Made by a program: the position numbers and the translations under genes | The notes under the pieces: generated by a model | What the model was told of the DNA's origin: nothing | The model's database searches: none | The model's input: the letters and a program-made list of their open reading frames with translations, nothing else | In this document: piece after piece, positions 1-32,000 of the stretch | Layout of the letters: the number at the start of each line of letters is the position of its first letter | Numbering within the stretch: position 1 is the first letter of the stretch | Source of the DNA: Candidatus Saccharimonadota bacterium | GTDB taxonomy: Bacteria > Patescibacteriota > Patescibacteriia > 2-12-FULL-60-25 | Assembly (NCBI GenBank): GCA_022843095.1 | Contig: JALHOH010000001.1 | Coordinates: forward strand, 1-32,000 | Length of the DNA: 32,000 nucleotides | Reading direction: 5' to 3'

Positions 1-267
1 GAGCTGTTGCGCGAACACCTGCGCCTCGCGGGGATCACGAGGAGCGATCTCTTCGCGAGCGACGCGACGCGCAAGCCGATGACCTTCTACGACCTGCGCG
101 CGACGGGCATCACGTGGCGCGCGATTCGCGGGGACGAACCGCTGCGTATCCAACGGGCTGCGGGACACACGGGGTTCGACACGACGCAGGGTTACATCCG
201 TGAGGCAGAGAGCGTGCGAGATGGGTTTGGTGAGGTGTTTCCCACGGTTGTTCTTACACGATCGTGA
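1..267 (+). CDS. Tyrosine recombinase (phage-integrase family), C-terminal fragment; 5' end lies outside the window
   Basis: The frame is open from nt 1 to the stop at 265-267. The translation ...FYDLRATGITWRAIRGDEPLRIQRAAGHTGFDTTQGYI... carries the C-terminal box pattern (xDLRxT ... GH ... Y nucleophile) of tyrosine recombinases. Confidence 0.8.
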   Translation, partial: ELLREHLRLAGITRSDLFASDATRKPMTFYDLRATGITWRAIRGDEPLRIQRAAGHTGFDTTQGYIREAESVRDGFGEVFPTVVLTRS

Positions 268-304
268 CTGGCGCCGGCATCGACGCGATGTCACGCTAGG
301 CGCC

Positions 305-520
305 ATGCTTCACGAACTCGCTCGAAGGCTGCCCGAGTGGAACGGTTCGCCGACCGATATTCAAGGCGGCCCAGTTGCTCGTGGTTGGGAGATGATCCTG
401 CGCGTCGCGAACGAAGAGATTCGGGTCGTCGCTCCGTCCGAAGCGTTGGCGATCGCCGAGCTACGTCGCGATCTGCGACAACGCGCAGACACGGCTCGTG
501 TGCGTGCTCGCTACGGCTGA
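305..520 (+). CDS. Hypothetical small protein (71 aa)
   Basis: ATG at 305 inside ORF 200..520. Composition is protein-like (MLHELARRLPEWNG...EALAIAELRRDLRQ). No recognisable motif. It overlaps the 3' end of the convergent ORF 511..864 by 10 nt. Confidence 0.3.
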   Translation: MLHELARRLPEWNGSPTDIQGGPVARGWEMILRVANEEIRVVAPSEALAIAELRRDLRQRADTARVRARYG

Positions 521-864
521 AGCCACTCGGCGAGCTCTTTCGCGACTTCGCCCGCGAAGTTGAGCGCATCGAGACCCCACCACTGTCCCGTTTGCGGCTC
601 GGTTGGATGCCACCGGGCGACAAGGGTCCGCGTGAATTCGTTCCACGTGATCGACACCTCTGTCGCAGACACGCGCACGGCGGAAGGTGGTGGATCTGCG
701 CTGCTCCACAAGCCGCTCGGCGCGCTGAACAACTTGTTCAGCTCCGTCGCGACCAACTCGGCTGCGGCGGCTGCGTCGTGCTCAAGCTGGTTGTGTCCGC
801 CCATGAGCACGCGTTCGAAAGCGGTGGTCAACGCAATCATCATCGCCCTCGACGGTGGGGTCAT
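511..864 (-). CDS. Hypothetical protein (117 aa)
   Basis: ORF with GC-rich third codon positions in the stretch I checked by hand and non-junk composition (…AFERVLMGGHNQLEHDAAAAAELVATELNKLF…). No motif recognised. The ACGTTAACGT palindrome lies 7 nt upstream of its start. Confidence 0.4.
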   Translation of the reverse strand: MTPPSRAMMIALTTAFERVLMGGHNQLEHDAAAAAELVATELNKLFSAPSGLWSSADPPPSAVRVSATEVSITWNEFTRTLVARWHPTEPQTGQWWGLDALNFAGEVAKELAEWLQP

Positions 865-868
865 GCGG

Positions 869-1130
869 TGACGTTAACGTGTCGCATGACCATGCAGTCA
901 ATCGCGAACTGCTTCGAGTTACGTCACGGGTTACGTCACGGACCCAAAGGAAAGGCCCCGGAACCTTGCGATTCCGGGGCCTTATGAGTGCGAGGAGGGG
1001 GACTTGAATGCCAAGGGGGCAACACGAGCGTACACGAAGTGGCGGAAAAGATGCGGAATCGCGTCACGGGGTTACGTCACGACGTGCCACGGAGAGGCGT
1101 TTCGTCACGGGTTACGTCACGGGCGTGACG
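869..1130. repeat. Cluster of GTTACGTCACGG direct repeats arranged as three tandem pairs, plus inverted partial copies
   Basis: Perfect tandem pair at 918-929 and 930-941. A second pair (gCGTCACGG g GTTACGTCACGa) lies at about 1061-1082. A third pair (GTTtCGTCACGG GTTACGTCACGG) lies at 1099-1122 and runs into the inverted repeat CGTCACG-gg-CGTGACG (1115-1130). The 10-bp palindrome ACGTTAACGT at 871-880 contains an inverted near-copy of the repeat core. Confidence 0.85.
952..983 (-). terminator. Rho-independent terminator-like hairpin
   Basis: Perfect 12-bp stem AAGGCCCCGGAA / TTCCGGGGCCTT with an 8-nt loop. On the minus strand it is followed by TTTCCTTTGGG. It could end transcripts coming from the 1315..5090 operon. 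Confidence 0.5.
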
Positions 1131-1314
1131 GAACTGAGTGAGGCTCGGTCGACGGCGAATGACCGCGACCCGACGAAGACATGCCCTGAGAGAAGCGATC
1201 GCGGCGACCGGTTGAGTGAGGCAGTCCTGCCGCACCACTTGGGACCGCCGAACAGGTAGGCTCCGCTCGTCCGGCGGACGCCATCGAAACTGAAACCTTG
1301 TGGCCGACCCGTTG

Positions 1315-1794
1315 TCACTGGAGTAGCTCGTCCGGGTTCCTTCGAGCGAGCAAGAAATCACATACTGAACACGGTAGGTGCCGGACCATCTCCGTGGGAA
1401 CGACCGCCAGAATGGTTGGCTCGGAGCCATCGGATTGCCGCTCCCAACTCCACGTGAGCAGAGCTGCGGCACCTTCCTTGTCGGAGCGAAGTATCGAGAC
1501 GTAGGTTGCGCGCTCTGGAATGGCGACACGGCGTCGAACCGCATCTCGAACAGCAGGCCAAATCAGGGTCTCCGCAGCAGCACAGTCAGCTTGCCAAGCT
1601 GGACACTCCTCAACGCTCTCGTCCTCGTTTCCGTCGTCATCGACAACGGGTTCCATGGCGACCAGCATTTGCTCGTCCCGCGCTTGTTCTGGATCGGTGA
1701 CGTAAAGCCAGCGAATCGTGACCAAGCCGAGGTCGGGGTGAGTGACCGTGCACTTGTTGAGGATGTAGTCGTTGTCCTGTTTTCCACCCATCAT
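1315..1794 (-). CDS. Hypothetical acidic protein (159 aa), last gene of the GHKL/MTase operon
   Basis: ATG at 1794 is preceded by GGAAGGAG about 6 nt upstream (reverse complement of 1798-1808). Contains an acidic tract, VVDDDGNEDESVEE. No family recognised. It does not resemble Vsr. Confidence 0.55.
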   Translation of the reverse strand: MMGGKQDNDYILNKCTVTHPDLGLVTIRWLYVTDPEQARDEQMLVAMEPVVDDDGNEDESVEECPAWQADCAAAETLIWPAVRDAVRRRVAIPERATYVSILRSDKEGAAALLTWSWERQSDGSEPTILAVVPTEMVRHLPCSVCDFLLARRNPDELLQ

Positions 1795-1881
1795 AAGCAC
1801 TCCTTCCTCATCGACCGAACTTCCCGCCGATCTCATCATCAATGCCACATGCTCCGCGGTAATACACCGCACGAACCAGCA

Positions 1882-2955
1882 TCATGAATTCGCAACATGC
1901 TGCTGCAGAAGGCTTGTTGCAAGGTGCTCCGCGAAGTCGCACGGGAGAGCGTTGCCGATCATCGTACAAGCAAACTCCATGTAATTCGTCACGAATTGAT
2001 AGTCGACTGGAAACGTCTGAATCAACGCAGCTTCGCGAACCGAGATCGTTCGTAGCTGATCGGGATGACCGAAGCGCCCCTTGCTCGGAGTGGTGCACCC
2101 TCCAGTGATGGTCGGTGCCGGCTCATCCCATGTCATACGGCCGTACACATTCTGAAATCCAGACGACAAATCCTGATGACATTCAGGGCGGCTCCGCTTG
2201 GGGATTTTAGACCAGCGACCTCCCGGTTTCGCGTGGCGCAATCTGGTCTTGTTTGCGCTGGAGATGTCTCGAACAACGTGCCAGTCGGTATTCGATGGCC
2301 CTCCTGCTGCGAGAGCAGCTGACAGCGTGTTCGGCGTACCCAATGTCGACATTTGGCCGCTCAAATCTCGTAGACTTCTCCACTTAGGCAGCCCATTCTT
2401 GCCGCCGCGCGAATGAGTCGGGGCCGGAAGTGACGGCTGAAATTTTCGACTTGCGAACAACACGAGCCGACGCCGTCGCTGCGGCACTCCGTAGTCGGCG
2501 ACCTGAAGCACGCCCCACGCTAGGCGGTAACTCATTGCGCGAAGGCTTCGGAGAAGCTTGTTGAAATGCGCTTCGCCCTTCATGGCCAAGCCAGGCACAT
2601 TCTCCATCATGACAAGATCTGGCCGCAACTCACGCGTAAGTCGGGCAATTTCAAAGACGAGTTCGTTGCGTGGATCTGGTGCTGACGAACTGCGAGTCAG
2701 ACTTGAAAACCCCTGGCAAGGCGGGCATCCAGCAATCATATCGAGTCGATCGATTCCGATCTTTCGCAGAATGGCGTCACCGCTGAGATTTCGAATATCT
2801 TGTTCGAATACGTGAACGTCCGAATGATTAGCTCTGTACGAGGCGGCGGCGTGCTTCTCGAGCTCGATGGCTGCGCGCACCGCAATGCCAGCACGTTTGA
2901 GTCCGACTGTCAGTCCTCCGCAGCCCGCGAAAACATCGATAGCGTGAAGCTTCAT
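1882..2955 (-). CDS. DNA (cytosine-5)-methyltransferase
   Basis: All canonical C5-MTase motifs are present: DVFAGCGGL (I), GCPPCQGFS (IV), MENVPGL (VI), QRRRRL (VIII), GNALP (X). Confidence 0.95.
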   Translation of the reverse strand: MKLHAIDVFAGCGGLTVGLKRAGIAVRAAIELEKHAAASYRANHSDVHVFEQDIRNLSGDAILRKIGIDRLDMIAGCPPCQGFSSLTRSSSAPDPRNELVFEIARLTRELRPDLVMMENVPGLAMKGEAHFNKLLRSLRAMSYRLAWGVLQVADYGVPQRRRRLVLFASRKFQPSLPAPTHSRGGKNGLPKWRSLRDLSGQMSTLGTPNTLSAALAAGGPSNTDWHVVRDISSANKTRLRHAKPGGRWSKIPKRSRPECHQDLSSGFQNVYGRMTWDEPAPTITGGCTTPSKGRFGHPDQLRTISVREAALIQTFPVDYQFVTNYMEFACTMIGNALPCDFAEHLATSLLQQHVANS

Positions 2956-5090
2956 CGTTCCTTCACCGCCAATTTTCGCTGACGTTCGGCCTCCTTCAGG
3001 AACGCCTCGTGAGTCTGTCGAGTTCGACGCAAAAATGCAGTCCAGCCAATGTGCTCAAGCTCTTCATCGTTGACGAACTTATCGAACGCTTTCTTCGCAA
3101 CACTTTTCAGAGCGATGCCATCACAAACGAGAGTGATATGGAATCCCCCCTGAAACAGCCTCATGAAGTCCTCGTTCTTTCTGTCGTGCAGAAATTTTGC
3201 GAGGACATCGTAGTAGGTGTTGATTCGCTCAAACTCTTCATCGGTCAATTTGTGGTGCGGGCGCTTTATCTCGATGATCTCAATGCGACCGTCCACAGAG
3301 GTCATAACGAAGTCTGGCCGCTTCTTCGTGATTGACGGATCAAAGTCAGCCAGCTCGGTCGTTCGATCCGTTTCTGCCTTGTATAGCTTCAAGAATTCTG
3401 TGCGCAGAACATTGAACGACTCGTTCGCGGTAACAGGCGACCAGTGCGGATTGATTAGCCACGGAGCATCTTCGAGCAGCTTCTGTAGGGCATCCTCTGC
3501 GGTGTCTGCGCCGTCCTTTAGTACTTCAAGTCGCCGAATGACTTCTACCCGGTCATGTGCGATGGAACCAAAAGCCGAAAGTTCTGCAATCCGCGCGGTT
3601 CTCAACAGGCTAGACAGCATTTCAAGCGGGGAGTCGCTATCGCTGGCGGCCTCGCGCATCTTGGCGGTAAGTTCAAGATGAGGAGCGAAGTTCAGGGTCA
3701 ATTGTACCAGGGAATCTATCGTCGCTTTGTCGTCGAGTTCGTCCTCGCGCAGCGTTTTTCCGAGAAGTTGAGCTAGTTCGTCAGCGCGTTTGCGGATCGG
3801 TTCATGCGCATCACCCGGGAACATCTTGCTAATCTTGTTGTCAATGTCCGATTTTTCTCGAAACCGCTCCCAGATCTTCTTCTTCATCGGTTCCCGCGAC
3901 AAAGTTCCCACATTGACAACGAGTTCCTGCCCCCACTGTTGAAATGCCTGACATAGATCGTCCGACCAGAGGATATCTCGACGATCGGTTTGGATGAGAT
4001 CCTCTTCCTCGTCCAGCCAGTCTGCCTCTAGTTGACCAACGAGGTAGGAGCGGATGTTGAACTCGCCGGTAAATCCCGAGCGGCGATTGAAGAGCGCTGT
4101 CTGAGCGGCGATCTTACCTCGGCAGTAGATTCGGATTCCTGCCATCAGTTCGTCGCGGTAGGGTTCTTTGGAGTATGCAACCCATCCTACGACCGGATAG
4201 AATCTGCCTTCGAACTCAAAACCAGCCTGAAGCGGCTTTCCATCTGATGTACGCGTCAGCACCTTATCGTCGGGCGTGATGACCGCGTACGACGACGCTT
4301 CCGTTGGAGGAAAGTCTCTCTTCAGCTCGAGACGGATCTCTGTGCCAGGACTCTTCGGGATCTCGAACTTGCCCACAATTCGCGGTTCGGACGAACCGGA
4401 AGATGTGTCCACGATGTTGATCTGCCAGTTGGGGGTCGGAATGCCGAAGCGCTGCGCGAGCTGTCGTTCGAGCTCTTCGACCGCCGGGACCATGCGCTTC
4501 GAAAATTTTGACAGTACGAGTTTCGTGCCCGGTTTCGCATCATACTCGCCGTCGCGTGAACCAATTTCTGGATGGTAGGCCTGCTCGGAATCGGTAAGAA
4601 TCTGCGATCGATCAAGAATGAGATGAGAGACAATATATCCCAACTCCTTCCCTTCGACCGTAGTACGCAGATCTCCTCCTGCTGTCTCAAGTTCGATTCG
4701 CTCGCAGATGCCAAATGGGGCGAGTTTTCCTACCCCTTTCCGACCCATCACTTTCCGCTTAAGGGACCTCGTCCGATCGCCTCGTGCAGAATCCTTGCGT
4801 CGTTCTCCTCCTACCTTCAGGTAAAATGCGTTCACTTCTTCGGGCGTCATTCCATGACCGTTGTCGGCGACGACGATCTCCAGCCCTTTGTCTTCAAGCG
4901 CGCCGCCACGTTTGGTGGCGAGCGTTGTGCCCAATGGGGCACGAATGTTGACGCTGGTCGCATCTGCGTCGTATGCGTTGGCGATAAGCTCGGCAATCAC
5001 GGCGCTGACTTTGTCGTATAGTTTGACGCCAAGCTTGTCGACAGTGAGCCGCGAGATCGTCATCGAGTACTTGGCTGCGTCAGATTTCAT
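2952..5090 (-). CDS. GHKL (Bergerat-fold, MutL/MORC-like HATPase_c_3-type) ATPase fused to a C-terminal PD-(D/E)xK nuclease-like domain (712 aa)
   Basis: N-terminus: ELIANAYDAD (N box), VADNGHGM (G1), GRKGVGKLAPFG (G2). C-terminus: RPDFVMTSVDGRIEIIEIKRP, i.e. D593...E607-I-K609 (nt 3312-3314 and 3264-3272). GGAG lies 8-11 nt upstream of the ATG. The stop overlaps the MTase start (ATGA at 2952-2955). Confidence 0.85.
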   Translation of the reverse strand: MKSDAAKYSMTISRLTVDKLGVKLYDKVSAVIAELIANAYDADATSVNIRAPLGTTLATKRGGALEDKGLEIVVADNGHGMTPEEVNAFYLKVGGERRKDSARGDRTRSLKRKVMGRKGVGKLAPFGICERIELETAGGDLRTTVEGKELGYIVSHLILDRSQILTDSEQAYHPEIGSRDGEYDAKPGTKLVLSKFSKRMVPAVEELERQLAQRFGIPTPNWQINIVDTSSGSSEPRIVGKFEIPKSPGTEIRLELKRDFPPTEASSYAVITPDDKVLTRTSDGKPLQAGFEFEGRFYPVVGWVAYSKEPYRDELMAGIRIYCRGKIAAQTALFNRRSGFTGEFNIRSYLVGQLEADWLDEEEDLIQTDRRDILWSDDLCQAFQQWGQELVVNVGTLSREPMKKKIWERFREKSDIDNKISKMFPGDAHEPIRKRADELAQLLGKTLREDELDDKATIDSLVQLTLNFAPHLELTAKMREAASDSDSPLEMLSSLLRTARIAELSAFGSIAHDRVEVIRRLEVLKDGADTAEDALQKLLEDAPWLINPHWSPVTANESFNVLRTEFLKLYKAETDRTTELADFDPSITKKRPDFVMTSVDGRIEIIEIKRPHHKLTDEEFERINTYYDVLAKFLHDRKNEDFMRLFQGGFHITLVCDGIALKSVAKKAFDKFVNDEELEHIGWTAFLRRTRQTHEAFLKEAERQRKLAVKER

Positions 5091-5168
5091 TCGAGTTTCT
5101 CCATGCTTACTCGCGAGTTGTCGACGAAGCGGACAGATGACAGAATCGACCGTTGGTGGAAGTGTTTG

Positions 5169-5198
5169 ATTTTACACGCGCGTGTTCGCGCGAGTAAA
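5169..5198 (-). promoter_or_regulatory. Possible sigma-70-type promoter of the GHKL/MTase operon
   Basis: On the minus strand: TTTACT (5193-5198), 18-nt spacer, TAAAAT (5169-5174), about 80 nt upstream of the ATG at 5090 in an AT-richer spacer. Eye match only. Confidence 0.3.
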
Positions 5199-5315
5199 GC
5201 AAATGCAAGCAGATTGCGAGAACAATTTTGCTCTTGCTTCTCGGCATCAAGCGGGATCTCCGAGTCCAAAACACCGGCCCTCACGCGAGGACCGGCAGAG
5301 CCCAACAACACGCCG

Positions 5316-6350
5316 TCACGACACCGCCCGCACCACGATCCCGCTGCCGTCGTTCGCCGCGCTCGCGGGCTCGGTGGCCATGAGGTACTCACCCGCAGAG
5401 CGCTCCAACACGAAGCGCAGCTCGGGGTCGTCGTTCTTCGCGTGCGCGACGTACGTCACGGCCTGGACAACGCCATACCGCGAGTGATCCCCGTCCTTCA
5501 GCGCGACGGTCTGCGCCTCGCGCACGAGCTCGCGCGGGATCGCCGCGTTCTCGAGCATCGCTTCGATGGCCGCGTCGGGGTGAGGCACGAGCGTCGAGCG
5601 AGCTGCCTCCATGAGCGCGAGCGTCTGTCCCCAACGGGAGGGCAGATTCTTCATCGCGACCGCAAGCGCAGCCACGAGCTGATCGGGGTCGATCTTGCGA
5701 TGCGTGCGGTACAGCAGGCGCTTTTCGCCGACAGACACGATGAGCCCGTTCATGCACGCGAGGCGGAGCCACGCGTCGTCGATCGTGAGGGCAGCGCCCG
5801 CGACCTCGCTGTTCCTGAGCGTCCAGCCGGGGAGAAGCGCATCGTCCCCCACCTTGCGCACGTCCACGTGGACCGCGCTGTAGATGGTGGTTGCGTCCGT
5901 GCGATCGACGCGCGTGAAGCGGAACGTATCGAGCGCACGACCGAAGGTCTCAGCCATCGTGTCGAAGATCCGCACATCGTCGATCGGAGAGAAGTTGGGC
6001 CCCAGCATCGCGCGGAGCACGACGCCTGTGGGCGCGCGTTCCTCGCGGATCGTGCGGAGCTTCACTTCGCCGGGCAATCGTGTGAGGCGGCGATTGGTCT
6101 CCTCCGCGCGCTCGGTGCCCGAGACGGCGTCGGAGAACCAGCGTTCCCAGCGGACGCCGAGGAGCGCGGCGAGCTGCCGCTTGGACCACGAGTTCAACGT
6201 GAGCTCGGGCAGGTTCGGGGCGCGGAGCGATCCCTCGGGCGTGAACCGAAGATCCGCGTAGCGGACGAGGGTGTCGGGCAGCGCGCGAGCGGCGCGCTCG
6301 CGCACGGCTTCGTGGACGTCGTGAAAAGACACCGTGTCGTTCAGGTTCAT
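5316..6350 (-). CDS. DUF932-like (phage/plasmid-related, TIGR03299-type) protein (344 aa)
   Basis: Length and layout fit. The central LRLACMNGLIV...LLYRTHRK segment resembles the conserved C-x-N-G ... R-H core of DUF932 proteins common on ICEs and plasmids. AGGAGG lies about 10 nt upstream of the ATG. Confidence 0.65.
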   Translation of the reverse strand: MNLNDTVSFHDVHEAVRERAARALPDTLVRYADLRFTPEGSLRAPNLPELTLNSWSKRQLAALLGVRWERWFSDAVSGTERAEETNRRLTRLPGEVKLRTIREERAPTGVVLRAMLGPNFSPIDDVRIFDTMAETFGRALDTFRFTRVDRTDATTIYSAVHVDVRKVGDDALLPGWTLRNSEVAGAALTIDDAWLRLACMNGLIVSVGEKRLLYRTHRKIDPDQLVAALAVAMKNLPSRWGQTLALMEAARSTLVPHPDAAIEAMLENAAIPRELVREAQTVALKDGDHSRYGVVQAVTYVAHAKNDDPELRFVLERSAGEYLMATEPASAANDGSGIVVRAVS

Positions 6351-6437
6351 CGTCGATCACCTCCTGGGGCCGGGAGAAGAGCAGTCCGCGTGCGTGCGGG
6401 CTCTCGGGTGTCAGCCCCAGAAGAAATCCCCGGAACC

Positions 6438-6473
6438 TCACGAGTGATCCGTGTGGTTCCGGGAGGACGAAGG
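6438..6473 (-). terminator. Hairpin between the Cas4-like and DUF932 genes (possible attenuator or terminator)
   Basis: 9-bp arms CCCGGAACC / GGTTCCGGG with an 18-nt loop. On the minus strand it is followed by GATTTCTTCTGG. It starts 38 nt downstream of the Cas4-like stop. Confidence 0.3.
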
Positions 6474-6510
6474 TGCGCGTAGAGGAGGAGTTCGCGCGTG
6501 GCGCGTAGCA

Positions 6511-7359
6511 TCAGTCCGCGCTCGCGTTGTCGTTCGCAGCGCGACCGTCCCACTGCGCGCAGAGCGCGGCGAACGGGCAGTGCGTGCAGAGCGCGCCGGG
6601 TGTGGGCGGAAACACCTTGGCAGTGATCCCGCGCACGACCTCGTGCGCCGTCGCGACGAAGAACGCGCGGTCGTTGTCGCTCACGCGGACGTTGCGCACG
6701 ATGACCTCTGGAACGCTGGAGGCGACCATCGTGACGAGCGAGACATGCGGACGCACGCCGTGCATGCGCTCGTATGCGAACGCGTAGGCGGCGAGCTGAA
6801 GCAGGTGCTCGCGCGTTCCGAAGGGCTGTCGATGGGCTGTCTTGAACTCGACGATGCGATCGTCGGGACGAACGAGGTCCATCCGCCCTGCGAGATCGAG
6901 GGTGTCTGAGAGCGGCACGCGCACGTCGGGTTCGACGGCGAGTACCGCATCGTCCGCGCAGGCGTCGACGTAGCGGGCGATGAGCTCTGCCCCGCGCTCT
7001 TCATACACCTTGGCGGAGAAGCCCGAGAGGTACCGAAGCCCGTTCTTGGGGCGATCGAACCACTTGCTCCGAAACACATCCGCCGCCTGATCCGCACGCG
7101 GATACCCACCCACGGAACGGTAGTGGTGGACCCATTCGAGGGCCTTGTGCATGACCTGGCCGAACGCGCGTGCGGCGGGCTCGAAGGAAGGAACAATCCC
7201 CTCTTCGTGCTCGAACGCATACTGCCGCGCACACGCGAGGTACTGCTTGATCCGACTGACGGTGATCGCGGGACGCTTCGGCCCCTCGTGGTCGTCGGGA
7301 ACGACCGCGAGCGGCAGGCGCATGCGCGCGACCTCTTGATGATCCGTGCCTGTATTCAT
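6511..7359 (-). CDS. Cas4-like / RecB-family PD-(D/E)xK exonuclease with a 4-Cys (Fe-S) cluster (282 aa)
   Basis: N-terminal Cys (YLACARQY), D...E-x-K (MDLVRPDDRIVEFKT), QxxxY (LLQLAAYAFAY) and C-terminal CTHCPFAALC (C-x2-C-x5-C). I chose the ATG at 7359 because it forms an ATGA overlap with the upstream stop. The longer ORF extension (to 7545) is R-rich junk. Confidence 0.8.
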   Translation of the reverse strand: MNTGTDHQEVARMRLPLAVVPDDHEGPKRPAITVSRIKQYLACARQYAFEHEEGIVPSFEPAARAFGQVMHKALEWVHHYRSVGGYPRADQAADVFRSKWFDRPKNGLRYLSGFSAKVYEERGAELIARYVDACADDAVLAVEPDVRVPLSDTLDLAGRMDLVRPDDRIVEFKTAHRQPFGTREHLLQLAAYAFAYERMHGVRPHVSLVTMVASSVPEVIVRNVRVSDNDRAFFVATAHEVVRGITAKVFPPTPGALCTHCPFAALCAQWDGRAANDNASAD

Positions 7360-8420
7360 GAAACTCCGTCCTCCTCCGTGCACGAAGCGGATGGCGAGCC
7401 ACCGTGGCCCGTGCTTCCGCTTCGCGCGCTTGGAGAACCGAGCGATGCGTGGGCAACGACAACACCGGCTCGTTTGAGCTGTGCGCGAAGCGTGCTCCGC
7501 GCAACCCCGAGCTTCCGTGCTGCCGTCGCGATGCGTCCGCCACATGCCACGAGGACGGCGCGAAGCAATGCGGCGCTCGGCGAACCGACACGCACGCTGC
7601 CCAGGTCTTCTGCGGCGAGCACGGGCGCGATCTCCGCGGCACCGAGGAGGGCGAGGTCGCTTTGGACCGCCGCGCGACGGAGCACGTTCTGCAGCTGCCG
7701 CACGTTGCCCGGCCAGCGCGCCGCGCGAAGCAAGGCCTCTGCGTCCGCGCGGAGCGTGCGAGGCCCGAGCTCCTCATGGTGTGCGGCGAAGAACGCGTCC
7801 GCGAGCTCTGGGATGTCCTCGGGCCTCGCCCGAAGTGCGGGCGTCCGAAGGACGAGCACGCGAAGGCGATACAGCAGATCGCTGCGGAAGCGCTTCTGCG
7901 CGACGCGCTCGGACAGGTTCTCGCGCGAGGCGACGATGAGTCGCACGGACACGCGCTTCATCCCCTCTCCTCCGACGGGACGAAGCTCACCGGTCTCGAG
8001 TACGCGCAAGAGCGACGCTTGTGCAGCAGCACTCGCCTCTGCGATCTCGTCCAGAAACAGCGTGCCGCCGTCTGCTTGCTCGAAGAGCCCGCGGTGCGTG
8101 CGATGGGCGCCGGTGAAAGCGCCTTGCACATGACCGAAGAGCTCGGAGCCAAGGAGCGTGGGCTCGATCGCGGCCACGTTCGCTGCGACGAACGGACGCG
8201 CGCGGCGCAGGCTCTCGGCGTGCAGGGCGCGAGCGACGAGCTCTTTGCCCGTTCCGCTCTCGCCTTCGATCACGACGGGGGCCGTGGACGGCGCGAAGCG
8301 CTCGATGTCCGCGCGGAGCGATTGCATGAGCGCGCTCTCGCCCACCAAGGCGCGCAGGGCGCGGTTGGCAGGGCGGATGCGTTCCAGGTGAATGACGTTG
8401 GTGGGAGGGGGATCGTCCAT
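7356..8420 (-). CDS. Sigma-54-dependent transcriptional activator (bEBP), AAA+ plus Fis-type HTH, with no N-terminal sensor domain (PspF-like)
   Basis: GESGTGKE (Walker A), GAFTGA, LFLDEI (Walker B), RWPGNVRQL, and a C-terminal IATAARKLGVARSTLRAQLKRAG HTH. The ATG at 8420 is preceded by AGGAGGAG. Only about 25 residues precede the AAA+ core. Confidence 0.9.
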   Translation of the reverse strand: MDDPPPTNVIHLERIRPANRALRALVGESALMQSLRADIERFAPSTAPVVIEGESGTGKELVARALHAESLRRARPFVAANVAAIEPTLLGSELFGHVQGAFTGAHRTHRGLFEQADGGTLFLDEIAEASAAAQASLLRVLETGELRPVGGEGMKRVSVRLIVASRENLSERVAQKRFRSDLLYRLRVLVLRTPALRARPEDIPELADAFFAAHHEELGPRTLRADAEALLRAARWPGNVRQLQNVLRRAAVQSDLALLGAAEIAPVLAAEDLGSVRVGSPSAALLRAVLVACGGRIATAARKLGVARSTLRAQLKRAGVVVAHASLGSPSARSGSTGHGGSPSASCTEEDGVS

Positions 8421-8430
8421 GGGCGTCTCC

Positions 8431-8490
8431 TCCTGCACGCGACGAAAGGTGCGATGGGATCACGCATGATGCGTGTGTTCGCGTGCAGGA
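8431..8490 (-). promoter_or_regulatory. Inverted repeat in the bEBP leader, partly overlapping its Shine-Dalgarno sequence
   Basis: 12-bp arms TCCTGCACGCGA (8431-8442) and TCGCGTGCAGGA (8479-8490). They enclose a second small palindrome, ACGCAT-g-ATGCGT. Confidence 0.4.
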
Positions 8491-8680
8491 GGGACGGGAC
8501 GACCCCAGTGCGCGAGGCCGCATGGAGCTTCGCGACCGAGCGTGAGCTCGATGCAGCGTGCAGGCGGCCCGTCTCCTCCCAGGACAAGCGTGCCGGACGC
8601 GCGCGCGTCGCGTCAGGGGACGAATTTCTTGAATGCGTGTGTTGGCTGTGGACAAGCTGTGCGCAAACGGCGCGAGGGGC

Positions 8681-9244
8681 TCACGCCCCCACGACGCGCT
8701 GCCCAGCGCGCTTCATCTTTGTGTCCCGGAGGTCGAGGCAACGCCCTGGAAAGAGCGAGTAGTGCGCGCGATACCTCGACGGGCGCTCGTGTCGATACAG
8801 CGCGCCAGAGGTCGCTTCGAGCAGGAAAAACCCAAGACGATCGCCTCCCTCGACCCAGGCGTGCCCCTCACAGCGACGATCACGACAGAGGAAGCCCACG
8901 AGCATCGTGGCGGGCGTGCCCATCGCGTTCAGGACCGAGAGCGCGAACGCCGAAAGGTCGTCGCAGTCCCCTCCACCGCGCATGCGGGTCGCCGCAGGCG
9001 GGCCCCAGAGATCGCAACCAGCGGGGTCTGCGATGTATCGAAGGCGCTTCGTGGCGAGCTCGCTTCGGACGTAGTTCGCGACGACGTCTCCCGCCGCGTA
9101 TCCGGCACGCACCTGCGGCGCGAGCAGGCGCGAGATGTCTTTCACCTGCTCGGGGCGCATCACGCGATCGATCGCGTGGCACCAGTCCGCGGGGCTCGGA
9201 TACACGCACAGGCAGCCAGGACAAACAACTGGGAACGACGCCAT
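8681..9244 (-). CDS. Transglutaminase-like cysteine protease-fold protein (187 aa)
   Basis: GGGDCDDLSAFALSVLNAMGTPATMLVG...CEGHAWVE...LLEAT matches the Cys-His-Asp/Glu core spacing of the transglutaminase-like superfamily. The N-terminus has a Cys cluster, CPGCLC...C-H. Confidence 0.6.
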   Translation of the reverse strand: MASFPVVCPGCLCVYPSPADWCHAIDRVMRPEQVKDISRLLAPQVRAGYAAGDVVANYVRSELATKRLRYIADPAGCDLWGPPAATRMRGGGDCDDLSAFALSVLNAMGTPATMLVGFLCRDRRCEGHAWVEGGDRLGFFLLEATSGALYRHERPSRYRAHYSLFPGRCLDLRDTKMKRAGQRVVGA

Positions 9245-9366
9245 GTCTTTCGCGCTAGCACCGGCGTTCGAGGGAGCAACTCTCTCATTCGGGCTGCTGC
9301 GGAAGAGTGGACATACTCTGTCCGCGTCGAATTGCGGGGTGACCGCGTCCAGCTACCCTGCGTTGC

Positions 9367-9789
9367 ATGTCTCGTTCAGACGTTGCACTTGTTGTTGGAC
9401 TGCTCACCGTTGGAGTGCTCGGCGCCGGCGTGTACTTGCACCTGACCGCCGAACCCGAAGAGTCCCGCCGCATTCGACGGGAGGCTGACCAACGCCTGCG
9501 CGCTGGTGCCGTTCAGATCGCGAAGGCGCATGGGAACCCCAAGCTTCGCGAGAAGGCTCGCCTTGGCGTCGAGTTCGCGGATCGCGAGTGGTTCGGGAAG
9601 AACCGCTCCGGCGACCGCCCGCCGCACGGACTGCCTCGTAACATCCACGGCAATTGGTGCGGCTCCGGCGGCTGCGGCCCCGTGCTCGACGAGCTCGATC
9701 AGCTCTGCTTCGACCACGATCAGGCGTACCAGCGCGCGGATGAGGTCGCTCGGCTCTGGCGCGAAGGTCGACGACCGCTGCTCGCGTAG
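9367..9789 (+). CDS. Membrane-anchored phospholipase A2-like mini-protein (140 aa)
   Basis: N-terminal hydrophobic helix VALVVGLLTVGVLGAGVYLHL. HGNWCGSGGCG resembles the (Y/W)CGxGG Ca-loop, and LDQLCFDHDQAY resembles the D-x-C-C-x-x-H-D-x-x-Y catalytic motif of secreted PLA2s. Confidence 0.55.
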   Translation: MSRSDVALVVGLLTVGVLGAGVYLHLTAEPEESRRIRREADQRLRAGAVQIAKAHGNPKLREKARLGVEFADREWFGKNRSGDRPPHGLPRNIHGNWCGSGGCGPVLDELDQLCFDHDQAYQRADEVARLWREGRRPLLA

Positions 9790-9929
9790 CAGGCGTCGAC
9801 ACGCACAGCCCTCGACTCGCGCGGAACGACGACAAGCATGCGGAAGCGTGAGCGTGGGGCTCGACGAACGGAAGCGCCTCGTCCACGCCGCCCGCGACAC
9901 ACGCCACACCGCTGCGGTATCCGTGACTC

Positions 9930-10901
9930 GTGTCTCGCTCGCCACCAAGCCCAACAAACCGCCCGCTCGATGACGCCCCGCGCTCGGGCCCTGAGCCTTG
10001 GCGCAAGCACGATGGCGTGGCGTTCTGCCACTGGGATCGCTGGCTCTTGCGGCTCGCGCTCGACGAACGTGAGGGGCTTCGTGGCATGCGAGCGGACTTC
10101 CGCACCCGCATGAAGAAGTCACCGAGCGACAGCGCGTCGGAGGCGATGATTGCGCAGATCGATGACCTGGAGGCGCGCCTCTCATCGCTCGGGATGACGC
10201 CTGCGCAGCTCCTCGACGACGAGGAACGCACGAGCGACTGGCTGAAGAAGAAGGCGTTCAAGCGCGTGTGGCACGACGGTCCCCACGCAAAAACCCACGC
10301 AATGCGGCACCCACCTAGGCGCGTGCTCGAACTGCGCGCGCTGCGTGGACACTGGCCGAGGTTTCCGGTCGATCCAGGCCAGTATGAGCGTCTGTTCGAG
10401 GCGGTGATGCGCGACGCGAAGTTCAGCCGCTGGTCGGACGCGTCGTCCATCGCGATGACCTTCGAGGACACCGTCGAGCGCGAGAACGCGCGACTGTCCT
10501 GCCCGCACCGACAGCTCGCGCTGCATCGCGCGGCACTCACGGCAGTCATCGAGTGTATGGACCACGTCGACGACTCGGGCGCGGACATCGCCGAGGCATA
10601 CCGCGCGATCGAGCGCCGCTACCTCGACCTCGTTCGCGAGGCTCCGCTCGACATCCTTCTGCGTGATCTGCTCGAACTCGCGGTCTGGGAAGGATATGGG
10701 CTCACGGATGCGACGGAGCCGTTTCTCAGCACGCTCTCGGAGGATCGCGCGAACGTCGCCATGAGCGAGCTCGCCCGGATCATCGCTGAGCTGCGCACGC
10801 ACGAGCTCGAGTACGCGCTTGGTACCGCGCGGCGCCTGCGCTCGCTCGTGCTCTCGTCGCTGCGTGAGCAGAACGACGCCGAGGTTGACCAGGACGCGTA
10901 G
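9930..10901 (+). CDS. Hypothetical helical protein (start uncertain: GTG 9930 or ATG 10086)
   Basis: Long ORF with a natural D/E/L/A-rich composition. The antisense ORFs (9404..10588, 10182..11525) are R/S-rich junk. No family recognised. Confidence 0.5.
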   Translation: MSRSPPSPTNRPLDDAPRSGPEPWRKHDGVAFCHWDRWLLRLALDEREGLRGMRADFRTRMKKSPSDSASEAMIAQIDDLEARLSSLGMTPAQLLDDEERTSDWLKKKAFKRVWHDGPHAKTHAMRHPPRRVLELRALRGHWPRFPVDPGQYERLFEAVMRDAKFSRWSDASSIAMTFEDTVERENARLSCPHRQLALHRAALTAVIECMDHVDDSGADIAEAYRAIERRYLDLVREAPLDILLRDLLELAVWEGYGLTDATEPFLSTLSEDRANVAMSELARIIAELRTHELEYALGTARRLRSLVLSSLREQNDAEVDQDA

Positions 10902-10925
10902 GGCCGATACTCGGGCGGAAGAACG

Positions 10926-11943
10926 ATGACTAACCTCTCGGAGCGTCGCGTCTGGCTGCTCTGCTCGGTCGCGGCGATGTCTGCGGCCGACATCCACGAA
11001 CTCACGGGCTGGCCTCTCGCGGACATCGAACCGCTCTTCGCGCGTGCGATCGCGTCCGCCACGAGCACACGCGAAGCGCTCGAATGCGTGTTCTCGCGTG
11101 CGCGTGGAGCGACGATCGGCGCGACGACCATCAAGGGCATCGAGCGGGCGGTGGAGGCGAAGCAAGGGACGCTTCGCGCCCTGCTGAGGAAGGTTGCCGC
11201 GTTGCCATGGGACGAGCTCGAAGCGCTCCACCTCGAACAGCTTGGCCGGCTCCTTCTCCACGCGGACGGACGACGATCGCTCACGGGCCAGCTCGAAGCC
11301 CTGCGACACGAGGAGCGATGGAGCACGGACCGTCCCGCCCAGCGAAGGGAGCGAGCCGTTGCACATCGAACCGTGGTCCCAGCGTTCGCGATCGTGACCG
11401 TCACGCTCGCGGAGGTGACCCCGCCGGTCTGGCGCCGCGTCTCGGTTCCGCTGACCTACTCGCTTCGTGAGCTTCACGACGTGATCCAGCTCGCGATGGG
11501 GTGGACCCACTCGCATCTGCATCAATTCACGATCGGCGAGAAGCGCTACACACCTCCCGTACCGATCGACGACGAGGATCTGGATGCTCTCGACGACCGC
11601 TCCACCACGCTCGGCAACGTCGCGCGCAGGCTTCTCGTTCGAGTACGAGTACGACTTCGGCGACTGCTGGCGTCACGAGGTCGTGATCGACCGCGTGCTC
11701 GGCGCTGACCGCTCGCTGAAGCTTGAGTGTCTCGCAGGCGCGGGTGCGTGTCCGCCGGAGGACTGCGGGGGCTGCTCGGGCTACGCGCTCCTCGTGGACG
11801 CGCTCGCGAACCCACGACACCCCGAGCACGAGGCGCTGAGCGATTGGGCCCCGCCCGGCTTCGATGCGTCGCTCTTCGATCTCGACCGCGCGAACGAACG
11901 CCTACACGCGTACGTCGCGGGGCAGTTGTCGCGCGAGCCCTGA
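10926..11943 (+). pseudogene. HTH + PRiA4_ORF3-like (pRiA4b ORF-3 family) gene interrupted by a +1 frameshift near 11620-11630
   Basis: Frame A (10926..11708) gives ...VTLAEVTPPVWRRVSVPLTYSLRELHDVIQLAMGWTHSHLHQFTIGEKRY. Frame B (open from at least 11584 to 11943) continues with the family hallmark FSFEYEYDFGDCWRHEVV...CPPEDCGGCSGYALL. The junction falls in the GCGCGC run at 11621-11627. Confidence 0.7.
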
Positions 11944-12070
11944 CACCGCGCAGGCGCCGAGTAGCGTGCGGTCTTTCGCGGGTATCGGGCGATCTGCAGC
12001 GAGTGGAGCGCCGTTCGCTCCTTCCTGCCGAGGAGAGCCTCTCGCTCCCCGCCGCAACGTCGCGAATGAA

Positions 12071-12673
12071 CTACGCCGCGAGCGACGCAACGAACGGCTC
12101 GTACAACTCATCGACCTCGTTCGCGTCGAGGGCGAGAAGGTGCCAGCGGGTGAGCGCGCCGTAGAACCCGCCGTGCAAATGATGGAGCGGCATACACTCG
12201 GCGACGATGAACGCTCGGCTCGTGAGTGAAATCTTCCAGGTGTCCTGCGCGTTGAGCGGGAGGATCGCCGTGACCGACTCGACGCTCTTGATGCTCGGCA
12301 GCGCGAGGGTGATCTGTTGCTGCTCGCGGAGGAGTTCGTCGCGCACATCGCGCTCGGCACGATCGAGCATGGGCCCGACGAGGCTCCAGCCGGTCGAGCC
12401 CGTGTCGACATCGATGCCCAAGGTTTCGAGCCAGTCTCGGAGCGGCGTGGACAGCGCCGCGATGCAAAGCCCATCGCCCACACCCCACGCACCAAGCCGA
12501 ACTCCGCTCGTGATAGCCGCTCGGCGGATGCGAGCGCGCAGCCTTGCGATGTCCCGCTCACGCGAGGTATCGTTCCTCGCGTGATTTGCAGGGGAAAACG
12601 CAACGTCACTCCACGGCGCGTCGCAGGGAACTCTCTGCGTCATCGCCCGGCGGAACAACCGATGATCGACCAT
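12071..12673 (-). CDS. Hypothetical protein (200 aa; start at ATG 12673 or 12643)
   Basis: The C-terminal 200 aa of ORF 12071..12967 are protein-like (…WLETLGIDVDTGSTGWSLVGPMLDRAERDVRDELL…). The upstream extension is R/T/S junk. No family recognised. Confidence 0.45.
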   Translation of the reverse strand: MVDHRLFRRAMTQRVPCDAPWSDVAFSPANHARNDTSRERDIARLRARIRRAAITSGVRLGAWGVGDGLCIAALSTPLRDWLETLGIDVDTGSTGWSLVGPMLDRAERDVRDELLREQQQITLALPSIKSVESVTAILPLNAQDTWKISLTSRAFIVAECMPLHHLHGGFYGALTRWHLLALDANEVDELYEPFVASLAA

Positions 12674-13161
12674 TGTCAAGCCTCGTGTGGTTGACGTCGG
12701 TGGCGATGAGGGGGTCAAGACCTCGTCGCCCCGCCGTTTTTCATATCCAAACGCACGGCGACCGCACATTCGGCCGCTCCCTTCAGCGTTCCGAGCGAAG
12801 GCTGGAAAGTCAAGCCACGCCACGAGCCGCAGCGATCCGCCACTGCTTCTCGTCGCGCGACTCGCCCCGAGCGTGGTGCGTGGCTCCGCGATCAGTGCGC
12901 GGTGAGCGTGCGTGGAACCTGTGGCGGTCGTGCGCACCAGAGCGGCACAAGCCAAGCGCCGTGTCATCGCGCCGCAGCAGTTGACGCTCCTGCGCCCGAC
13001 GAGGGGCTCGATGAGCGTTTCTGCGACACGCTCGCAAGGAGCCCACCGCGTTCACGTCGGCACCGCGCGCAGTCGTCGCGGATCGAGTTACTGCCGCCGA
13101 GCGCAAGCGGCCACGCGCGATTCCTTCGACAACCGCAAACTCGGCCGGGCACACTCGCTGC

Positions 13162-14349
13162 GTGACGGCGCCCGAACAGCCAGCGCGATCCTGGTGGCAG
13201 TTATCACTGCTGTCGAATCAATTTCCCGCGCTCCATGGGCTGCGAGTGCTGGCCATCCTGAGCGTCGTGCAGATTCACGTGACTGTCGTGCTCGCGTGGG
13301 GACAGATGCTCGCGCCGTCGACGCTCACGCGATGGTCGTCTGCGGTGTGGTTCGGCATGGACCTGTTCTTCGTGCTCTCGGGCTTCTTGATCGGCTCGAT
13401 CCTGTTGTCCGATGCAGCCAGCAACAAGCACAGCATCGCTCGCTTCTATGCGCGTCGCGCGTTTCGGACGATCCCGCTCTACGCGTTCGTCCTGTTCGTG
13501 CTGTGGCGCACCGAGAAGCCCGCGTTGCCGCTCCGAACGATCTGGCCCGAGTTTGTCTACCTCACGCCGTACCTGCGCTCGAACACGAACTACATCGTGA
13601 TGCCCTTCGCGTGGTCGCTCTGCGTCGAGGAGCACTTCTACTTGGCCGCACCGTTGCTACTCGCGTTGCTTCGCAAACTGCAATCGCATCGCGCTCGCCT
13701 CGTCACACTCGGCGCACTGTGGGCGTCTGCGCTCGTCATTCGCCACGCGATCTTCTGGGCCGCGAGGACACCATGGAGCGATCCCGAACTGTTCCGCTGG
13801 ATGTACGTCCTCACCCATACACGCTTCGACACCCTCGTCGCGGGGGTTTTGCTCGCGTATGCGCACCACCATTTCGGCGCTTCGTTGACGAGCGCTTTTC
13901 GAGCGGGTGTCGCGCGCCTCGTGTCGTACGCGATCGCGGTTGCGGCGATCGCGTGGCTGCTTCCTCCTCACGGAGCGCTACCGCACTCGAATTGGCAACT
14001 CTTTGCCTGGGGAAGCGTCACAAGCGTCGCCTACGCCGCCATCTTGCTCCCGCTGCTACACAGCCCGCCAACAGCATGGCTCCCACGTGTCTTGGGCGCG
14101 CGGTTGTGGCTGCCGATCGCAACGCTCGGGTACGGAGTGTATCTCGTGCACATCCCGCTCATGGATCACGTCGTAAAGCTCGCATCAGTCGGCTTTTTCC
14201 TCGCAGGATGGCCCGCGCACACCCGCTGGCTTCTTGCGTTCGTGTTGCTCTGCATTCTGAGCTGGTCGCTCGCGTACGTGCTGCACGTCTGCGTCGAAAA
14301 ACCTGCGCTTCGACTGCGCGATCGAATCGCGCCGCCACTACCGCAGTGA
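13162..14349 (+). CDS. Acyltransferase family 3 (OafA/Acyl_transf_3-like) integral membrane protein
   Basis: GTG start. The N-terminal FPALHGLRVLAILSVVQIH motif is followed by about 10 hydrophobic segments, typical of PF01757-type O-acyltransferases. Confidence 0.8.
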   Translation: MTAPEQPARSWWQLSLLSNQFPALHGLRVLAILSVVQIHVTVVLAWGQMLAPSTLTRWSSAVWFGMDLFFVLSGFLIGSILLSDAASNKHSIARFYARRAFRTIPLYAFVLFVLWRTEKPALPLRTIWPEFVYLTPYLRSNTNYIVMPFAWSLCVEEHFYLAAPLLLALLRKLQSHRARLVTLGALWASALVIRHAIFWAARTPWSDPELFRWMYVLTHTRFDTLVAGVLLAYAHHHFGASLTSAFRAGVARLVSYAIAVAAIAWLLPPHGALPHSNWQLFAWGSVTSVAYAAILLPLLHSPPTAWLPRVLGARLWLPIATLGYGVYLVHIPLMDHVVKLASVGFFLAGWPAHTRWLLAFVLLCILSWSLAYVLHVCVEKPALRLRDRIAPPLPQ

Positions 14350-16413
14350 CGCTCCCGTGTAGCGTGATCGACTGGCGGTGAAACACCACGGATGGCGCAA
14401 GCGCGCTCGACGAGCGCTTGCCACAGCGACGCCGAAGAAGTCGCCGGCACTCTGCCCCTCGAACACCCGAGAAGGAATCATCGAGAACCCGCCCGCTGCG
14501 TTGAGAAAAAGGTTCGCCGTGCCGGCATCCATTCTTCCGCCCGGATTCGCGAGGCTCGCGCCAATGATGAGATCGAGACGACCATCACCATCGACGTCAC
14601 CAGCGCCGCTGAGTGCTACGCCGAAGTAGTCGCCCGCAGCAACGCCACCAAACGTGCGGAGCGCCAGCGCCTGAACGCCCGACGCACTGCCGCGAAACAG
14701 ATACGCTTGTCCCGCGTCGTTCATCATCAGCGGATCCGCGAAGTGCGCACCGACAAGGATGTCGTCGAACCCGTCCTGATCGACGTCACCAACCGCTGCT
14801 GAAGACCAGCCGAACAAGTCGCCGGCGGCCACGCCATCGAGCACGCGCGCAGCAGTCGAACCCACGCCGCTCGCACTGCCATGGAATACACTGAGCGTTC
14901 CAGCGTCCATCCGTCCACCAGGATCGGCGAGGTTCGCGCCGATGAGCAGGTCTGCGAAGCCGTCGCCGTTCACATCGCCCGCAGCAGATACCGACACACC
15001 CAGCGAGTCGGAAGTCGCCGCTCCATTCAGCGTCCGCTCTGGCGTCATGGAGATTCCCGATGGTGATCCATGAAACACGCTGGCAGAACCCGCACTCATG
15101 CGACCCGCCGGATCTGCTGCAGGCGCTCCAACGATGATGTCACCGAAGCCGTCGCCATTGAGATCGCCCGCACCCGCAGAGTCCCAACCGAAGCCATCAC
15201 CAGCAGCGGCGCCCTCGAGCACTCGCGCAGCAGTGGCGTTCAGTCCGGCGCCCGATCCATGAAAGACGCTCGCAGTTCCAGCTTCCATTCGCCCGCCCGG
15301 GTCCGCCCAGTACGCACCAACGACAATGTCTGCGTACCCATCGCCGTTCACGTCACCAGCTCCAGCGATGGACCAAGAGAAAAAGTCGTTCGCGTTGCGT
15401 CCTTCGAGCACCAAGCTCGGCGTTGAGCCGATGCCTGTCGCACTCCCGTAGAAAATGTTGGCGGTGCCTGCGTTCATCCTCCCTCCGGGATCTGCCCACG
15501 ACGAACCAACCAACAGGTCCGCAAACCCGTCGCCGTTGATGTCTCCCCCGGAACTTACGACTACGCCGAAGTCATCGCCATTCGCGACGCCACGCAGCGT
15601 CACCGCCGGAGCTGCGGGCAGTCCTGTCGCACTTCCGTAGTACACATCGACCTTGCCGCGCCCTCCCTCCGCCTTCGGAGCACCAATCGCAACGTCCGCA
15701 AACCCATCACCGTTCACGTCCAGCTCGGTGCCGAAGCTCGTGTCGACGGGCGCGCTCGCCGCACCAACGCGGAACCACCACGGACTCGTCGACATCGTTC
15801 CTTCGTTCGATCCGTCTCGGCCACGCAGGCGCCAGAACCACACGCCAGGAGCAAGGCTCGCAGACGGACGAAAGCGGTCACCCGTGACGCGCGGTGATTG
15901 CTCGATGCGCGCGAAATCACGAGAACGACTCAGCTCGACCACCGCCCCATCTGTTCGAGCGCTGTTTTGCCAACGCAACGTCGGACGCTGCGAGGTAACG
16001 GTGCTGGTGCTGAGCGGCGCAATCGCGCGCGGCGCAGGCAGCATGGGATCGACGACGATGGACGCGTCGTTCGCGTCTGGAACGTCTGCTGCGACGCTTC
16101 CATCCCCTTCATCCACCACATCAACGCGCGGGACGTCTGCGACATCTGCATCGTCCATCGAACCGTCGCGTACTCCAGTGTCGACGCCCGTGTCGCTCGC
16201 GTCCGCGACGGCATCGACGCGGGCGTCTCGTGCGGCATCTGCGGCGATCACGGTGCAGCGGCTCCGTGCGAGCGAGGGAAGATCCTCGCACGGGACGTGA
16301 CAGCCGAATCGACCCAACGGATTGCCGGGCGGGCACGTGTACCCGCAGGCACCAAGCCCCGCGAACACCAGCACGCCAAGCGTGCGCGTGAAGAACGATC
16401 GAAGCGCGCTCAT
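14338..16413 (-). CDS. FG-GAP repeat (7-blade beta-propeller) lipoprotein (691 aa)
   Basis: Signal peptide plus lipobox MSALRSFFTRTLGVLVFAGLGAC. Seven copies of GD(V/I/L)(N/D)(G/Q)DG(F/Y/R)xD(I/V/L)xxG(A/S). The start forms an ATGA overlap with the upstream gene. The 3' end overlaps the acyltransferase gene by 12 nt. Confidence 0.85.
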   Translation of the reverse strand: MSALRSFFTRTLGVLVFAGLGACGYTCPPGNPLGRFGCHVPCEDLPSLARSRCTVIAADAARDARVDAVADASDTGVDTGVRDGSMDDADVADVPRVDVVDEGDGSVAADVPDANDASIVVDPMLPAPRAIAPLSTSTVTSQRPTLRWQNSARTDGAVVELSRSRDFARIEQSPRVTGDRFRPSASLAPGVWFWRLRGRDGSNEGTMSTSPWWFRVGAASAPVDTSFGTELDVNGDGFADVAIGAPKAEGGRGKVDVYYGSATGLPAAPAVTLRGVANGDDFGVVVSSGGDINGDGFADLLVGSSWADPGGRMNAGTANIFYGSATGIGSTPSLVLEGRNANDFFSWSIAGAGDVNGDGYADIVVGAYWADPGGRMEAGTASVFHGSGAGLNATAARVLEGAAAGDGFGWDSAGAGDLNGDGFGDIIVGAPAADPAGRMSAGSASVFHGSPSGISMTPERTLNGAATSDSLGVSVSAAGDVNGDGFADLLIGANLADPGGRMDAGTLSVFHGSASGVGSTAARVLDGVAAGDLFGWSSAAVGDVDQDGFDDILVGAHFADPLMMNDAGQAYLFRGSASGVQALALRTFGGVAAGDYFGVALSGAGDVDGDGRLDLIIGASLANPGGRMDAGTANLFLNAAGGFSMIPSRVFEGQSAGDFFGVAVASARRARLRHPWCFTASRSRYTGASLR

Positions 16414-16904
16414 GGGCACCCCGCGCTGGACTCGATGGGGGCGGTCACCGGCCGAAGCGTGACCGCAATCGCGCGGTGATCTCCCGCCATCCAGTTCACG
16501 CCACGCGCATCCCCTTCGGCGAGCACCGTGCGATCGCTCCCGCATACGCCGGTCGCCACGACCGCCTGCACGCGGAGCGCATCCACTGCCCCTCCTGCCC
16601 ACCACGAGACGGGCATGGGCATGCGGTCCTCGCCGTTCCAGCTTGCGATGCGCCGGGCCTCGCGGCTCGGGTCCCACCCAGGCTCGGGGACGAGCGGCAC
16701 GGGCACAGGCGCGCCCGGGGCGCGCGGCGCATACACGATGAGGCTCACGAGCTCGGGGCGACTCGATGTGCCGAGCGCGGTACGCAGGTCGGTCAGCACG
16801 AGGTTCATCTCGGCGTTGCCATCGGAGGCACAGGCGCTGGTGCCCACCGCCCCCATGAGCACGCCTGCGAAATACACGCGAAGAACGCGACGTTCAGAGT
16901 GCAT
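16410..16904 (-). CDS. Small putative lipoprotein (164 aa)
   Basis: MHSERRVLRVYFAGVLMGAVGTSAC looks like a signal peptide with lipobox. The start overlaps the upstream stop (TGATG at 16902-16906) and the stop overlaps the downstream start (ATGA at 16410-16413). Confidence 0.5.
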   Translation of the reverse strand: MHSERRVLRVYFAGVLMGAVGTSACASDGNAEMNLVLTDLRTALGTSSRPELVSLIVYAPRAPGAPVPVPLVPEPGWDPSREARRIASWNGEDRMPMPVSWWAGGAVDALRVQAVVATGVCGSDRTVLAEGDARGVNWMAGDHRAIAVTLRPVTAPIESSAGCP

Positions 16905-18460
16905 CAAAACGCTCCAAAGACAGTGATTCCCTGACCCGTCCACGCTGCACGAACCGTGGGCAGCGAAGGCTCTCGGCGGGTCGCGCCGAGCACGAAGAGG
17001 CTCGTTCCTGCGACGAGGAGCGCGCCACCCGCGATCCAGCCCCCAACGGCGAGCGAACGAAGCGCCGTCTCTCCACTCGCGCCGCTCGAACGAATCCCAC
17101 CGAGCACCGAACCTTCATCACCAATCGTGAGCGAGCGAGACCGCACGATGTCCGCCCCAAACCACGCGGCCGTTCCGCCTCCCGCGAGCACGAGTCCTGA
17201 TGCGCCGAAGACGATGCCGAAGAGCAGCTGCGGGCCGTTCGGTGCCGCGTTCGTGACGCGCACCGGTGCAAGCGCGGTTGGAGCGGTCCGTGGCCGCACG
17301 CGCACGCGCACCTCGGGCAACGCGGTCGTCTCGCGCGCTGCGGCCGTCGTCGTTCCCGTCGAACGCGCGCGAAGGACGCGAGGAAGGTCGCTCCACTCGC
17401 GCTCGTTCACCTCGCGCACCACCGTGCGGGCGATCACGTCGACCACGACGAGCCGCCGTCCCTCGGGCCGAAACACGACGACGCGATCTGCGCCGAGCGC
17501 CGAGCCCAACACGGACACGTCCCCGATCATCCGCGCTTCGAGCTGACCCACGTTTTCATATCGAAGGGTCGGAGAGGTGCCGAGTTCGAGCGCGCGATCG
17601 AGCCCCATGTCGATCTGCACGGTGCTCGTGGTGCCCGCGCCAACGCTCACGCGGTGCACGAGCGACAACCGTCCGCCGCAGCGGATCGCGATGCGATGCG
17701 TTCCAGGGACGAGCCCTTGGAGTTGTGCGGGCGCATTGCCGAGGAAGATGCCGTTTCTCCGCACCTGACACGAGTCCGGAACGCTCTGCACGACGAGGGA
17801 GGCCGTCGCGAGCTGACGGACCTGCTCGCGGTATGCGTTGCGTACCGACTCGCCCGCGACACGCGCGGTGAGGGTCAGATCCGGCAGCGCTTCGACGAGC
17901 TTGCGGATGGCCTCGGCGGAGCGCGAGGGCTCGGACGTAACCGTCACGTTTGCGACGAAGAGCAGCGCCGAGATGAGCGCCTCGCGGTTCTCGCGCATGC
18001 GATCCAGCGCCTCGGGCTGCGCGAGCAAGAGATCGGCGTCGCGCTCGAGCGACTGGAGCGCAGGACGCGTGTCCGCCTCGTGGGAGGTTCCGAGGGCTTC
18101 GTTGTATTGCCTGCGGCTGCGAGGAACGCGCTCGCGTACCTCGCGAAGGGTGTCCCCGCTCGCGTCTGGCGCACCGTATCGTTCCTGCAACTGCGTGACG
18201 AGCGCGGGGCCGAGCACGAGCTGACCGCTCGCACCACGAGCGAGCGTCGAGAGGTCCGCGTCTGTGGCGGCAGGAGTGCCCCGCGGTGCGCTCGTCACGA
18301 CGACGAGCGGCACCGACTGCGCCTCAGCGCGTGCCTCCCATGCGAGCACCGCGAAGAGCGCGCCAAGCGCGAGTACCGCCCGTTCCGCCTTGGGCTTGCT
18401 GTGAGGCCGATCAACCACGGTTGTAGCCATCCACGACCTTCGATTCCGCATCCCCATCAT
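16904..18460 (-). CDS. Secreted/membrane PEGA-like domain protein (518 aa)
   Basis: Signal-like LALGALFAVLAWEARAEA. The central segment VVQSVPDSCQVRRNGIFLGNAPAQLQGLVPGTHRIAIRCGGRLSLVHRVSV resembles a PEGA domain. Two C-terminal hydrophobic segments. Confidence 0.55.
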   Translation of the reverse strand: MMGMRNRRSWMATTVVDRPHSKPKAERAVLALGALFAVLAWEARAEAQSVPLVVVTSAPRGTPAATDADLSTLARGASGQLVLGPALVTQLQERYGAPDASGDTLREVRERVPRSRRQYNEALGTSHEADTRPALQSLERDADLLLAQPEALDRMRENREALISALLFVANVTVTSEPSRSAEAIRKLVEALPDLTLTARVAGESVRNAYREQVRQLATASLVVQSVPDSCQVRRNGIFLGNAPAQLQGLVPGTHRIAIRCGGRLSLVHRVSVGAGTTSTVQIDMGLDRALELGTSPTLRYENVGQLEARMIGDVSVLGSALGADRVVVFRPEGRRLVVVDVIARTVVREVNEREWSDLPRVLRARSTGTTTAAARETTALPEVRVRVRPRTAPTALAPVRVTNAAPNGPQLLFGIVFGASGLVLAGGGTAAWFGADIVRSRSLTIGDEGSVLGGIRSSGASGETALRSLAVGGWIAGGALLVAGTSLFVLGATRREPSLPTVRAAWTGQGITVFGAF

Positions 18461-18490
18461 GAGCTGTCCTCATTTCCCGATCGCGCACGG

Positions 18491-18934
18491 CTACGTGCTC
18501 GCGTCGAGCCCCTTTCGCGTCACCTGGTACTCCGTCGCGCGGGTGGCTCCGCGCTTTGCGATCAACTCGTCGTCGTAGAGCACGCGGAGCGCCTGGGAAA
18601 TCGCGTGCCGATCCGGAGCCGCGGCGAGCTCACGCTTGATGCCCTCGGCCGTCATCCACGCCTTGCTTCGCACGAGCACCGAGAGAATCTCGACGCTCAA
18701 CGGACGTGCGTTCGAGGGGGCGGTGCGTGGAGCCTTTCCGCGCGCGGACTTCGTACGCGGCTTCTTTGGCGCGCGAGCGGCAGGACGAGCACTAGGCGGC
18801 GTGGCGGGAGGCGCATCGCGATCCACCGCGGGCGCGAGTTTGTGAAGCGGAAGCGTCACGAGGAGGCGGATCACGCCGTCGGCGAGCTCTTCGGCGAGCG
18901 CGCGGATGGTGCGGTGGAGTTCGGTGTTGGTCAT
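18491..18934 (-). CDS. Putative winged-helix DNA-binding protein (147 aa)
   Basis: ATG at 18934. A basic, low-complexity middle part is followed by a C-terminal wHTH-like segment, SVEILSVLVRSKAWMTAEGIKRELA...ISQALRVLYDDELIAKRG. Confidence 0.45.
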   Translation of the reverse strand: MTNTELHRTIRALAEELADGVIRLLVTLPLHKLAPAVDRDAPPATPPSARPAARAPKKPRTKSARGKAPRTAPSNARPLSVEILSVLVRSKAWMTAEGIKRELAAAPDRHAISQALRVLYDDELIAKRGATRATEYQVTRKGLDAST

Positions 18935-19037
18935 GGCACGAGTCCAGGAGAGCGTCGCCCACAGCAGGGCTGCTTCTGCGGGTGGTACACGAAACGACGG
19001 CAAACGTCGCTTGGTTCACGACAGAAGGGGTGCATCT

Positions 19038-19646
19038 TCACCCGCCGTTCGCCTTCGGGACGGGGAGCGAACTGGGCGCACCTCCCTGCGCGACGAACCA
19101 CACAACGTCCACCAGCACGCGGTGCATCGTCTTGCCTCCGGACTTCTGGCGGACACTCGCGAGCTGTCCTTCCACGGTCCGAACGGACACGCTGAGGCGC
19201 GCCGCTGTGCCCTCTGGCGTGTGTCCCGCCACGGCGAGCGCAAGAACGCGGGCTTCTGCGCCCGAGAGTCCGAGCTGGTCCGCGTATGCCGACAGCGCGC
19301 GATCGAGCTCGGTGAGCGCGGGGCAGAGCGCGTGCACGAACCGCGAAACGGTGGCGCGAACGGTTCCCACGGAGGCGAGAAAGAGCCGGTCTGCGGCGCG
19401 TGAAAACGCAGCGCTGCTGAACGAGGGACAGAGCACGCACACGAGCACGTTGCGGTGTTCTTCGAGCAGACCACGCACGAGGCGGTTGTGTGGCGCGTTG
19501 AGAACGATGCCGTGGGGCCACGCTGCGGGCGCAGTGAGCGCGTCGACCGCGTCCACCGCCTCGACGTAGCAGAGCGGCGGGATGAGCTCCTCGACCACCG
19601 TCCGCACGGCGGCATCGTCCCGGAGAAAACGAACGCGTGGCATCAT
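19038..19646 (-). CDS. LuxR/GerE-family transcriptional regulator
   Basis: C-terminal LSGAEARVLALAVAGHTPEGTAARLSVSVRTVEGQLASVRQKSG is a GerE-type HTH. The N-terminal part looks like a degenerate receiver. Confidence 0.75.
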   Translation of the reverse strand: MMPRVRFLRDDAAVRTVVEELIPPLCYVEAVDAVDALTAPAAWPHGIVLNAPHNRLVRGLLEEHRNVLVCVLCPSFSSAAFSRAADRLFLASVGTVRATVSRFVHALCPALTELDRALSAYADQLGLSGAEARVLALAVAGHTPEGTAARLSVSVRTVEGQLASVRQKSGGKTMHRVLVDVVWFVAQGGAPSSLPVPKANGG

Positions 19647-19863
19647 GGGCGCGCTATCCACGAGCGCGCGGCGAGGTTGCGGGAGGGCGGTCGTTTTTCT
19701 CGCTCGCGTGGCCGAACGCGCAGCTCAAGCCCTACAAGCAGCGGAACCGGGACGCGCCCCGCGCTGCTGCAGCACAACGGTCACGAGGCACGCCACCAAG
19801 ATCTGTCACAGCTCAGCAACCCGGAGGACGATCAACGCGTGTGTTTTCGCGCCGTTCGTCGAG

Positions 19864-20721
19864 CTACTCGTATGTCGCAAACCCCGCCGCACGCTCGGCG
19901 CGAAACTCAAGCGACTCCGCGCCCATCGGCACTCGAACGGTGCGCGCGAAGGACACCCTCATGCGCCGCCGTGGAAGTGGTCGGAGCAACGCCATGACCT
20001 CCGCAGGAACGTCCATGCGACCGGCGCTCGCGGGCGCGACGCAGTGCACGAGATGGGAGCCGCCCGCCGACTCTACCCAGCTCAGCACCACGCGAAGTTC
20101 GAGTCCTGGATCGTTGTTCGGCAACCAGCGCACCGTGATGTTCGCAGGCAGCGGCTGTGGAACATCGGGACCGGTCGGTTCGGTCACGGTTGGGACCGGC
20201 GGGACGACGAGAGCTGCTTCGAAGCCTGATGCGTCTTGCCCACTCGCGCGAATCCGAACCTCATCCCCTGCGCGCGGAACTGGTTGAGTGATTCCAAGCA
20301 TGTACCCGTTTTCGGTGGCGGGAGGAGCCGTGCGTTGTTGTCCGGCCCAGCGCACAACGAGCTCACCAGCGCTGCGATATTGTGTCGTCGCCGATGTGAC
20401 AGTGTGCGTGCATCCGCCGACCAACGTCATCGTGACGTCCCCTCTCTCAATCGACCAGATGCTTCCATACAATAAGAAGTAGTCGTCCGTTGCCGACTCC
20501 GAGAATCGGCTAAGCAGCAACACACGACCGCTAAGCGGTCCGAGCGGTGCCGCATCTTGAGGTGGCTCGACGACCACACGATCGTCCGGCGCATCCAGTG
20601 GCACATCAGCCGCCGCGTCGTCGGTCGTCGCGCCATCGAGCGACGGCGATACGGCGACACCGCACCCGAGCATCGGAGCGCAGCTCAATACCACGAAAAG
20701 AGCGATCTGATTGAGACTCAT
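19864..20721 (-). CDS. Putative lipoprotein (285 aa)
   Basis: MSLNQIALFVVLSCAPMLGCG looks like a signal peptide with lipobox. ATGA overlap with the upstream Cys-rich gene (20718-20721). Confidence 0.55.
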   Translation of the reverse strand: MSLNQIALFVVLSCAPMLGCGVAVSPSLDGATTDDAAADVPLDAPDDRVVVEPPQDAAPLGPLSGRVLLLSRFSESATDDYFLLYGSIWSIERGDVTMTLVGGCTHTVTSATTQYRSAGELVVRWAGQQRTAPPATENGYMLGITQPVPRAGDEVRIRASGQDASGFEAALVVPPVPTVTEPTGPDVPQPLPANITVRWLPNNDPGLELRVVLSWVESAGGSHLVHCVAPASAGRMDVPAEVMALLRPLPRRRMRVSFARTVRVPMGAESLEFRAERAAGFATYE

Positions 20722-23129
20722 GGGCAAAGACCGTCCTGAGTGTCCATGCCCCGTGGGGGCACGCACTGCCCCTGAAACGCAACCCACGGGGCATCGCAGG
20801 GGCGAACCATGCAGCCGGTGCAGGTCGGCTGACCGCATCCGCCGCACCCATTGCACAAGTTGTTCGAACCGCATTGCGCCCGATTCGAAAGCAGCGAGTC
20901 CGTCGCCCGCTGGCAGTACTGCCCGTCGCAGCAGGGCTGCCCATTCAGTCCGCACGCGACGCAGACTCCGGGGCCATCCGTCGCGGCGTTGTGTCGCGCG
21001 TCCGTTGGATTGCCTGCCGACTGCACGCACGCGAGCCCCAAAGGACCACATCGACGAGGCGTCAGCGCGTTCGGAGCGGCGGGAGGACAAATCAACTCTT
21101 CGGTGAGATCGACTTGGCGTCGCTGCTCGCCGCAGACGTTCGAGGCGAACAGGCCTGGAACGAAGTCATCGGGGACGGCCGTCCCTGCGAGCGTCTGGAG
21201 CGGCGTTCGCGGTGCACCGACAGTCACGCTGGGAGGCGTCCCGATGCGAGCCGTAACGGCGACGTTCGCGACGTTCGAGAGGTCCAAGTCGCAGCAAGGA
21301 TCCCCGGGTTGAACACCGCAACGAACGCAGGTGTTGTTCGCGCCGCAGATTCCGCCAGCGCGACAACGAGACCCCTGAGGAATGCGCGTCGGACCTCCAG
21401 GCAGCGACTGAAATGCCAGTCCGTTGCCCGTGGCTTCTGGGCAGCACGCCTGCCCGAGATCACCACAACGTTGTCCGGGCGGCATCGACGGCGCGCCGGG
21501 CGGATCACTCACAGCGTCCGTTTGTCGCCGATCGCGGCAGACGCCTGCGGCGCACACGAGGTTCGGAAGCACGACCGAGCCTTGGCCGTTCGCGATCAGG
21601 TTCGGGCCCGCCGCGACCCCGCAGGTCGCGCGTCCAAGCCCTTCGCAACAACGCTCGCCCTCCTGTCCGCATGGCATGCACACGGGTGAAGGGGGTGTCC
21701 CGGTGCTTGGGATGCTGCCCGCGACCGTTCCCGGCGCTGGCTGCGGCCACGGATTCGCCGTGAGTCGACGGCCCGCCATTGGCGTGCATGCGGTGTTGCC
21801 CGGACATCTGGGCGCGTTGGGATCGGTTGACGTCTCGATCGCAGGATCGCACCCACGACGACACACGCGCTGAATGCTGCCCGAAGGCTGCGTCGCTCCT
21901 GGTGGATTGTACGGCACGCATCGCGCGGGCATGGTCCCCTGTTGGCAGCAGTCCGAGTCCTGATCGCAACCTTGACCTTGCTGTCGGCAACACGCGTAGC
22001 TGTTGCTGTGATCGTTCGTCGCCCCGCGCAGATGCGTGTTCGGCTGGCAGCTGTCGCAGCCAAGGACACACGGATTCAAGTTCTCCGGCTGCGCTGGTGA
22101 GCCCGCGGGTTCGAGCGCGGTGTACTGCCGGTTCGACACCACGAACTGCTGCTCCTGCGTGCCGGGACGAAGCATCGGGCAACGACCGCTCGGCAGTCGG
22201 GGGAAGCCCGGGCACCAGTCCTGGAGCGACTGAATCGTGTCGGTGGTCGGCCGTGACTCGTATGACGGCAGCGTGCCGCACGTCGCGCTGTGCGGCGTCG
22301 CACGCACGCAGACAGCGACGACGTTTGTCCCTGGGCTACCGAGGTTTGACGGATTGCGTGAGTGCAGCTCACAACGATAGTCGTAGGTGCCGCGCCCGAG
22401 TACCCCGTCACTCACTGGAGGCTGGCAGGCTGCGTTCACGACGGTGGACGGAGCGTTGACGACCGCATCGCATCGCCGCAGGCACACCGTTCCCCGCCCA
22501 CGCGGCGTGCTCGCTCCATCAGGGCGACGCATACACGCGAGACCAGGACCACACGGGCTACACGCGGTGAAGCCGGTCGCGGGCGGGTTCAACACGTTGG
22601 CAAAGTCCGCGTCACAGTCTTCCTGCCCTTCTGCGAGGAGAAGCGAACACAGACCCGGCGCGTTTCGGACGCCGAGCGGTCCACACGTCACGCTGCGGCA
22701 GAACTGTCCCGGCGTTTGAAGGCACGGGTTATTGATCGAGCCGAGGGGCGTGTGTGGGTCACACACGGGCGAGACCGGCCCCTGCTCGGGCGGCGGCGTG
22801 ATCGCGCGACAGACTCCCTCACCGGGCTGACACACGCGATCTCCGCTCAACGGGCACGGCTCGCAACGGAGGTTCGGCCCGCAGACATACGCGGGACGCG
22901 AGCCCGGCACGCATGGATCGAGGTCGCAGCTCGCGCCGTCGCGGTTCGAGACTGCCGCGCACTGACCGACGCAGACCTTTCGCTGTCCAGCCGGACACGG
23001 CCCAACGAACCCACGACCGGGATTGTTGCTGGGATCAACGGTCGGCGAGCACGACGCGAGCACGACGAACATCGTCACCCAGATCGAGATGAACAGCCAC
23101 CGCTCAGTCGCTCTTTTCTTGGAACCCAT
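20718..23129 (-). CDS. Very large cysteine-rich lipoprotein (803 aa)
   Basis: MGSKKRATERWLFISIWVTMFVVLASC is a signal with a LASC lipobox. AGGAG lies upstream of the ATG at 23129. Cysteines are very frequent throughout the protein (not counted), with recurrent CG-x2-G-x(1-2)-CC modules (PCGQEGERCC, RCGDLGQACC, RCGVQPGDPCC, ACGLNGQPCC). Confidence 0.7.
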   Translation of the reverse strand: MGSKKRATERWLFISIWVTMFVVLASCSPTVDPSNNPGRGFVGPCPAGQRKVCVGQCAAVSNRDGASCDLDPCVPGSRPAYVCGPNLRCEPCPLSGDRVCQPGEGVCRAITPPPEQGPVSPVCDPHTPLGSINNPCLQTPGQFCRSVTCGPLGVRNAPGLCSLLLAEGQEDCDADFANVLNPPATGFTACSPCGPGLACMRRPDGASTPRGRGTVCLRRCDAVVNAPSTVVNAACQPPVSDGVLGRGTYDYRCELHSRNPSNLGSPGTNVVAVCVRATPHSATCGTLPSYESRPTTDTIQSLQDWCPGFPRLPSGRCPMLRPGTQEQQFVVSNRQYTALEPAGSPAQPENLNPCVLGCDSCQPNTHLRGATNDHSNSYACCRQQGQGCDQDSDCCQQGTMPARCVPYNPPGATQPSGSIQRVCRRGCDPAIETSTDPNAPRCPGNTACTPMAGRRLTANPWPQPAPGTVAGSIPSTGTPPSPVCMPCGQEGERCCEGLGRATCGVAAGPNLIANGQGSVVLPNLVCAAGVCRDRRQTDAVSDPPGAPSMPPGQRCGDLGQACCPEATGNGLAFQSLPGGPTRIPQGSRCRAGGICGANNTCVRCGVQPGDPCCDLDLSNVANVAVTARIGTPPSVTVGAPRTPLQTLAGTAVPDDFVPGLFASNVCGEQRRQVDLTEELICPPAAPNALTPRRCGPLGLACVQSAGNPTDARHNAATDGPGVCVACGLNGQPCCDGQYCQRATDSLLSNRAQCGSNNLCNGCGGCGQPTCTGCMVRPCDAPWVAFQGQCVPPRGMDTQDGLCP

Positions 23130-23354
23130 CGTCTTCTCCTGTCCCGTCGAGACCCCACGGAGACCGCGCTGCAAGACCGCCGAAAAAACTGCCTCCGGCG
23201 GCGCTCCTGTTCACGGAGAGCTGGGGTGTTTGCACCGTCACTAACTGACTTCTTCCGCGCGCAAAGACGCGAGGATCGTGTCGTAGCGACGACGGGCAGG
23301 AGCTGTCATGCGTACCAGTACCTATGCGCGGACGATTTCCATCATCCGCGTCGG

Positions 23355-24638
23355 TCACTCGAGCTGCGCGCGGAGCTGGGCGTCGCGCCGAGCGCGGGGC
23401 GTGCCATATCGCTCACGCGAGATGCGCCGGATGAGCGCGTCTTGCCCGGCACGTTCGTCATCCTCGAATGGTGGCAACGTCTCCGCCGTGAAGGGTGCGG
23501 AGGTTGTGCCGTTCACGGCGAGACGAAGCGCGATCTGGTGGCGCGCGAGCTTCGTGAGGTCCTCTGCGCGAAGCTCTGGCGCATACAACGGCGCGAGTTG
23601 CTCCGCGTCCTCGGGCCCCACGCGAAACACGGTGGTTGTCCCTGCGTTCCCGAGCACCGCTCGGCCGAGCGCGGGAGAGAGCTGCGCCATGTGCTGGTGC
23701 GCGAGCACGAGCGCGAGGCCAAACTTCCGCGCCTCCACCAAGAGATCCCCGAAGCTCTCCGTCGCGAAAGACGGGAACTCGTCGACGTAGAGCGTGAAGG
23801 GACGGCGCGCGCTCGGGGCCACATCCGCACGCGCATACGCCGCGAGCTGGAACTGACCGAGCAAAAGCGCGCCCAAGAACATCGACGCGTCCTCGCCCAT
23901 CCGTCCCTTCGCGAGGCTCGCGAGCAGCACTCGTCCTTCGTCCATGATCTCGCGCGCAGAGACCGTCGTACGAACCTGCCCAACGATCCCGCGGAGCAGC
24001 GGGTGCGTCAGCGCTGCCGCGATCTTGTTCTGCACGGGGCTCGCCATCTCTGCGCGAAACGCAGGCGGATACGACGGGTACTCCCTCTCCCAGAAGAATC
24101 GCACGATGGGGTTCTGCACCGAGCGCAGCACACGCGCGCGGAAGCGCTCCTCGACCAACATGCGCAGCACGCCGAGCAGCGTTGCGTCACGCACGTCTGC
24201 GAGCGCGAAGAGCGCGTTGCGCAGGAGATGTTCCAGCCGCGGTCCCCACGAGTCGCCGTATACTTTTTTGAACACCGAGAGGACGCCCGAGACGACGAGC
24301 TCGGGTGCTGGTGCGTCGTGCATGTCGAGCGGGTTCAGGCCCACGGGAGCCTCTCGCTCGCTACCATCCACGAGCACGACATCGTTCGTGCGTTCGCGCG
24401 GGACGAAGTCGAGCAGTCGTTCGACCAGGTCTCCGTGCGGATCAAGGAGCCCGACGCCATGCCCTGCGCGCAGCTCTGCGACGAAGAGCCGCTCGATCAG
24501 CACCGACTTGCCGGCACCCGTCTGCCCGATGATGTGGATGTGCCGGGCTGCGTCCGTCGCACGAATTGCAACGATCCGGCCTCGTCCGAGCCGGTGATCG
24601 ATGCGCGCGAAGGGAAGGAGCGACCGGCTGGAGTCCAT
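23355..24638 (-). CDS. T4SS coupling-protein-like (VirD4/TraD/TrwB-type) P-loop ATPase lacking N-terminal TM helices (427 aa)
   Basis: HIIGQTGAGKS (Walker A), GLLDPHGDL, LYVDEFPSFA (Walker B) and LVLAHQHMAQL. I chose the start at ATG 24638 because the upstream extension is antisense to the paralogous plus-strand genes. Confidence 0.65.
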   Translation of the reverse strand: MDSSRSLLPFARIDHRLGRGRIVAIRATDAARHIHIIGQTGAGKSVLIERLFVAELRAGHGVGLLDPHGDLVERLLDFVPRERTNDVVLVDGSEREAPVGLNPLDMHDAPAPELVVSGVLSVFKKVYGDSWGPRLEHLLRNALFALADVRDATLLGVLRMLVEERFRARVLRSVQNPIVRFFWEREYPSYPPAFRAEMASPVQNKIAAALTHPLLRGIVGQVRTTVSAREIMDEGRVLLASLAKGRMGEDASMFLGALLLGQFQLAAYARADVAPSARRPFTLYVDEFPSFATESFGDLLVEARKFGLALVLAHQHMAQLSPALGRAVLGNAGTTTVFRVGPEDAEQLAPLYAPELRAEDLTKLARHQIALRLAVNGTTSAPFTAETLPPFEDDERAGQDALIRRISRERYGTPRARRDAQLRAQLE

Positions 24639-24692
24639 AGGAAAAGAGCGTGCGGTTGACGCGGAGGGCGTCCGTGGATACCGCGAACGATC

Positions 24693-25142
24693 ATGTACAA
24701 AAACGGGAGAGACGTGCTCCGTGCGAGCGGTGCAGCGCAGAGCCTTCACGACGAGGTGATCGCGATCGCTGCGGCGCAGATCGAGGACGATGGGTACATC
24801 GTCGAGACGAACCCTGGACCCGAGAAGAACCGCTCCATCGCGAAGGGCCAGTGGCCGGACATCGTCGCGTCTTCGACGAACGAGGCGAGGAGCACGCTCT
24901 TCCTCGAATGGGTCTTCGAGGTCGAGACCGCGGACTCGGTCACCCGCGAGCAGGCCGTGAACCAATGGGCGGGATACGCAGAGACGGCCTCGGCGCTCGC
25001 GGCGCGCTTCGCGCTCATTGTCCCCTTCGAGTCGGTCGCCCAGGCGCGGGCGCTGCTCGATGAATACGGCATCGAAGGACCGCTCTTCTACTTCGAGCAG
25101 AACAAAGGCAAGGTCACCGTCTCGCTCGATGACCAGCGGTAG
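24693..25142 (+). CDS. 149-aa restriction-endonuclease-fold-like protein, paralog A
   Basis: Shares an ordered motif series with 25244..25693: LHDxVIA, GYxV, PD(I/L)(V/I), F(V/E)(I/V)EVETxDSVT, QWxxYAE, (I/V)VP. The PD...E-V-E pattern fits a variant PD-(D/E)xK core. Confidence 0.6.
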   Translation: MYKNGRDVLRASGAAQSLHDEVIAIAAAQIEDDGYIVETNPGPEKNRSIAKGQWPDIVASSTNEARSTLFLEWVFEVETADSVTREQAVNQWAGYAETASALAARFALIVPFESVAQARALLDEYGIEGPLFYFEQNKGKVTVSLDDQR

Positions 25143-25243
25143 CGGGGGAAGCGCGCGAAGATGGCGCGCCGCGCAGAACACCACGCCGAGCGTGAGGCTC
25201 CGTGGATTGACATCGCCGCCGTGCTGCGCGATCCCCCATTCGT

Positions 25244-25693
25244 ATGACGGGACGGACACGCACGGCAGCGGCGAGCGACCTGCACGACCGCGTCATCGCG
25301 GAGGCGACAGACAACCTGATCGGCGGTGGATATGACGTTGGAGCGAACGCGGGTTCCTCCAAGCGGTTTGTCTTCGCGGACACGCTTTATCCTGACCTCA
25401 TCGTCGGCGAGTTCACCGAGATGCAGACCGGCAGTCTCTCCATCGAGCCCTCGTTCGTGATCGAGGTCGAGACGAGCGACTCCGTCACCGCGGCCGAGGC
25501 CGAACGGCAGTGGAAGCCATACGCGGAAGCAGCGTTCGAGCGCCACATCGACTTCATCCTCGTCGTTCCCGTCGCAGAGATCCTGAAGGCGGAGGACCTC
25601 TGCGAGCGCTTCGATGTCACGGCTCGGGTCATCGGGTACACGGAGAGCGCACGTGGCGTCGTCGTGATCGACTGGGAGGGCGCAGGACTGTAG
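25244..25693 (+). CDS. 149-aa restriction-endonuclease-fold-like protein, paralog B
   Basis: Same length and same motif order as 24693..25142 (DLHDRVIAEA...YPDLIV...FVIEVETSDSVTAAEAERQWKPYAEAA...FILVVP). Confidence 0.6.
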   Translation: MTGRTRTAAASDLHDRVIAEATDNLIGGGYDVGANAGSSKRFVFADTLYPDLIVGEFTEMQTGSLSIEPSFVIEVETSDSVTAAEAERQWKPYAEAAFERHIDFILVVPVAEILKAEDLCERFDVTARVIGYTESARGVVVIDWEGAGL

Positions 25694-25745
25694 CGAGGCG
25701 GGCGCCTTGACCGTCGGACCGAGGGAGCGCCACCATGCAGGGCGT

Positions 25746-26507
25746 ATGGCGAACACCGGGGACGCGCTGTCGCTCCACTCACTCGCGATCCTTCGCGAGC
25801 GGATTCGTGTGCCCGATCGCTACCCGTTCACGGTCCCCACGATCGCAGCCCTGGACACGCTCGAACTGCGGTCGCGCGTGACGTTTTTCGTGGGTGAGAA
25901 CGGCACGGGCAAATCAACGCTCCTCGAAGGCATCGCCCGAGCGTGCGGCTTCAACGCCATGGGCGGGAGCGAGAACATCCACGGTCTGTCGTCGGGCGTT
26001 GGCGAGGAAACCCCTGCAGGACGACTCGCGGAGACGCTTCGGTTGTCTTGGCGAAAAAAGCTGAACACGGGGTTCTTTCTCCGTGCCGAGAGTTTCTACA
26101 ACGTCGCGACGAAGCTCGACGAACTGCAACGCGACGACGCACGAACCCTCCTCGCATACGGGGGAACCTCGCTGCACAAGCGCTCGCACGGCGAAGCGTT
26201 TCTCGCGCTCGCCGAGGCCCGCTTCGATCGCGCGGGGATCTATCTGCTCGATGAACCCGAGGCAGCACTGTCACCCCAGCGACAGCTCGCGTTTCTCATC
26301 CTGCTCGCCCGTGCGCTTCGGGCGCGCGACACGCAGTTCATCATCGCGACGCACTCGCCCATCCTGCTCGCGTTCCCCGGCGCGGACATCTTGTCCTTCG
26401 ACGGCAACACGATCCGCCGCACCACGTACCGCGAGACCGAGGCGTTCAAGATCACGAGCAGTTTCACGGCGAATCCAGAGGCGTTTCTCCGACACCTGCT
26501 TGGCTAG
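25746..26507 (+). CDS. ABC/SMC-head-type P-loop ATPase, COG3910-like (253 aa)
   Basis: VTFFVGENGTGKSTLLEGIA (Walker A), GFFLRAESFYN, SHGEAFL, IYLLDEPEAALSPQRQ (Walker B/D-loop) and FIIATHSPILL (H-loop). ATG at 25746; an alternative TTG lies at 25707. Confidence 0.8.
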   Translation: MANTGDALSLHSLAILRERIRVPDRYPFTVPTIAALDTLELRSRVTFFVGENGTGKSTLLEGIARACGFNAMGGSENIHGLSSGVGEETPAGRLAETLRLSWRKKLNTGFFLRAESFYNVATKLDELQRDDARTLLAYGGTSLHKRSHGEAFLALAEARFDRAGIYLLDEPEAALSPQRQLAFLILLARALRARDTQFIIATHSPILLAFPGADILSFDGNTIRRTTYRETEAFKITSSFTANPEAFLRHLLG

Positions 26508-26565
26508 TGAGCGCCGTTCTCTCGGCGGCACCGCCCCGCAAACCATCGAACGAAGGAGCAGTCCC

Positions 26566-26751
26566 ATGGCGGCGTGTTCAACGTGCAGAGGCTCAGGGCG
26601 CTGTCGGGTGTGTAAAGGCACCGGAAGCAACAAGAAGATCAATCCGCATCCCTCGAAGCCGCTCGTGAACCCGGACACGGGCGACGTGACCTGCCTCGCC
26701 TGCCGAGGCACGGGCTCGTGCATCGACTGTGGCGGCAGCGGCAAGGAGTGA
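26566..26751 (+). CDS. 61-aa DnaJ-type zinc-finger-like protein (4 x CxxCxGxG)
   Basis: MAACSTCRGSGRCRVCKGTGS...CLACRGTGSCIDCGGSGKE contains four CxxCxGxG motifs. GAAGGAG lies 8 nt upstream of the ATG. Confidence 0.7.
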   Translation: MAACSTCRGSGRCRVCKGTGSNKKINPHPSKPLVNPDTGDVTCLACRGTGSCIDCGGSGKE

Positions 26752-26869
26752 ACCCCTCCCGCATGCCCCCGCGCCCGTCACCGAGCGCGAGGGACATGAC
26801 GCATCCGTTGGGGGACCAAGGACGCCATCGCGCGCAGAGCGTGGTGCCTCCGCGCGGACGGGAGAGGAA

Positions 26870-26911
26870 CGCCTGCGGCCGAACCCGTCTCTCAAGACGG
26901 AGCCGCAGGCG
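26870..26911. terminator. Compound GC-rich hairpin between convergent genes
   Basis: Outer 10-bp arms CGCCTGCGGC / GCCGCAGGCG enclose an inner 6-bp stem CCGTCT-ctca-AGACGG. The hairpin overlaps the stop codon of 26892..27740. Confidence 0.45.
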
Positions 26912-27740
26912 TCGCGAAGAGACCGGCGTGCCCTGGATCGTGCTTGCGTGCGGTGGACCACACCGGCTCGAGGATGCGTTCCGGCGTCTCGATGCGGACG
27001 TTGCTCGCTTCCGTGAACCAGAAGAGCCCCGTTCCTGCACGCCCAGCGACGCCGAGGACCGCGTCGCGCAGGCGTTCGAGGCGAGCTCGGTTCGGCACGA
27101 CATAGAGCACGCGAAGCGCCCGCACGCCGAAGCGCGTCTCAGGGCCTTCCGCGCGGAGCCACGCGAGGTATCCCTCTGCTTTCTTCGCGACGCGAGCCGC
27201 GCTCACCGTTCCGCGATCCACTTCGACCAAGAGCGCGTGACGTGTCCCCTGCACGCGCACGGACAGGAACGCATCCGCGACGAGAGGCACGAGTTCGGGC
27301 TTCGGTCCCGCGATCGCCTGCGCGAATCCAATGCGCTCGCGCGAGGTGTCGAACCGTTCGAGCGTGACAACCGCGCGGGCGTGCAGGGCGCGGAACACGA
27401 GCCCGACCTCTGCCACGGCGAGCTCGTGCAAGAGCGTGAGCGCAGAGCGCTTCGCATGCACGGCGCGCGGCATGGGGACGCCGGTCGTGCGTGCGTAGAG
27501 CTTCGCGCCCCTGACGGTGAAGCCATATGCCGTGGTGGACGAGACGCCGAGCGAGAGCGGACGCAACGCCACGAGGAGCTTCGCCCGCACGAGACGATCC
27601 AAGACATCACGGACTTCTTCGAGGGGACGCTCCACGAGGACGGCGAGCTGTCGATCTTCGAGGACTCGGTACAATTTGAGCGCGTCCTGTGCGCGGGCGA
27701 GCCACGGAGGAGGCATGGGAACGAGCAACGGTTGGTGCAT
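26892..27740 (-). CDS. Replication-relaxation (Replic_Relax-like) family protein (282 aa; start uncertain)
   Basis: An N-terminal wHTH-like segment, then LLHELAVAEVGLVF (H-x-L), VADAF and LLVEVDRGTVS. This matches the order of conserved blocks I recall for PF13814-type proteins on plasmids and ICEs. Confidence 0.6.
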   Translation of the reverse strand: MHQPLLVPMPPPWLARAQDALKLYRVLEDRQLAVLVERPLEEVRDVLDRLVRAKLLVALRPLSLGVSSTTAYGFTVRGAKLYARTTGVPMPRAVHAKRSALTLLHELAVAEVGLVFRALHARAVVTLERFDTSRERIGFAQAIAGPKPELVPLVADAFLSVRVQGTRHALLVEVDRGTVSAARVAKKAEGYLAWLRAEGPETRFGVRALRVLYVVPNRARLERLRDAVLGVAGRAGTGLFWFTEASNVRIETPERILEPVWSTARKHDPGHAGLFATPAAPS

Positions 27741-28170
27741 ATCGACGAGGATGAAGCGGTGCGTGCGTGAGCGACGCGACCGCGAGAATGAGGGCGGGCT
27801 CTGCGTGTGGCGCGTCCATCACGACGAGCTCGGGGTACGCGAGGCGAAGCTCGTCCAGAGACGGTGCGCGCTCTGTGAGTGCCGTCGCTGCGGCGCGATC
27901 GAGGATGAGCAGACTGAGCCCTGAACGATCTGCGAGCATGCGAAGGAGCGGTTGAATACGTGTGCGTGACGAACGTGGTCCCGCGAGGACGATGTGCGAG
28001 GGGCGCGTGCGCAAGATGAGCCGCACGAGCGCGAGCGTGATGGGTTCGTCTGCGGCGAAGGTGCCGAGGGCGCGGACGTTCCACGCGTCGAGCGCAGCGA
28101 ACGCGATGCCTTCGCGGGACGCGACGAGCGCGAGCACACGGGGATCACGGCGCGGTGGGCGGTGGTGCAT
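27607..28170 (-). CDS. Hypothetical protein with a RuvX/YqgF-like (RNase H fold) sequence pattern; 3' end doubtful
   Basis: VLALVASREGIAFAALD...LVRLILRTRPSHIVLAGPRSS...GLSLLILDRAAATALTE parallels the YqgF block order, but the first acidic residue is missing. The last ~45 codons are R/P/S-rich and overlap the next gene by 134 nt. Confidence 0.4.
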   Translation of the reverse strand: MHHRPPRRDPRVLALVASREGIAFAALDAWNVRALGTFAADEPITLALVRLILRTRPSHIVLAGPRSSRTRIQPLLRMLADRSGLSLLILDRAAATALTERAPSLDELRLAYPELVVMDAPHAEPALILAVASLTHAPLHPRRYAPTVARSHASSVARPRTGRAQIVPSPRRSTARRPRGASPRRSP

Positions 28171-28894
28171 ATTGGGAGGGAGAGGGTGAGTCTTTGGCCG
28201 CAGCGGCGAGACGACGAACGATCGCGACGAACAGATGTCCGCGGGTCGACACGATCCGTGCGCCAGGAGTTTCGAGCGTCCGTGCGAGCGCGTCTTCGAG
28301 GATGTGGGCCGCATGTTCGCCTGCGAGGCGCTCGAAGGTCCCGAGAAGCGTTGGCGCGTCGAGGACATCCGCGAGGAAGGCCGCGACCACGGCTGGCGCG
28401 CGGGTCTTTCGCGCGGTGGGACCGTCTCCGCGACTCGAATGAAAGAGTTCCGCGAATCGCTCAGTACTGTCCGTACTGAGTACGTTCGTTCGATCCGTAC
28501 CGTCTGTACTGGCAGTACGAAGTTCTGAGTTCGGAGGATTCAGAACCGCTCTTTGAAGAGCGGGTTCTGAATCCGATGCTTGTGCTGAGTGTACTGAGCT
28601 CGGTACGGAAGGACTGTTTGTACGTTCGTACTCAGTACTGAGAGGGGGTGTACTGAGCGAATCCGTGCTTCCGTTCTCAGTACTGAGAGGATCAGTACGA
28701 CCGTACTCAGTACTGAGGGGCTGCGAGAACTCGCCGGAAAACTCGGCGAACTCTCCGAGCCCAAGAAACACACGAAGAGAAATCTCAAGCCTCTGCGTGT
28801 CGACACGCAGCGCAGCCGCCAGGGAGAGGAGCGGCAGGGTCCGCGTGCGACCGCTGCAGGCGATCGAGACGGGGACCCAAGGGTTCAGGGTCAT
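28145..28894 (-). CDS. Hypothetical protein with an internal LSTE repeat region; possible DNA-binding or replication protein
   Basis: ATGA overlap with the upstream gene (28891-28894). The central S/T-rich part is encoded by the palindrome array. The C-terminal ~90 aa are protein-like (…FLADVLDAPTLLGTFERLAGEHAAHILEDALARTLE…RGHLFVAIVRRLA). The coding status of the central part is uncertain. Confidence 0.4.
   Translation of the reverse strand: MTLNPWVPVSIACSGRTRTLPLLSLAAALRVDTQRLEISLRVFLGLGEFAEFSGEFSQPLSTEYGRTDPLSTENGSTDSLSTPPLSTEYERTNSPSVPSSVHSAQASDSEPALQRAVLNPPNSELRTASTDGTDRTNVLSTDSTERFAELFHSSRGDGPTARKTRAPAVVAAFLADVLDAPTLLGTFERLAGEHAAHILEDALARTLETPGARIVSTRGHLFVAIVRRLAAAAKDSPSPSQYAPPPTAP
28460..28717. 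repeat. Array of CTCAGTACTGAG palindromes and GTACTGAG half-sites in an AT-richer patch (putative iterons, oriT or oriV)
   Basis: Perfect 12-bp palindromes at 28631-28642, 28676-28687 and 28706-28717. A 10/12 copy lies at 28460-28471. Half-sites lie at 28473-28480, 28591-28598 and 28650-28657. Many CAGTAC / CCGTAC variants are also present. Local GC is about 50% by spot count. Confidence 0.85.
28536..28574. repeat. 39-bp near-perfect palindrome in the centre of the iteron patch
   Basis: GGATTCAGAACCGCTCTT-tg-AAGAGCGGGTTCTGAATCC. The arms are 18 and 19 nt and differ by one extra G. Confidence 0.85.
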
Positions 28895-29214
28895 AGCATC
28901 ATGGGTTCAAATGGCAGATGCGCGGGCGGCTGTCCGACGCGATGAAGGACATGCACGAGCTCGAGCAGCTCGGCGTCCCCTTCGACGCCGATGCGCGCAA
29001 CGAAGCCGTGGCGCACCAAGCGATCAATGGCTCTTTGGATGCGGTCGAGCGGAACGGCGAGGCGCACGGCCAGGTCTTCACGCACGAGGGTGAGTCTTGC
29101 GGTCACGGGATCTGCGGCAAGCGAGAGCGCGATGAGCACGAGGACATCCGGCGCGGTCAGACGCAGGAGCGCTCGCGCCATCTCTCCGCGGCGGAGGGAC
29201 AGTGGGTCGTTCAT
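28891..29214 (-). CDS. Small winged-helix (MarR-like) DNA-binding protein (107 aa)
   Basis: …LVLIALSLAADPVTARLTLVREDLAVRLAVPLDRIQRAIDRLVRHGFVARIG… is a wHTH-like pattern. ATGA overlaps occur at both ends (29211-29214 and 28891-28894). Confidence 0.5.
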   Translation of the reverse strand: MNDPLSLRRGEMARALLRLTAPDVLVLIALSLAADPVTARLTLVREDLAVRLAVPLDRIQRAIDRLVRHGFVARIGVEGDAELLELVHVLHRVGQPPAHLPFEPMML

Positions 29215-29837
29215 GGGAGGGAGTGCGAAGAATGAGCGAGGGAACGGCGGAGCGTGTCTGCGAGTCCGACGGGGATGGAAGACACGTCCGCGAGCGCCTG
29301 GAGGCTCCAGGGGCAGTATTCGGCGTATGCCGTGACGGCGATGGCGAGCGCGCTCCAGGCGTGGGCGCGATACCGCCGGACGTCGCCACGCGCCGTGCGC
29401 AGGGCGTCGAGCACCGGGCAGACGGTTCGGGTGAGGACGGCAGCGAGCGCGCCCTCTGGGTGCATCCCAGGCCCGAGGAGCGACGCCTTGGCGTCGGGCA
29501 CAGGGCGGACCTCAGCCTGGATCTCGTGGAGGTCTGCGGCTTGGACGGCATGCGTGCGCAGCTCGCGGTGGATGGGGCCTTCACGGCCGATGCGTCCAAC
29601 GACGAGGAGCGCGGGGCGATGCCCCCGCACGATGCGCCCGACGATCCGCCGCACCGCACGACGGCGATGCTCTGGCGTCTTGGCCGCGCGGAGCGACACG
29701 GTCTGAAAGGCGAGCGTCACGGCCGTCTCGGGGACGTGCGGGCGCTCGGTTCTGCCCGGACGCAACGCCAGCCCGAAGCGATCCAGGACAACGAGGCCAC
29801 CCCAACGGGGGGCGAGCACAATGGATGCGAGGGACAT
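29211..29837 (-). CDS. Hypothetical protein, weakly RuvX/YqgF-like (208 aa; alternative start 29873)
   Basis: First gene of the minus-strand operon. SIVLAPRWGGLVVLD...RRIVGRIVRGHRPALLVVGRIG...VRPVPDAKASLLG has the same block order as 27607..28170. Confidence 0.4.
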   Translation of the reverse strand: MSLASIVLAPRWGGLVVLDRFGLALRPGRTERPHVPETAVTLAFQTVSLRAAKTPEHRRRAVRRIVGRIVRGHRPALLVVGRIGREGPIHRELRTHAVQAADLHEIQAEVRPVPDAKASLLGPGMHPEGALAAVLTRTVCPVLDALRTARGDVRRYRAHAWSALAIAVTAYAEYCPWSLQALADVSSIPVGLADTLRRSLAHSSHSLP

Positions 29838-30048
29838 CGAAGACGCCCGCGCAAACTGAAAAACGCGGTCCATACGGAGAGAGTTGGTTACTCTCCGGAC
29901 CGCGGTCTGTTGCGGAGGGAACGCAAGACCGATAGGGTTGCGTCCGCGCTCCGAATCCAAGCGGCGGGCCAAAGAGGCAGTCCGGAATCACGCGAGCCCT
30001 GGTAAGCGGGCGTGATCTCGGGTGTTCGATATCTGTTCGACTCCTGCT

Positions 30049-30165
30049 CTCCGAGGATGCCACATCGGAGCGAAGCGGTAAGGGGGACGAATTTGAGGAT
30101 TCCCCCTGGGTTATCCACACTCGATCCCCACGCCCAACAGAAAAGAGTCCCCTGTGGACTCTTTT
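30049..30165 (+). ncRNA. Candidate structured small RNA or leader ending in an intrinsic terminator
   Basis: Three consecutive hairpins. The first is CTCCGA/TCGGAG (30049-30070). The second is AGGGGGA/TCCCCCT (30081-30107). The third is AAAAGAGTCC-cctgt-GGACTCTTTT (30141-30165), followed by GTGGTTTTCTGGATTTT. No credible ORF. Confidence 0.35.
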
Positions 30166-30223
30166 GTGGTTTTCTGGATTTTCGTCCCCTGACGGAGCGT
30201 ACGTCGCCTGTGGTGTAGTGAAA

Positions 30224-30239
30224 GCCCAAGCGCTTGGGC
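30224..30239. promoter_or_regulatory. 16-bp perfect palindrome upstream of the excisionase gene (possible operator)
   Basis: GCCCAAGCGCTTGGGC, about 100 nt upstream of the xis ATG at 30338. Confidence 0.35.
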
Positions 30240-30337
30240 CATTTTCATTCTTCACAGGAAATTCTATGCTCACGTTGCCTACCGCGCCACAGGCCGAGTC
30301 ATCGACCTGTGCGTGTGCCCATTCACAATCTCAGAGT

Positions 30338-30574
30338 ATGAATGCAGCACAACCCTCGGCACTTCCGAGCGCCGAGGTCATCCTCCTCACGCGACGAGAG
30401 GTCGCGGCGGTTCTGCGCGTCTCGAAGATGACGGTCCTCCGCATGGTGGCGCGCCGAGAGCTTCCCGTGCTCCGCATTGGTGGCGGACTACGGTTCCGAC
30501 GCACCGACGTGTTCGGGCTCTTGGCCGACTACCGCGCTGATCCACGCAAACCACAGCACTATGGCGACACGTAA
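30338..30574 (+). CDS. xis: Excisionase-family (MerR/HTH_17-like) DNA-binding protein (78 aa)
   Basis: LLTRREVAAVLRVSKMTVLRMVARRELPVLRIGGGLRFRRTDV is the typical excisionase HTH. It lies directly upstream of the integrase gene and overlaps it by 14 nt. Confidence 0.75.
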   Translation: MNAAQPSALPSAEVILLTRREVAAVLRVSKMTVLRMVARRELPVLRIGGGLRFRRTDVFGLLADYRADPRKPQHYGDT

Positions 30575-31697
30575 GATCCGGGGCTGGTGGAACGTCGACC
30601 TTTACTGGAACGGCGTCCGGTACCGCAAGAGGAGCCCACTGAACACGCGGATGGGCGCAGAGCAGTACGAGATCCAGCTCCGGCAAGAGCTGCTCAGCAA
30701 GGGATCGCTCGATCACCTCGACCCGACGCGCGCCGAGAAGCCGCTCACCTTCGGGGAGTTCGCGGAACGTTGGATGCTGGAATATGTCGCGGTGAACAAC
30801 AAGCCCAGCGAACAGAAGGCGAAGCGAGGCCAACTTCGTTGTCACATCCTTCCGAGATTCGGTGAATTCGCGCTAAACGAGATCACCAACGGGGAAGTCG
30901 AGCGCTTCAAGGCAGAACTGCTCGGGAAGAAGCTCTGCGCCAAGAGCATCAACAACTCGCTGACGATACTTCGGAAGTGCTTGGTCACCGCGAGTGAATG
31001 GGGGCTCCTTGAGAATGTCCCAAGAATCCGCCCCCTTCGGACTGCACGTCCGACCTACCGATACCTCCAGCAGGAAGAGGAGATGGCGCTTTTGTCCGCC
31101 GCGAAGCCATTCCGGTTCTGGTACGCAGCCATCCTTCTGGCTCTGCGGACAGGAATGCGATTCTCGGAAGTGTCCGCGCTGGCGTGGAAAGACATCGATC
31201 CGTCACGAGGCGATGCGACTGTACGCCGGGCAAATGTTCGGGGGCATATCGGCCCAACCAAGACATACACCGTACGGCGAGTCCCCCTCAGCACGGACGC
31301 ACGAGCGGCGCTCGAACAACTGGTGAAAAATGACGAATACGTCTTCGGGTATGGAGGAAAGCCCCTGTCGTACCACACAGCCTACGAGTGGCTCGTGCGG
31401 CTCTGTGAGCGCGCCGGGATCGATCCCTGCGGCTGGCATGACCTTCGCCACACCTTCGCGAGCCGCCTCGTCGCTCGCGGCGCGCCACTCCGCGCGATTC
31501 AAGAACTGCTCGGTCATGGATCGCTGGACATGACGCTCCGGTACGCCCACGTCGGACAGGCCGAACTCGTGGCCGCTGTCGCGCTTCTCGAAACTACCCC
31601 TAGTACTTGGGCACAGGGTGGGCACAACCCACCAGATGGAGCAAAAACCCACACGAAAACCGAGGCGCTCGCCACCGCAATTTCTCGCTGGAACTAA
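30561..31697 (+). CDS. int: Tyrosine integrase (phage-integrase family), 378 aa
   Basis: An N-terminal SAM-like core-binding region. Catalytic pattern LRTGMRFSE (R), WHDLRHTF (HxxR), LLGHGSLDMTLRYAH (H...Y). Adjacent to the tRNA-Tyr gene. Confidence 0.95.
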   Translation: MATRKIRGWWNVDLYWNGVRYRKRSPLNTRMGAEQYEIQLRQELLSKGSLDHLDPTRAEKPLTFGEFAERWMLEYVAVNNKPSEQKAKRGQLRCHILPRFGEFALNEITNGEVERFKAELLGKKLCAKSINNSLTILRKCLVTASEWGLLENVPRIRPLRTARPTYRYLQQEEEMALLSAAKPFRFWYAAILLALRTGMRFSEVSALAWKDIDPSRGDATVRRANVRGHIGPTKTYTVRRVPLSTDARAALEQLVKNDEYVFGYGGKPLSYHTAYEWLVRLCERAGIDPCGWHDLRHTFASRLVARGAPLRAIQELLGHGSLDMTLRYAHVGQAELVAAVALLETTPSTWAQGGHNPPDGAKTHTKTEALATAISRWN

Positions 31698-31699
31698 CG

Positions 31700-31728
31700 A
31701 AAAACTCCACTCGGAGAGTGGAGTTTTT
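31700..31728. terminator. Bidirectional rho-independent terminator
   Basis: Perfect 12-bp stem AAAAACTCCACT / AGTGGAGTTTTT with loop CGGAG. A-run and T-run flanks allow it to serve both int (+) and the tRNA operon (-). Confidence 0.8.
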
Positions 31729-31731
31729 CTG

Positions 31732-31818
31732 TGGTGGGCAGGCAAGGATTCGAACCTTGGAAGGCACAGGGCCAACAGATTTACAGTCTGTCCCGTTTGA
31801 CCGCTTCGGTACCTGCCC
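31732..31818 (-). tRNA. tRNA-Tyr (anticodon GUA), CCA encoded
   Basis: The reverse complement folds as acceptor GGGCAGG/CCTGCCC, D stem CCG/CGG, anticodon arm ACAGA-CTGTAAA-TCTGT, a long variable arm, and T arm CAAGG-TTCGAAT-CCTTG, followed by A-CCA. Confidence 0.9.
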
Positions 31819-31819
31819 C

Positions 31820-31895
31820 TGGAGCCGTAGACCAGGATTGAACTGGTGACCTCGTCCTTACCATGGACGTGCTCTACCAACTGAGCTACTACGGC
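31820..31895 (-). tRNA. tRNA-Thr (anticodon GGU), CCA encoded
   Basis: The reverse complement folds as GCCGTAG-TA-GCTC-AGTTGGTA-GAGC-A-CGTCC-ATGGTAA-GGACG-AGGTC-ACCAG-TTCAATC-CTGGT-CTACGGC-T-CCA. Confidence 0.9.
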
Positions 31896-32000
31896 AACAC
31901 TTCACTTATTTTTCTTCCCCTTTTCCGGCGCGTCTCCGGAGTAAGCCGATGCGCGATTTCAGCGCCTGAACGGGCGCGTCCGCCTCGAGCTTTTCTACCT

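Follow-up and report, generated by a model that had tools for sequence, protein, structure and literature searches.

A putative two-gene restriction-modification cassette of the HgiDII/BbrUII kind with a fused GHKL ATPase-nuclease in a Candidatus Saccharimonadota genome

The window, i.e. the 32,000-nucleotide stretch of a Candidatus Saccharimonadota contig that was analysed, very probably carries a horizontally acquired two-gene restriction-modification (R-M) cassette of the HgiDII/BbrUII kind (Table 1). The cassette comprises the R gene, specifying a predicted ATPase-nuclease, and the M gene, specifying a C5-methyltransferase; both are located on the minus strand, as is the small gene downstream of them, ORF3. 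The earlier note on this DNA had described the architecture of R as non-canonical and as not recognised as a named system. The assumption of an unnamed new architecture was rejected on the basis of the full-length alignment of R to the model of the BbrUII/HgiDII restriction enzymes (NF050001), along with the PADLOC REase_II match, and the fusion of a GHKL ATPase with a nuclease is already known from HgiDII, BbrUII and the paraMORC3 or Shedu type I-D proteins.

Table 1. Coordinates of the cassette, its domains and its borders in the window.
Feature	Position	Strand	Description	Basis
Integrase gene, 3' end	1..267	+	putative tyrosine recombinase; borders the lower-GC cassette	read from translation
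ORF3	1315..1794	-	159 aa, acidic; lineage-specific orphan, probably co-transcribed	Shine-Dalgarno sequence and ATG start
M gene	1882..2955	-	C5 cytosine DNA methyltransferase, 357 aa	Pfam, NCBIfam, PADLOC
R gene	2952..5090	-	712 aa, predicted HgiDII/BbrUII-like restriction endonuclease: GHKL ATPase, middle domain, helical linker, PD-(D/E)xK nuclease	ORF and profiles
Predicted C-terminal PD-(D/E)xK nuclease domain of R	2955..3455	-	~aa 546-712, Shedu/DUF4263- and NucS-like: E565, D593, E607-x-K609	family profiles, AF2
Long helical linker of R	3456..3965	-	~aa 376-545, ends in P543-W544-L-I-x-P548	AF2 model
Middle (transducer/S5-like) beta-rich domain of R	3966..4445	-	~aa 216-375	AF2 secondary structure, Foldseek
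GHKL (Bergerat-fold) ATP-binding domain of R	4446..5069	-	~aa 8-215	Pfam, motifs, Foldseek
Sigma-70-like promoter candidate	5169..5198	-	TTTACT-18-TAAAAT, ~80 nt upstream of the R start	consensus scan

A search of NCBIfam aligned residues 8-703 of R with positions 1-647 of the 659 positions of NF050001 (E 5.5e-74), and since the score of 250 bits lies far under the equivalog cut-off of 550 bits, R is placed in a sister clade and is not demonstrated to be an isoschizomer of HgiDII. The protein also matched the PADLOC REase_II model PDLC03419 of Type II restriction endonucleases over its full length (E 2.2e-37) and phrog_6203 of the PHROGs collection (E 1.9e-80). The likeness to R.HgiDII and R.BbrUII is collinear, although R is approximately 50-60 residues longer than the NF050001 model and shares only about 25-27% identity with the representatives nearest to it. 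Superfamily members scoring 300-400 bits on NF050001 have the residues E34, N38 and D76xGxG as well as D593, E607 and K609 in common with R. R.HgiDII was described in 2008 as a protein with a GHKL domain and an unassigned C-terminal domain (PMC2441816), and like R it combines GHKL at the N-terminus with a distinctive C-terminal domain. The Type II systems HgiDII and BbrUII likewise pair the nuclease with an m5C methyltransferase (M.HgiDII and M.BbrUII); their target is GTCGAC, a sequence that is not depleted in the window (21 observed versus 19.4 expected occurrences).

The complete set of Bergerat motifs that the earlier note had read in the 712-aa protein is present, namely E34-xxx-N38-xx-D41, D76-x-G78-x-G80 and G116-R-K-G119-V-G121-K (K122), and Pfam HATPase_c_3 matches this region with an E-value of 3.2e-18. 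Foldseek related the N-terminal part of R to Hsp90/TRAP1, MutL, MLH1 and MORC2 (E 2e-9 to 1e-7), with alignments of 370-570 columns that span the N-terminal and middle domains of Hsp90, MutL and MORC2. These GHKL-plus-transducer modules come closest in structure to the first 350-500 residues of R (TRAP1, E 2e-9; MLH1, target-normalised TM-score 0.60; MutL N-terminal domain of B. subtilis, TM-score 0.54), yet their sequence identity to R is just 10-15% and they differ in the C-terminal effector, which is a predicted PD-(D/E)xK domain in R, an endonuclease in MutL and a dimerisation domain in Hsp90. The middle domain contains the conserved residues G318 and K326, the latter in the context R-G-K-I/L-A; both are invariant in a 10-sequence alignment and G318 also in a set of 45 family members, and K326 may be the lysine that contacts the gamma-phosphate. 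The linker is modelled by AF2 as helices at residues 377-541, and W544 and P548 at its end are conserved among the homologues.

The PD...E-x-K block noticed earlier resides in residues 591-611 of R (RPDFVMTSVDGRIEIIEIKRP), and the AF2 model shows a C-terminal core with the order alpha-beta-beta-alpha-beta-alpha-beta, in which D593 and E607/K609 lie on neighbouring strands. The profile searches proposed in the earlier note recovered HATPase_c_3 and DNA_methylase clearly, whereas Pfam SduA_C matched R with 21.5 bits (E 2.8e-4), under its gathering score of 27 bits. Among 45 family members, with identities down to 23%, matches were obtained to SduA_C (23 members), HSDR_N_2 (15), HSDR_N (10) and NucS_C (7). 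A Foldseek search with the C-terminal model gave no significant match (best E 0.14), the non-significant ones being headed by MspJI, Mus81, N.BspD6I and FokI, with the Shedu structure 8ti9 at rank 28, and no nuclease was found when the C-terminal alignment profile was compared with PDB sequences. At the family level, the profiles support the assignment of this domain as a PD-(D/E)xK, Shedu-like nuclease, and the fusion proposed in the earlier note held. E34, N38, D41, the GHKL glycine motifs, D593, E607 and K609 are invariant in 17 close homologues; N38, D41, D76, G78, G80, G119, G121, D593 and E607 do not vary in the set of 45 members, of which at least 90% retain E34 and K609. Judged from these alignments, the conservation of the ATPase and nuclease motif residues is far beyond chance.

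The product of the M gene is an intact and canonical C5-methyltransferase, as had been assumed, with matches to Pfam DNA_methylase PF00145 (E 1.7e-59), TIGR00675 (E 1.1e-45) and PADLOC MTase_II (E 2.7e-89) and with the motifs FAGCGG, PPCQ, ENV, QRRRR and GNALP visible in the translation. The R stop and the M start overlap in the sequence ATGA at positions 2952-2955. In 72 of 80 related genomes from many phyla an M orthologue with 50-59% identity is located directly downstream of R on the same strand; it is found in the opposite orientation at one of the 80 loci, and five loci have a different C5-methyltransferase gene. This synteny supports the view, already expressed in the earlier note, that R is functionally coupled to the methyltransferase as an R-M module. 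Both genes are under strong purifying selection, with ratios of synonymous to non-synonymous changes of 33:3 in R and 18:0 in M relative to a related contig. By inspection of cluster representatives, the neighbours at the related loci include Type I R-M genes, integrases and toxin-antitoxin-like genes, and a helicase-like cluster was seen at 8 of these loci. The recurrent third gene encodes a Vsr-like endonuclease and adjoins the pair at 41 of the 80 loci. Vsr often accompanies m5C R-M systems, where it simply repairs 5mC deamination.

The architecture of R raises the question of its relation to other GHKL systems. Like the cassette, the MORC/paraMORC R-M operons combine a GHKL ATPase with a cytosine methylase, and Vsr is frequent near these operons and near the R-M relatives alike; however, they typically contain SF2 helicases and separate nucleases, whereas the cassette in the window is helicase-free and has a fused nuclease. 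The earlier note had cited Iyer, Abhiman and Aravind (2008) for separate nuclease components, but the same paper describes paraMORC3, in which a restriction-fold nuclease is fused to GHKL+S5 and which occurs in R-M contexts together with cytosine methylases and Vsr (PMC2292703). These GHKL-DUF4263 proteins are now classified as Shedu type I-D, and one of them, VcSduA, was validated experimentally in 2025; its exchanges E27A and K557A each abolish phage defence and correspond to E34 and K609 of R (PMC12137116). R could accordingly be imagined as a stand-alone immune nuclease of this type that receives an infection cue via GHKL, next to a methyltransferase that is independent, being an orphan or part of another system. 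VcSduA acts alone and has the same order of GHKL, Hsp90/MORC-like middle and PD-(D/E)xK domains with both catalytic residues, no methyltransferase gene adjoins the members of the wider superfamily from Streptomyces and Leptospira, and Gu et al. reported 602 Shedu genes that are merely embedded in R-M loci. This reading is nevertheless unlikely, as VcSduA is a single gene without a methyltransferase whereas the clade of R is tightly coupled to one orthologous methyltransferase, here even by overlapping reading frames; moreover, the best full-length profile represents a curated family of restriction enzymes, in which the type members are paired with cognate m5C methyltransferases, and the weak Shedu similarity is sub-threshold and confined to the nuclease core, the PADLOC SduA models (E ~1e-3) covering only ~27 residues round the ExK motif. 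A role of R and M, with Vsr in relatives, in repair or maintenance at T:G mismatches or damaged methylated sites instead of defence would be in line with the MutL and MLH1 matches, the hits to the mismatch endonuclease family NucS_C, the adjoining Vsr genes, a HhH-GPD glycosylase and an HNH protein in the operon of one relative, and the repair function raised by Iyer et al. for some paraMORCs (PMC2292703). Such a role is extremely improbable, since Vsr is common company for m5C R-M systems, the curated family of R is a restriction enzyme, and the patchy spread over many phyla, the foreign composition, the adjacent integrase and the kinds of neighbouring genes agree with a mobile element that is selfish or serves defence.

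A 159-aa ORF3 starts with the ATG at position 1794, preceded by the Shine-Dalgarno sequence GGAAGGAG, and its longest frame begins with a GTG at 1872 (185 aa; 1315-1872). As observed previously, the gene is acidic (pI 4.4) and without a family; no match was found in Pfam, PADLOC, NCBIfam and PHROGs. It is a real gene with a coding-like substitution pattern, since 18 of 27 differences from contig L083 fall on codon position 3 and 15 changes are synonymous versus 8 non-synonymous. Contig L083, the sole contig examined with a near-identical ORF3, has the same gene arrangement and keeps ORF3 with the R-M pair; the 87-nt gap between M and ORF3 contains no terminator-like site, and ORF3 is probably co-transcribed with R-M. 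These data, the acidity and the foreign GC3 common to the three genes would suit a three-component system in which R needs ORF3, whether as its regulator, as a DNA mimic, as an antitoxin-like inhibitor or as a specificity factor. This possibility is very unlikely, because ORF3 is missing at all 80 related loci, where the downstream slot is commonly occupied by a Vsr-like gene, and because its homologues are near-identical only: a search of ~5.8 billion clusters yielded one other 90% cluster, 95% identical, besides its own cluster of 4 members. In addition, its sequence has changed more quickly than those of R and M (94.4% versus 98.3% nucleotide identity; 8 non-synonymous changes versus 3 in R and none in M). 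ORF3 is a local lineage-specific orphan and does not belong to the conserved parts of the system. When neighbour conservation was checked, the R-M pair of the trio assumed in the earlier note was found to be conserved and the third gene was not, and ORF3 is not counted as a core part.

The cassette has a foreign base composition and was very probably acquired horizontally. The GC content is 51-59% across positions 1001-5000 versus 63-69% in the flanks, and the GC3 values of R, M and ORF3 (0.58-0.63; 0.63 for the 185-aa frame of ORF3) contrast with 0.73-0.88 for high-GC3 ORFs elsewhere in the window. The translation of the bordering gene at 1..267, ending in LRATGITW...AGHTGFDTTQGYIRE, reads as the R-H-x-x-G-H...Y region at the C-terminus of a putative tyrosine recombinase; Pfam gave no match for this 86-aa fragment. 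The promoter candidate is the sole match of the consensus scan in 900-5500 and is weak, because shuffled sequences yield a mean of 1.6 matches.

According to the proposed R-M mechanism, the ordinary C5-methyltransferase M would mark the host copies of a presumed short target sequence. R is a single polypeptide of four parts: the GHKL ATPase is followed by a middle domain like that of Hsp90, MutL and MORC, by the helical linker and by the predicted Shedu/NucS-like nuclease. It may act as a dimer, in which ATP binding would shut the N-terminal GHKL gate round DNA held in the middle-domain clamp. Closure of the gate might license or position the two C-terminal nucleases, so that unmethylated target DNA would be cut and methylated host DNA would escape. 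R and M would be produced from one transcript with translation coupled via the ATGA overlap, and ORF3 is a passenger in the slot that is taken by a Vsr-like mismatch endonuclease in many relatives.

The sequence comparisons suggest that R is a new member of a sister clade of the HgiDII/BbrUII enzymes, which is large and has so far been poorly annotated. A protein search returned more than 2000 homologues and 343 stretches in GTDB species-representative genomes match R, the close relatives carry no more specific NCBI name than 'ATP-binding protein', and a literature search found no biochemical data on the clade. As some members of the wider superfamily occur without an adjacent methyltransferase gene, the nuclease evidently can also act in a non-R-M mode.

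The genes encoding R, a GHKL ATPase-nuclease, M, a C5-methyltransferase, and ORF3, a small acidic protein, form one cassette in the window. The tetranucleotide ATGA at 2952-2955 represents the overlap of the R stop with the M start, whereas the maximal reading frame of ORF3 comprises 185 aa with a GTG start at 1872. The sole promoter-like site in the cassette region is a candidate located about 80 nt upstream of R, and a gene for a controller protein was not found in the cassette. M matched the Pfam profile DNA_methylase (PF00145) with an E-value of 1.7e-59 and 202.3 bits (cut-off 22) and the TIGR00675 profile with 156.7 bits (cut-off 100.65), and the catalytic motifs FxGxG, PCQ, ENV, QxRxR and GN are legible in its translation. 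By both profile and motif, M is classified from its sequence as a C5 cytosine DNA methyltransferase.

Genes of the cassette and the adjacent recombinase gene end in the window
Feature	Position	Strand	Remarks
R gene	2952-5090	minus	ORF, 712 aa
M gene	1882-2955	minus	ORF, 357 aa
ORF3	1315-1794	minus	159 aa from ATG; GGAAGGAG just before ATG
Tyrosine recombinase gene, 3' end	1-267		

The N-terminal part of R carries the motif residues E34xxxN38xxD41, D76xG78xG80 and G116-R-K-G-V-G-K122 and is matched by the Pfam profile HATPase_c_3 (E 3.2e-18). All motif residues of the ATPase and of the nuclease block are invariant in 17 homologues with 53-62% identity. Among 45 members with identities down to 23%, N38, D41, D76, G78, G80, G119, G121, D593 and E607 never vary, while at least 90% keep E34 and K609, so that the motif pattern does not reflect chance. 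The ORF positions, the GHKL motifs, the D...ExK block, the C5-methyltransferase and the ATGA overlap were thus found as described in the earlier note. The AlphaFold2 model of R (mean pLDDT 71.7) shows four parts, a beta/alpha N-terminus, a beta-rich middle, a long helical stretch at 377-541 and an alpha/beta C-terminal domain. A Foldseek search of the PDB with this model yielded TRAP1/Hsp90 (E 2e-9), MLH1, the N-terminal domains of MutL, and MORC2, with alignments spanning the GHKL domain plus the middle (transducer) domain; the R sequence searched against PDB chains gave spurious TALE-repeat matches only. With Bergerat-fold motifs I-IV and the middle domain present, R belongs to the GHKL ATPase superfamily of the MutL/Hsp90/MORC type with transducer, and its intact and invariant ATPase site argues for nucleotide use by the protein, whereas Type II cleavage, at or close to a fixed site, by definition takes Mg2+ alone and no ATP.

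The C-terminal region contains the segment RPDFVMTSVDGRIEIIEIKRP at residues 591-611, which holds D593, E607 and K609, and hence the predicted catalytic residues of a PD-(D/E)xK enzyme (motif II D, motif III ExK). The likeness to DUF4263/Shedu proposed in the earlier note is clearer for the family, in which 23 of 45 diverse members match SduA_C (DUF4263 / PF14082) at E <=0.01 (best 5e-6), than for R itself, which scores 21.5 bits (E 2.8e-4) and remains under the Pfam gathering score of 27. The PADLOC SduA models match R solely in the ExK core (E about 1e-3), and some R homologues have a precomputed PF14082 match. The same scan of 45 members yielded HSDR_N_2 in 15, HSDR_N in 10 and NucS_C in seven (best 2.2e-7), all of which are, like SduA_C, PD-(D/E)xK families. 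The fold search with the separately modelled C-terminal domain (pLDDT 72) returned nothing significant (best E 0.14). The top matches below significance are restriction-fold nucleases (MspJI, Mus81, N.BspD6I and FokI), and the Shedu octamer 8ti9 ranks 28th; this model-based ranking may be taken as weak corroboration of a nuclease. A profile of the C-terminal domain produced no relevant match among PDB sequences. In the model, D593 and E607/K609 are located on neighbouring strands of an alpha-beta-beta-alpha-beta core. Based on the family-level scan, this geometry and the invariant D...ExK residues taken together, we accept the C-terminus of R as a PD-(D/E)xK nuclease domain.

The architecture had been considered as one without a recognised name, a view that did not survive the profile searches and the literature. 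R is matched in a single stretch (residues 8-703, model positions 1-647 of 659, E 5.5e-74) by NF050001, the NCBIfam model of the BbrUII/HgiDII family of restriction enzymes. It thereby has the collinear full-length architecture of that family, consisting of an N-terminal GHKL domain and the family C-terminal domain, but with 249.9 bits it misses the equivalog cut-off of 550 bits. Additionally, the PADLOC Type II restriction enzyme model PDLC03419 covers residues 7-634 (E 2.2e-37), and phrog_6203, a family with no known function, covers the whole length (E 1.9e-80); PHROGs group the proteins of phages and archaeal viruses into families. Of 20 superfamily representatives drawn from a search of 1.84 billion proteins, none reached 550 bits (172-400 bits): representatives with about 30% identity to R scored 213-400 bits and those of its own clade 172-250, and an alignment across both tiers retained every ATPase and nuclease residue. 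Another search for homologues, started from the representative nearest to NF050001, returned only the names 'ATP-binding protein' or 'hypothetical protein', and a plasmid search for an NF050001 member only distant 'ATP-binding protein' matches that were 23-27% identical along most of the length. The R family includes more than 2000 clusters at 90% identity among 8000 candidates scored, 2482 representatives at 50% identity (E <=1e-3) and 343 matching stretches in GTDB species-representative genomes, with matches in Planctomycetota, Nitrospirota, Acidobacteriota, Cyanobacteria, Proteobacteria, Chloroflexota, Firmicutes and others. The clade of R is a large sister clade of HgiDII/BbrUII.

The fusion of a GHKL ATPase with a nuclease is neither unnamed nor new, since it is described in two papers from 2008, as Shedu type 1D and in VcSduA. 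According to Orlowski and Bujnicki (2008), R.HgiDII consists of a GHKL domain at the N-terminus and a C-terminal domain of unassigned fold; they also listed four more subfamilies of GHKL-containing restriction enzymes, one of them with a PD-(D/E)xK C-terminus (PMC2441816). Iyer, Abhiman and Aravind (2008), which the earlier note had quoted for separate nuclease components, in fact also defines paraMORC3, in which GHKL and S5 domains are fused to a restriction endonuclease-fold nuclease with E-D-ExK, and reports cytosine methylases and Vsr in paraMORC3 neighbourhoods (PMC2292703). The multi-gene MORC/paraMORC operons of the same study typically contain an SF2 helicase and separate nuclease genes, whereas no helicase was found in or beside the cassette of the window, the neighbours being a phrog_1362 protein, a Cas4-like PDDEXK_1 exonuclease and a sigma-54 activator. 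GHKL-DUF4263 proteins were classed as Shedu type 1D by Gu et al. (2023 preprint). Moreover, Adams et al. (2025) showed that the stand-alone GHKL-DUF4263 protein VcSduA of V. cholerae protects against T1-like phages and that this defence is lost with E27A (ATPase) or K557A (nuclease) (PMC12137116); the equivalent positions in R are E34 and K609. R shares the PD-(D/E)xK residues with Shedu type I-D, although its DUF4263 match is under the gathering score, and the single-gene mode of Shedu, which lacks a modification partner, is unlike the methyltransferase-linked clade of R.

This linkage became apparent when M and ORF3 were used as tblastn queries against the 80 best R loci. An orthologous C5-methyltransferase with 50-59% identity is encoded on the same strand directly 3' of R in 72 of the 80 loci and in reverse orientation in one, while five loci contain a different C5-methyltransferase with 25-28% identity to M; none was detected in two loci, one of which is at a contig end. 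Conservation as neighbours, which the earlier note had suggested checking for the trio, accordingly applies to the R-M pair and not to ORF3, which was detected in 0/80 loci. The adjacency and co-inheritance of the nuclease gene with a cognate methyltransferase gene, together with the ATGA overlap, are those of a Type II R-M system, and the methyltransferase linkage in the R clade looks obligate. The interpretation in the earlier note is upheld in part: the locus encodes an R-M module in which GHKL ATPase and nuclease are fused, yet the module is of a known kind and consists of two genes rather than three. The R proteins of the five loci with a different methyltransferase (L050, L056, L057, L066 and L073) are 50-52% identical to R of the window, and this methyltransferase is sometimes encoded on the opposite strand; these loci suggest methyltransferase replacement within the clade. 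Clustering of the flanking ORFs revealed a Vsr-like endonuclease of about 150 aa as the commonest neighbour (41/80 loci), mostly directly after M, and inspection of cluster representatives revealed Type I R-M genes, integrases and antitoxin-like genes as other repeated neighbours. Vsr, which can form the third gene in a cassette for m5C R-M, is missing from the window, in which tblastn gave no match to it (best E 1.2).

A different set of accessory genes accompanies the superfamily representative P0249 (L084 236-5094, and L085), which is nearer to the HgiDII model (400 bits on NF050001): its four genes on one strand encode the GHKL-nuclease, a 458-aa C5-methyltransferase, an HhH-GPD glycosylase and an HNH protein, unlike the Vsr of the window's clade. 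Superfamily members without an adjacent methyltransferase were found outside the R clade only, in Streptomyces and Leptospira. The Streptomyces copy (L086 590-5911) adjoins an AspBHI-like Mrr_cat Type IV enzyme and a DUF8370/DUF8371 protein, and the Leptospira copy (L088 1327-3180) has unannotated neighbours only, with a BrnT toxin gene near. The occurrence of both methyltransferase-linked and solitary members means that the GHKL-nuclease machine exists in two modes, one of the R-M type and one Shedu-like.

A possible recognition site was approached by means of observed/expected (O/E) ratios of hexamers in the window and in 0.93-1.0 Mb of pooled flanks, all from genomes that carry the R-M clade. 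CTCGAG was the most depleted hexamer in the pool (O/E 0.50), and no palindrome was more strongly depleted in the window (11 observed versus 26.4 expected, O/E 0.42). GTCGAC, the site of HgiDII and BbrUII, ranked third in the pool (0.67-0.68) but showed no depletion in the window (1.08). Every NTCGAN palindrome was depleted and the hybrid non-palindromes CTCGAC and GTCGAG were enriched (1.21), a pattern that speaks for general palindrome avoidance. In a pool from system-carrying genomes alone, the depletion may either point to specificity for a TCGA core or reflect such avoidance; as it looks like the latter, these counts tie neither CTCGAG nor GTCGAC to R. With respect to the methylated base, M.BbrUII is listed as an m5C methyltransferase homologous to M.HgiDII in PMC5867850, at odds with the N6-adenine methylation given in PMC5829577.

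ORF3 is an acidic protein (pI 4.4) without family assignment, as the earlier note had stated, with no match in Pfam, NCBIfam, PADLOC or PHROGs, helix-turn-helix families included. Across about 5.8 billion clusters only near-identical homologues were detected, namely the four members of its own 90% cluster and one other 90% cluster with 95% identity. The one contig with a near-identical ORF3 that was examined, L083, has the same gene arrangement as the window. Of the 27 nucleotide differences between the two ORF3 copies, 18 are at codon position 3, and the codon changes are synonymous in 15 cases and non-synonymous in eight; this substitution pattern establishes ORF3 as a real gene. It evolves faster than R and M, for which the respective ratios are 33:3 and 18:0. 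A divergent Vsr was rejected owing to a lack of similarity to Vsr, and a controller protein owing to the lack of any family match, including to helix-turn-helix families. ORF3 contains five cysteines, including a C-x6-C (ECPAWQADC) and a C-terminal C-x2-C (CSVC) motif, and judging from these it may be a small zinc-binding protein.

The GC3 values of R (0.60), M (0.58) and ORF3 (0.63) compare with 0.73-0.88 in the high-GC3 ORFs elsewhere in the window, and the GC content drops to 51-59% over 1001-5000 versus 63-69% in the surroundings. Along with the 3' end of the tyrosine recombinase gene, these features indicate that the cassette was horizontally acquired; no convincing direct or inverted repeats were found as att sites bounding it. 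The host genome is probably a myxobacterial MAG; one protein in the cluster of the neighbouring gene carries the annotation Myxococcales. Between the integrase end and ORF3, six copies of the 12-nt motif GTTACGTCACGG are clustered at 918-1134, as two tandem pairs and singles with one inverted, flanking a GC-rich hairpin at about 947-983 (GGCCCCGGAA...TTCCGGGGCC). With up to two mismatches the motif has 10 matches in the window versus 2.8 expected, a number that no shuffle reached, and the copies could be putative binding sites for a regulator or recombinase. Directly upstream of R, two minus-strand genes (5316-6350 and 6511-7545) each encode a 344-aa protein, the first with phrog_1362, of no known function, as its only match (E 1.1e-11) and the other a Cas4-like PDDEXK_1 exonuclease (E 1.3e-28) whose C-terminus contains a Cys cluster. 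The GC3 of both genes is host-like, yet they adjoin the R-M cassette in L001 and L083, and they may be part of an older integrated element. A sigma-54-dependent activator gene (7356-8438, minus; Sigma54_activat E 1.7e-61 and HTH_8) is located a few kb from the cassette, and adjacent genes for tRNA-Tyr and tRNA-Thr (31732-31895, minus) at the far end of the window.

In R, the ATP site and the PD-(D/E)xK site are both intact and are accompanied by a middle domain of the Hsp90/MutL/MORC type, and M is an intact m5C methyltransferase in tight genetic coupling to R. By analogy with established GHKL mechanics and VcSduA, the GHKL domains would close upon ATP binding to form an R dimer, with the middle domains acting as a DNA clamp and the long helical linkers placing the two nuclease domains such that unmethylated target DNA would be cut, whereas C5 methylation by M would block recognition or cleavage. 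The lysine that senses the gamma-phosphate may be K326, part of a conserved middle-domain motif, R-G-K. It is a matter of speculation that slow ATP-dependent activation of R could allow modification to precede restriction on entry into a new host.

HgiDII, BbrUII and the sister clade of the window might then be regarded jointly as Shedu type I-D nucleases that have handed self/non-self discrimination to a C5-methyltransferase. Sequence-specific cutting would depend on a MutL/Hsp90-like clamp that binds or hydrolyses ATP, methyltransferase-less Shedu I-D proteins such as VcSduA and the R-M enzymes would be two modes of one machine, and ORF3 would be, as a minor addition, a lineage-specific modulator. 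We consider this combined reading possible rather than probable. The homology of HgiDII/BbrUII to GHKL-type Shedu suggests that the N-terminal domain of Shedu I-D is a DNA clamp and not the proposed misfolded-protein sensor. The discovery value of the locus is small, since the architecture, the R-M context and the defence phenotype of a related protein are already published; what it adds is membership in a big sister clade of HgiDII/BbrUII. No biochemical data on the R clade were found in the literature, and there appear to be no studies of ATP dependence or structure for any member of this abundant, methyltransferase-coupled GHKL-nuclease clade, which carries the annotation 'ATP-binding protein' only. 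The value of the clade lies in this unexplored abundance and in the way it connects Shedu type I-D with the classical Type II enzymes, and its R-M pairs are convenient material for deciding between clamp and sensor, because methylation provides a clean on/off substrate.

Follow-up and report, generated by a model that had tools for sequence, protein, structure and literature searches.

Introduction

Some sigma-54 activators (bEBPs) have no sensor domain and are regulated in trans by a partner protein, as PspF is controlled by PspA and HrpR/HrpS by HrpV. Others, such as Helicobacter FlgR and Chlamydia CtcC, lack a DNA-binding domain and work from solution. Cas4 and phage Cas4-like exonucleases are known as partners of single-strand annealing proteins, and the DUF932 proteins (PF06067; TIGR03299, 'phage/plasmid-like protein') make up a large family of unknown function carried by plasmids, ICEs and phages. 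The Cas4-family enzyme ACE1 is associated with Argonaute (PMC12094033). Integrative mobilizable elements (IMEs), for example those of streptococci, encode a relaxase and a coupling protein and no mating pore (PMC5357655). Here we analyze a stretch of 32,000 nucleotides, hereafter the window, in which a preliminary description had placed a sensor-less activator, a Cas4-like nuclease and a DUF932 gene on a mobile island and had proposed that they form a circuit sensing DNA damage or foreign DNA, in which the nuclease or DUF932 modulates the activator.

Three genes on the minus strand

All three genes are carried by the minus strand and are transcribed in the order activator, Cas4-like nuclease, structured 160-nt spacer and divergent DUF932 gene. 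The features of the locus are as follows.

8646..8654, plus strand: CTGTGGACA motif, upstream of the activator gene
7356..8420, minus strand: sensor-less sigma-54 activator (bEBP), 354 aa, AAA+ with GAFTGA, lid and Fis-type HTH
7386..7401, minus strand: weak candidate sigma-54-like site TGGCTCGCCATCCGCT, 42 nt upstream of the nuclease ATG
7356..7359, minus strand: ATGA, the activator stop codon overlapping the nuclease start codon
6511..7359, minus strand: Cas4-like PD-(D/E)XK nuclease with four cluster cysteines, 282 aa, an accessory gene of the element family
6431..6463, minus strand: hairpin just after the nuclease gene, from folding of the spacer
6355..6428, minus strand: DUF932 mRNA leader; its CU-rich box is paired to the ribosome-binding site, with a small inner hairpin enclosed between them
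5316..6350, minus strand: divergent DUF932-family protein, 344 aa, the activator's conserved partner gene
5268..5296, minus strand: terminator-like hairpin, a 10-bp stem then GUUUU, directly 3' of the DUF932 gene

Open reading frames, Pfam matches, motifs, and the family and fold matches of the DUF932 protein confirm that the three genes originally placed at 5316 to 8490 are real, although the latter boundary overshoots the likely activator start by about 70 nt. The stem of the terminator-like hairpin is present in both the MFE and centroid structures, with an energy that is not exceptional (z = -0.68). Copies related to CTGTGGACA lie at 30112..30120 and 30152..30160, in the control region of Xis and the integrase, and related elements carry the motif in the same two places.

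Read from a GTG, the activator open reading frame spans 7356..8438; translation probably begins at the ATG at 8420, with an AGGAGG lying 8 nt before it. The protein matches Sigma54_activat (PF00158; 1.7e-61), AAA_lid_14 (1.1e-16) and HTH_8 (1.2e-05), and its AAA+ domain begins at about residue 25, leaving about 24 aa and no N-terminal regulatory domain, in agreement with its first description as a sensor-less bEBP with AAA+, GAFTGA and HTH hallmarks. The bEBP features tested were found: an AAA+ sigma-54 interaction domain with Walker A/B motifs and a GAFTGA loop, all invariant in 30 of 30 aligned clade members. Its alignment with ZraR (219 bits) spans the whole central domain. Every NCBIfam score falls below the equivalog cut-off, and PspF orthology was rejected (TIGR02974 gives 236 bits vs a cut-off of 443.55). 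The best model for the AAA-HTH part is PADLOC RtcR_PspF2 (6.9e-94); an RtcR/CARF-type bEBP was nevertheless rejected, as the match covers model positions 160-481 only and, beginning at position 160, shows the CARF part to be absent. Nor is there space for a CARF sensor upstream of the activator, where 260 nt precede another gene. After a near-identical copy, the best ~45 matches form a distinct short clade of proteins of 296-379 aa with no sensor domain, 49-56% identical to the activator and scoring above ordinary bEBPs. The activator is of a type that needs control in trans or through its own expression; no PspA-like or HrpV-like gene was found among its scanned neighbors. At about 30 aa, its unusual C-terminal tail is longer than those of all the other 29 aligned clade members, two of which have shorter tails of about 20 aa.

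The nuclease matches PDDEXK_1 (9.3e-29) and Cas_Cas4 (1.5e-06) and carries D-ExK, QxxxY and C...CxxCx5C, the PD-(D/E)XK and four-cysteine Fe-S cluster motifs of Cas4. These motifs, already noted in the preliminary description, are borne out by the invariance of D161, E171, K173, Q188, Y192, C43, C258, C261 and C267 across its homologues, of which only four were found, all distant. Further matches are to PHROG exonuclease families 69, 1218, 1706, 1870 and 298, and among solved structures the closest match is ACE1 (9iab), with an E-value of only 0.006. Assignment as a Cas4 equivalog was rejected (TIGR00372, 54.4 vs a cut-off of 65). Around the nuclease we found no cas genes or Argonaute among its neighbors, no array-like repeats in the window, and no adjoining annealing protein there. 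The ATGA overlap with the activator, preceded immediately by GGAGGAGGA, is present as originally noted and recurs in loci L007 and L042. Because it coincides with the longest tail of the clade, the overlap looks like a junction left by recent insertion rather than evolved coupling.

The DUF932 protein itself falls below the Pfam threshold (PF06067, E = 0.2; 11.8 bits, cut-off 23). However, 13 of the 14 members of its family match PF06067 at E <= 1 (best 3.5e-07), and a Foldseek search of BFVD with its AlphaFold model (pLDDT 75) returned a phage DUF932 protein as top match (E 1.1e-24, TM 0.81) as well as numerous further DUF932/TIGR03299 matches. The original DUF932 label can therefore be kept, with the protein placed in a divergent Myxococcota branch that has invariant motifs of its own (RNSEVG, CxNG and LYRxHR). 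The protein matches phrog_1362; neither a fold relative among solved structures nor a PADLOC match was found for it.

The spacer between the nuclease and DUF932 genes (6351..6510) measures exactly 160 nt (MFE -76.1 kcal/mol, z = -4.66) and contains, besides the hairpin already reported (6463..6431), a long helix in which the ribosome-binding site is buried. A comparable hairpin is visible by eye in the alignment at the corresponding position of locus L001, after its nuclease gene. The leader (MFE -42.6 kcal/mol, z = -3.0) sequesters the AGGAGG at 6366..6361. In the equivalent leader of 15 related loci 91.8% of cells are paired, vs 37-54% when slid, and compensatory changes occur at 8 of 13 pairs; none of 500 shuffles reaches the score of the structure. 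No Rfam match was found for the leader. By pairing with the ribosome-binding site, this conserved structure would independently hold down DUF932 translation.

The trio lies in the core of a mobile element

The trio lies within the conserved core of an integrated mobile element adjoining tRNA-Tyr in a Myxococcota-type genome, so that the mobile island of the preliminary description is confirmed by an integrase, Xis, a relaxase and a coupling protein as well as the tRNA.

23355..24650, minus strand: TrwB/TraG-like coupling protein, backbone gene (Pfam; 52-56% identity to relatives)
26892..27740, minus strand: Replic_Relax (MOBC-type) putative relaxase, backbone gene (Pfam 1.8e-15)
30338..30574, plus strand: excisionase-like HTH_17 gene (Xis)
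30477..31697, plus strand: tyrosine integrase
31732..31818, minus strand: tRNA-Tyr gene, likely integration site

The MOBC assignment of Replic_Relax follows PMC5357655, and the start of the coupling protein is placed near 24650 because a plus-strand gene of high GC3 occupies 24660..25142. The 3' end of the tRNA-Tyr gene abuts the integrase, which makes it the likely integration site; no second att repeat or other copy of the tRNA 3' end was found within the window, so the far end of the element may lie outside it. The integrase adjoining a tRNA gene, the relaxase and the coupling protein are all present, in the same order as in at least 12 related loci, and the element is integrative and probably mobilizable, the latter term being preferred because no VirB4-type gene was found among the ORFs scanned. 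This backbone is common to related Myxococcota elements, whose order is integrase/Xis, small genes, Replic_Relax relaxase, TrwB-like coupling protein, activator, variable slot and DUF932. The coupling protein lies directly upstream of the activator in the relatives; in the window the two are about 15 kb apart, with cargo in between. A type II restriction-modification cassette flanks the trio, and an AAA_21 ATPase cassette lies nearby.

The recurring unit is the activator with DUF932

Across relatives, the unit that recurs is the sensor-less sigma-54 activator with a DUF932 protein, not the trio. When loci were collected by their DUF932 gene, the activator adjoined it in 17 of the 21 that were fully flanked, and across all DUF932-anchored searches it was absent from 4 fully flanked loci; in the 22 such loci from Myxococcota genomes it lay immediately upstream of DUF932 in 12 and immediately downstream of it in 3. 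Starting from the activator, we read the context of 5 clade members, and all 5 had an adjacent DUF932 homologue. In other elements the slot between the pair holds a ParB-like gene, a DUF932 paralogue or nothing. In L040 the pair stays joined though the rest of the backbone is inverted, in L020 and L035 the activator is directly downstream of DUF932, and a different type of island (L002 and L026) has DUF932, a 93-aa gene and then the activator. The pair thus moves as a unit, and its conserved adjacency in several unrelated mobile-element contexts strongly backs a functional link, although adjacency alone is no proof of physical or regulatory interaction. The L002 pair has Gabija-like genes and a type I restriction subunit as neighbors. 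DUF932 is also common without any activator, as in 24 other viral contigs, the loci L001, L017 and L029, and a Pontibacillus plasmid, so sigma-54 is not required for its basic function.

The nuclease, by comparison, is an optional insert and not a conserved partner of the activator. It is found in three lineages of the element family, at differing positions (the window, L001 and L036), and fills the variable slot between activator and DUF932 in the window lineage only; in L036 it is upstream of the activator, and in L001 and L044 it occurs without one. The trio persists in the near-identical copies L007 and L042 and recurs, rearranged, only in L036, while a phage family shares the same Pfam families. 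The earlier suggestion that the nuclease is the activator's partner or modulator is not supported, as most related elements have activator and DUF932 without it, and we found nothing pointing to the sensing of DNA damage; the part of the suggestion that concerned DUF932 gains from the conserved adjacency.

A phage family places a sigma-54 promoter after the activator

In viral contigs we found the order DUF932, minimal GAFTGA AAA+ protein, canonical sigma-54 promoter, PDDEXK_1 exonuclease and Sak4. The phage DUF932 gene (PF06067 7e-25) is directly upstream of the minimal AAA+ gene in 24 of 24 loci with enough flank, which represent one related family and not 24 independent cases. The AAA+ protein matches Sigma54_activat (9e-55) and has no HTH. 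In 31 of 31 loci, comprising 7 sequence variants, TGGCA(C/T)-N6-(T/C)TGCT lies 19-23 nt after its stop codon, and the promoter is followed by two small genes, the PDDEXK_1 exonuclease and Sak4. The PHROG exonuclease families matched by the window nuclease are also those matched by the phage gene adjoining Sak4. Since the phage AAA+ proteins score against the Myxococcota clade no better than against ordinary bEBPs (117 vs 131 bits), the pairing with DUF932 may have arisen twice. Other sensor-less activators in viral contigs occur without DUF932.

No comparable promoter was apparent in the window, as the preliminary description had reported by eye: allowing up to two mismatches, TGGCAC-N5-TTGC gave 33 matches vs 32.1 expected, none with one mismatch or fewer. 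No convincing sigma-54 promoter was found near the activator-DUF932 pair in 19 loci, and none downstream of DUF932, after the activator in the reversed gene arrangement, or in the integrase-relaxase control region. Sigma-54-like sites are in fact rarer in related loci than in shuffles (12 vs 35.5). The window's sole site at the place equivalent to that in the phages is TGGCTCGCCATCCGCT, which lies within the sequence encoding the activator's C-terminal tail, has correctly spaced GG and GC, and scores 7.9 bits on an approximate matrix based on the published consensus. Counting both strands, 21 sites in the window reach 8 bits or more by that matrix, which puts the chance of one in a given 100-nt stretch at ~0.03. 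The site is lineage-specific and absent upstream of the nuclease in L001 and L036.

Discussion

Since phage DUF932 and AAA+ genes front a sigma-54 promoter, we read DUF932 and the activator as a mobile-element transcription switch, with the nuclease more likely its output or cargo than its modulator, and we lean slightly towards this explanation. With no sensor domain and an intact GAFTGA loop, the activator should be able to remodel host sigma-54 RNA polymerase, and would do so whenever present and unrestrained. It would require DUF932 as a partner that serves as sensor, restraint or targeting factor, and together they would turn on the DNA-processing genes of the element. The phage exonuclease lies downstream of the sigma-54 promoter, which places the nuclease as an output and not an input; most simply it would be an end-processing or recombination enzyme expressed by the switch, or mere operon cargo. 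More tentatively, and with rather less confidence than doubt, we propose that DUF932 is a trans-acting partner (sensor, restraint or DNA-targeting subunit) of mobile-element activators that hijack host sigma-54 RNA polymerase. None of the papers found describes a link of DUF932 to sigma-54 activators. If true, it would constitute a previously undescribed two-gene switch that times the recombination and replication genes of integrative elements and phages, Cas4-like exonucleases among them.

The genes could instead be functionally independent parts of the backbone, neighbors only through operon packing, with the activator reprogramming host sigma-54 genes for the element's benefit, DUF932 acting on element DNA (establishment, replication or transfer) and the nuclease as cargo. 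Such independence would explain why no cis sigma-54 promoter was found in any Myxococcota locus searched, why DUF932 is widespread without the activator and elsewhere adjoins replication or relaxase genes, and why the slot between the pair accepts various DNA-handling genes. It fits poorly with a pair that persists across three contexts and with either gene first, and with two DUF932-associated activator clades, which do not look like sister groups, that are always accompanied by DUF932 (5/5, and 24/24 within the phage family, given enough flank) while other sensor-less viral activators are not. We consider it unlikely, though deserving of weight.

We regard as improbable that the trio is a circuit for sensing damage or invaders, in which the nuclease, through its translational coupling a partner of the activator, would detect DNA ends or foreign DNA and modulate the activator. 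The ATGA overlap is real, a sensor-less activator needs control in trans, the nuclease recurs in the family in three arrangements, and defense genes are near (restriction-modification in the window, the Gabija-like pair in L002), but most activator-DUF932 pairs have no nuclease, two loci have the nuclease without the activator, the coincidence of the overlap with the longest of 30 tails suggests recent insertion, and the phage exonuclease of the same family sits downstream of a sigma-54 promoter. The cassettes around the trio, the setting of the L002 pair, and the role of Cas4-family nucleases such as ACE1 as defense accessories (PMC12094033) would also suit an anti-phage cargo of AAA+ ATPase, nuclease effector and accessory protein. 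This we judge very improbable: DUF932 has no PADLOC match and the activator matches only the AAA-HTH part of CARF-regulator models, the activator-DUF932 pair is backbone and not variable cargo, phages carry the same module before their own recombination genes, and conservation of GAFTGA points to sigma-54 contact, not to a defense ATPase.

Compared with described systems, the window activator resembles PspF and HrpR/HrpS in consisting of AAA+ and HTH, with about 24 residues before the AAA+ domain and GAFTGA intact, and in having a dedicated neighbor gene that could supply control in trans. It differs in that this conserved neighbor is a DUF932 protein (250-410 aa), and in residing on mobile elements where no adjacent cognate sigma-54 promoter was found. 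With RtcR-type CARF-AAA-HTH regulators it shares the AAA-HTH part and not the CARF sensor. The phage partners, AAA+-only proteins with GAFTGA or GSFTGA that adjoin a canonical sigma-54 promoter, are closer to FlgR and CtcC, whereas the window activator keeps its HTH; unlike FlgR and CtcC, the phage proteins also have no receiver domain and are always preceded by DUF932.

The nuclease shares with Cas4 and ACE1 the PD-(D/E)XK core, QxxxY and four-cysteine cluster but is not accompanied by cas genes, an array, Argonaute or an adjoining annealing protein. The fold of the window DUF932 protein matches that of phage DUF932 proteins (TM 0.81), although it belongs to a divergent Myxococcota branch with its own motifs, below the Pfam threshold. 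Finally, the element resembles streptococcal IMEs in its tyrosine integrase beside a tRNA gene, excisionase, Replic_Relax/MOBC-type protein and TrwB-like coupling protein, from which it is predicted to be mobilizable, and differs from them in belonging to another host phylum and in having a sigma-54 activator and DUF932 as core genes.

The activator, nuclease and DUF932 genes lie in the core of a mobile element

The trio of the preliminary description, a sensor-less sigma-54 activator (bEBP), a Cas4-like nuclease and a DUF932 gene, was borne out with regard to its genes, ATGA overlap and spacer, as was the predicted membership of the third gene in the DUF932 family. We placed this trio among the core genes of a mobile element with the following features.

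Features of the element in the window
1882..5090, minus strand, type II restriction-modification cassette (Dcm-type methyltransferase and BbrUII/HgiDII-family, HSP90-like-ATPase restriction enzyme)
5316..6350, minus strand, DUF932 protein, 344 aa, after a 160-nt spacer
6355..6428, minus strand, DUF932 mRNA leader, in which a CU-rich box pairs with the DUF932 ribosome-binding site and encloses a small hairpin
6511..7359, minus strand, nuclease, 282 aa, ATG overlapped by the activator TGA
7356..8438, minus strand, activator ORF, likely start ATG 8420 with AGGAGG 8 nt upstream, giving 354 aa
8646..8654, 30112..30120 and 30152..30160, CTGTGGAYA motif
8681..23174, cargo between coupling protein and activator, about 15 kb, secreted and Cys-rich proteins
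23355..about 24650, TrwB-like coupling protein
24660..26507, plus strand, three-gene cassette between relaxase and coupling protein, last gene an AAA_21/AAA_15 ATPase
26892..27740, Replic_Relax protein
30338..30574, HTH_17 excisionase
30477..31697, tyrosine integrase
31732..31818, tRNA-Tyr

The Replic_Relax protein is classed as a MOBC relaxase (PMC5357655). Contigs bearing relatives of the window's DUF932 gene carry the same backbone; a second att site was not found within the window. The motif CTGTGGAYA occupies two fixed places per element, one just after the coupling-protein gene and upstream of the activator, the other in the excisionase/integrase control region, which has several more CTGTGG/CCACAG cores. 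Outside the window it is present in L008 (a short contig without a visible activator), L011, L016, L021, L022, L024, L031 and L033, and it is absent from islands of the L002 type. We considered it as a candidate binding site of the activator; it is probably an operator of an element regulator. Iteron-like copies of GTTACGTCACGG / CGTCACGG at 918..1133 form two clusters about 180 nt apart, adjoined by a terminator-like hairpin (955..985), and may mark an origin or the far end of the element.

The restriction-modification cassette, which directly follows the DUF932 terminator, is a separate acquisition, since its GC content (51-57%) is clearly lower than elsewhere in the window. The cargo at 8681..23174 includes transglutaminase-like, small phospholipase-A2-like, PRiA4_ORF3, acyltransferase, FG-GAP repeat, PEGA and LuxR-type HTH (judged by eye) proteins, as well as an 818-aa Cys-rich secreted protein with weak codon periodicity. 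Because a related locus, L001, has a Schlafen/AlbA_2 gene inserted where the window has its three-gene cassette, the gap between relaxase and coupling protein appears to be a hotspot for cargo, possibly for defence. A metagenome contig (L042, LNFM01013662.1) repeats, at 96-100% protein identity, the part of the window that extends from the 12071 ORF to the DUF932 gene inclusive; the same element, including cargo, has therefore been sampled independently.

The activator and DUF932 form the conserved unit

The activator consists of a Sigma54_activat domain (Pfam, 1.7e-61), an AAA lid and a Fis-type HTH. Its AAA+ domain begins about 25 residues into the protein, which therefore has no regulatory domain. 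Comparison with the central and C-terminal domains of ZraR gave 219 bits, the GAFTGA motif is intact, and the sigma-54 contact loop of the activators is under selection. The best PADLOC model was a CARF-AAA-HTH regulator, the match to which begins at model position 160. When we searched with the activator, the best ~45 matches after a near-identical copy were all sensor-less proteins of 296-379 aa with 49-56% identity, and these short proteins outscored ordinary bEBPs.

A DUF932 homologue adjoins the activator in all five of the activator-found contigs that were read, and the genes there usually run relaxase, coupling protein, activator, DUF932. Scanning genomes with a DUF932 profile yielded 22 Myxococcota loci; in 12 of them the activator immediately precedes DUF932 and in 3 it immediately follows. 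Of the fully flanked DUF932-anchored loci, an activator adjoins DUF932 in 17 and does not in 4 (L001, L017, L029 and L046). The pair stays together in L040, where the rest of the backbone is inverted, and in L002, an island of a different type in which it lies by Gabija-like genes. The position between the two genes is empty in most loci; it is filled by a ParB-like gene in L013, by a degenerate DUF932 paralogue in L021 and L038 (in L038, upstream of the activator), and by the nuclease in the window as well as in L007 and L042, both near-identical copies of it. We conclude that the conserved unit is activator plus DUF932.

The degenerate paralogues (L021 8840..9742 and L038 4953..5969) lie by the activator as extra copies, over and above the conserved DUF932 gene. 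That of L038 is possibly a regulatory subunit, as it has lost the invariant motifs of the family (RNSEVG, CxNG and LYRxHR). In L002 / L003 (8839..21236) DUF932 is preceded by an unknown 324-aa gene and separated from the short activator by a 93-aa gene; a metallophosphatase comes next, and thereafter a Gabija-like OLD-TOPRIM ATPase and UvrD helicase, another sigma-54 activator of greater length and a type I restriction subunit. That the 324-aa protein of L002 might be a hidden nuclease was considered and rejected, as no similarity turned up.

The nuclease itself matches PDDEXK_1 (Pfam, 9.3e-29) and, weakly, Cas4. A word-index search for homologues recovered a single near-identical protein, and a metagenome scan added three distant ones; D161, E171, K173, Q188, Y192 and four cysteines do not vary among these few homologues. 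A homologue with 43% identity occurs without an activator in L001, another lies upstream of the activator in L036, and a third is near a coupling protein alone in L044. The C-terminal tail of the window's activator (~30 aa) exceeds that of all 29 other aligned members of the clade of short sensor-less Myxococcota activators, two of which have tails of ~20 aa. Since this unusually long tail coincides exactly with the start of the nuclease gene, we interpret the ATGA overlap as the junction of an insertion. A circuit in which the nuclease senses DNA and modulates the activator, as had been proposed, is thus not supported: the activator and DUF932 are conserved together, and the nuclease is found at varying positions or is absent.

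A divergent DUF932 protein with a structured mRNA leader

Taken alone, the window's DUF932 protein matches PF06067 only at E = 0.2. It nonetheless appears to belong to a divergent DUF932 branch, since 13 of its 14 relatives match PF06067 and its AlphaFold model (pLDDT 75) fits DUF932 proteins of phages (TM 0.81). A fold search of this model against the PDB gave no meaningful match (E above 0.1, TM about 0.12).

A terminator-like hairpin ends the unit after the DUF932 gene. The hairpin previously seen in the 160-nt spacer is there, and the leader in addition pairs with the DUF932 ribosome-binding site. The window's leader has a predicted energy of -42.6 kcal/mol (z = -3.0). In 15 related loci (upstream of the DUF932 start in L011, L019, L021, L022, L024, L025, L027, L028, L030, L031, L033, L034, L036, L038 and L040) the helices show 91.8% pairing, compared with 37-54% when partner columns are slid. 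Compensatory changes occur in 8 of 13 pairs in these loci, G-U pairs are seen on the sense strand, and 0 of 500 shuffles attain the score, although the structure was predicted from the same sequences used to score pairing. The loop of the inner hairpin varies in length between lineages, shifting the alignment register. Searching Rfam matched two tRNAs and nothing else, with no family for the leader.

A phage family couples the same gene families to a sigma-54 promoter

The earlier observation that the window has no TGGCAC-N5-TTGC promoter held up, with 33 hits against 32 expected. No conserved sigma-54 site emerged from pattern and matrix scans of the window and 17 related loci, from 1.5 kb on each side of the pair in 19 loci, from the 900 nt that follow DUF932 in 21 loci, or from the spacers and the integrase-relaxase control region; the promoter served by the Myxococcota activators was not found in these scans. 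The window's best-scoring site (12.9 bits, 21418..21403) was dismissed because it lies inside the gene for a Cys-rich secreted protein, and apparent GG-N10-GC matches in the DUF932 leader are part of a hairpin and not of a promoter.

An activator-profile scan of viral contigs returned 80 loci. One class, L098-L138 from IMG/VR (for example L111 5020..9609), comprises AAA+-only proteins of ~230 aa with GAFTGA or GSFTGA and without HTH or sensor. A DUF932 gene lies directly upstream in 24/24 loci whose upstream flank reaches 900 nt or more (Pfam: PF06067, 7e-25; PF00158 for the AAA+ protein, 9e-55). A canonical promoter, TGGCA(C/T)-N6-(T/C)TGCT, sits 19-23 nt past the AAA+ stop codon in every one of the 31 loci; its 7 sequence variants include TGGCACGGTTACTGCT (L111), and it scores 15-19 bits on our approximate sigma-54 matrix. 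The promoter is followed by two small genes, a PDDEXK_1 exonuclease and a Sak4-like annealing protein, and the exonuclease and the window nuclease match the same PHROG families. The phage pair thus stands just before a canonical sigma-54 promoter, behind which comes an exonuclease/annealing-protein module. In some members another strong sigma-54 promoter lies about 6 kb upstream, on the opposite strand (for example L128 position 465 and L109 position 1691). At a place equivalent to that of the phage promoter the window has only TGGCTCGCCATCCGCT (7401..7386), 42 nt before the nuclease ATG, a weak candidate limited to the window's lineage with a chance probability of roughly 0.03, judged post hoc.

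These phage loci are a single family with a GC content of 39-47%. We found no close relative of the AAA+ protein among isolated phages, matches there being host-type regulators in mislabelled records. Because the phage AAA+ proteins score, on a crude measure, no nearer to the Myxococcota clade than they do to ordinary bEBPs, these sequence comparisons suggest that the pairing may have been established more than once. DUF932 relatives occur without an activator in 24 other viral contigs and a Pontibacillus plasmid, other sensor-less activators in viral contigs occur without DUF932, and the dependence between the two is one-sided. Our search of a plasmid collection found one distant DUF932, without an adjoining activator. 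On the Pontibacillus plasmid (L150, NZ_CP062975.1, 197005..202273), a Bacillota megaplasmid, the DUF932 gene is near a replication-relaxation family gene and dnaN; DUF932 and Replic_Relax therefore co-occur outside Myxococcota too, there without the activator.

Discussion

A broader, testable pattern replaces the nuclease-sensing circuit. We propose that activator and DUF932 would constitute an element-owned switch working through the host sigma-54 polymerase, in which DUF932 would provide the control or targeting missing from the stripped-down activator, and the nuclease would be an output or passenger of the switch and not its regulator. DUF932 is among the commonest uncharacterised gene families of mobile DNA, and its strict, repeated pairing with a sigma-54 activator is its first concrete, testable functional link. 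A literature search of limited scope found no description of this pairing, nor of a phage family that encodes a sigma-54 activator of its own.

Sigma-54 transcription is usually seen as belonging to the host; the integrative elements and the phages described here are two families that each bring their own stripped-down activator. As sigma-54 promoters are silent without an activator, the phage arrangement would give mobile elements a new means of gating a developmental step. The module, made up of DUF932, a 230-aa AAA+ protein and a promoter of 16 nt, is compact enough for direct testing in a reporter strain. The window also defines a Myxococcota integrative-element family and an unannotated leader that would hide a ribosome-binding site, both useful for annotation.

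With respect to known systems, the nuclease is, judging from its sequence, similar to Cas4 in chemistry but is no CRISPR Cas4. The activator is sensor-less like PspF and HrpS, yet it stands outside both families, scoring under the cut-off of all named NCBIfam regulators, including PspF.

Follow-up and report, generated by a model that had tools for sequence, protein, structure and literature searches.

Two paralogs with a predicted PD-(D/E)xK fold and an ATPase-mini-protein pair in the variable region of an integrative element

We analysed a stretch of DNA of 32,000 nucleotides (the window), in which four co-oriented genes lie on the forward strand between the genes of a coupling-protein-like ATPase (T4CP) and of a relaxase-like protein. 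The first two genes encode paralogs A (24693-25142) and B (25244-25693), both 149 aa long. They are followed by the genes of a stand-alone ABC/SMC-head-type ATPase of 253 aa (25746-26507) and of a zinc mini-protein of 61 aa (26566-26751), the gaps along the cluster being 101, 52 and 58 bp. The four open reading frames, including the equal length of A and B, are as given in the preliminary description. They look like real genes, judging by their GC3 (0.79-0.84) and by the mostly synonymous substitutions with respect to copies of 97-98% identity (6 of 9 in A, 11 of 12 in B and 12 of 16 in the ATPase). The T4CP gene (427 aa; 23355-24638, reverse strand; Pfam TrwB_AAD_bind, E 7.6e-11, 41.9 bits with a cut-off of 20.5, and DUF87) starts at 24638 and is divergent from the gene of A; the spacer of 54 bp reported earlier between the two is confirmed. 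On the other side, the gene of the Replication-relaxation family protein (26892-27740, reverse strand; Pfam Replic_Relax, E 1.8e-15) is convergent with the cluster.

The open frame of a tyrosine integrase spans 30432-31697 on the forward strand (Pfam Phage_integrase, E 1e-31). Its true start is probably near 30560; the alignment with the integrase of a sister element (L150, see below) begins at 30561. The integrase adjoins a tRNA-Tyr gene (31732-31818, reverse strand; ARAGORN and Rfam), probably the integration site of the element. The Rfam scan of the window revealed two tRNAs and nothing else. No att direct repeats were detected, the 3' region of tRNA-Tyr having no repeat longer than 12-14 nt within the window; the left end of the element may lie beyond the window, or the repeat may be too short for detection. 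An integrase beside a tRNA gene, a T4CP and a relaxase-like gene together identify an integrative conjugative or mobilisable element. The interval that holds the four genes is the variable region of this integrative mobilisable or conjugative element, and the earlier placement of the cluster beside the T4CP gene of an integrative element is upheld by the integrase, the tRNA-Tyr and the comparison with L150. A near-identical copy of the element is present in a metagenome-assembled genome titled Deltaproteobacteria bacterium.

Three of the four genes are preceded by a TTGAC box on the forward strand. TTGACG, a -35-like hexamer at 24656-24661, starts 37 nt 5' of the ATG of A; TTGACA (25207-25212) starts 37 nt 5' of the ATG of B, and TTGACC (25707-25712) starts 39 nt 5' of the ATG of the ATPase. 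These are the only TTGAC occurrences on this strand within 24400-26900, out of 19 in the whole 32 kb; the expectation for the exact-spacing pattern is 0.59 per window. The arrangement suggests that A, B and the ATPase have their own putative promoters, and thus that they would represent separate transcription units. We saw no convincing -10 hexamer, and a promoter scanner found no promoter. The mini-protein is probably co-transcribed with the ATPase. Its gene has the only clear Shine-Dalgarno sequence of the cluster, AAGGAG at 26553-26558 (forward strand), 7 nt 5' of the ATG.

The boxes speak against a different reading of the cluster, according to which A and B would form a heterodimeric nuclease, sensed or regulated by the ATPase and a zinc adaptor, as a defence cargo of four genes. 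Several properties of the same region would suit that reading: the genes share one orientation and lie close together, the gaps have no terminator-like sites on the forward strand (the sole such site, 26029-26041, is within the ATPase gene), and the spacers do not vary between copies of the element (0 differences in ~263 bp, the genes differing by ~2%). However, divergence among the copies is patchy, and therefore we downgraded the argument from the spacers.

Paralogs A and B are 35% identical over 136 aa (BLASTP, E 2e-20). They share, in the same order, the motifs LHDEVIA/LHDRVIA, GYIV/GYDV, PDIV/PDLI, EVETADSVT/EVETSDSVT, QWAGYAE/QWKPYAE and IVP/VVP (A/B). The motif set proposed earlier is thus present in full, except that A has F instead of I/V before EVET. 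B is a second copy that diverged long ago. An exhaustive profile search delineated a family of 369 representative clusters at 50% identity, with members of roughly 130-150 aa and the near-invariant signature HD...NPG...PD...ExET...QWxxY; a word-index homolog search with A returned near-identical copies only, and tblastn of A against plasmids gave no match. Across 110 family members D56, E78 and W92 (A numbering) are invariant, while H19, D20, N40, P55, E76, T79, Q91 and P111 are conserved in at least 90%. As a side observation, in a fused A-linker-B alignment MAFFT put all homologs on the A half. The family is undescribed: it has no named counterpart in Pfam, NCBIfam, PHROGs or PADLOC, its fold being known. 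In Pfam, A and B matched DUF7093 alone, under the cut-off (E 0.027). None of the 110 members passed any Pfam family; their weak matches were to AHJR-like (the best, 9.7e-5), HSDR_N_2, Uma2, BsuBI_PstI_RE and Hjc. For A and B, there was no match in NCBIfam, PHROGs or a PDB sequence profile search, and PADLOC gave either none or one with an E-value of 0.028.

AF2 predicted for both proteins an alpha-beta-beta-beta-alpha-beta core (H-E-E-E-H-E), with a pLDDT of 91.2 for A and of 94.5 for B. The best Foldseek matches in BFVD were endonuclease I, MmcB-like proteins, Holliday junction resolvase and VRR-NUC (E 5e-4 to 5e-3, TM 0.3-0.55). In the PDB the best matches were weak (all E >1e-3) and belonged to the PD-(D/E)xK superfamily (CdiA-CT, YaeQ, BsmI, MUS81 and PspGI). 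A restriction-endonuclease-like PD-(D/E)xK fold in this minimal, unnamed family is supported by the models, and the idea of a variant without the usual Lys, put forward in the preliminary description, agrees with the models, the Foldseek matches and the Glu at the Lys position. The PD of strand 2 (D56) and E76-x-E78 of strand 3 are invariant or nearly so, with E in place of the usual K. Most PD-(D/E)xK enzymes have lysine at that position. Glutamate for lysine is a rare known variant, represented by the E...D...ExE active site of BamHI and OkrAI (PMC3025578). At the sequence level, the acidic triad D56, E76 and E78 would match the BamHI-type D...ExE site. The candidate catalytic residues of A are H19, D20, D56, E76 and E78, to which the conserved residues H14, D15, D51, E74 and E76 correspond in B.

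The missing canonical lysine might also mean that A and B are inert DNA-binding proteins (regulators or nucleoid-associated proteins) that have retained the fold, next to an ATPase captured as a housekeeping-type gene without a role in the element. Many relatives, from soil bacteria, have a long Ala/Lys/Pro-rich basic tail resembling histone H1, which suggests DNA binding over cutting. However, the near-invariance of D56, E76, E78 and HD in 110 diverse members is as a metal-binding active site predicts, and, as BamHI and OkrAI show, Glu in place of Lys need not prevent catalysis (PMC3025578). We consider the inert-protein reading very improbable.

Family members occur beside restriction-modification genes, beside a transmembrane partner or fused to the basic tail, and most of them are outside elements such as the one described here. 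A recurring neighbour is a membrane protein of ~180 aa, in Bacteroidota-like loci. Short-form relatives of A and B were found near HsdR (L003; recognised by translation alone), near ThsB_TIR, PLD-SNF2 and an Eco57I methylase (L096), and near a methylase and HATPase_c_3 (L121). Such restriction-modification and defence islands count in favour of a four-gene defence system.

In the sister element L150, the T4CP, Replic_Relax protein and integrase are 54, 40 and 43% identical to those of the window. L150 has a single family member (37% identity to A), whose gene and the T4CP gene point away from each other across a spacer of 34 bp. In the next slot, a gene for a protein of 97 aa and a ParB-like one stand where the window has B, the ATPase and the zinc protein. 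The position of A divergent from the T4CP gene is thus kept in two independent elements whose T4CPs are just 54% identical. This would be expected if A, with or without B, were the element's DNA-processing (nicking or resolving) nuclease, working with T4CP and Replic_Relax, and neither cargo nor defence. Holliday junction resolvases and endonuclease I among the best fold matches are in line with such a role. So is, by analogy, the case of MOBC relaxases, which a passage in PMC6499999 (citing Francia et al. 2013) relates to restriction endonucleases. Nevertheless, we regard this reading as unlikely. More distant T4CP relatives (30-39% identity; L148, L149 and L152) have no family member nearby, and in an Embleya plasmid T4CP is directly beside Replic_Relax. 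Furthermore, the family mostly resides outside such elements, 149 aa is much below the known size of relaxases, and neither A, B nor the family members have a MOBC or relaxase match in Pfam.

The ATPase passes the Pfam cut-offs for AAA_21 (E 1.6e-14) and AAA_15 (E 9.9e-13). As described previously, it is of the ABC/SMC-head type with intact Walker A (GENGTGKST), Walker B/D-loop (IYLLDEPEAALS) and H-loop (ATHSP) motifs. Homolog alignments begin at MAN..., in favour of the ATG at 25746 as the start; an alternative TTG start (25707) would extend the open reading frame to 266 aa, the length of the version in an NCBI record (P0276). The family is very large (at least 8000 clusters at E<=1e-10), and the best 120 clusters, leaving aside a near-identical one (95%), are 49-59% identical to the ATPase. 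In most contexts its members are solitary, and the JGI label on relatives is 'predicted ATPase'. Homologs of 50-56% identity are single chromosomal genes by ffh, histone-deacetylase-family and other housekeeping genes. This is what a captured housekeeping-type ATPase would predict; the pairing of the ATPase with the zinc protein on a second mobile element argues against it.

That second element, L006, is AT-rich and unrelated to the one in the window. It encodes an ATPase 56% identical to ours and, after 59 nt, a zinc mini-protein of 52% identity with every Cys and Gly position kept, so that the pairing is known from two independent elements. L006 has no nuclease-like gene. The mini-protein homolog had been missed by gene callers. 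The word-index search with the mini-protein returned near-identical copies only, scans of metagenome and viral contigs found nothing, and tblastn against plasmids gave no match. In our protein, the CxxCxGxG motif is present exactly four times (residues 4-11, 13-20, 43-50 and 52-59), with a conserved linker (NPHPS...LVN..TGDV.CLAC) in the middle. The earlier account of an SD-preceded protein with four DnaJ-type zinc-knuckle motifs is therefore correct. Pfam DnaJ_CXXCXGXG (PF00684) aligned with residues 4-56 but at 17.4 bits, under its cut-off of 32.7, and DUF7895 scored 22.8 bits, under the cut-off of 27. A literature search combining CxxCxGxG, ATPase and defence returned DnaJ papers only.

The preliminary description had tentatively united all four genes into one ATPase-nuclease system, as a possible variation on Gabija, Septu, PARIS, Lamassu and OLD-type systems. 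This proposal is not sustained by our data. The four genes occur together solely in the 97-98% identical copies of one element. The A/B alignment found two genome loci; loci of the nuclease-like family were gathered using a degenerate DNA pattern for EVET..S(V/I)..QW..Y (119 of 120 matches true). None of the 119 other loci has the ATPase, the zinc protein or a second copy, in a context sample that is mostly one long-tailed soil subfamily and short contigs, with at least 1.5 kb downstream in 28. Likewise, the nuclease-like family is absent from all eight other ATPase contexts. L150 has the nuclease-like gene alone, and L006 the ATPase and zinc protein alone. As to the ATPase itself, AAA_15/AAA_21 motifs common to AriA, PtuA and GajA would favour a defence function. 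However, the best PADLOC matches (AriA, 1.5e-16, mad3, PtuA and GajA) are limited to generic ABC motifs towards the N- and the C-terminus (residues ~38-70 and ~155-210 only, i.e. about 50 residues per ATPase end), and 253 aa compares with 400-600 aa for defence ATPases. None of the PADLOC ATPase models of Gabija, Septu, PARIS, Lamassu and OLD was matched over the full length, and NCBIfam PtuA scored 38 bits with a cut-off of 500. Since the families do not co-occur beyond near-identical copies, an outcome that the preliminary description had named as refuting its proposal, a four-gene system is unsupported, and we consider it improbable; a lineage-specific four-part system is nonetheless conceivable despite its absence elsewhere.

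We therefore favour, with moderate confidence, the view that the cluster consists of separate units carried by an integrative element and not of one four-gene system. Unit 1 would be paralog A, with B as a second copy having its own TTGAC box. A and B would act as metal-dependent, DNA-directed endonucleases, either homodimeric or heterodimeric, and would probably serve the element, directed against competing DNA or acting on intermediates of transfer or integration. Unit 2 would comprise the ATPase and, encoded 58 nt downstream, the zinc mini-protein, which most likely serves the ATPase as an adaptor or regulator. A bolder variant, which we find quite improbable, combines a widespread class of BamHI-like mini-nucleases having interchangeable partners with an A/B heterodimer gated by the ATPase and zinc protein, making up a lineage-specific, four-part, ATP-gated system. 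If it were true, the partner would be the transmembrane protein in Bacteroidota-like loci, the basic tail for the members from soil bacteria, and the T4CP neighbourhood in the present element.

With separate units as the favoured reading, the tempting call of a 'new defence system' is withdrawn, as it would be based on adjacency within a mobile element without the backing of co-occurrence. What emerges instead is an unannotated minimal family with a predicted restriction-enzyme fold and a putative all-acidic D...ExE site of a rare kind, whose recurring partnerships (the T4CP gene and the ~180-aa membrane protein) are testable. The pairing of the ATPase with the zinc mini-protein could, in turn, open up the function of a large orphan family of ABC-type ATPases.

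Among known systems, BamHI and OkrAI would resemble A and B in their active site, in which helix 1 contributes an acidic residue, strand 2 opens with an Asp and strand 3 bears Glu-x-Glu, yet there is no detectable sequence similarity. Compared with these type II enzymes, A and B are small (~130-150 aa in the family), are devoid of DNA-recognition elaborations, have HD instead of a single E on helix 1 and have no adjacent methyltransferase. Archaeal Hjc/AHJR-like proteins, T7 endonuclease I, VRR-NUC and MmcB-like proteins are of similar size and have an identical core. However, all matches to them are under family thresholds, and NPG, ExET and QWxxY are found only in the A/B family, which has Glu for Lys. 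MOBC relaxases, as far as the passage cited above describes them, offer another parallel, namely a gene for a restriction-endonuclease-fold protein beside conjugative DNA-transfer genes. In contrast to them, A and B are far smaller and show no sequence match, nicking is unsupported, and most relatives are off conjugative elements.

The ATPase has Walker A, signature, Walker B and H-loop motifs of the AAA_15/AAA_21 type in common with GajA, PtuA (Septu/retron), AriA and OLD. Unlike these proteins, it is only 253 aa long, contains no insertion for dimerisation or a coiled coil, and is neither fused to a nuclease nor accompanied by a conserved one; it belongs to a huge family of mostly solitary members. 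The cysteine-rich (CR) domain of DnaJ likewise has four CxxCxGxG repeats, and by analogy the mini-protein could coordinate two zinc ions. It differs from DnaJ in lacking the J domain and the C-terminal domains, repeats 1-2 and 3-4 abut directly, and the NPHPS...TGDV linker is peculiar to the mini-protein.

All four genes of the cluster lie where the preliminary description had placed them. Paralogs A (24693-25142) and B (25244-25693), of 149 aa each, a 253-aa ABC/SMC-head-type ATPase (25746-26507) and a zinc protein (26566-26751; 61 aa, four CxxCxGxG motifs) follow one another on the forward strand with gaps of 101, 52 and 58 bp. A 54-bp spacer separates A from the divergent coupling-protein (T4CP) gene (23355-24638, reverse strand). 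The ATPase start (ATG at 25746) is backed by homologs and by gene calls on near-identical contigs; an upstream TTG opens a 266-aa ORF, and a protein version of that length is recorded at NCBI. The ATPase exceeds the Pfam thresholds of both AAA_21 and AAA_15, and AAGGAG is found 7 nt 5' of the zinc-protein ATG. The GC3 values (0.79-0.84) together with the mostly synonymous substitutions relative to 97-98% identical copies indicate that the four genes are real and constrained.

A and B are 35% identical (E 2e-20, pairwise alignment) and share the motifs listed for them previously, except that EVET is preceded in A by F rather than by I/V. Neither has a significant match in Pfam, NCBIfam, PADLOC or PHROGs. 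An exhaustive profile search with a cut-off of E<=1e-3 collected 369 representative proteins, mostly 110-150 aa long; 58 reach E<=1e-10. Across 110 family members D56, E78 and W92 (numbered as in A) are invariant, and H19, D20, N40, P55, E76, T79, Q91 and P111 are at least 90% conserved. Since each paralog retains every conserved residue, neither looks degenerate. AlphaFold2 produced confident models (pLDDT 91.2 for A and 94.5 for B) with the order helix, three strands, helix, strand, helix, two strands. In the model D56 opens strand 2 and E76-x-E78 closes strand 3, the canonical PD-(D/E)xK layout. Foldseek matches to solved structures are weak (none at <=1e-3), with the PD-(D/E)xK proteins CdiA-CT, YaeQ, BsmI, MUS81 and PspGI at the top; among predicted viral proteins the matches (E 5e-4 to 5e-3) are endodeoxyribonuclease I, MmcB-like, Holliday junction resolvase and VRR-NUC proteins. 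Individual family members weakly match the Pfam families AHJR-like, HSDR_N_2, Uma2, BsuBI_PstI_RE and Hjc. Models, structural matches and family conservation support the nuclease-like fold and motif reading proposed initially. The usual lysine is absent from the family and a glutamate takes its position, as in BamHI, OkrAI and a few other enzymes, all of which are active (PMC3025578).

The proposal that A, B, the ATPase and the zinc protein make up one ATPase-nuclease system is not supported, as co-occurrence, the decisive test named for it, proved negative. Using a degenerate DNA pattern of the family signature we retrieved 120 metagenome stretches, 119 of which contain true members. A second family copy, an ATPase homolog or a zinc protein was found in none of these 119 loci, many of which are short (at least 1.5 kb is available downstream in 28 contigs and upstream in 40) and most of which represent one subfamily, marked by a long basic tail rich in Ala, Lys and Pro. 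The ATPase family is very large (at least 8000 clusters at E<=1e-10). Its best 120 clusters, one 95% near-identical cluster aside, are 49-59% identical to the window ATPase and include Bacillales, candidate phyla radiation bacteria, Acidobacteria-like MAGs and others. In the DNA of eight other ATPase contexts, both chromosomes and plasmids, the gene is single, its neighbors are unrelated and the nuclease-like gene is absent (0/8); a ninth, judged from gene calls alone, has the same solitary arrangement. What is new here is one family of a known superfamily, together with two modest gene linkages.

The first linkage joins the ATPase to the zinc protein. On the AT-rich contig L006, which also has integrase and ORF6N genes, an ATPase 56% identical to ours is encoded 59 nt ahead of a 61-aa ORF missed by gene calling. 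The ORF product shares 52% identity with the zinc protein and retains every Cys and Gly position as well as the NPHPS...LVN..TGDV.CLAC linker. L006 lacks a nuclease-like gene.

The second linkage places a nuclease-like gene beside the T4CP gene. P0012, among the closest non-identical relatives (37% identity to A, 33% to B), has an N-terminal extension as in A and is encoded on a divergent sister element, L150 (identities: T4CP 54%, integrase 43%, Replic_Relax 40%, PDDEXK_1 protein 32%). It is the sole family member there and occupies exactly the position of A, with 34 bp between its gene and the divergently oriented T4CP gene. Where the window has B, ATPase and zinc protein, the L150 slot before the relaxase-like Replic_Relax gene (L150:6085-7247, reverse strand) contains a ParB-like gene (HTH_ParB, E 2.6e-5) and a 97-aa protein rich in Cys, possibly a zinc ribbon. 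No family member was found near more distant T4CP relatives; in an Embleya plasmid T4CP directly adjoins Replic_Relax.

On the forward strand of 24400-26900 there are exactly three TTGAC sites, at 24656-24661, 25207-25212 and 25707-25712, respectively 37, 37 and 39 nt 5' of the A, B and ATPase ATGs; the strand has only 19 TTGAC in the whole window, with an expectation of 0.59 per window for the exact-spacing pattern. No Shine-Dalgarno sequence precedes these three genes, and the zinc-protein gene has one without a TTGAC box. From this distribution we infer that A and B are each transcribed on their own and the ATPase together with the zinc protein, making three units. A generic promoter scan found no promoter, and the -10 hexamers are poor. 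The transcripts of A, B and the ATPase could be leaderless or have very short leaders.

The cluster is inside an integrative element whose tyrosine integrase adjoins tRNA-Tyr and which also carries a MarR-like gene, the T4CP (a TrwB/DUF87-type coupling ATPase) and Replic_Relax (26892-27740, reverse strand). The element recurs at 97-98% identity in several water-treatment metagenomes and in a MAG whose title is Deltaproteobacteria bacterium Ga0077539. Over 16566-31017, divergence from four of these copies (L017, L018, L001, L002) is mosaic: several kb without differences (e.g. 19200-22800) alternate with 2-20% divergent patches, which suggests recombination between element variants. The four spacers within the cluster show 0 differences in about 263 bp. 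In the most divergent stretch (28620-28720, 45 variable sites in 200 bp) a 26-nt direct repeat (GTACGTTCGTACTCAGTACTGAGAGG) that includes the palindrome CTCAGTACTGAG occurs three times, within a 249-aa ORF upstream of Replic_Relax. The repeats might act as binding sites of the iteron or oriT type, or might just encode a repetitive PLSTE peptide. At 20718-23174 (reverse strand) is an 818-aa protein, extremely Cys-, Pro- and Gly-rich and without a Pfam match, whose hydrophobic N-terminal stretch (WLFISIWVTMFVVLASC) may be a signal or lipoprotein-type sequence; it belongs to the element, as the region from 16566 is common to L017 at 98%.

No att repeat was found within the window to mark the left end of the element. 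A PDDEXK_1/Cas4-like nuclease (6511-7545, E 1.3e-28) and a neighboring 344-aa gene (together 5316-7545, reverse strand) have L150 counterparts (32% and 27% identity), so the element may extend back to about 5300; compared with L150, some 16 kb of its genes (7.5-23 kb) may be additional. GC falls to 51-57%, from ~66% elsewhere, in an island at 1882-5090 (reverse strand). One gene there specifies a C-5 cytosine DNA methylase (E 1.7e-59); the product of its neighbor, 712 aa long, has HATPase_c_3 at its N-terminus and weakly matches SduA_C (Shedu nuclease). Together they resemble an R-M or defence module, and a pair of this type, methylase and HATPase_c_3, flanks a nuclease-like family member in contig L121.

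Within the wider family, a short form is followed directly at four independent loci by a conserved ~180-aa protein: L003:142-1172 (a Rikenellaceae MAG) and the metagenome contigs L047:734-1688, L111:3058-3779 and L096:705-1608 (GC range 29-52%, L003 not computed). This partner has a hydrophobic N-terminal segment and no match in Pfam or PADLOC; identity between L003 and L047 is 35% (E 9e-20). The two genes are a candidate module. In L003 they abut a 1006-aa ORF whose translation reads as an HsdR-type type I restriction subunit. A long form (P0099, P0106, P0119, P0146) dominates the soil metagenome matches (L019-L138, median GC 65%; e.g. L036:12238-13416, L051:6307-7281). Its N-terminus (SPILVRPVREQLEHDRVIR) and histone H1-like, Ala/Lys/Pro-rich C-terminal tail of 60-250 aa, ending in QKRK/KRR, suggest a chromosomal DNA-associated protein on the same fold. 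Members at L139:13733-14107 and L141:196-696 (E 4e-15 and 2e-17) extend the family to contigs classed as viral in IMG/VR.

For all four proteins we infer roles as follows. The zinc protein would most simply be an adaptor or regulator of the ATPase, itself presumably a minimal ABC-type nucleotide-dependent dimeriser; with the defence ATPases AriA, PtuA and GajA it has in common generic terminal ABC motifs, to which the match is limited. A and B would be dimeric, metal-dependent, DNA-directed nucleases, kept by the element family beside its transfer motor and acting either on competing DNA or in processing of element DNA. Short-form relatives in R-M or defence islands lean towards a conflict role: L003 with its putative HsdR-type subunit (read from the translation), L096 with ThsB_TIR, a PLD-SNF2 helicase and an Eco57I methylase, and L121 with a methylase and a HATPase_c_3 protein. 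The synteny with T4CP leaves a transfer role open by analogy with MOBC relaxases, described in PMC6499999, citing Francia et al. 2013, as related to restriction endonucleases: in both cases REase-like proteins are found in a DNA-transfer setting.
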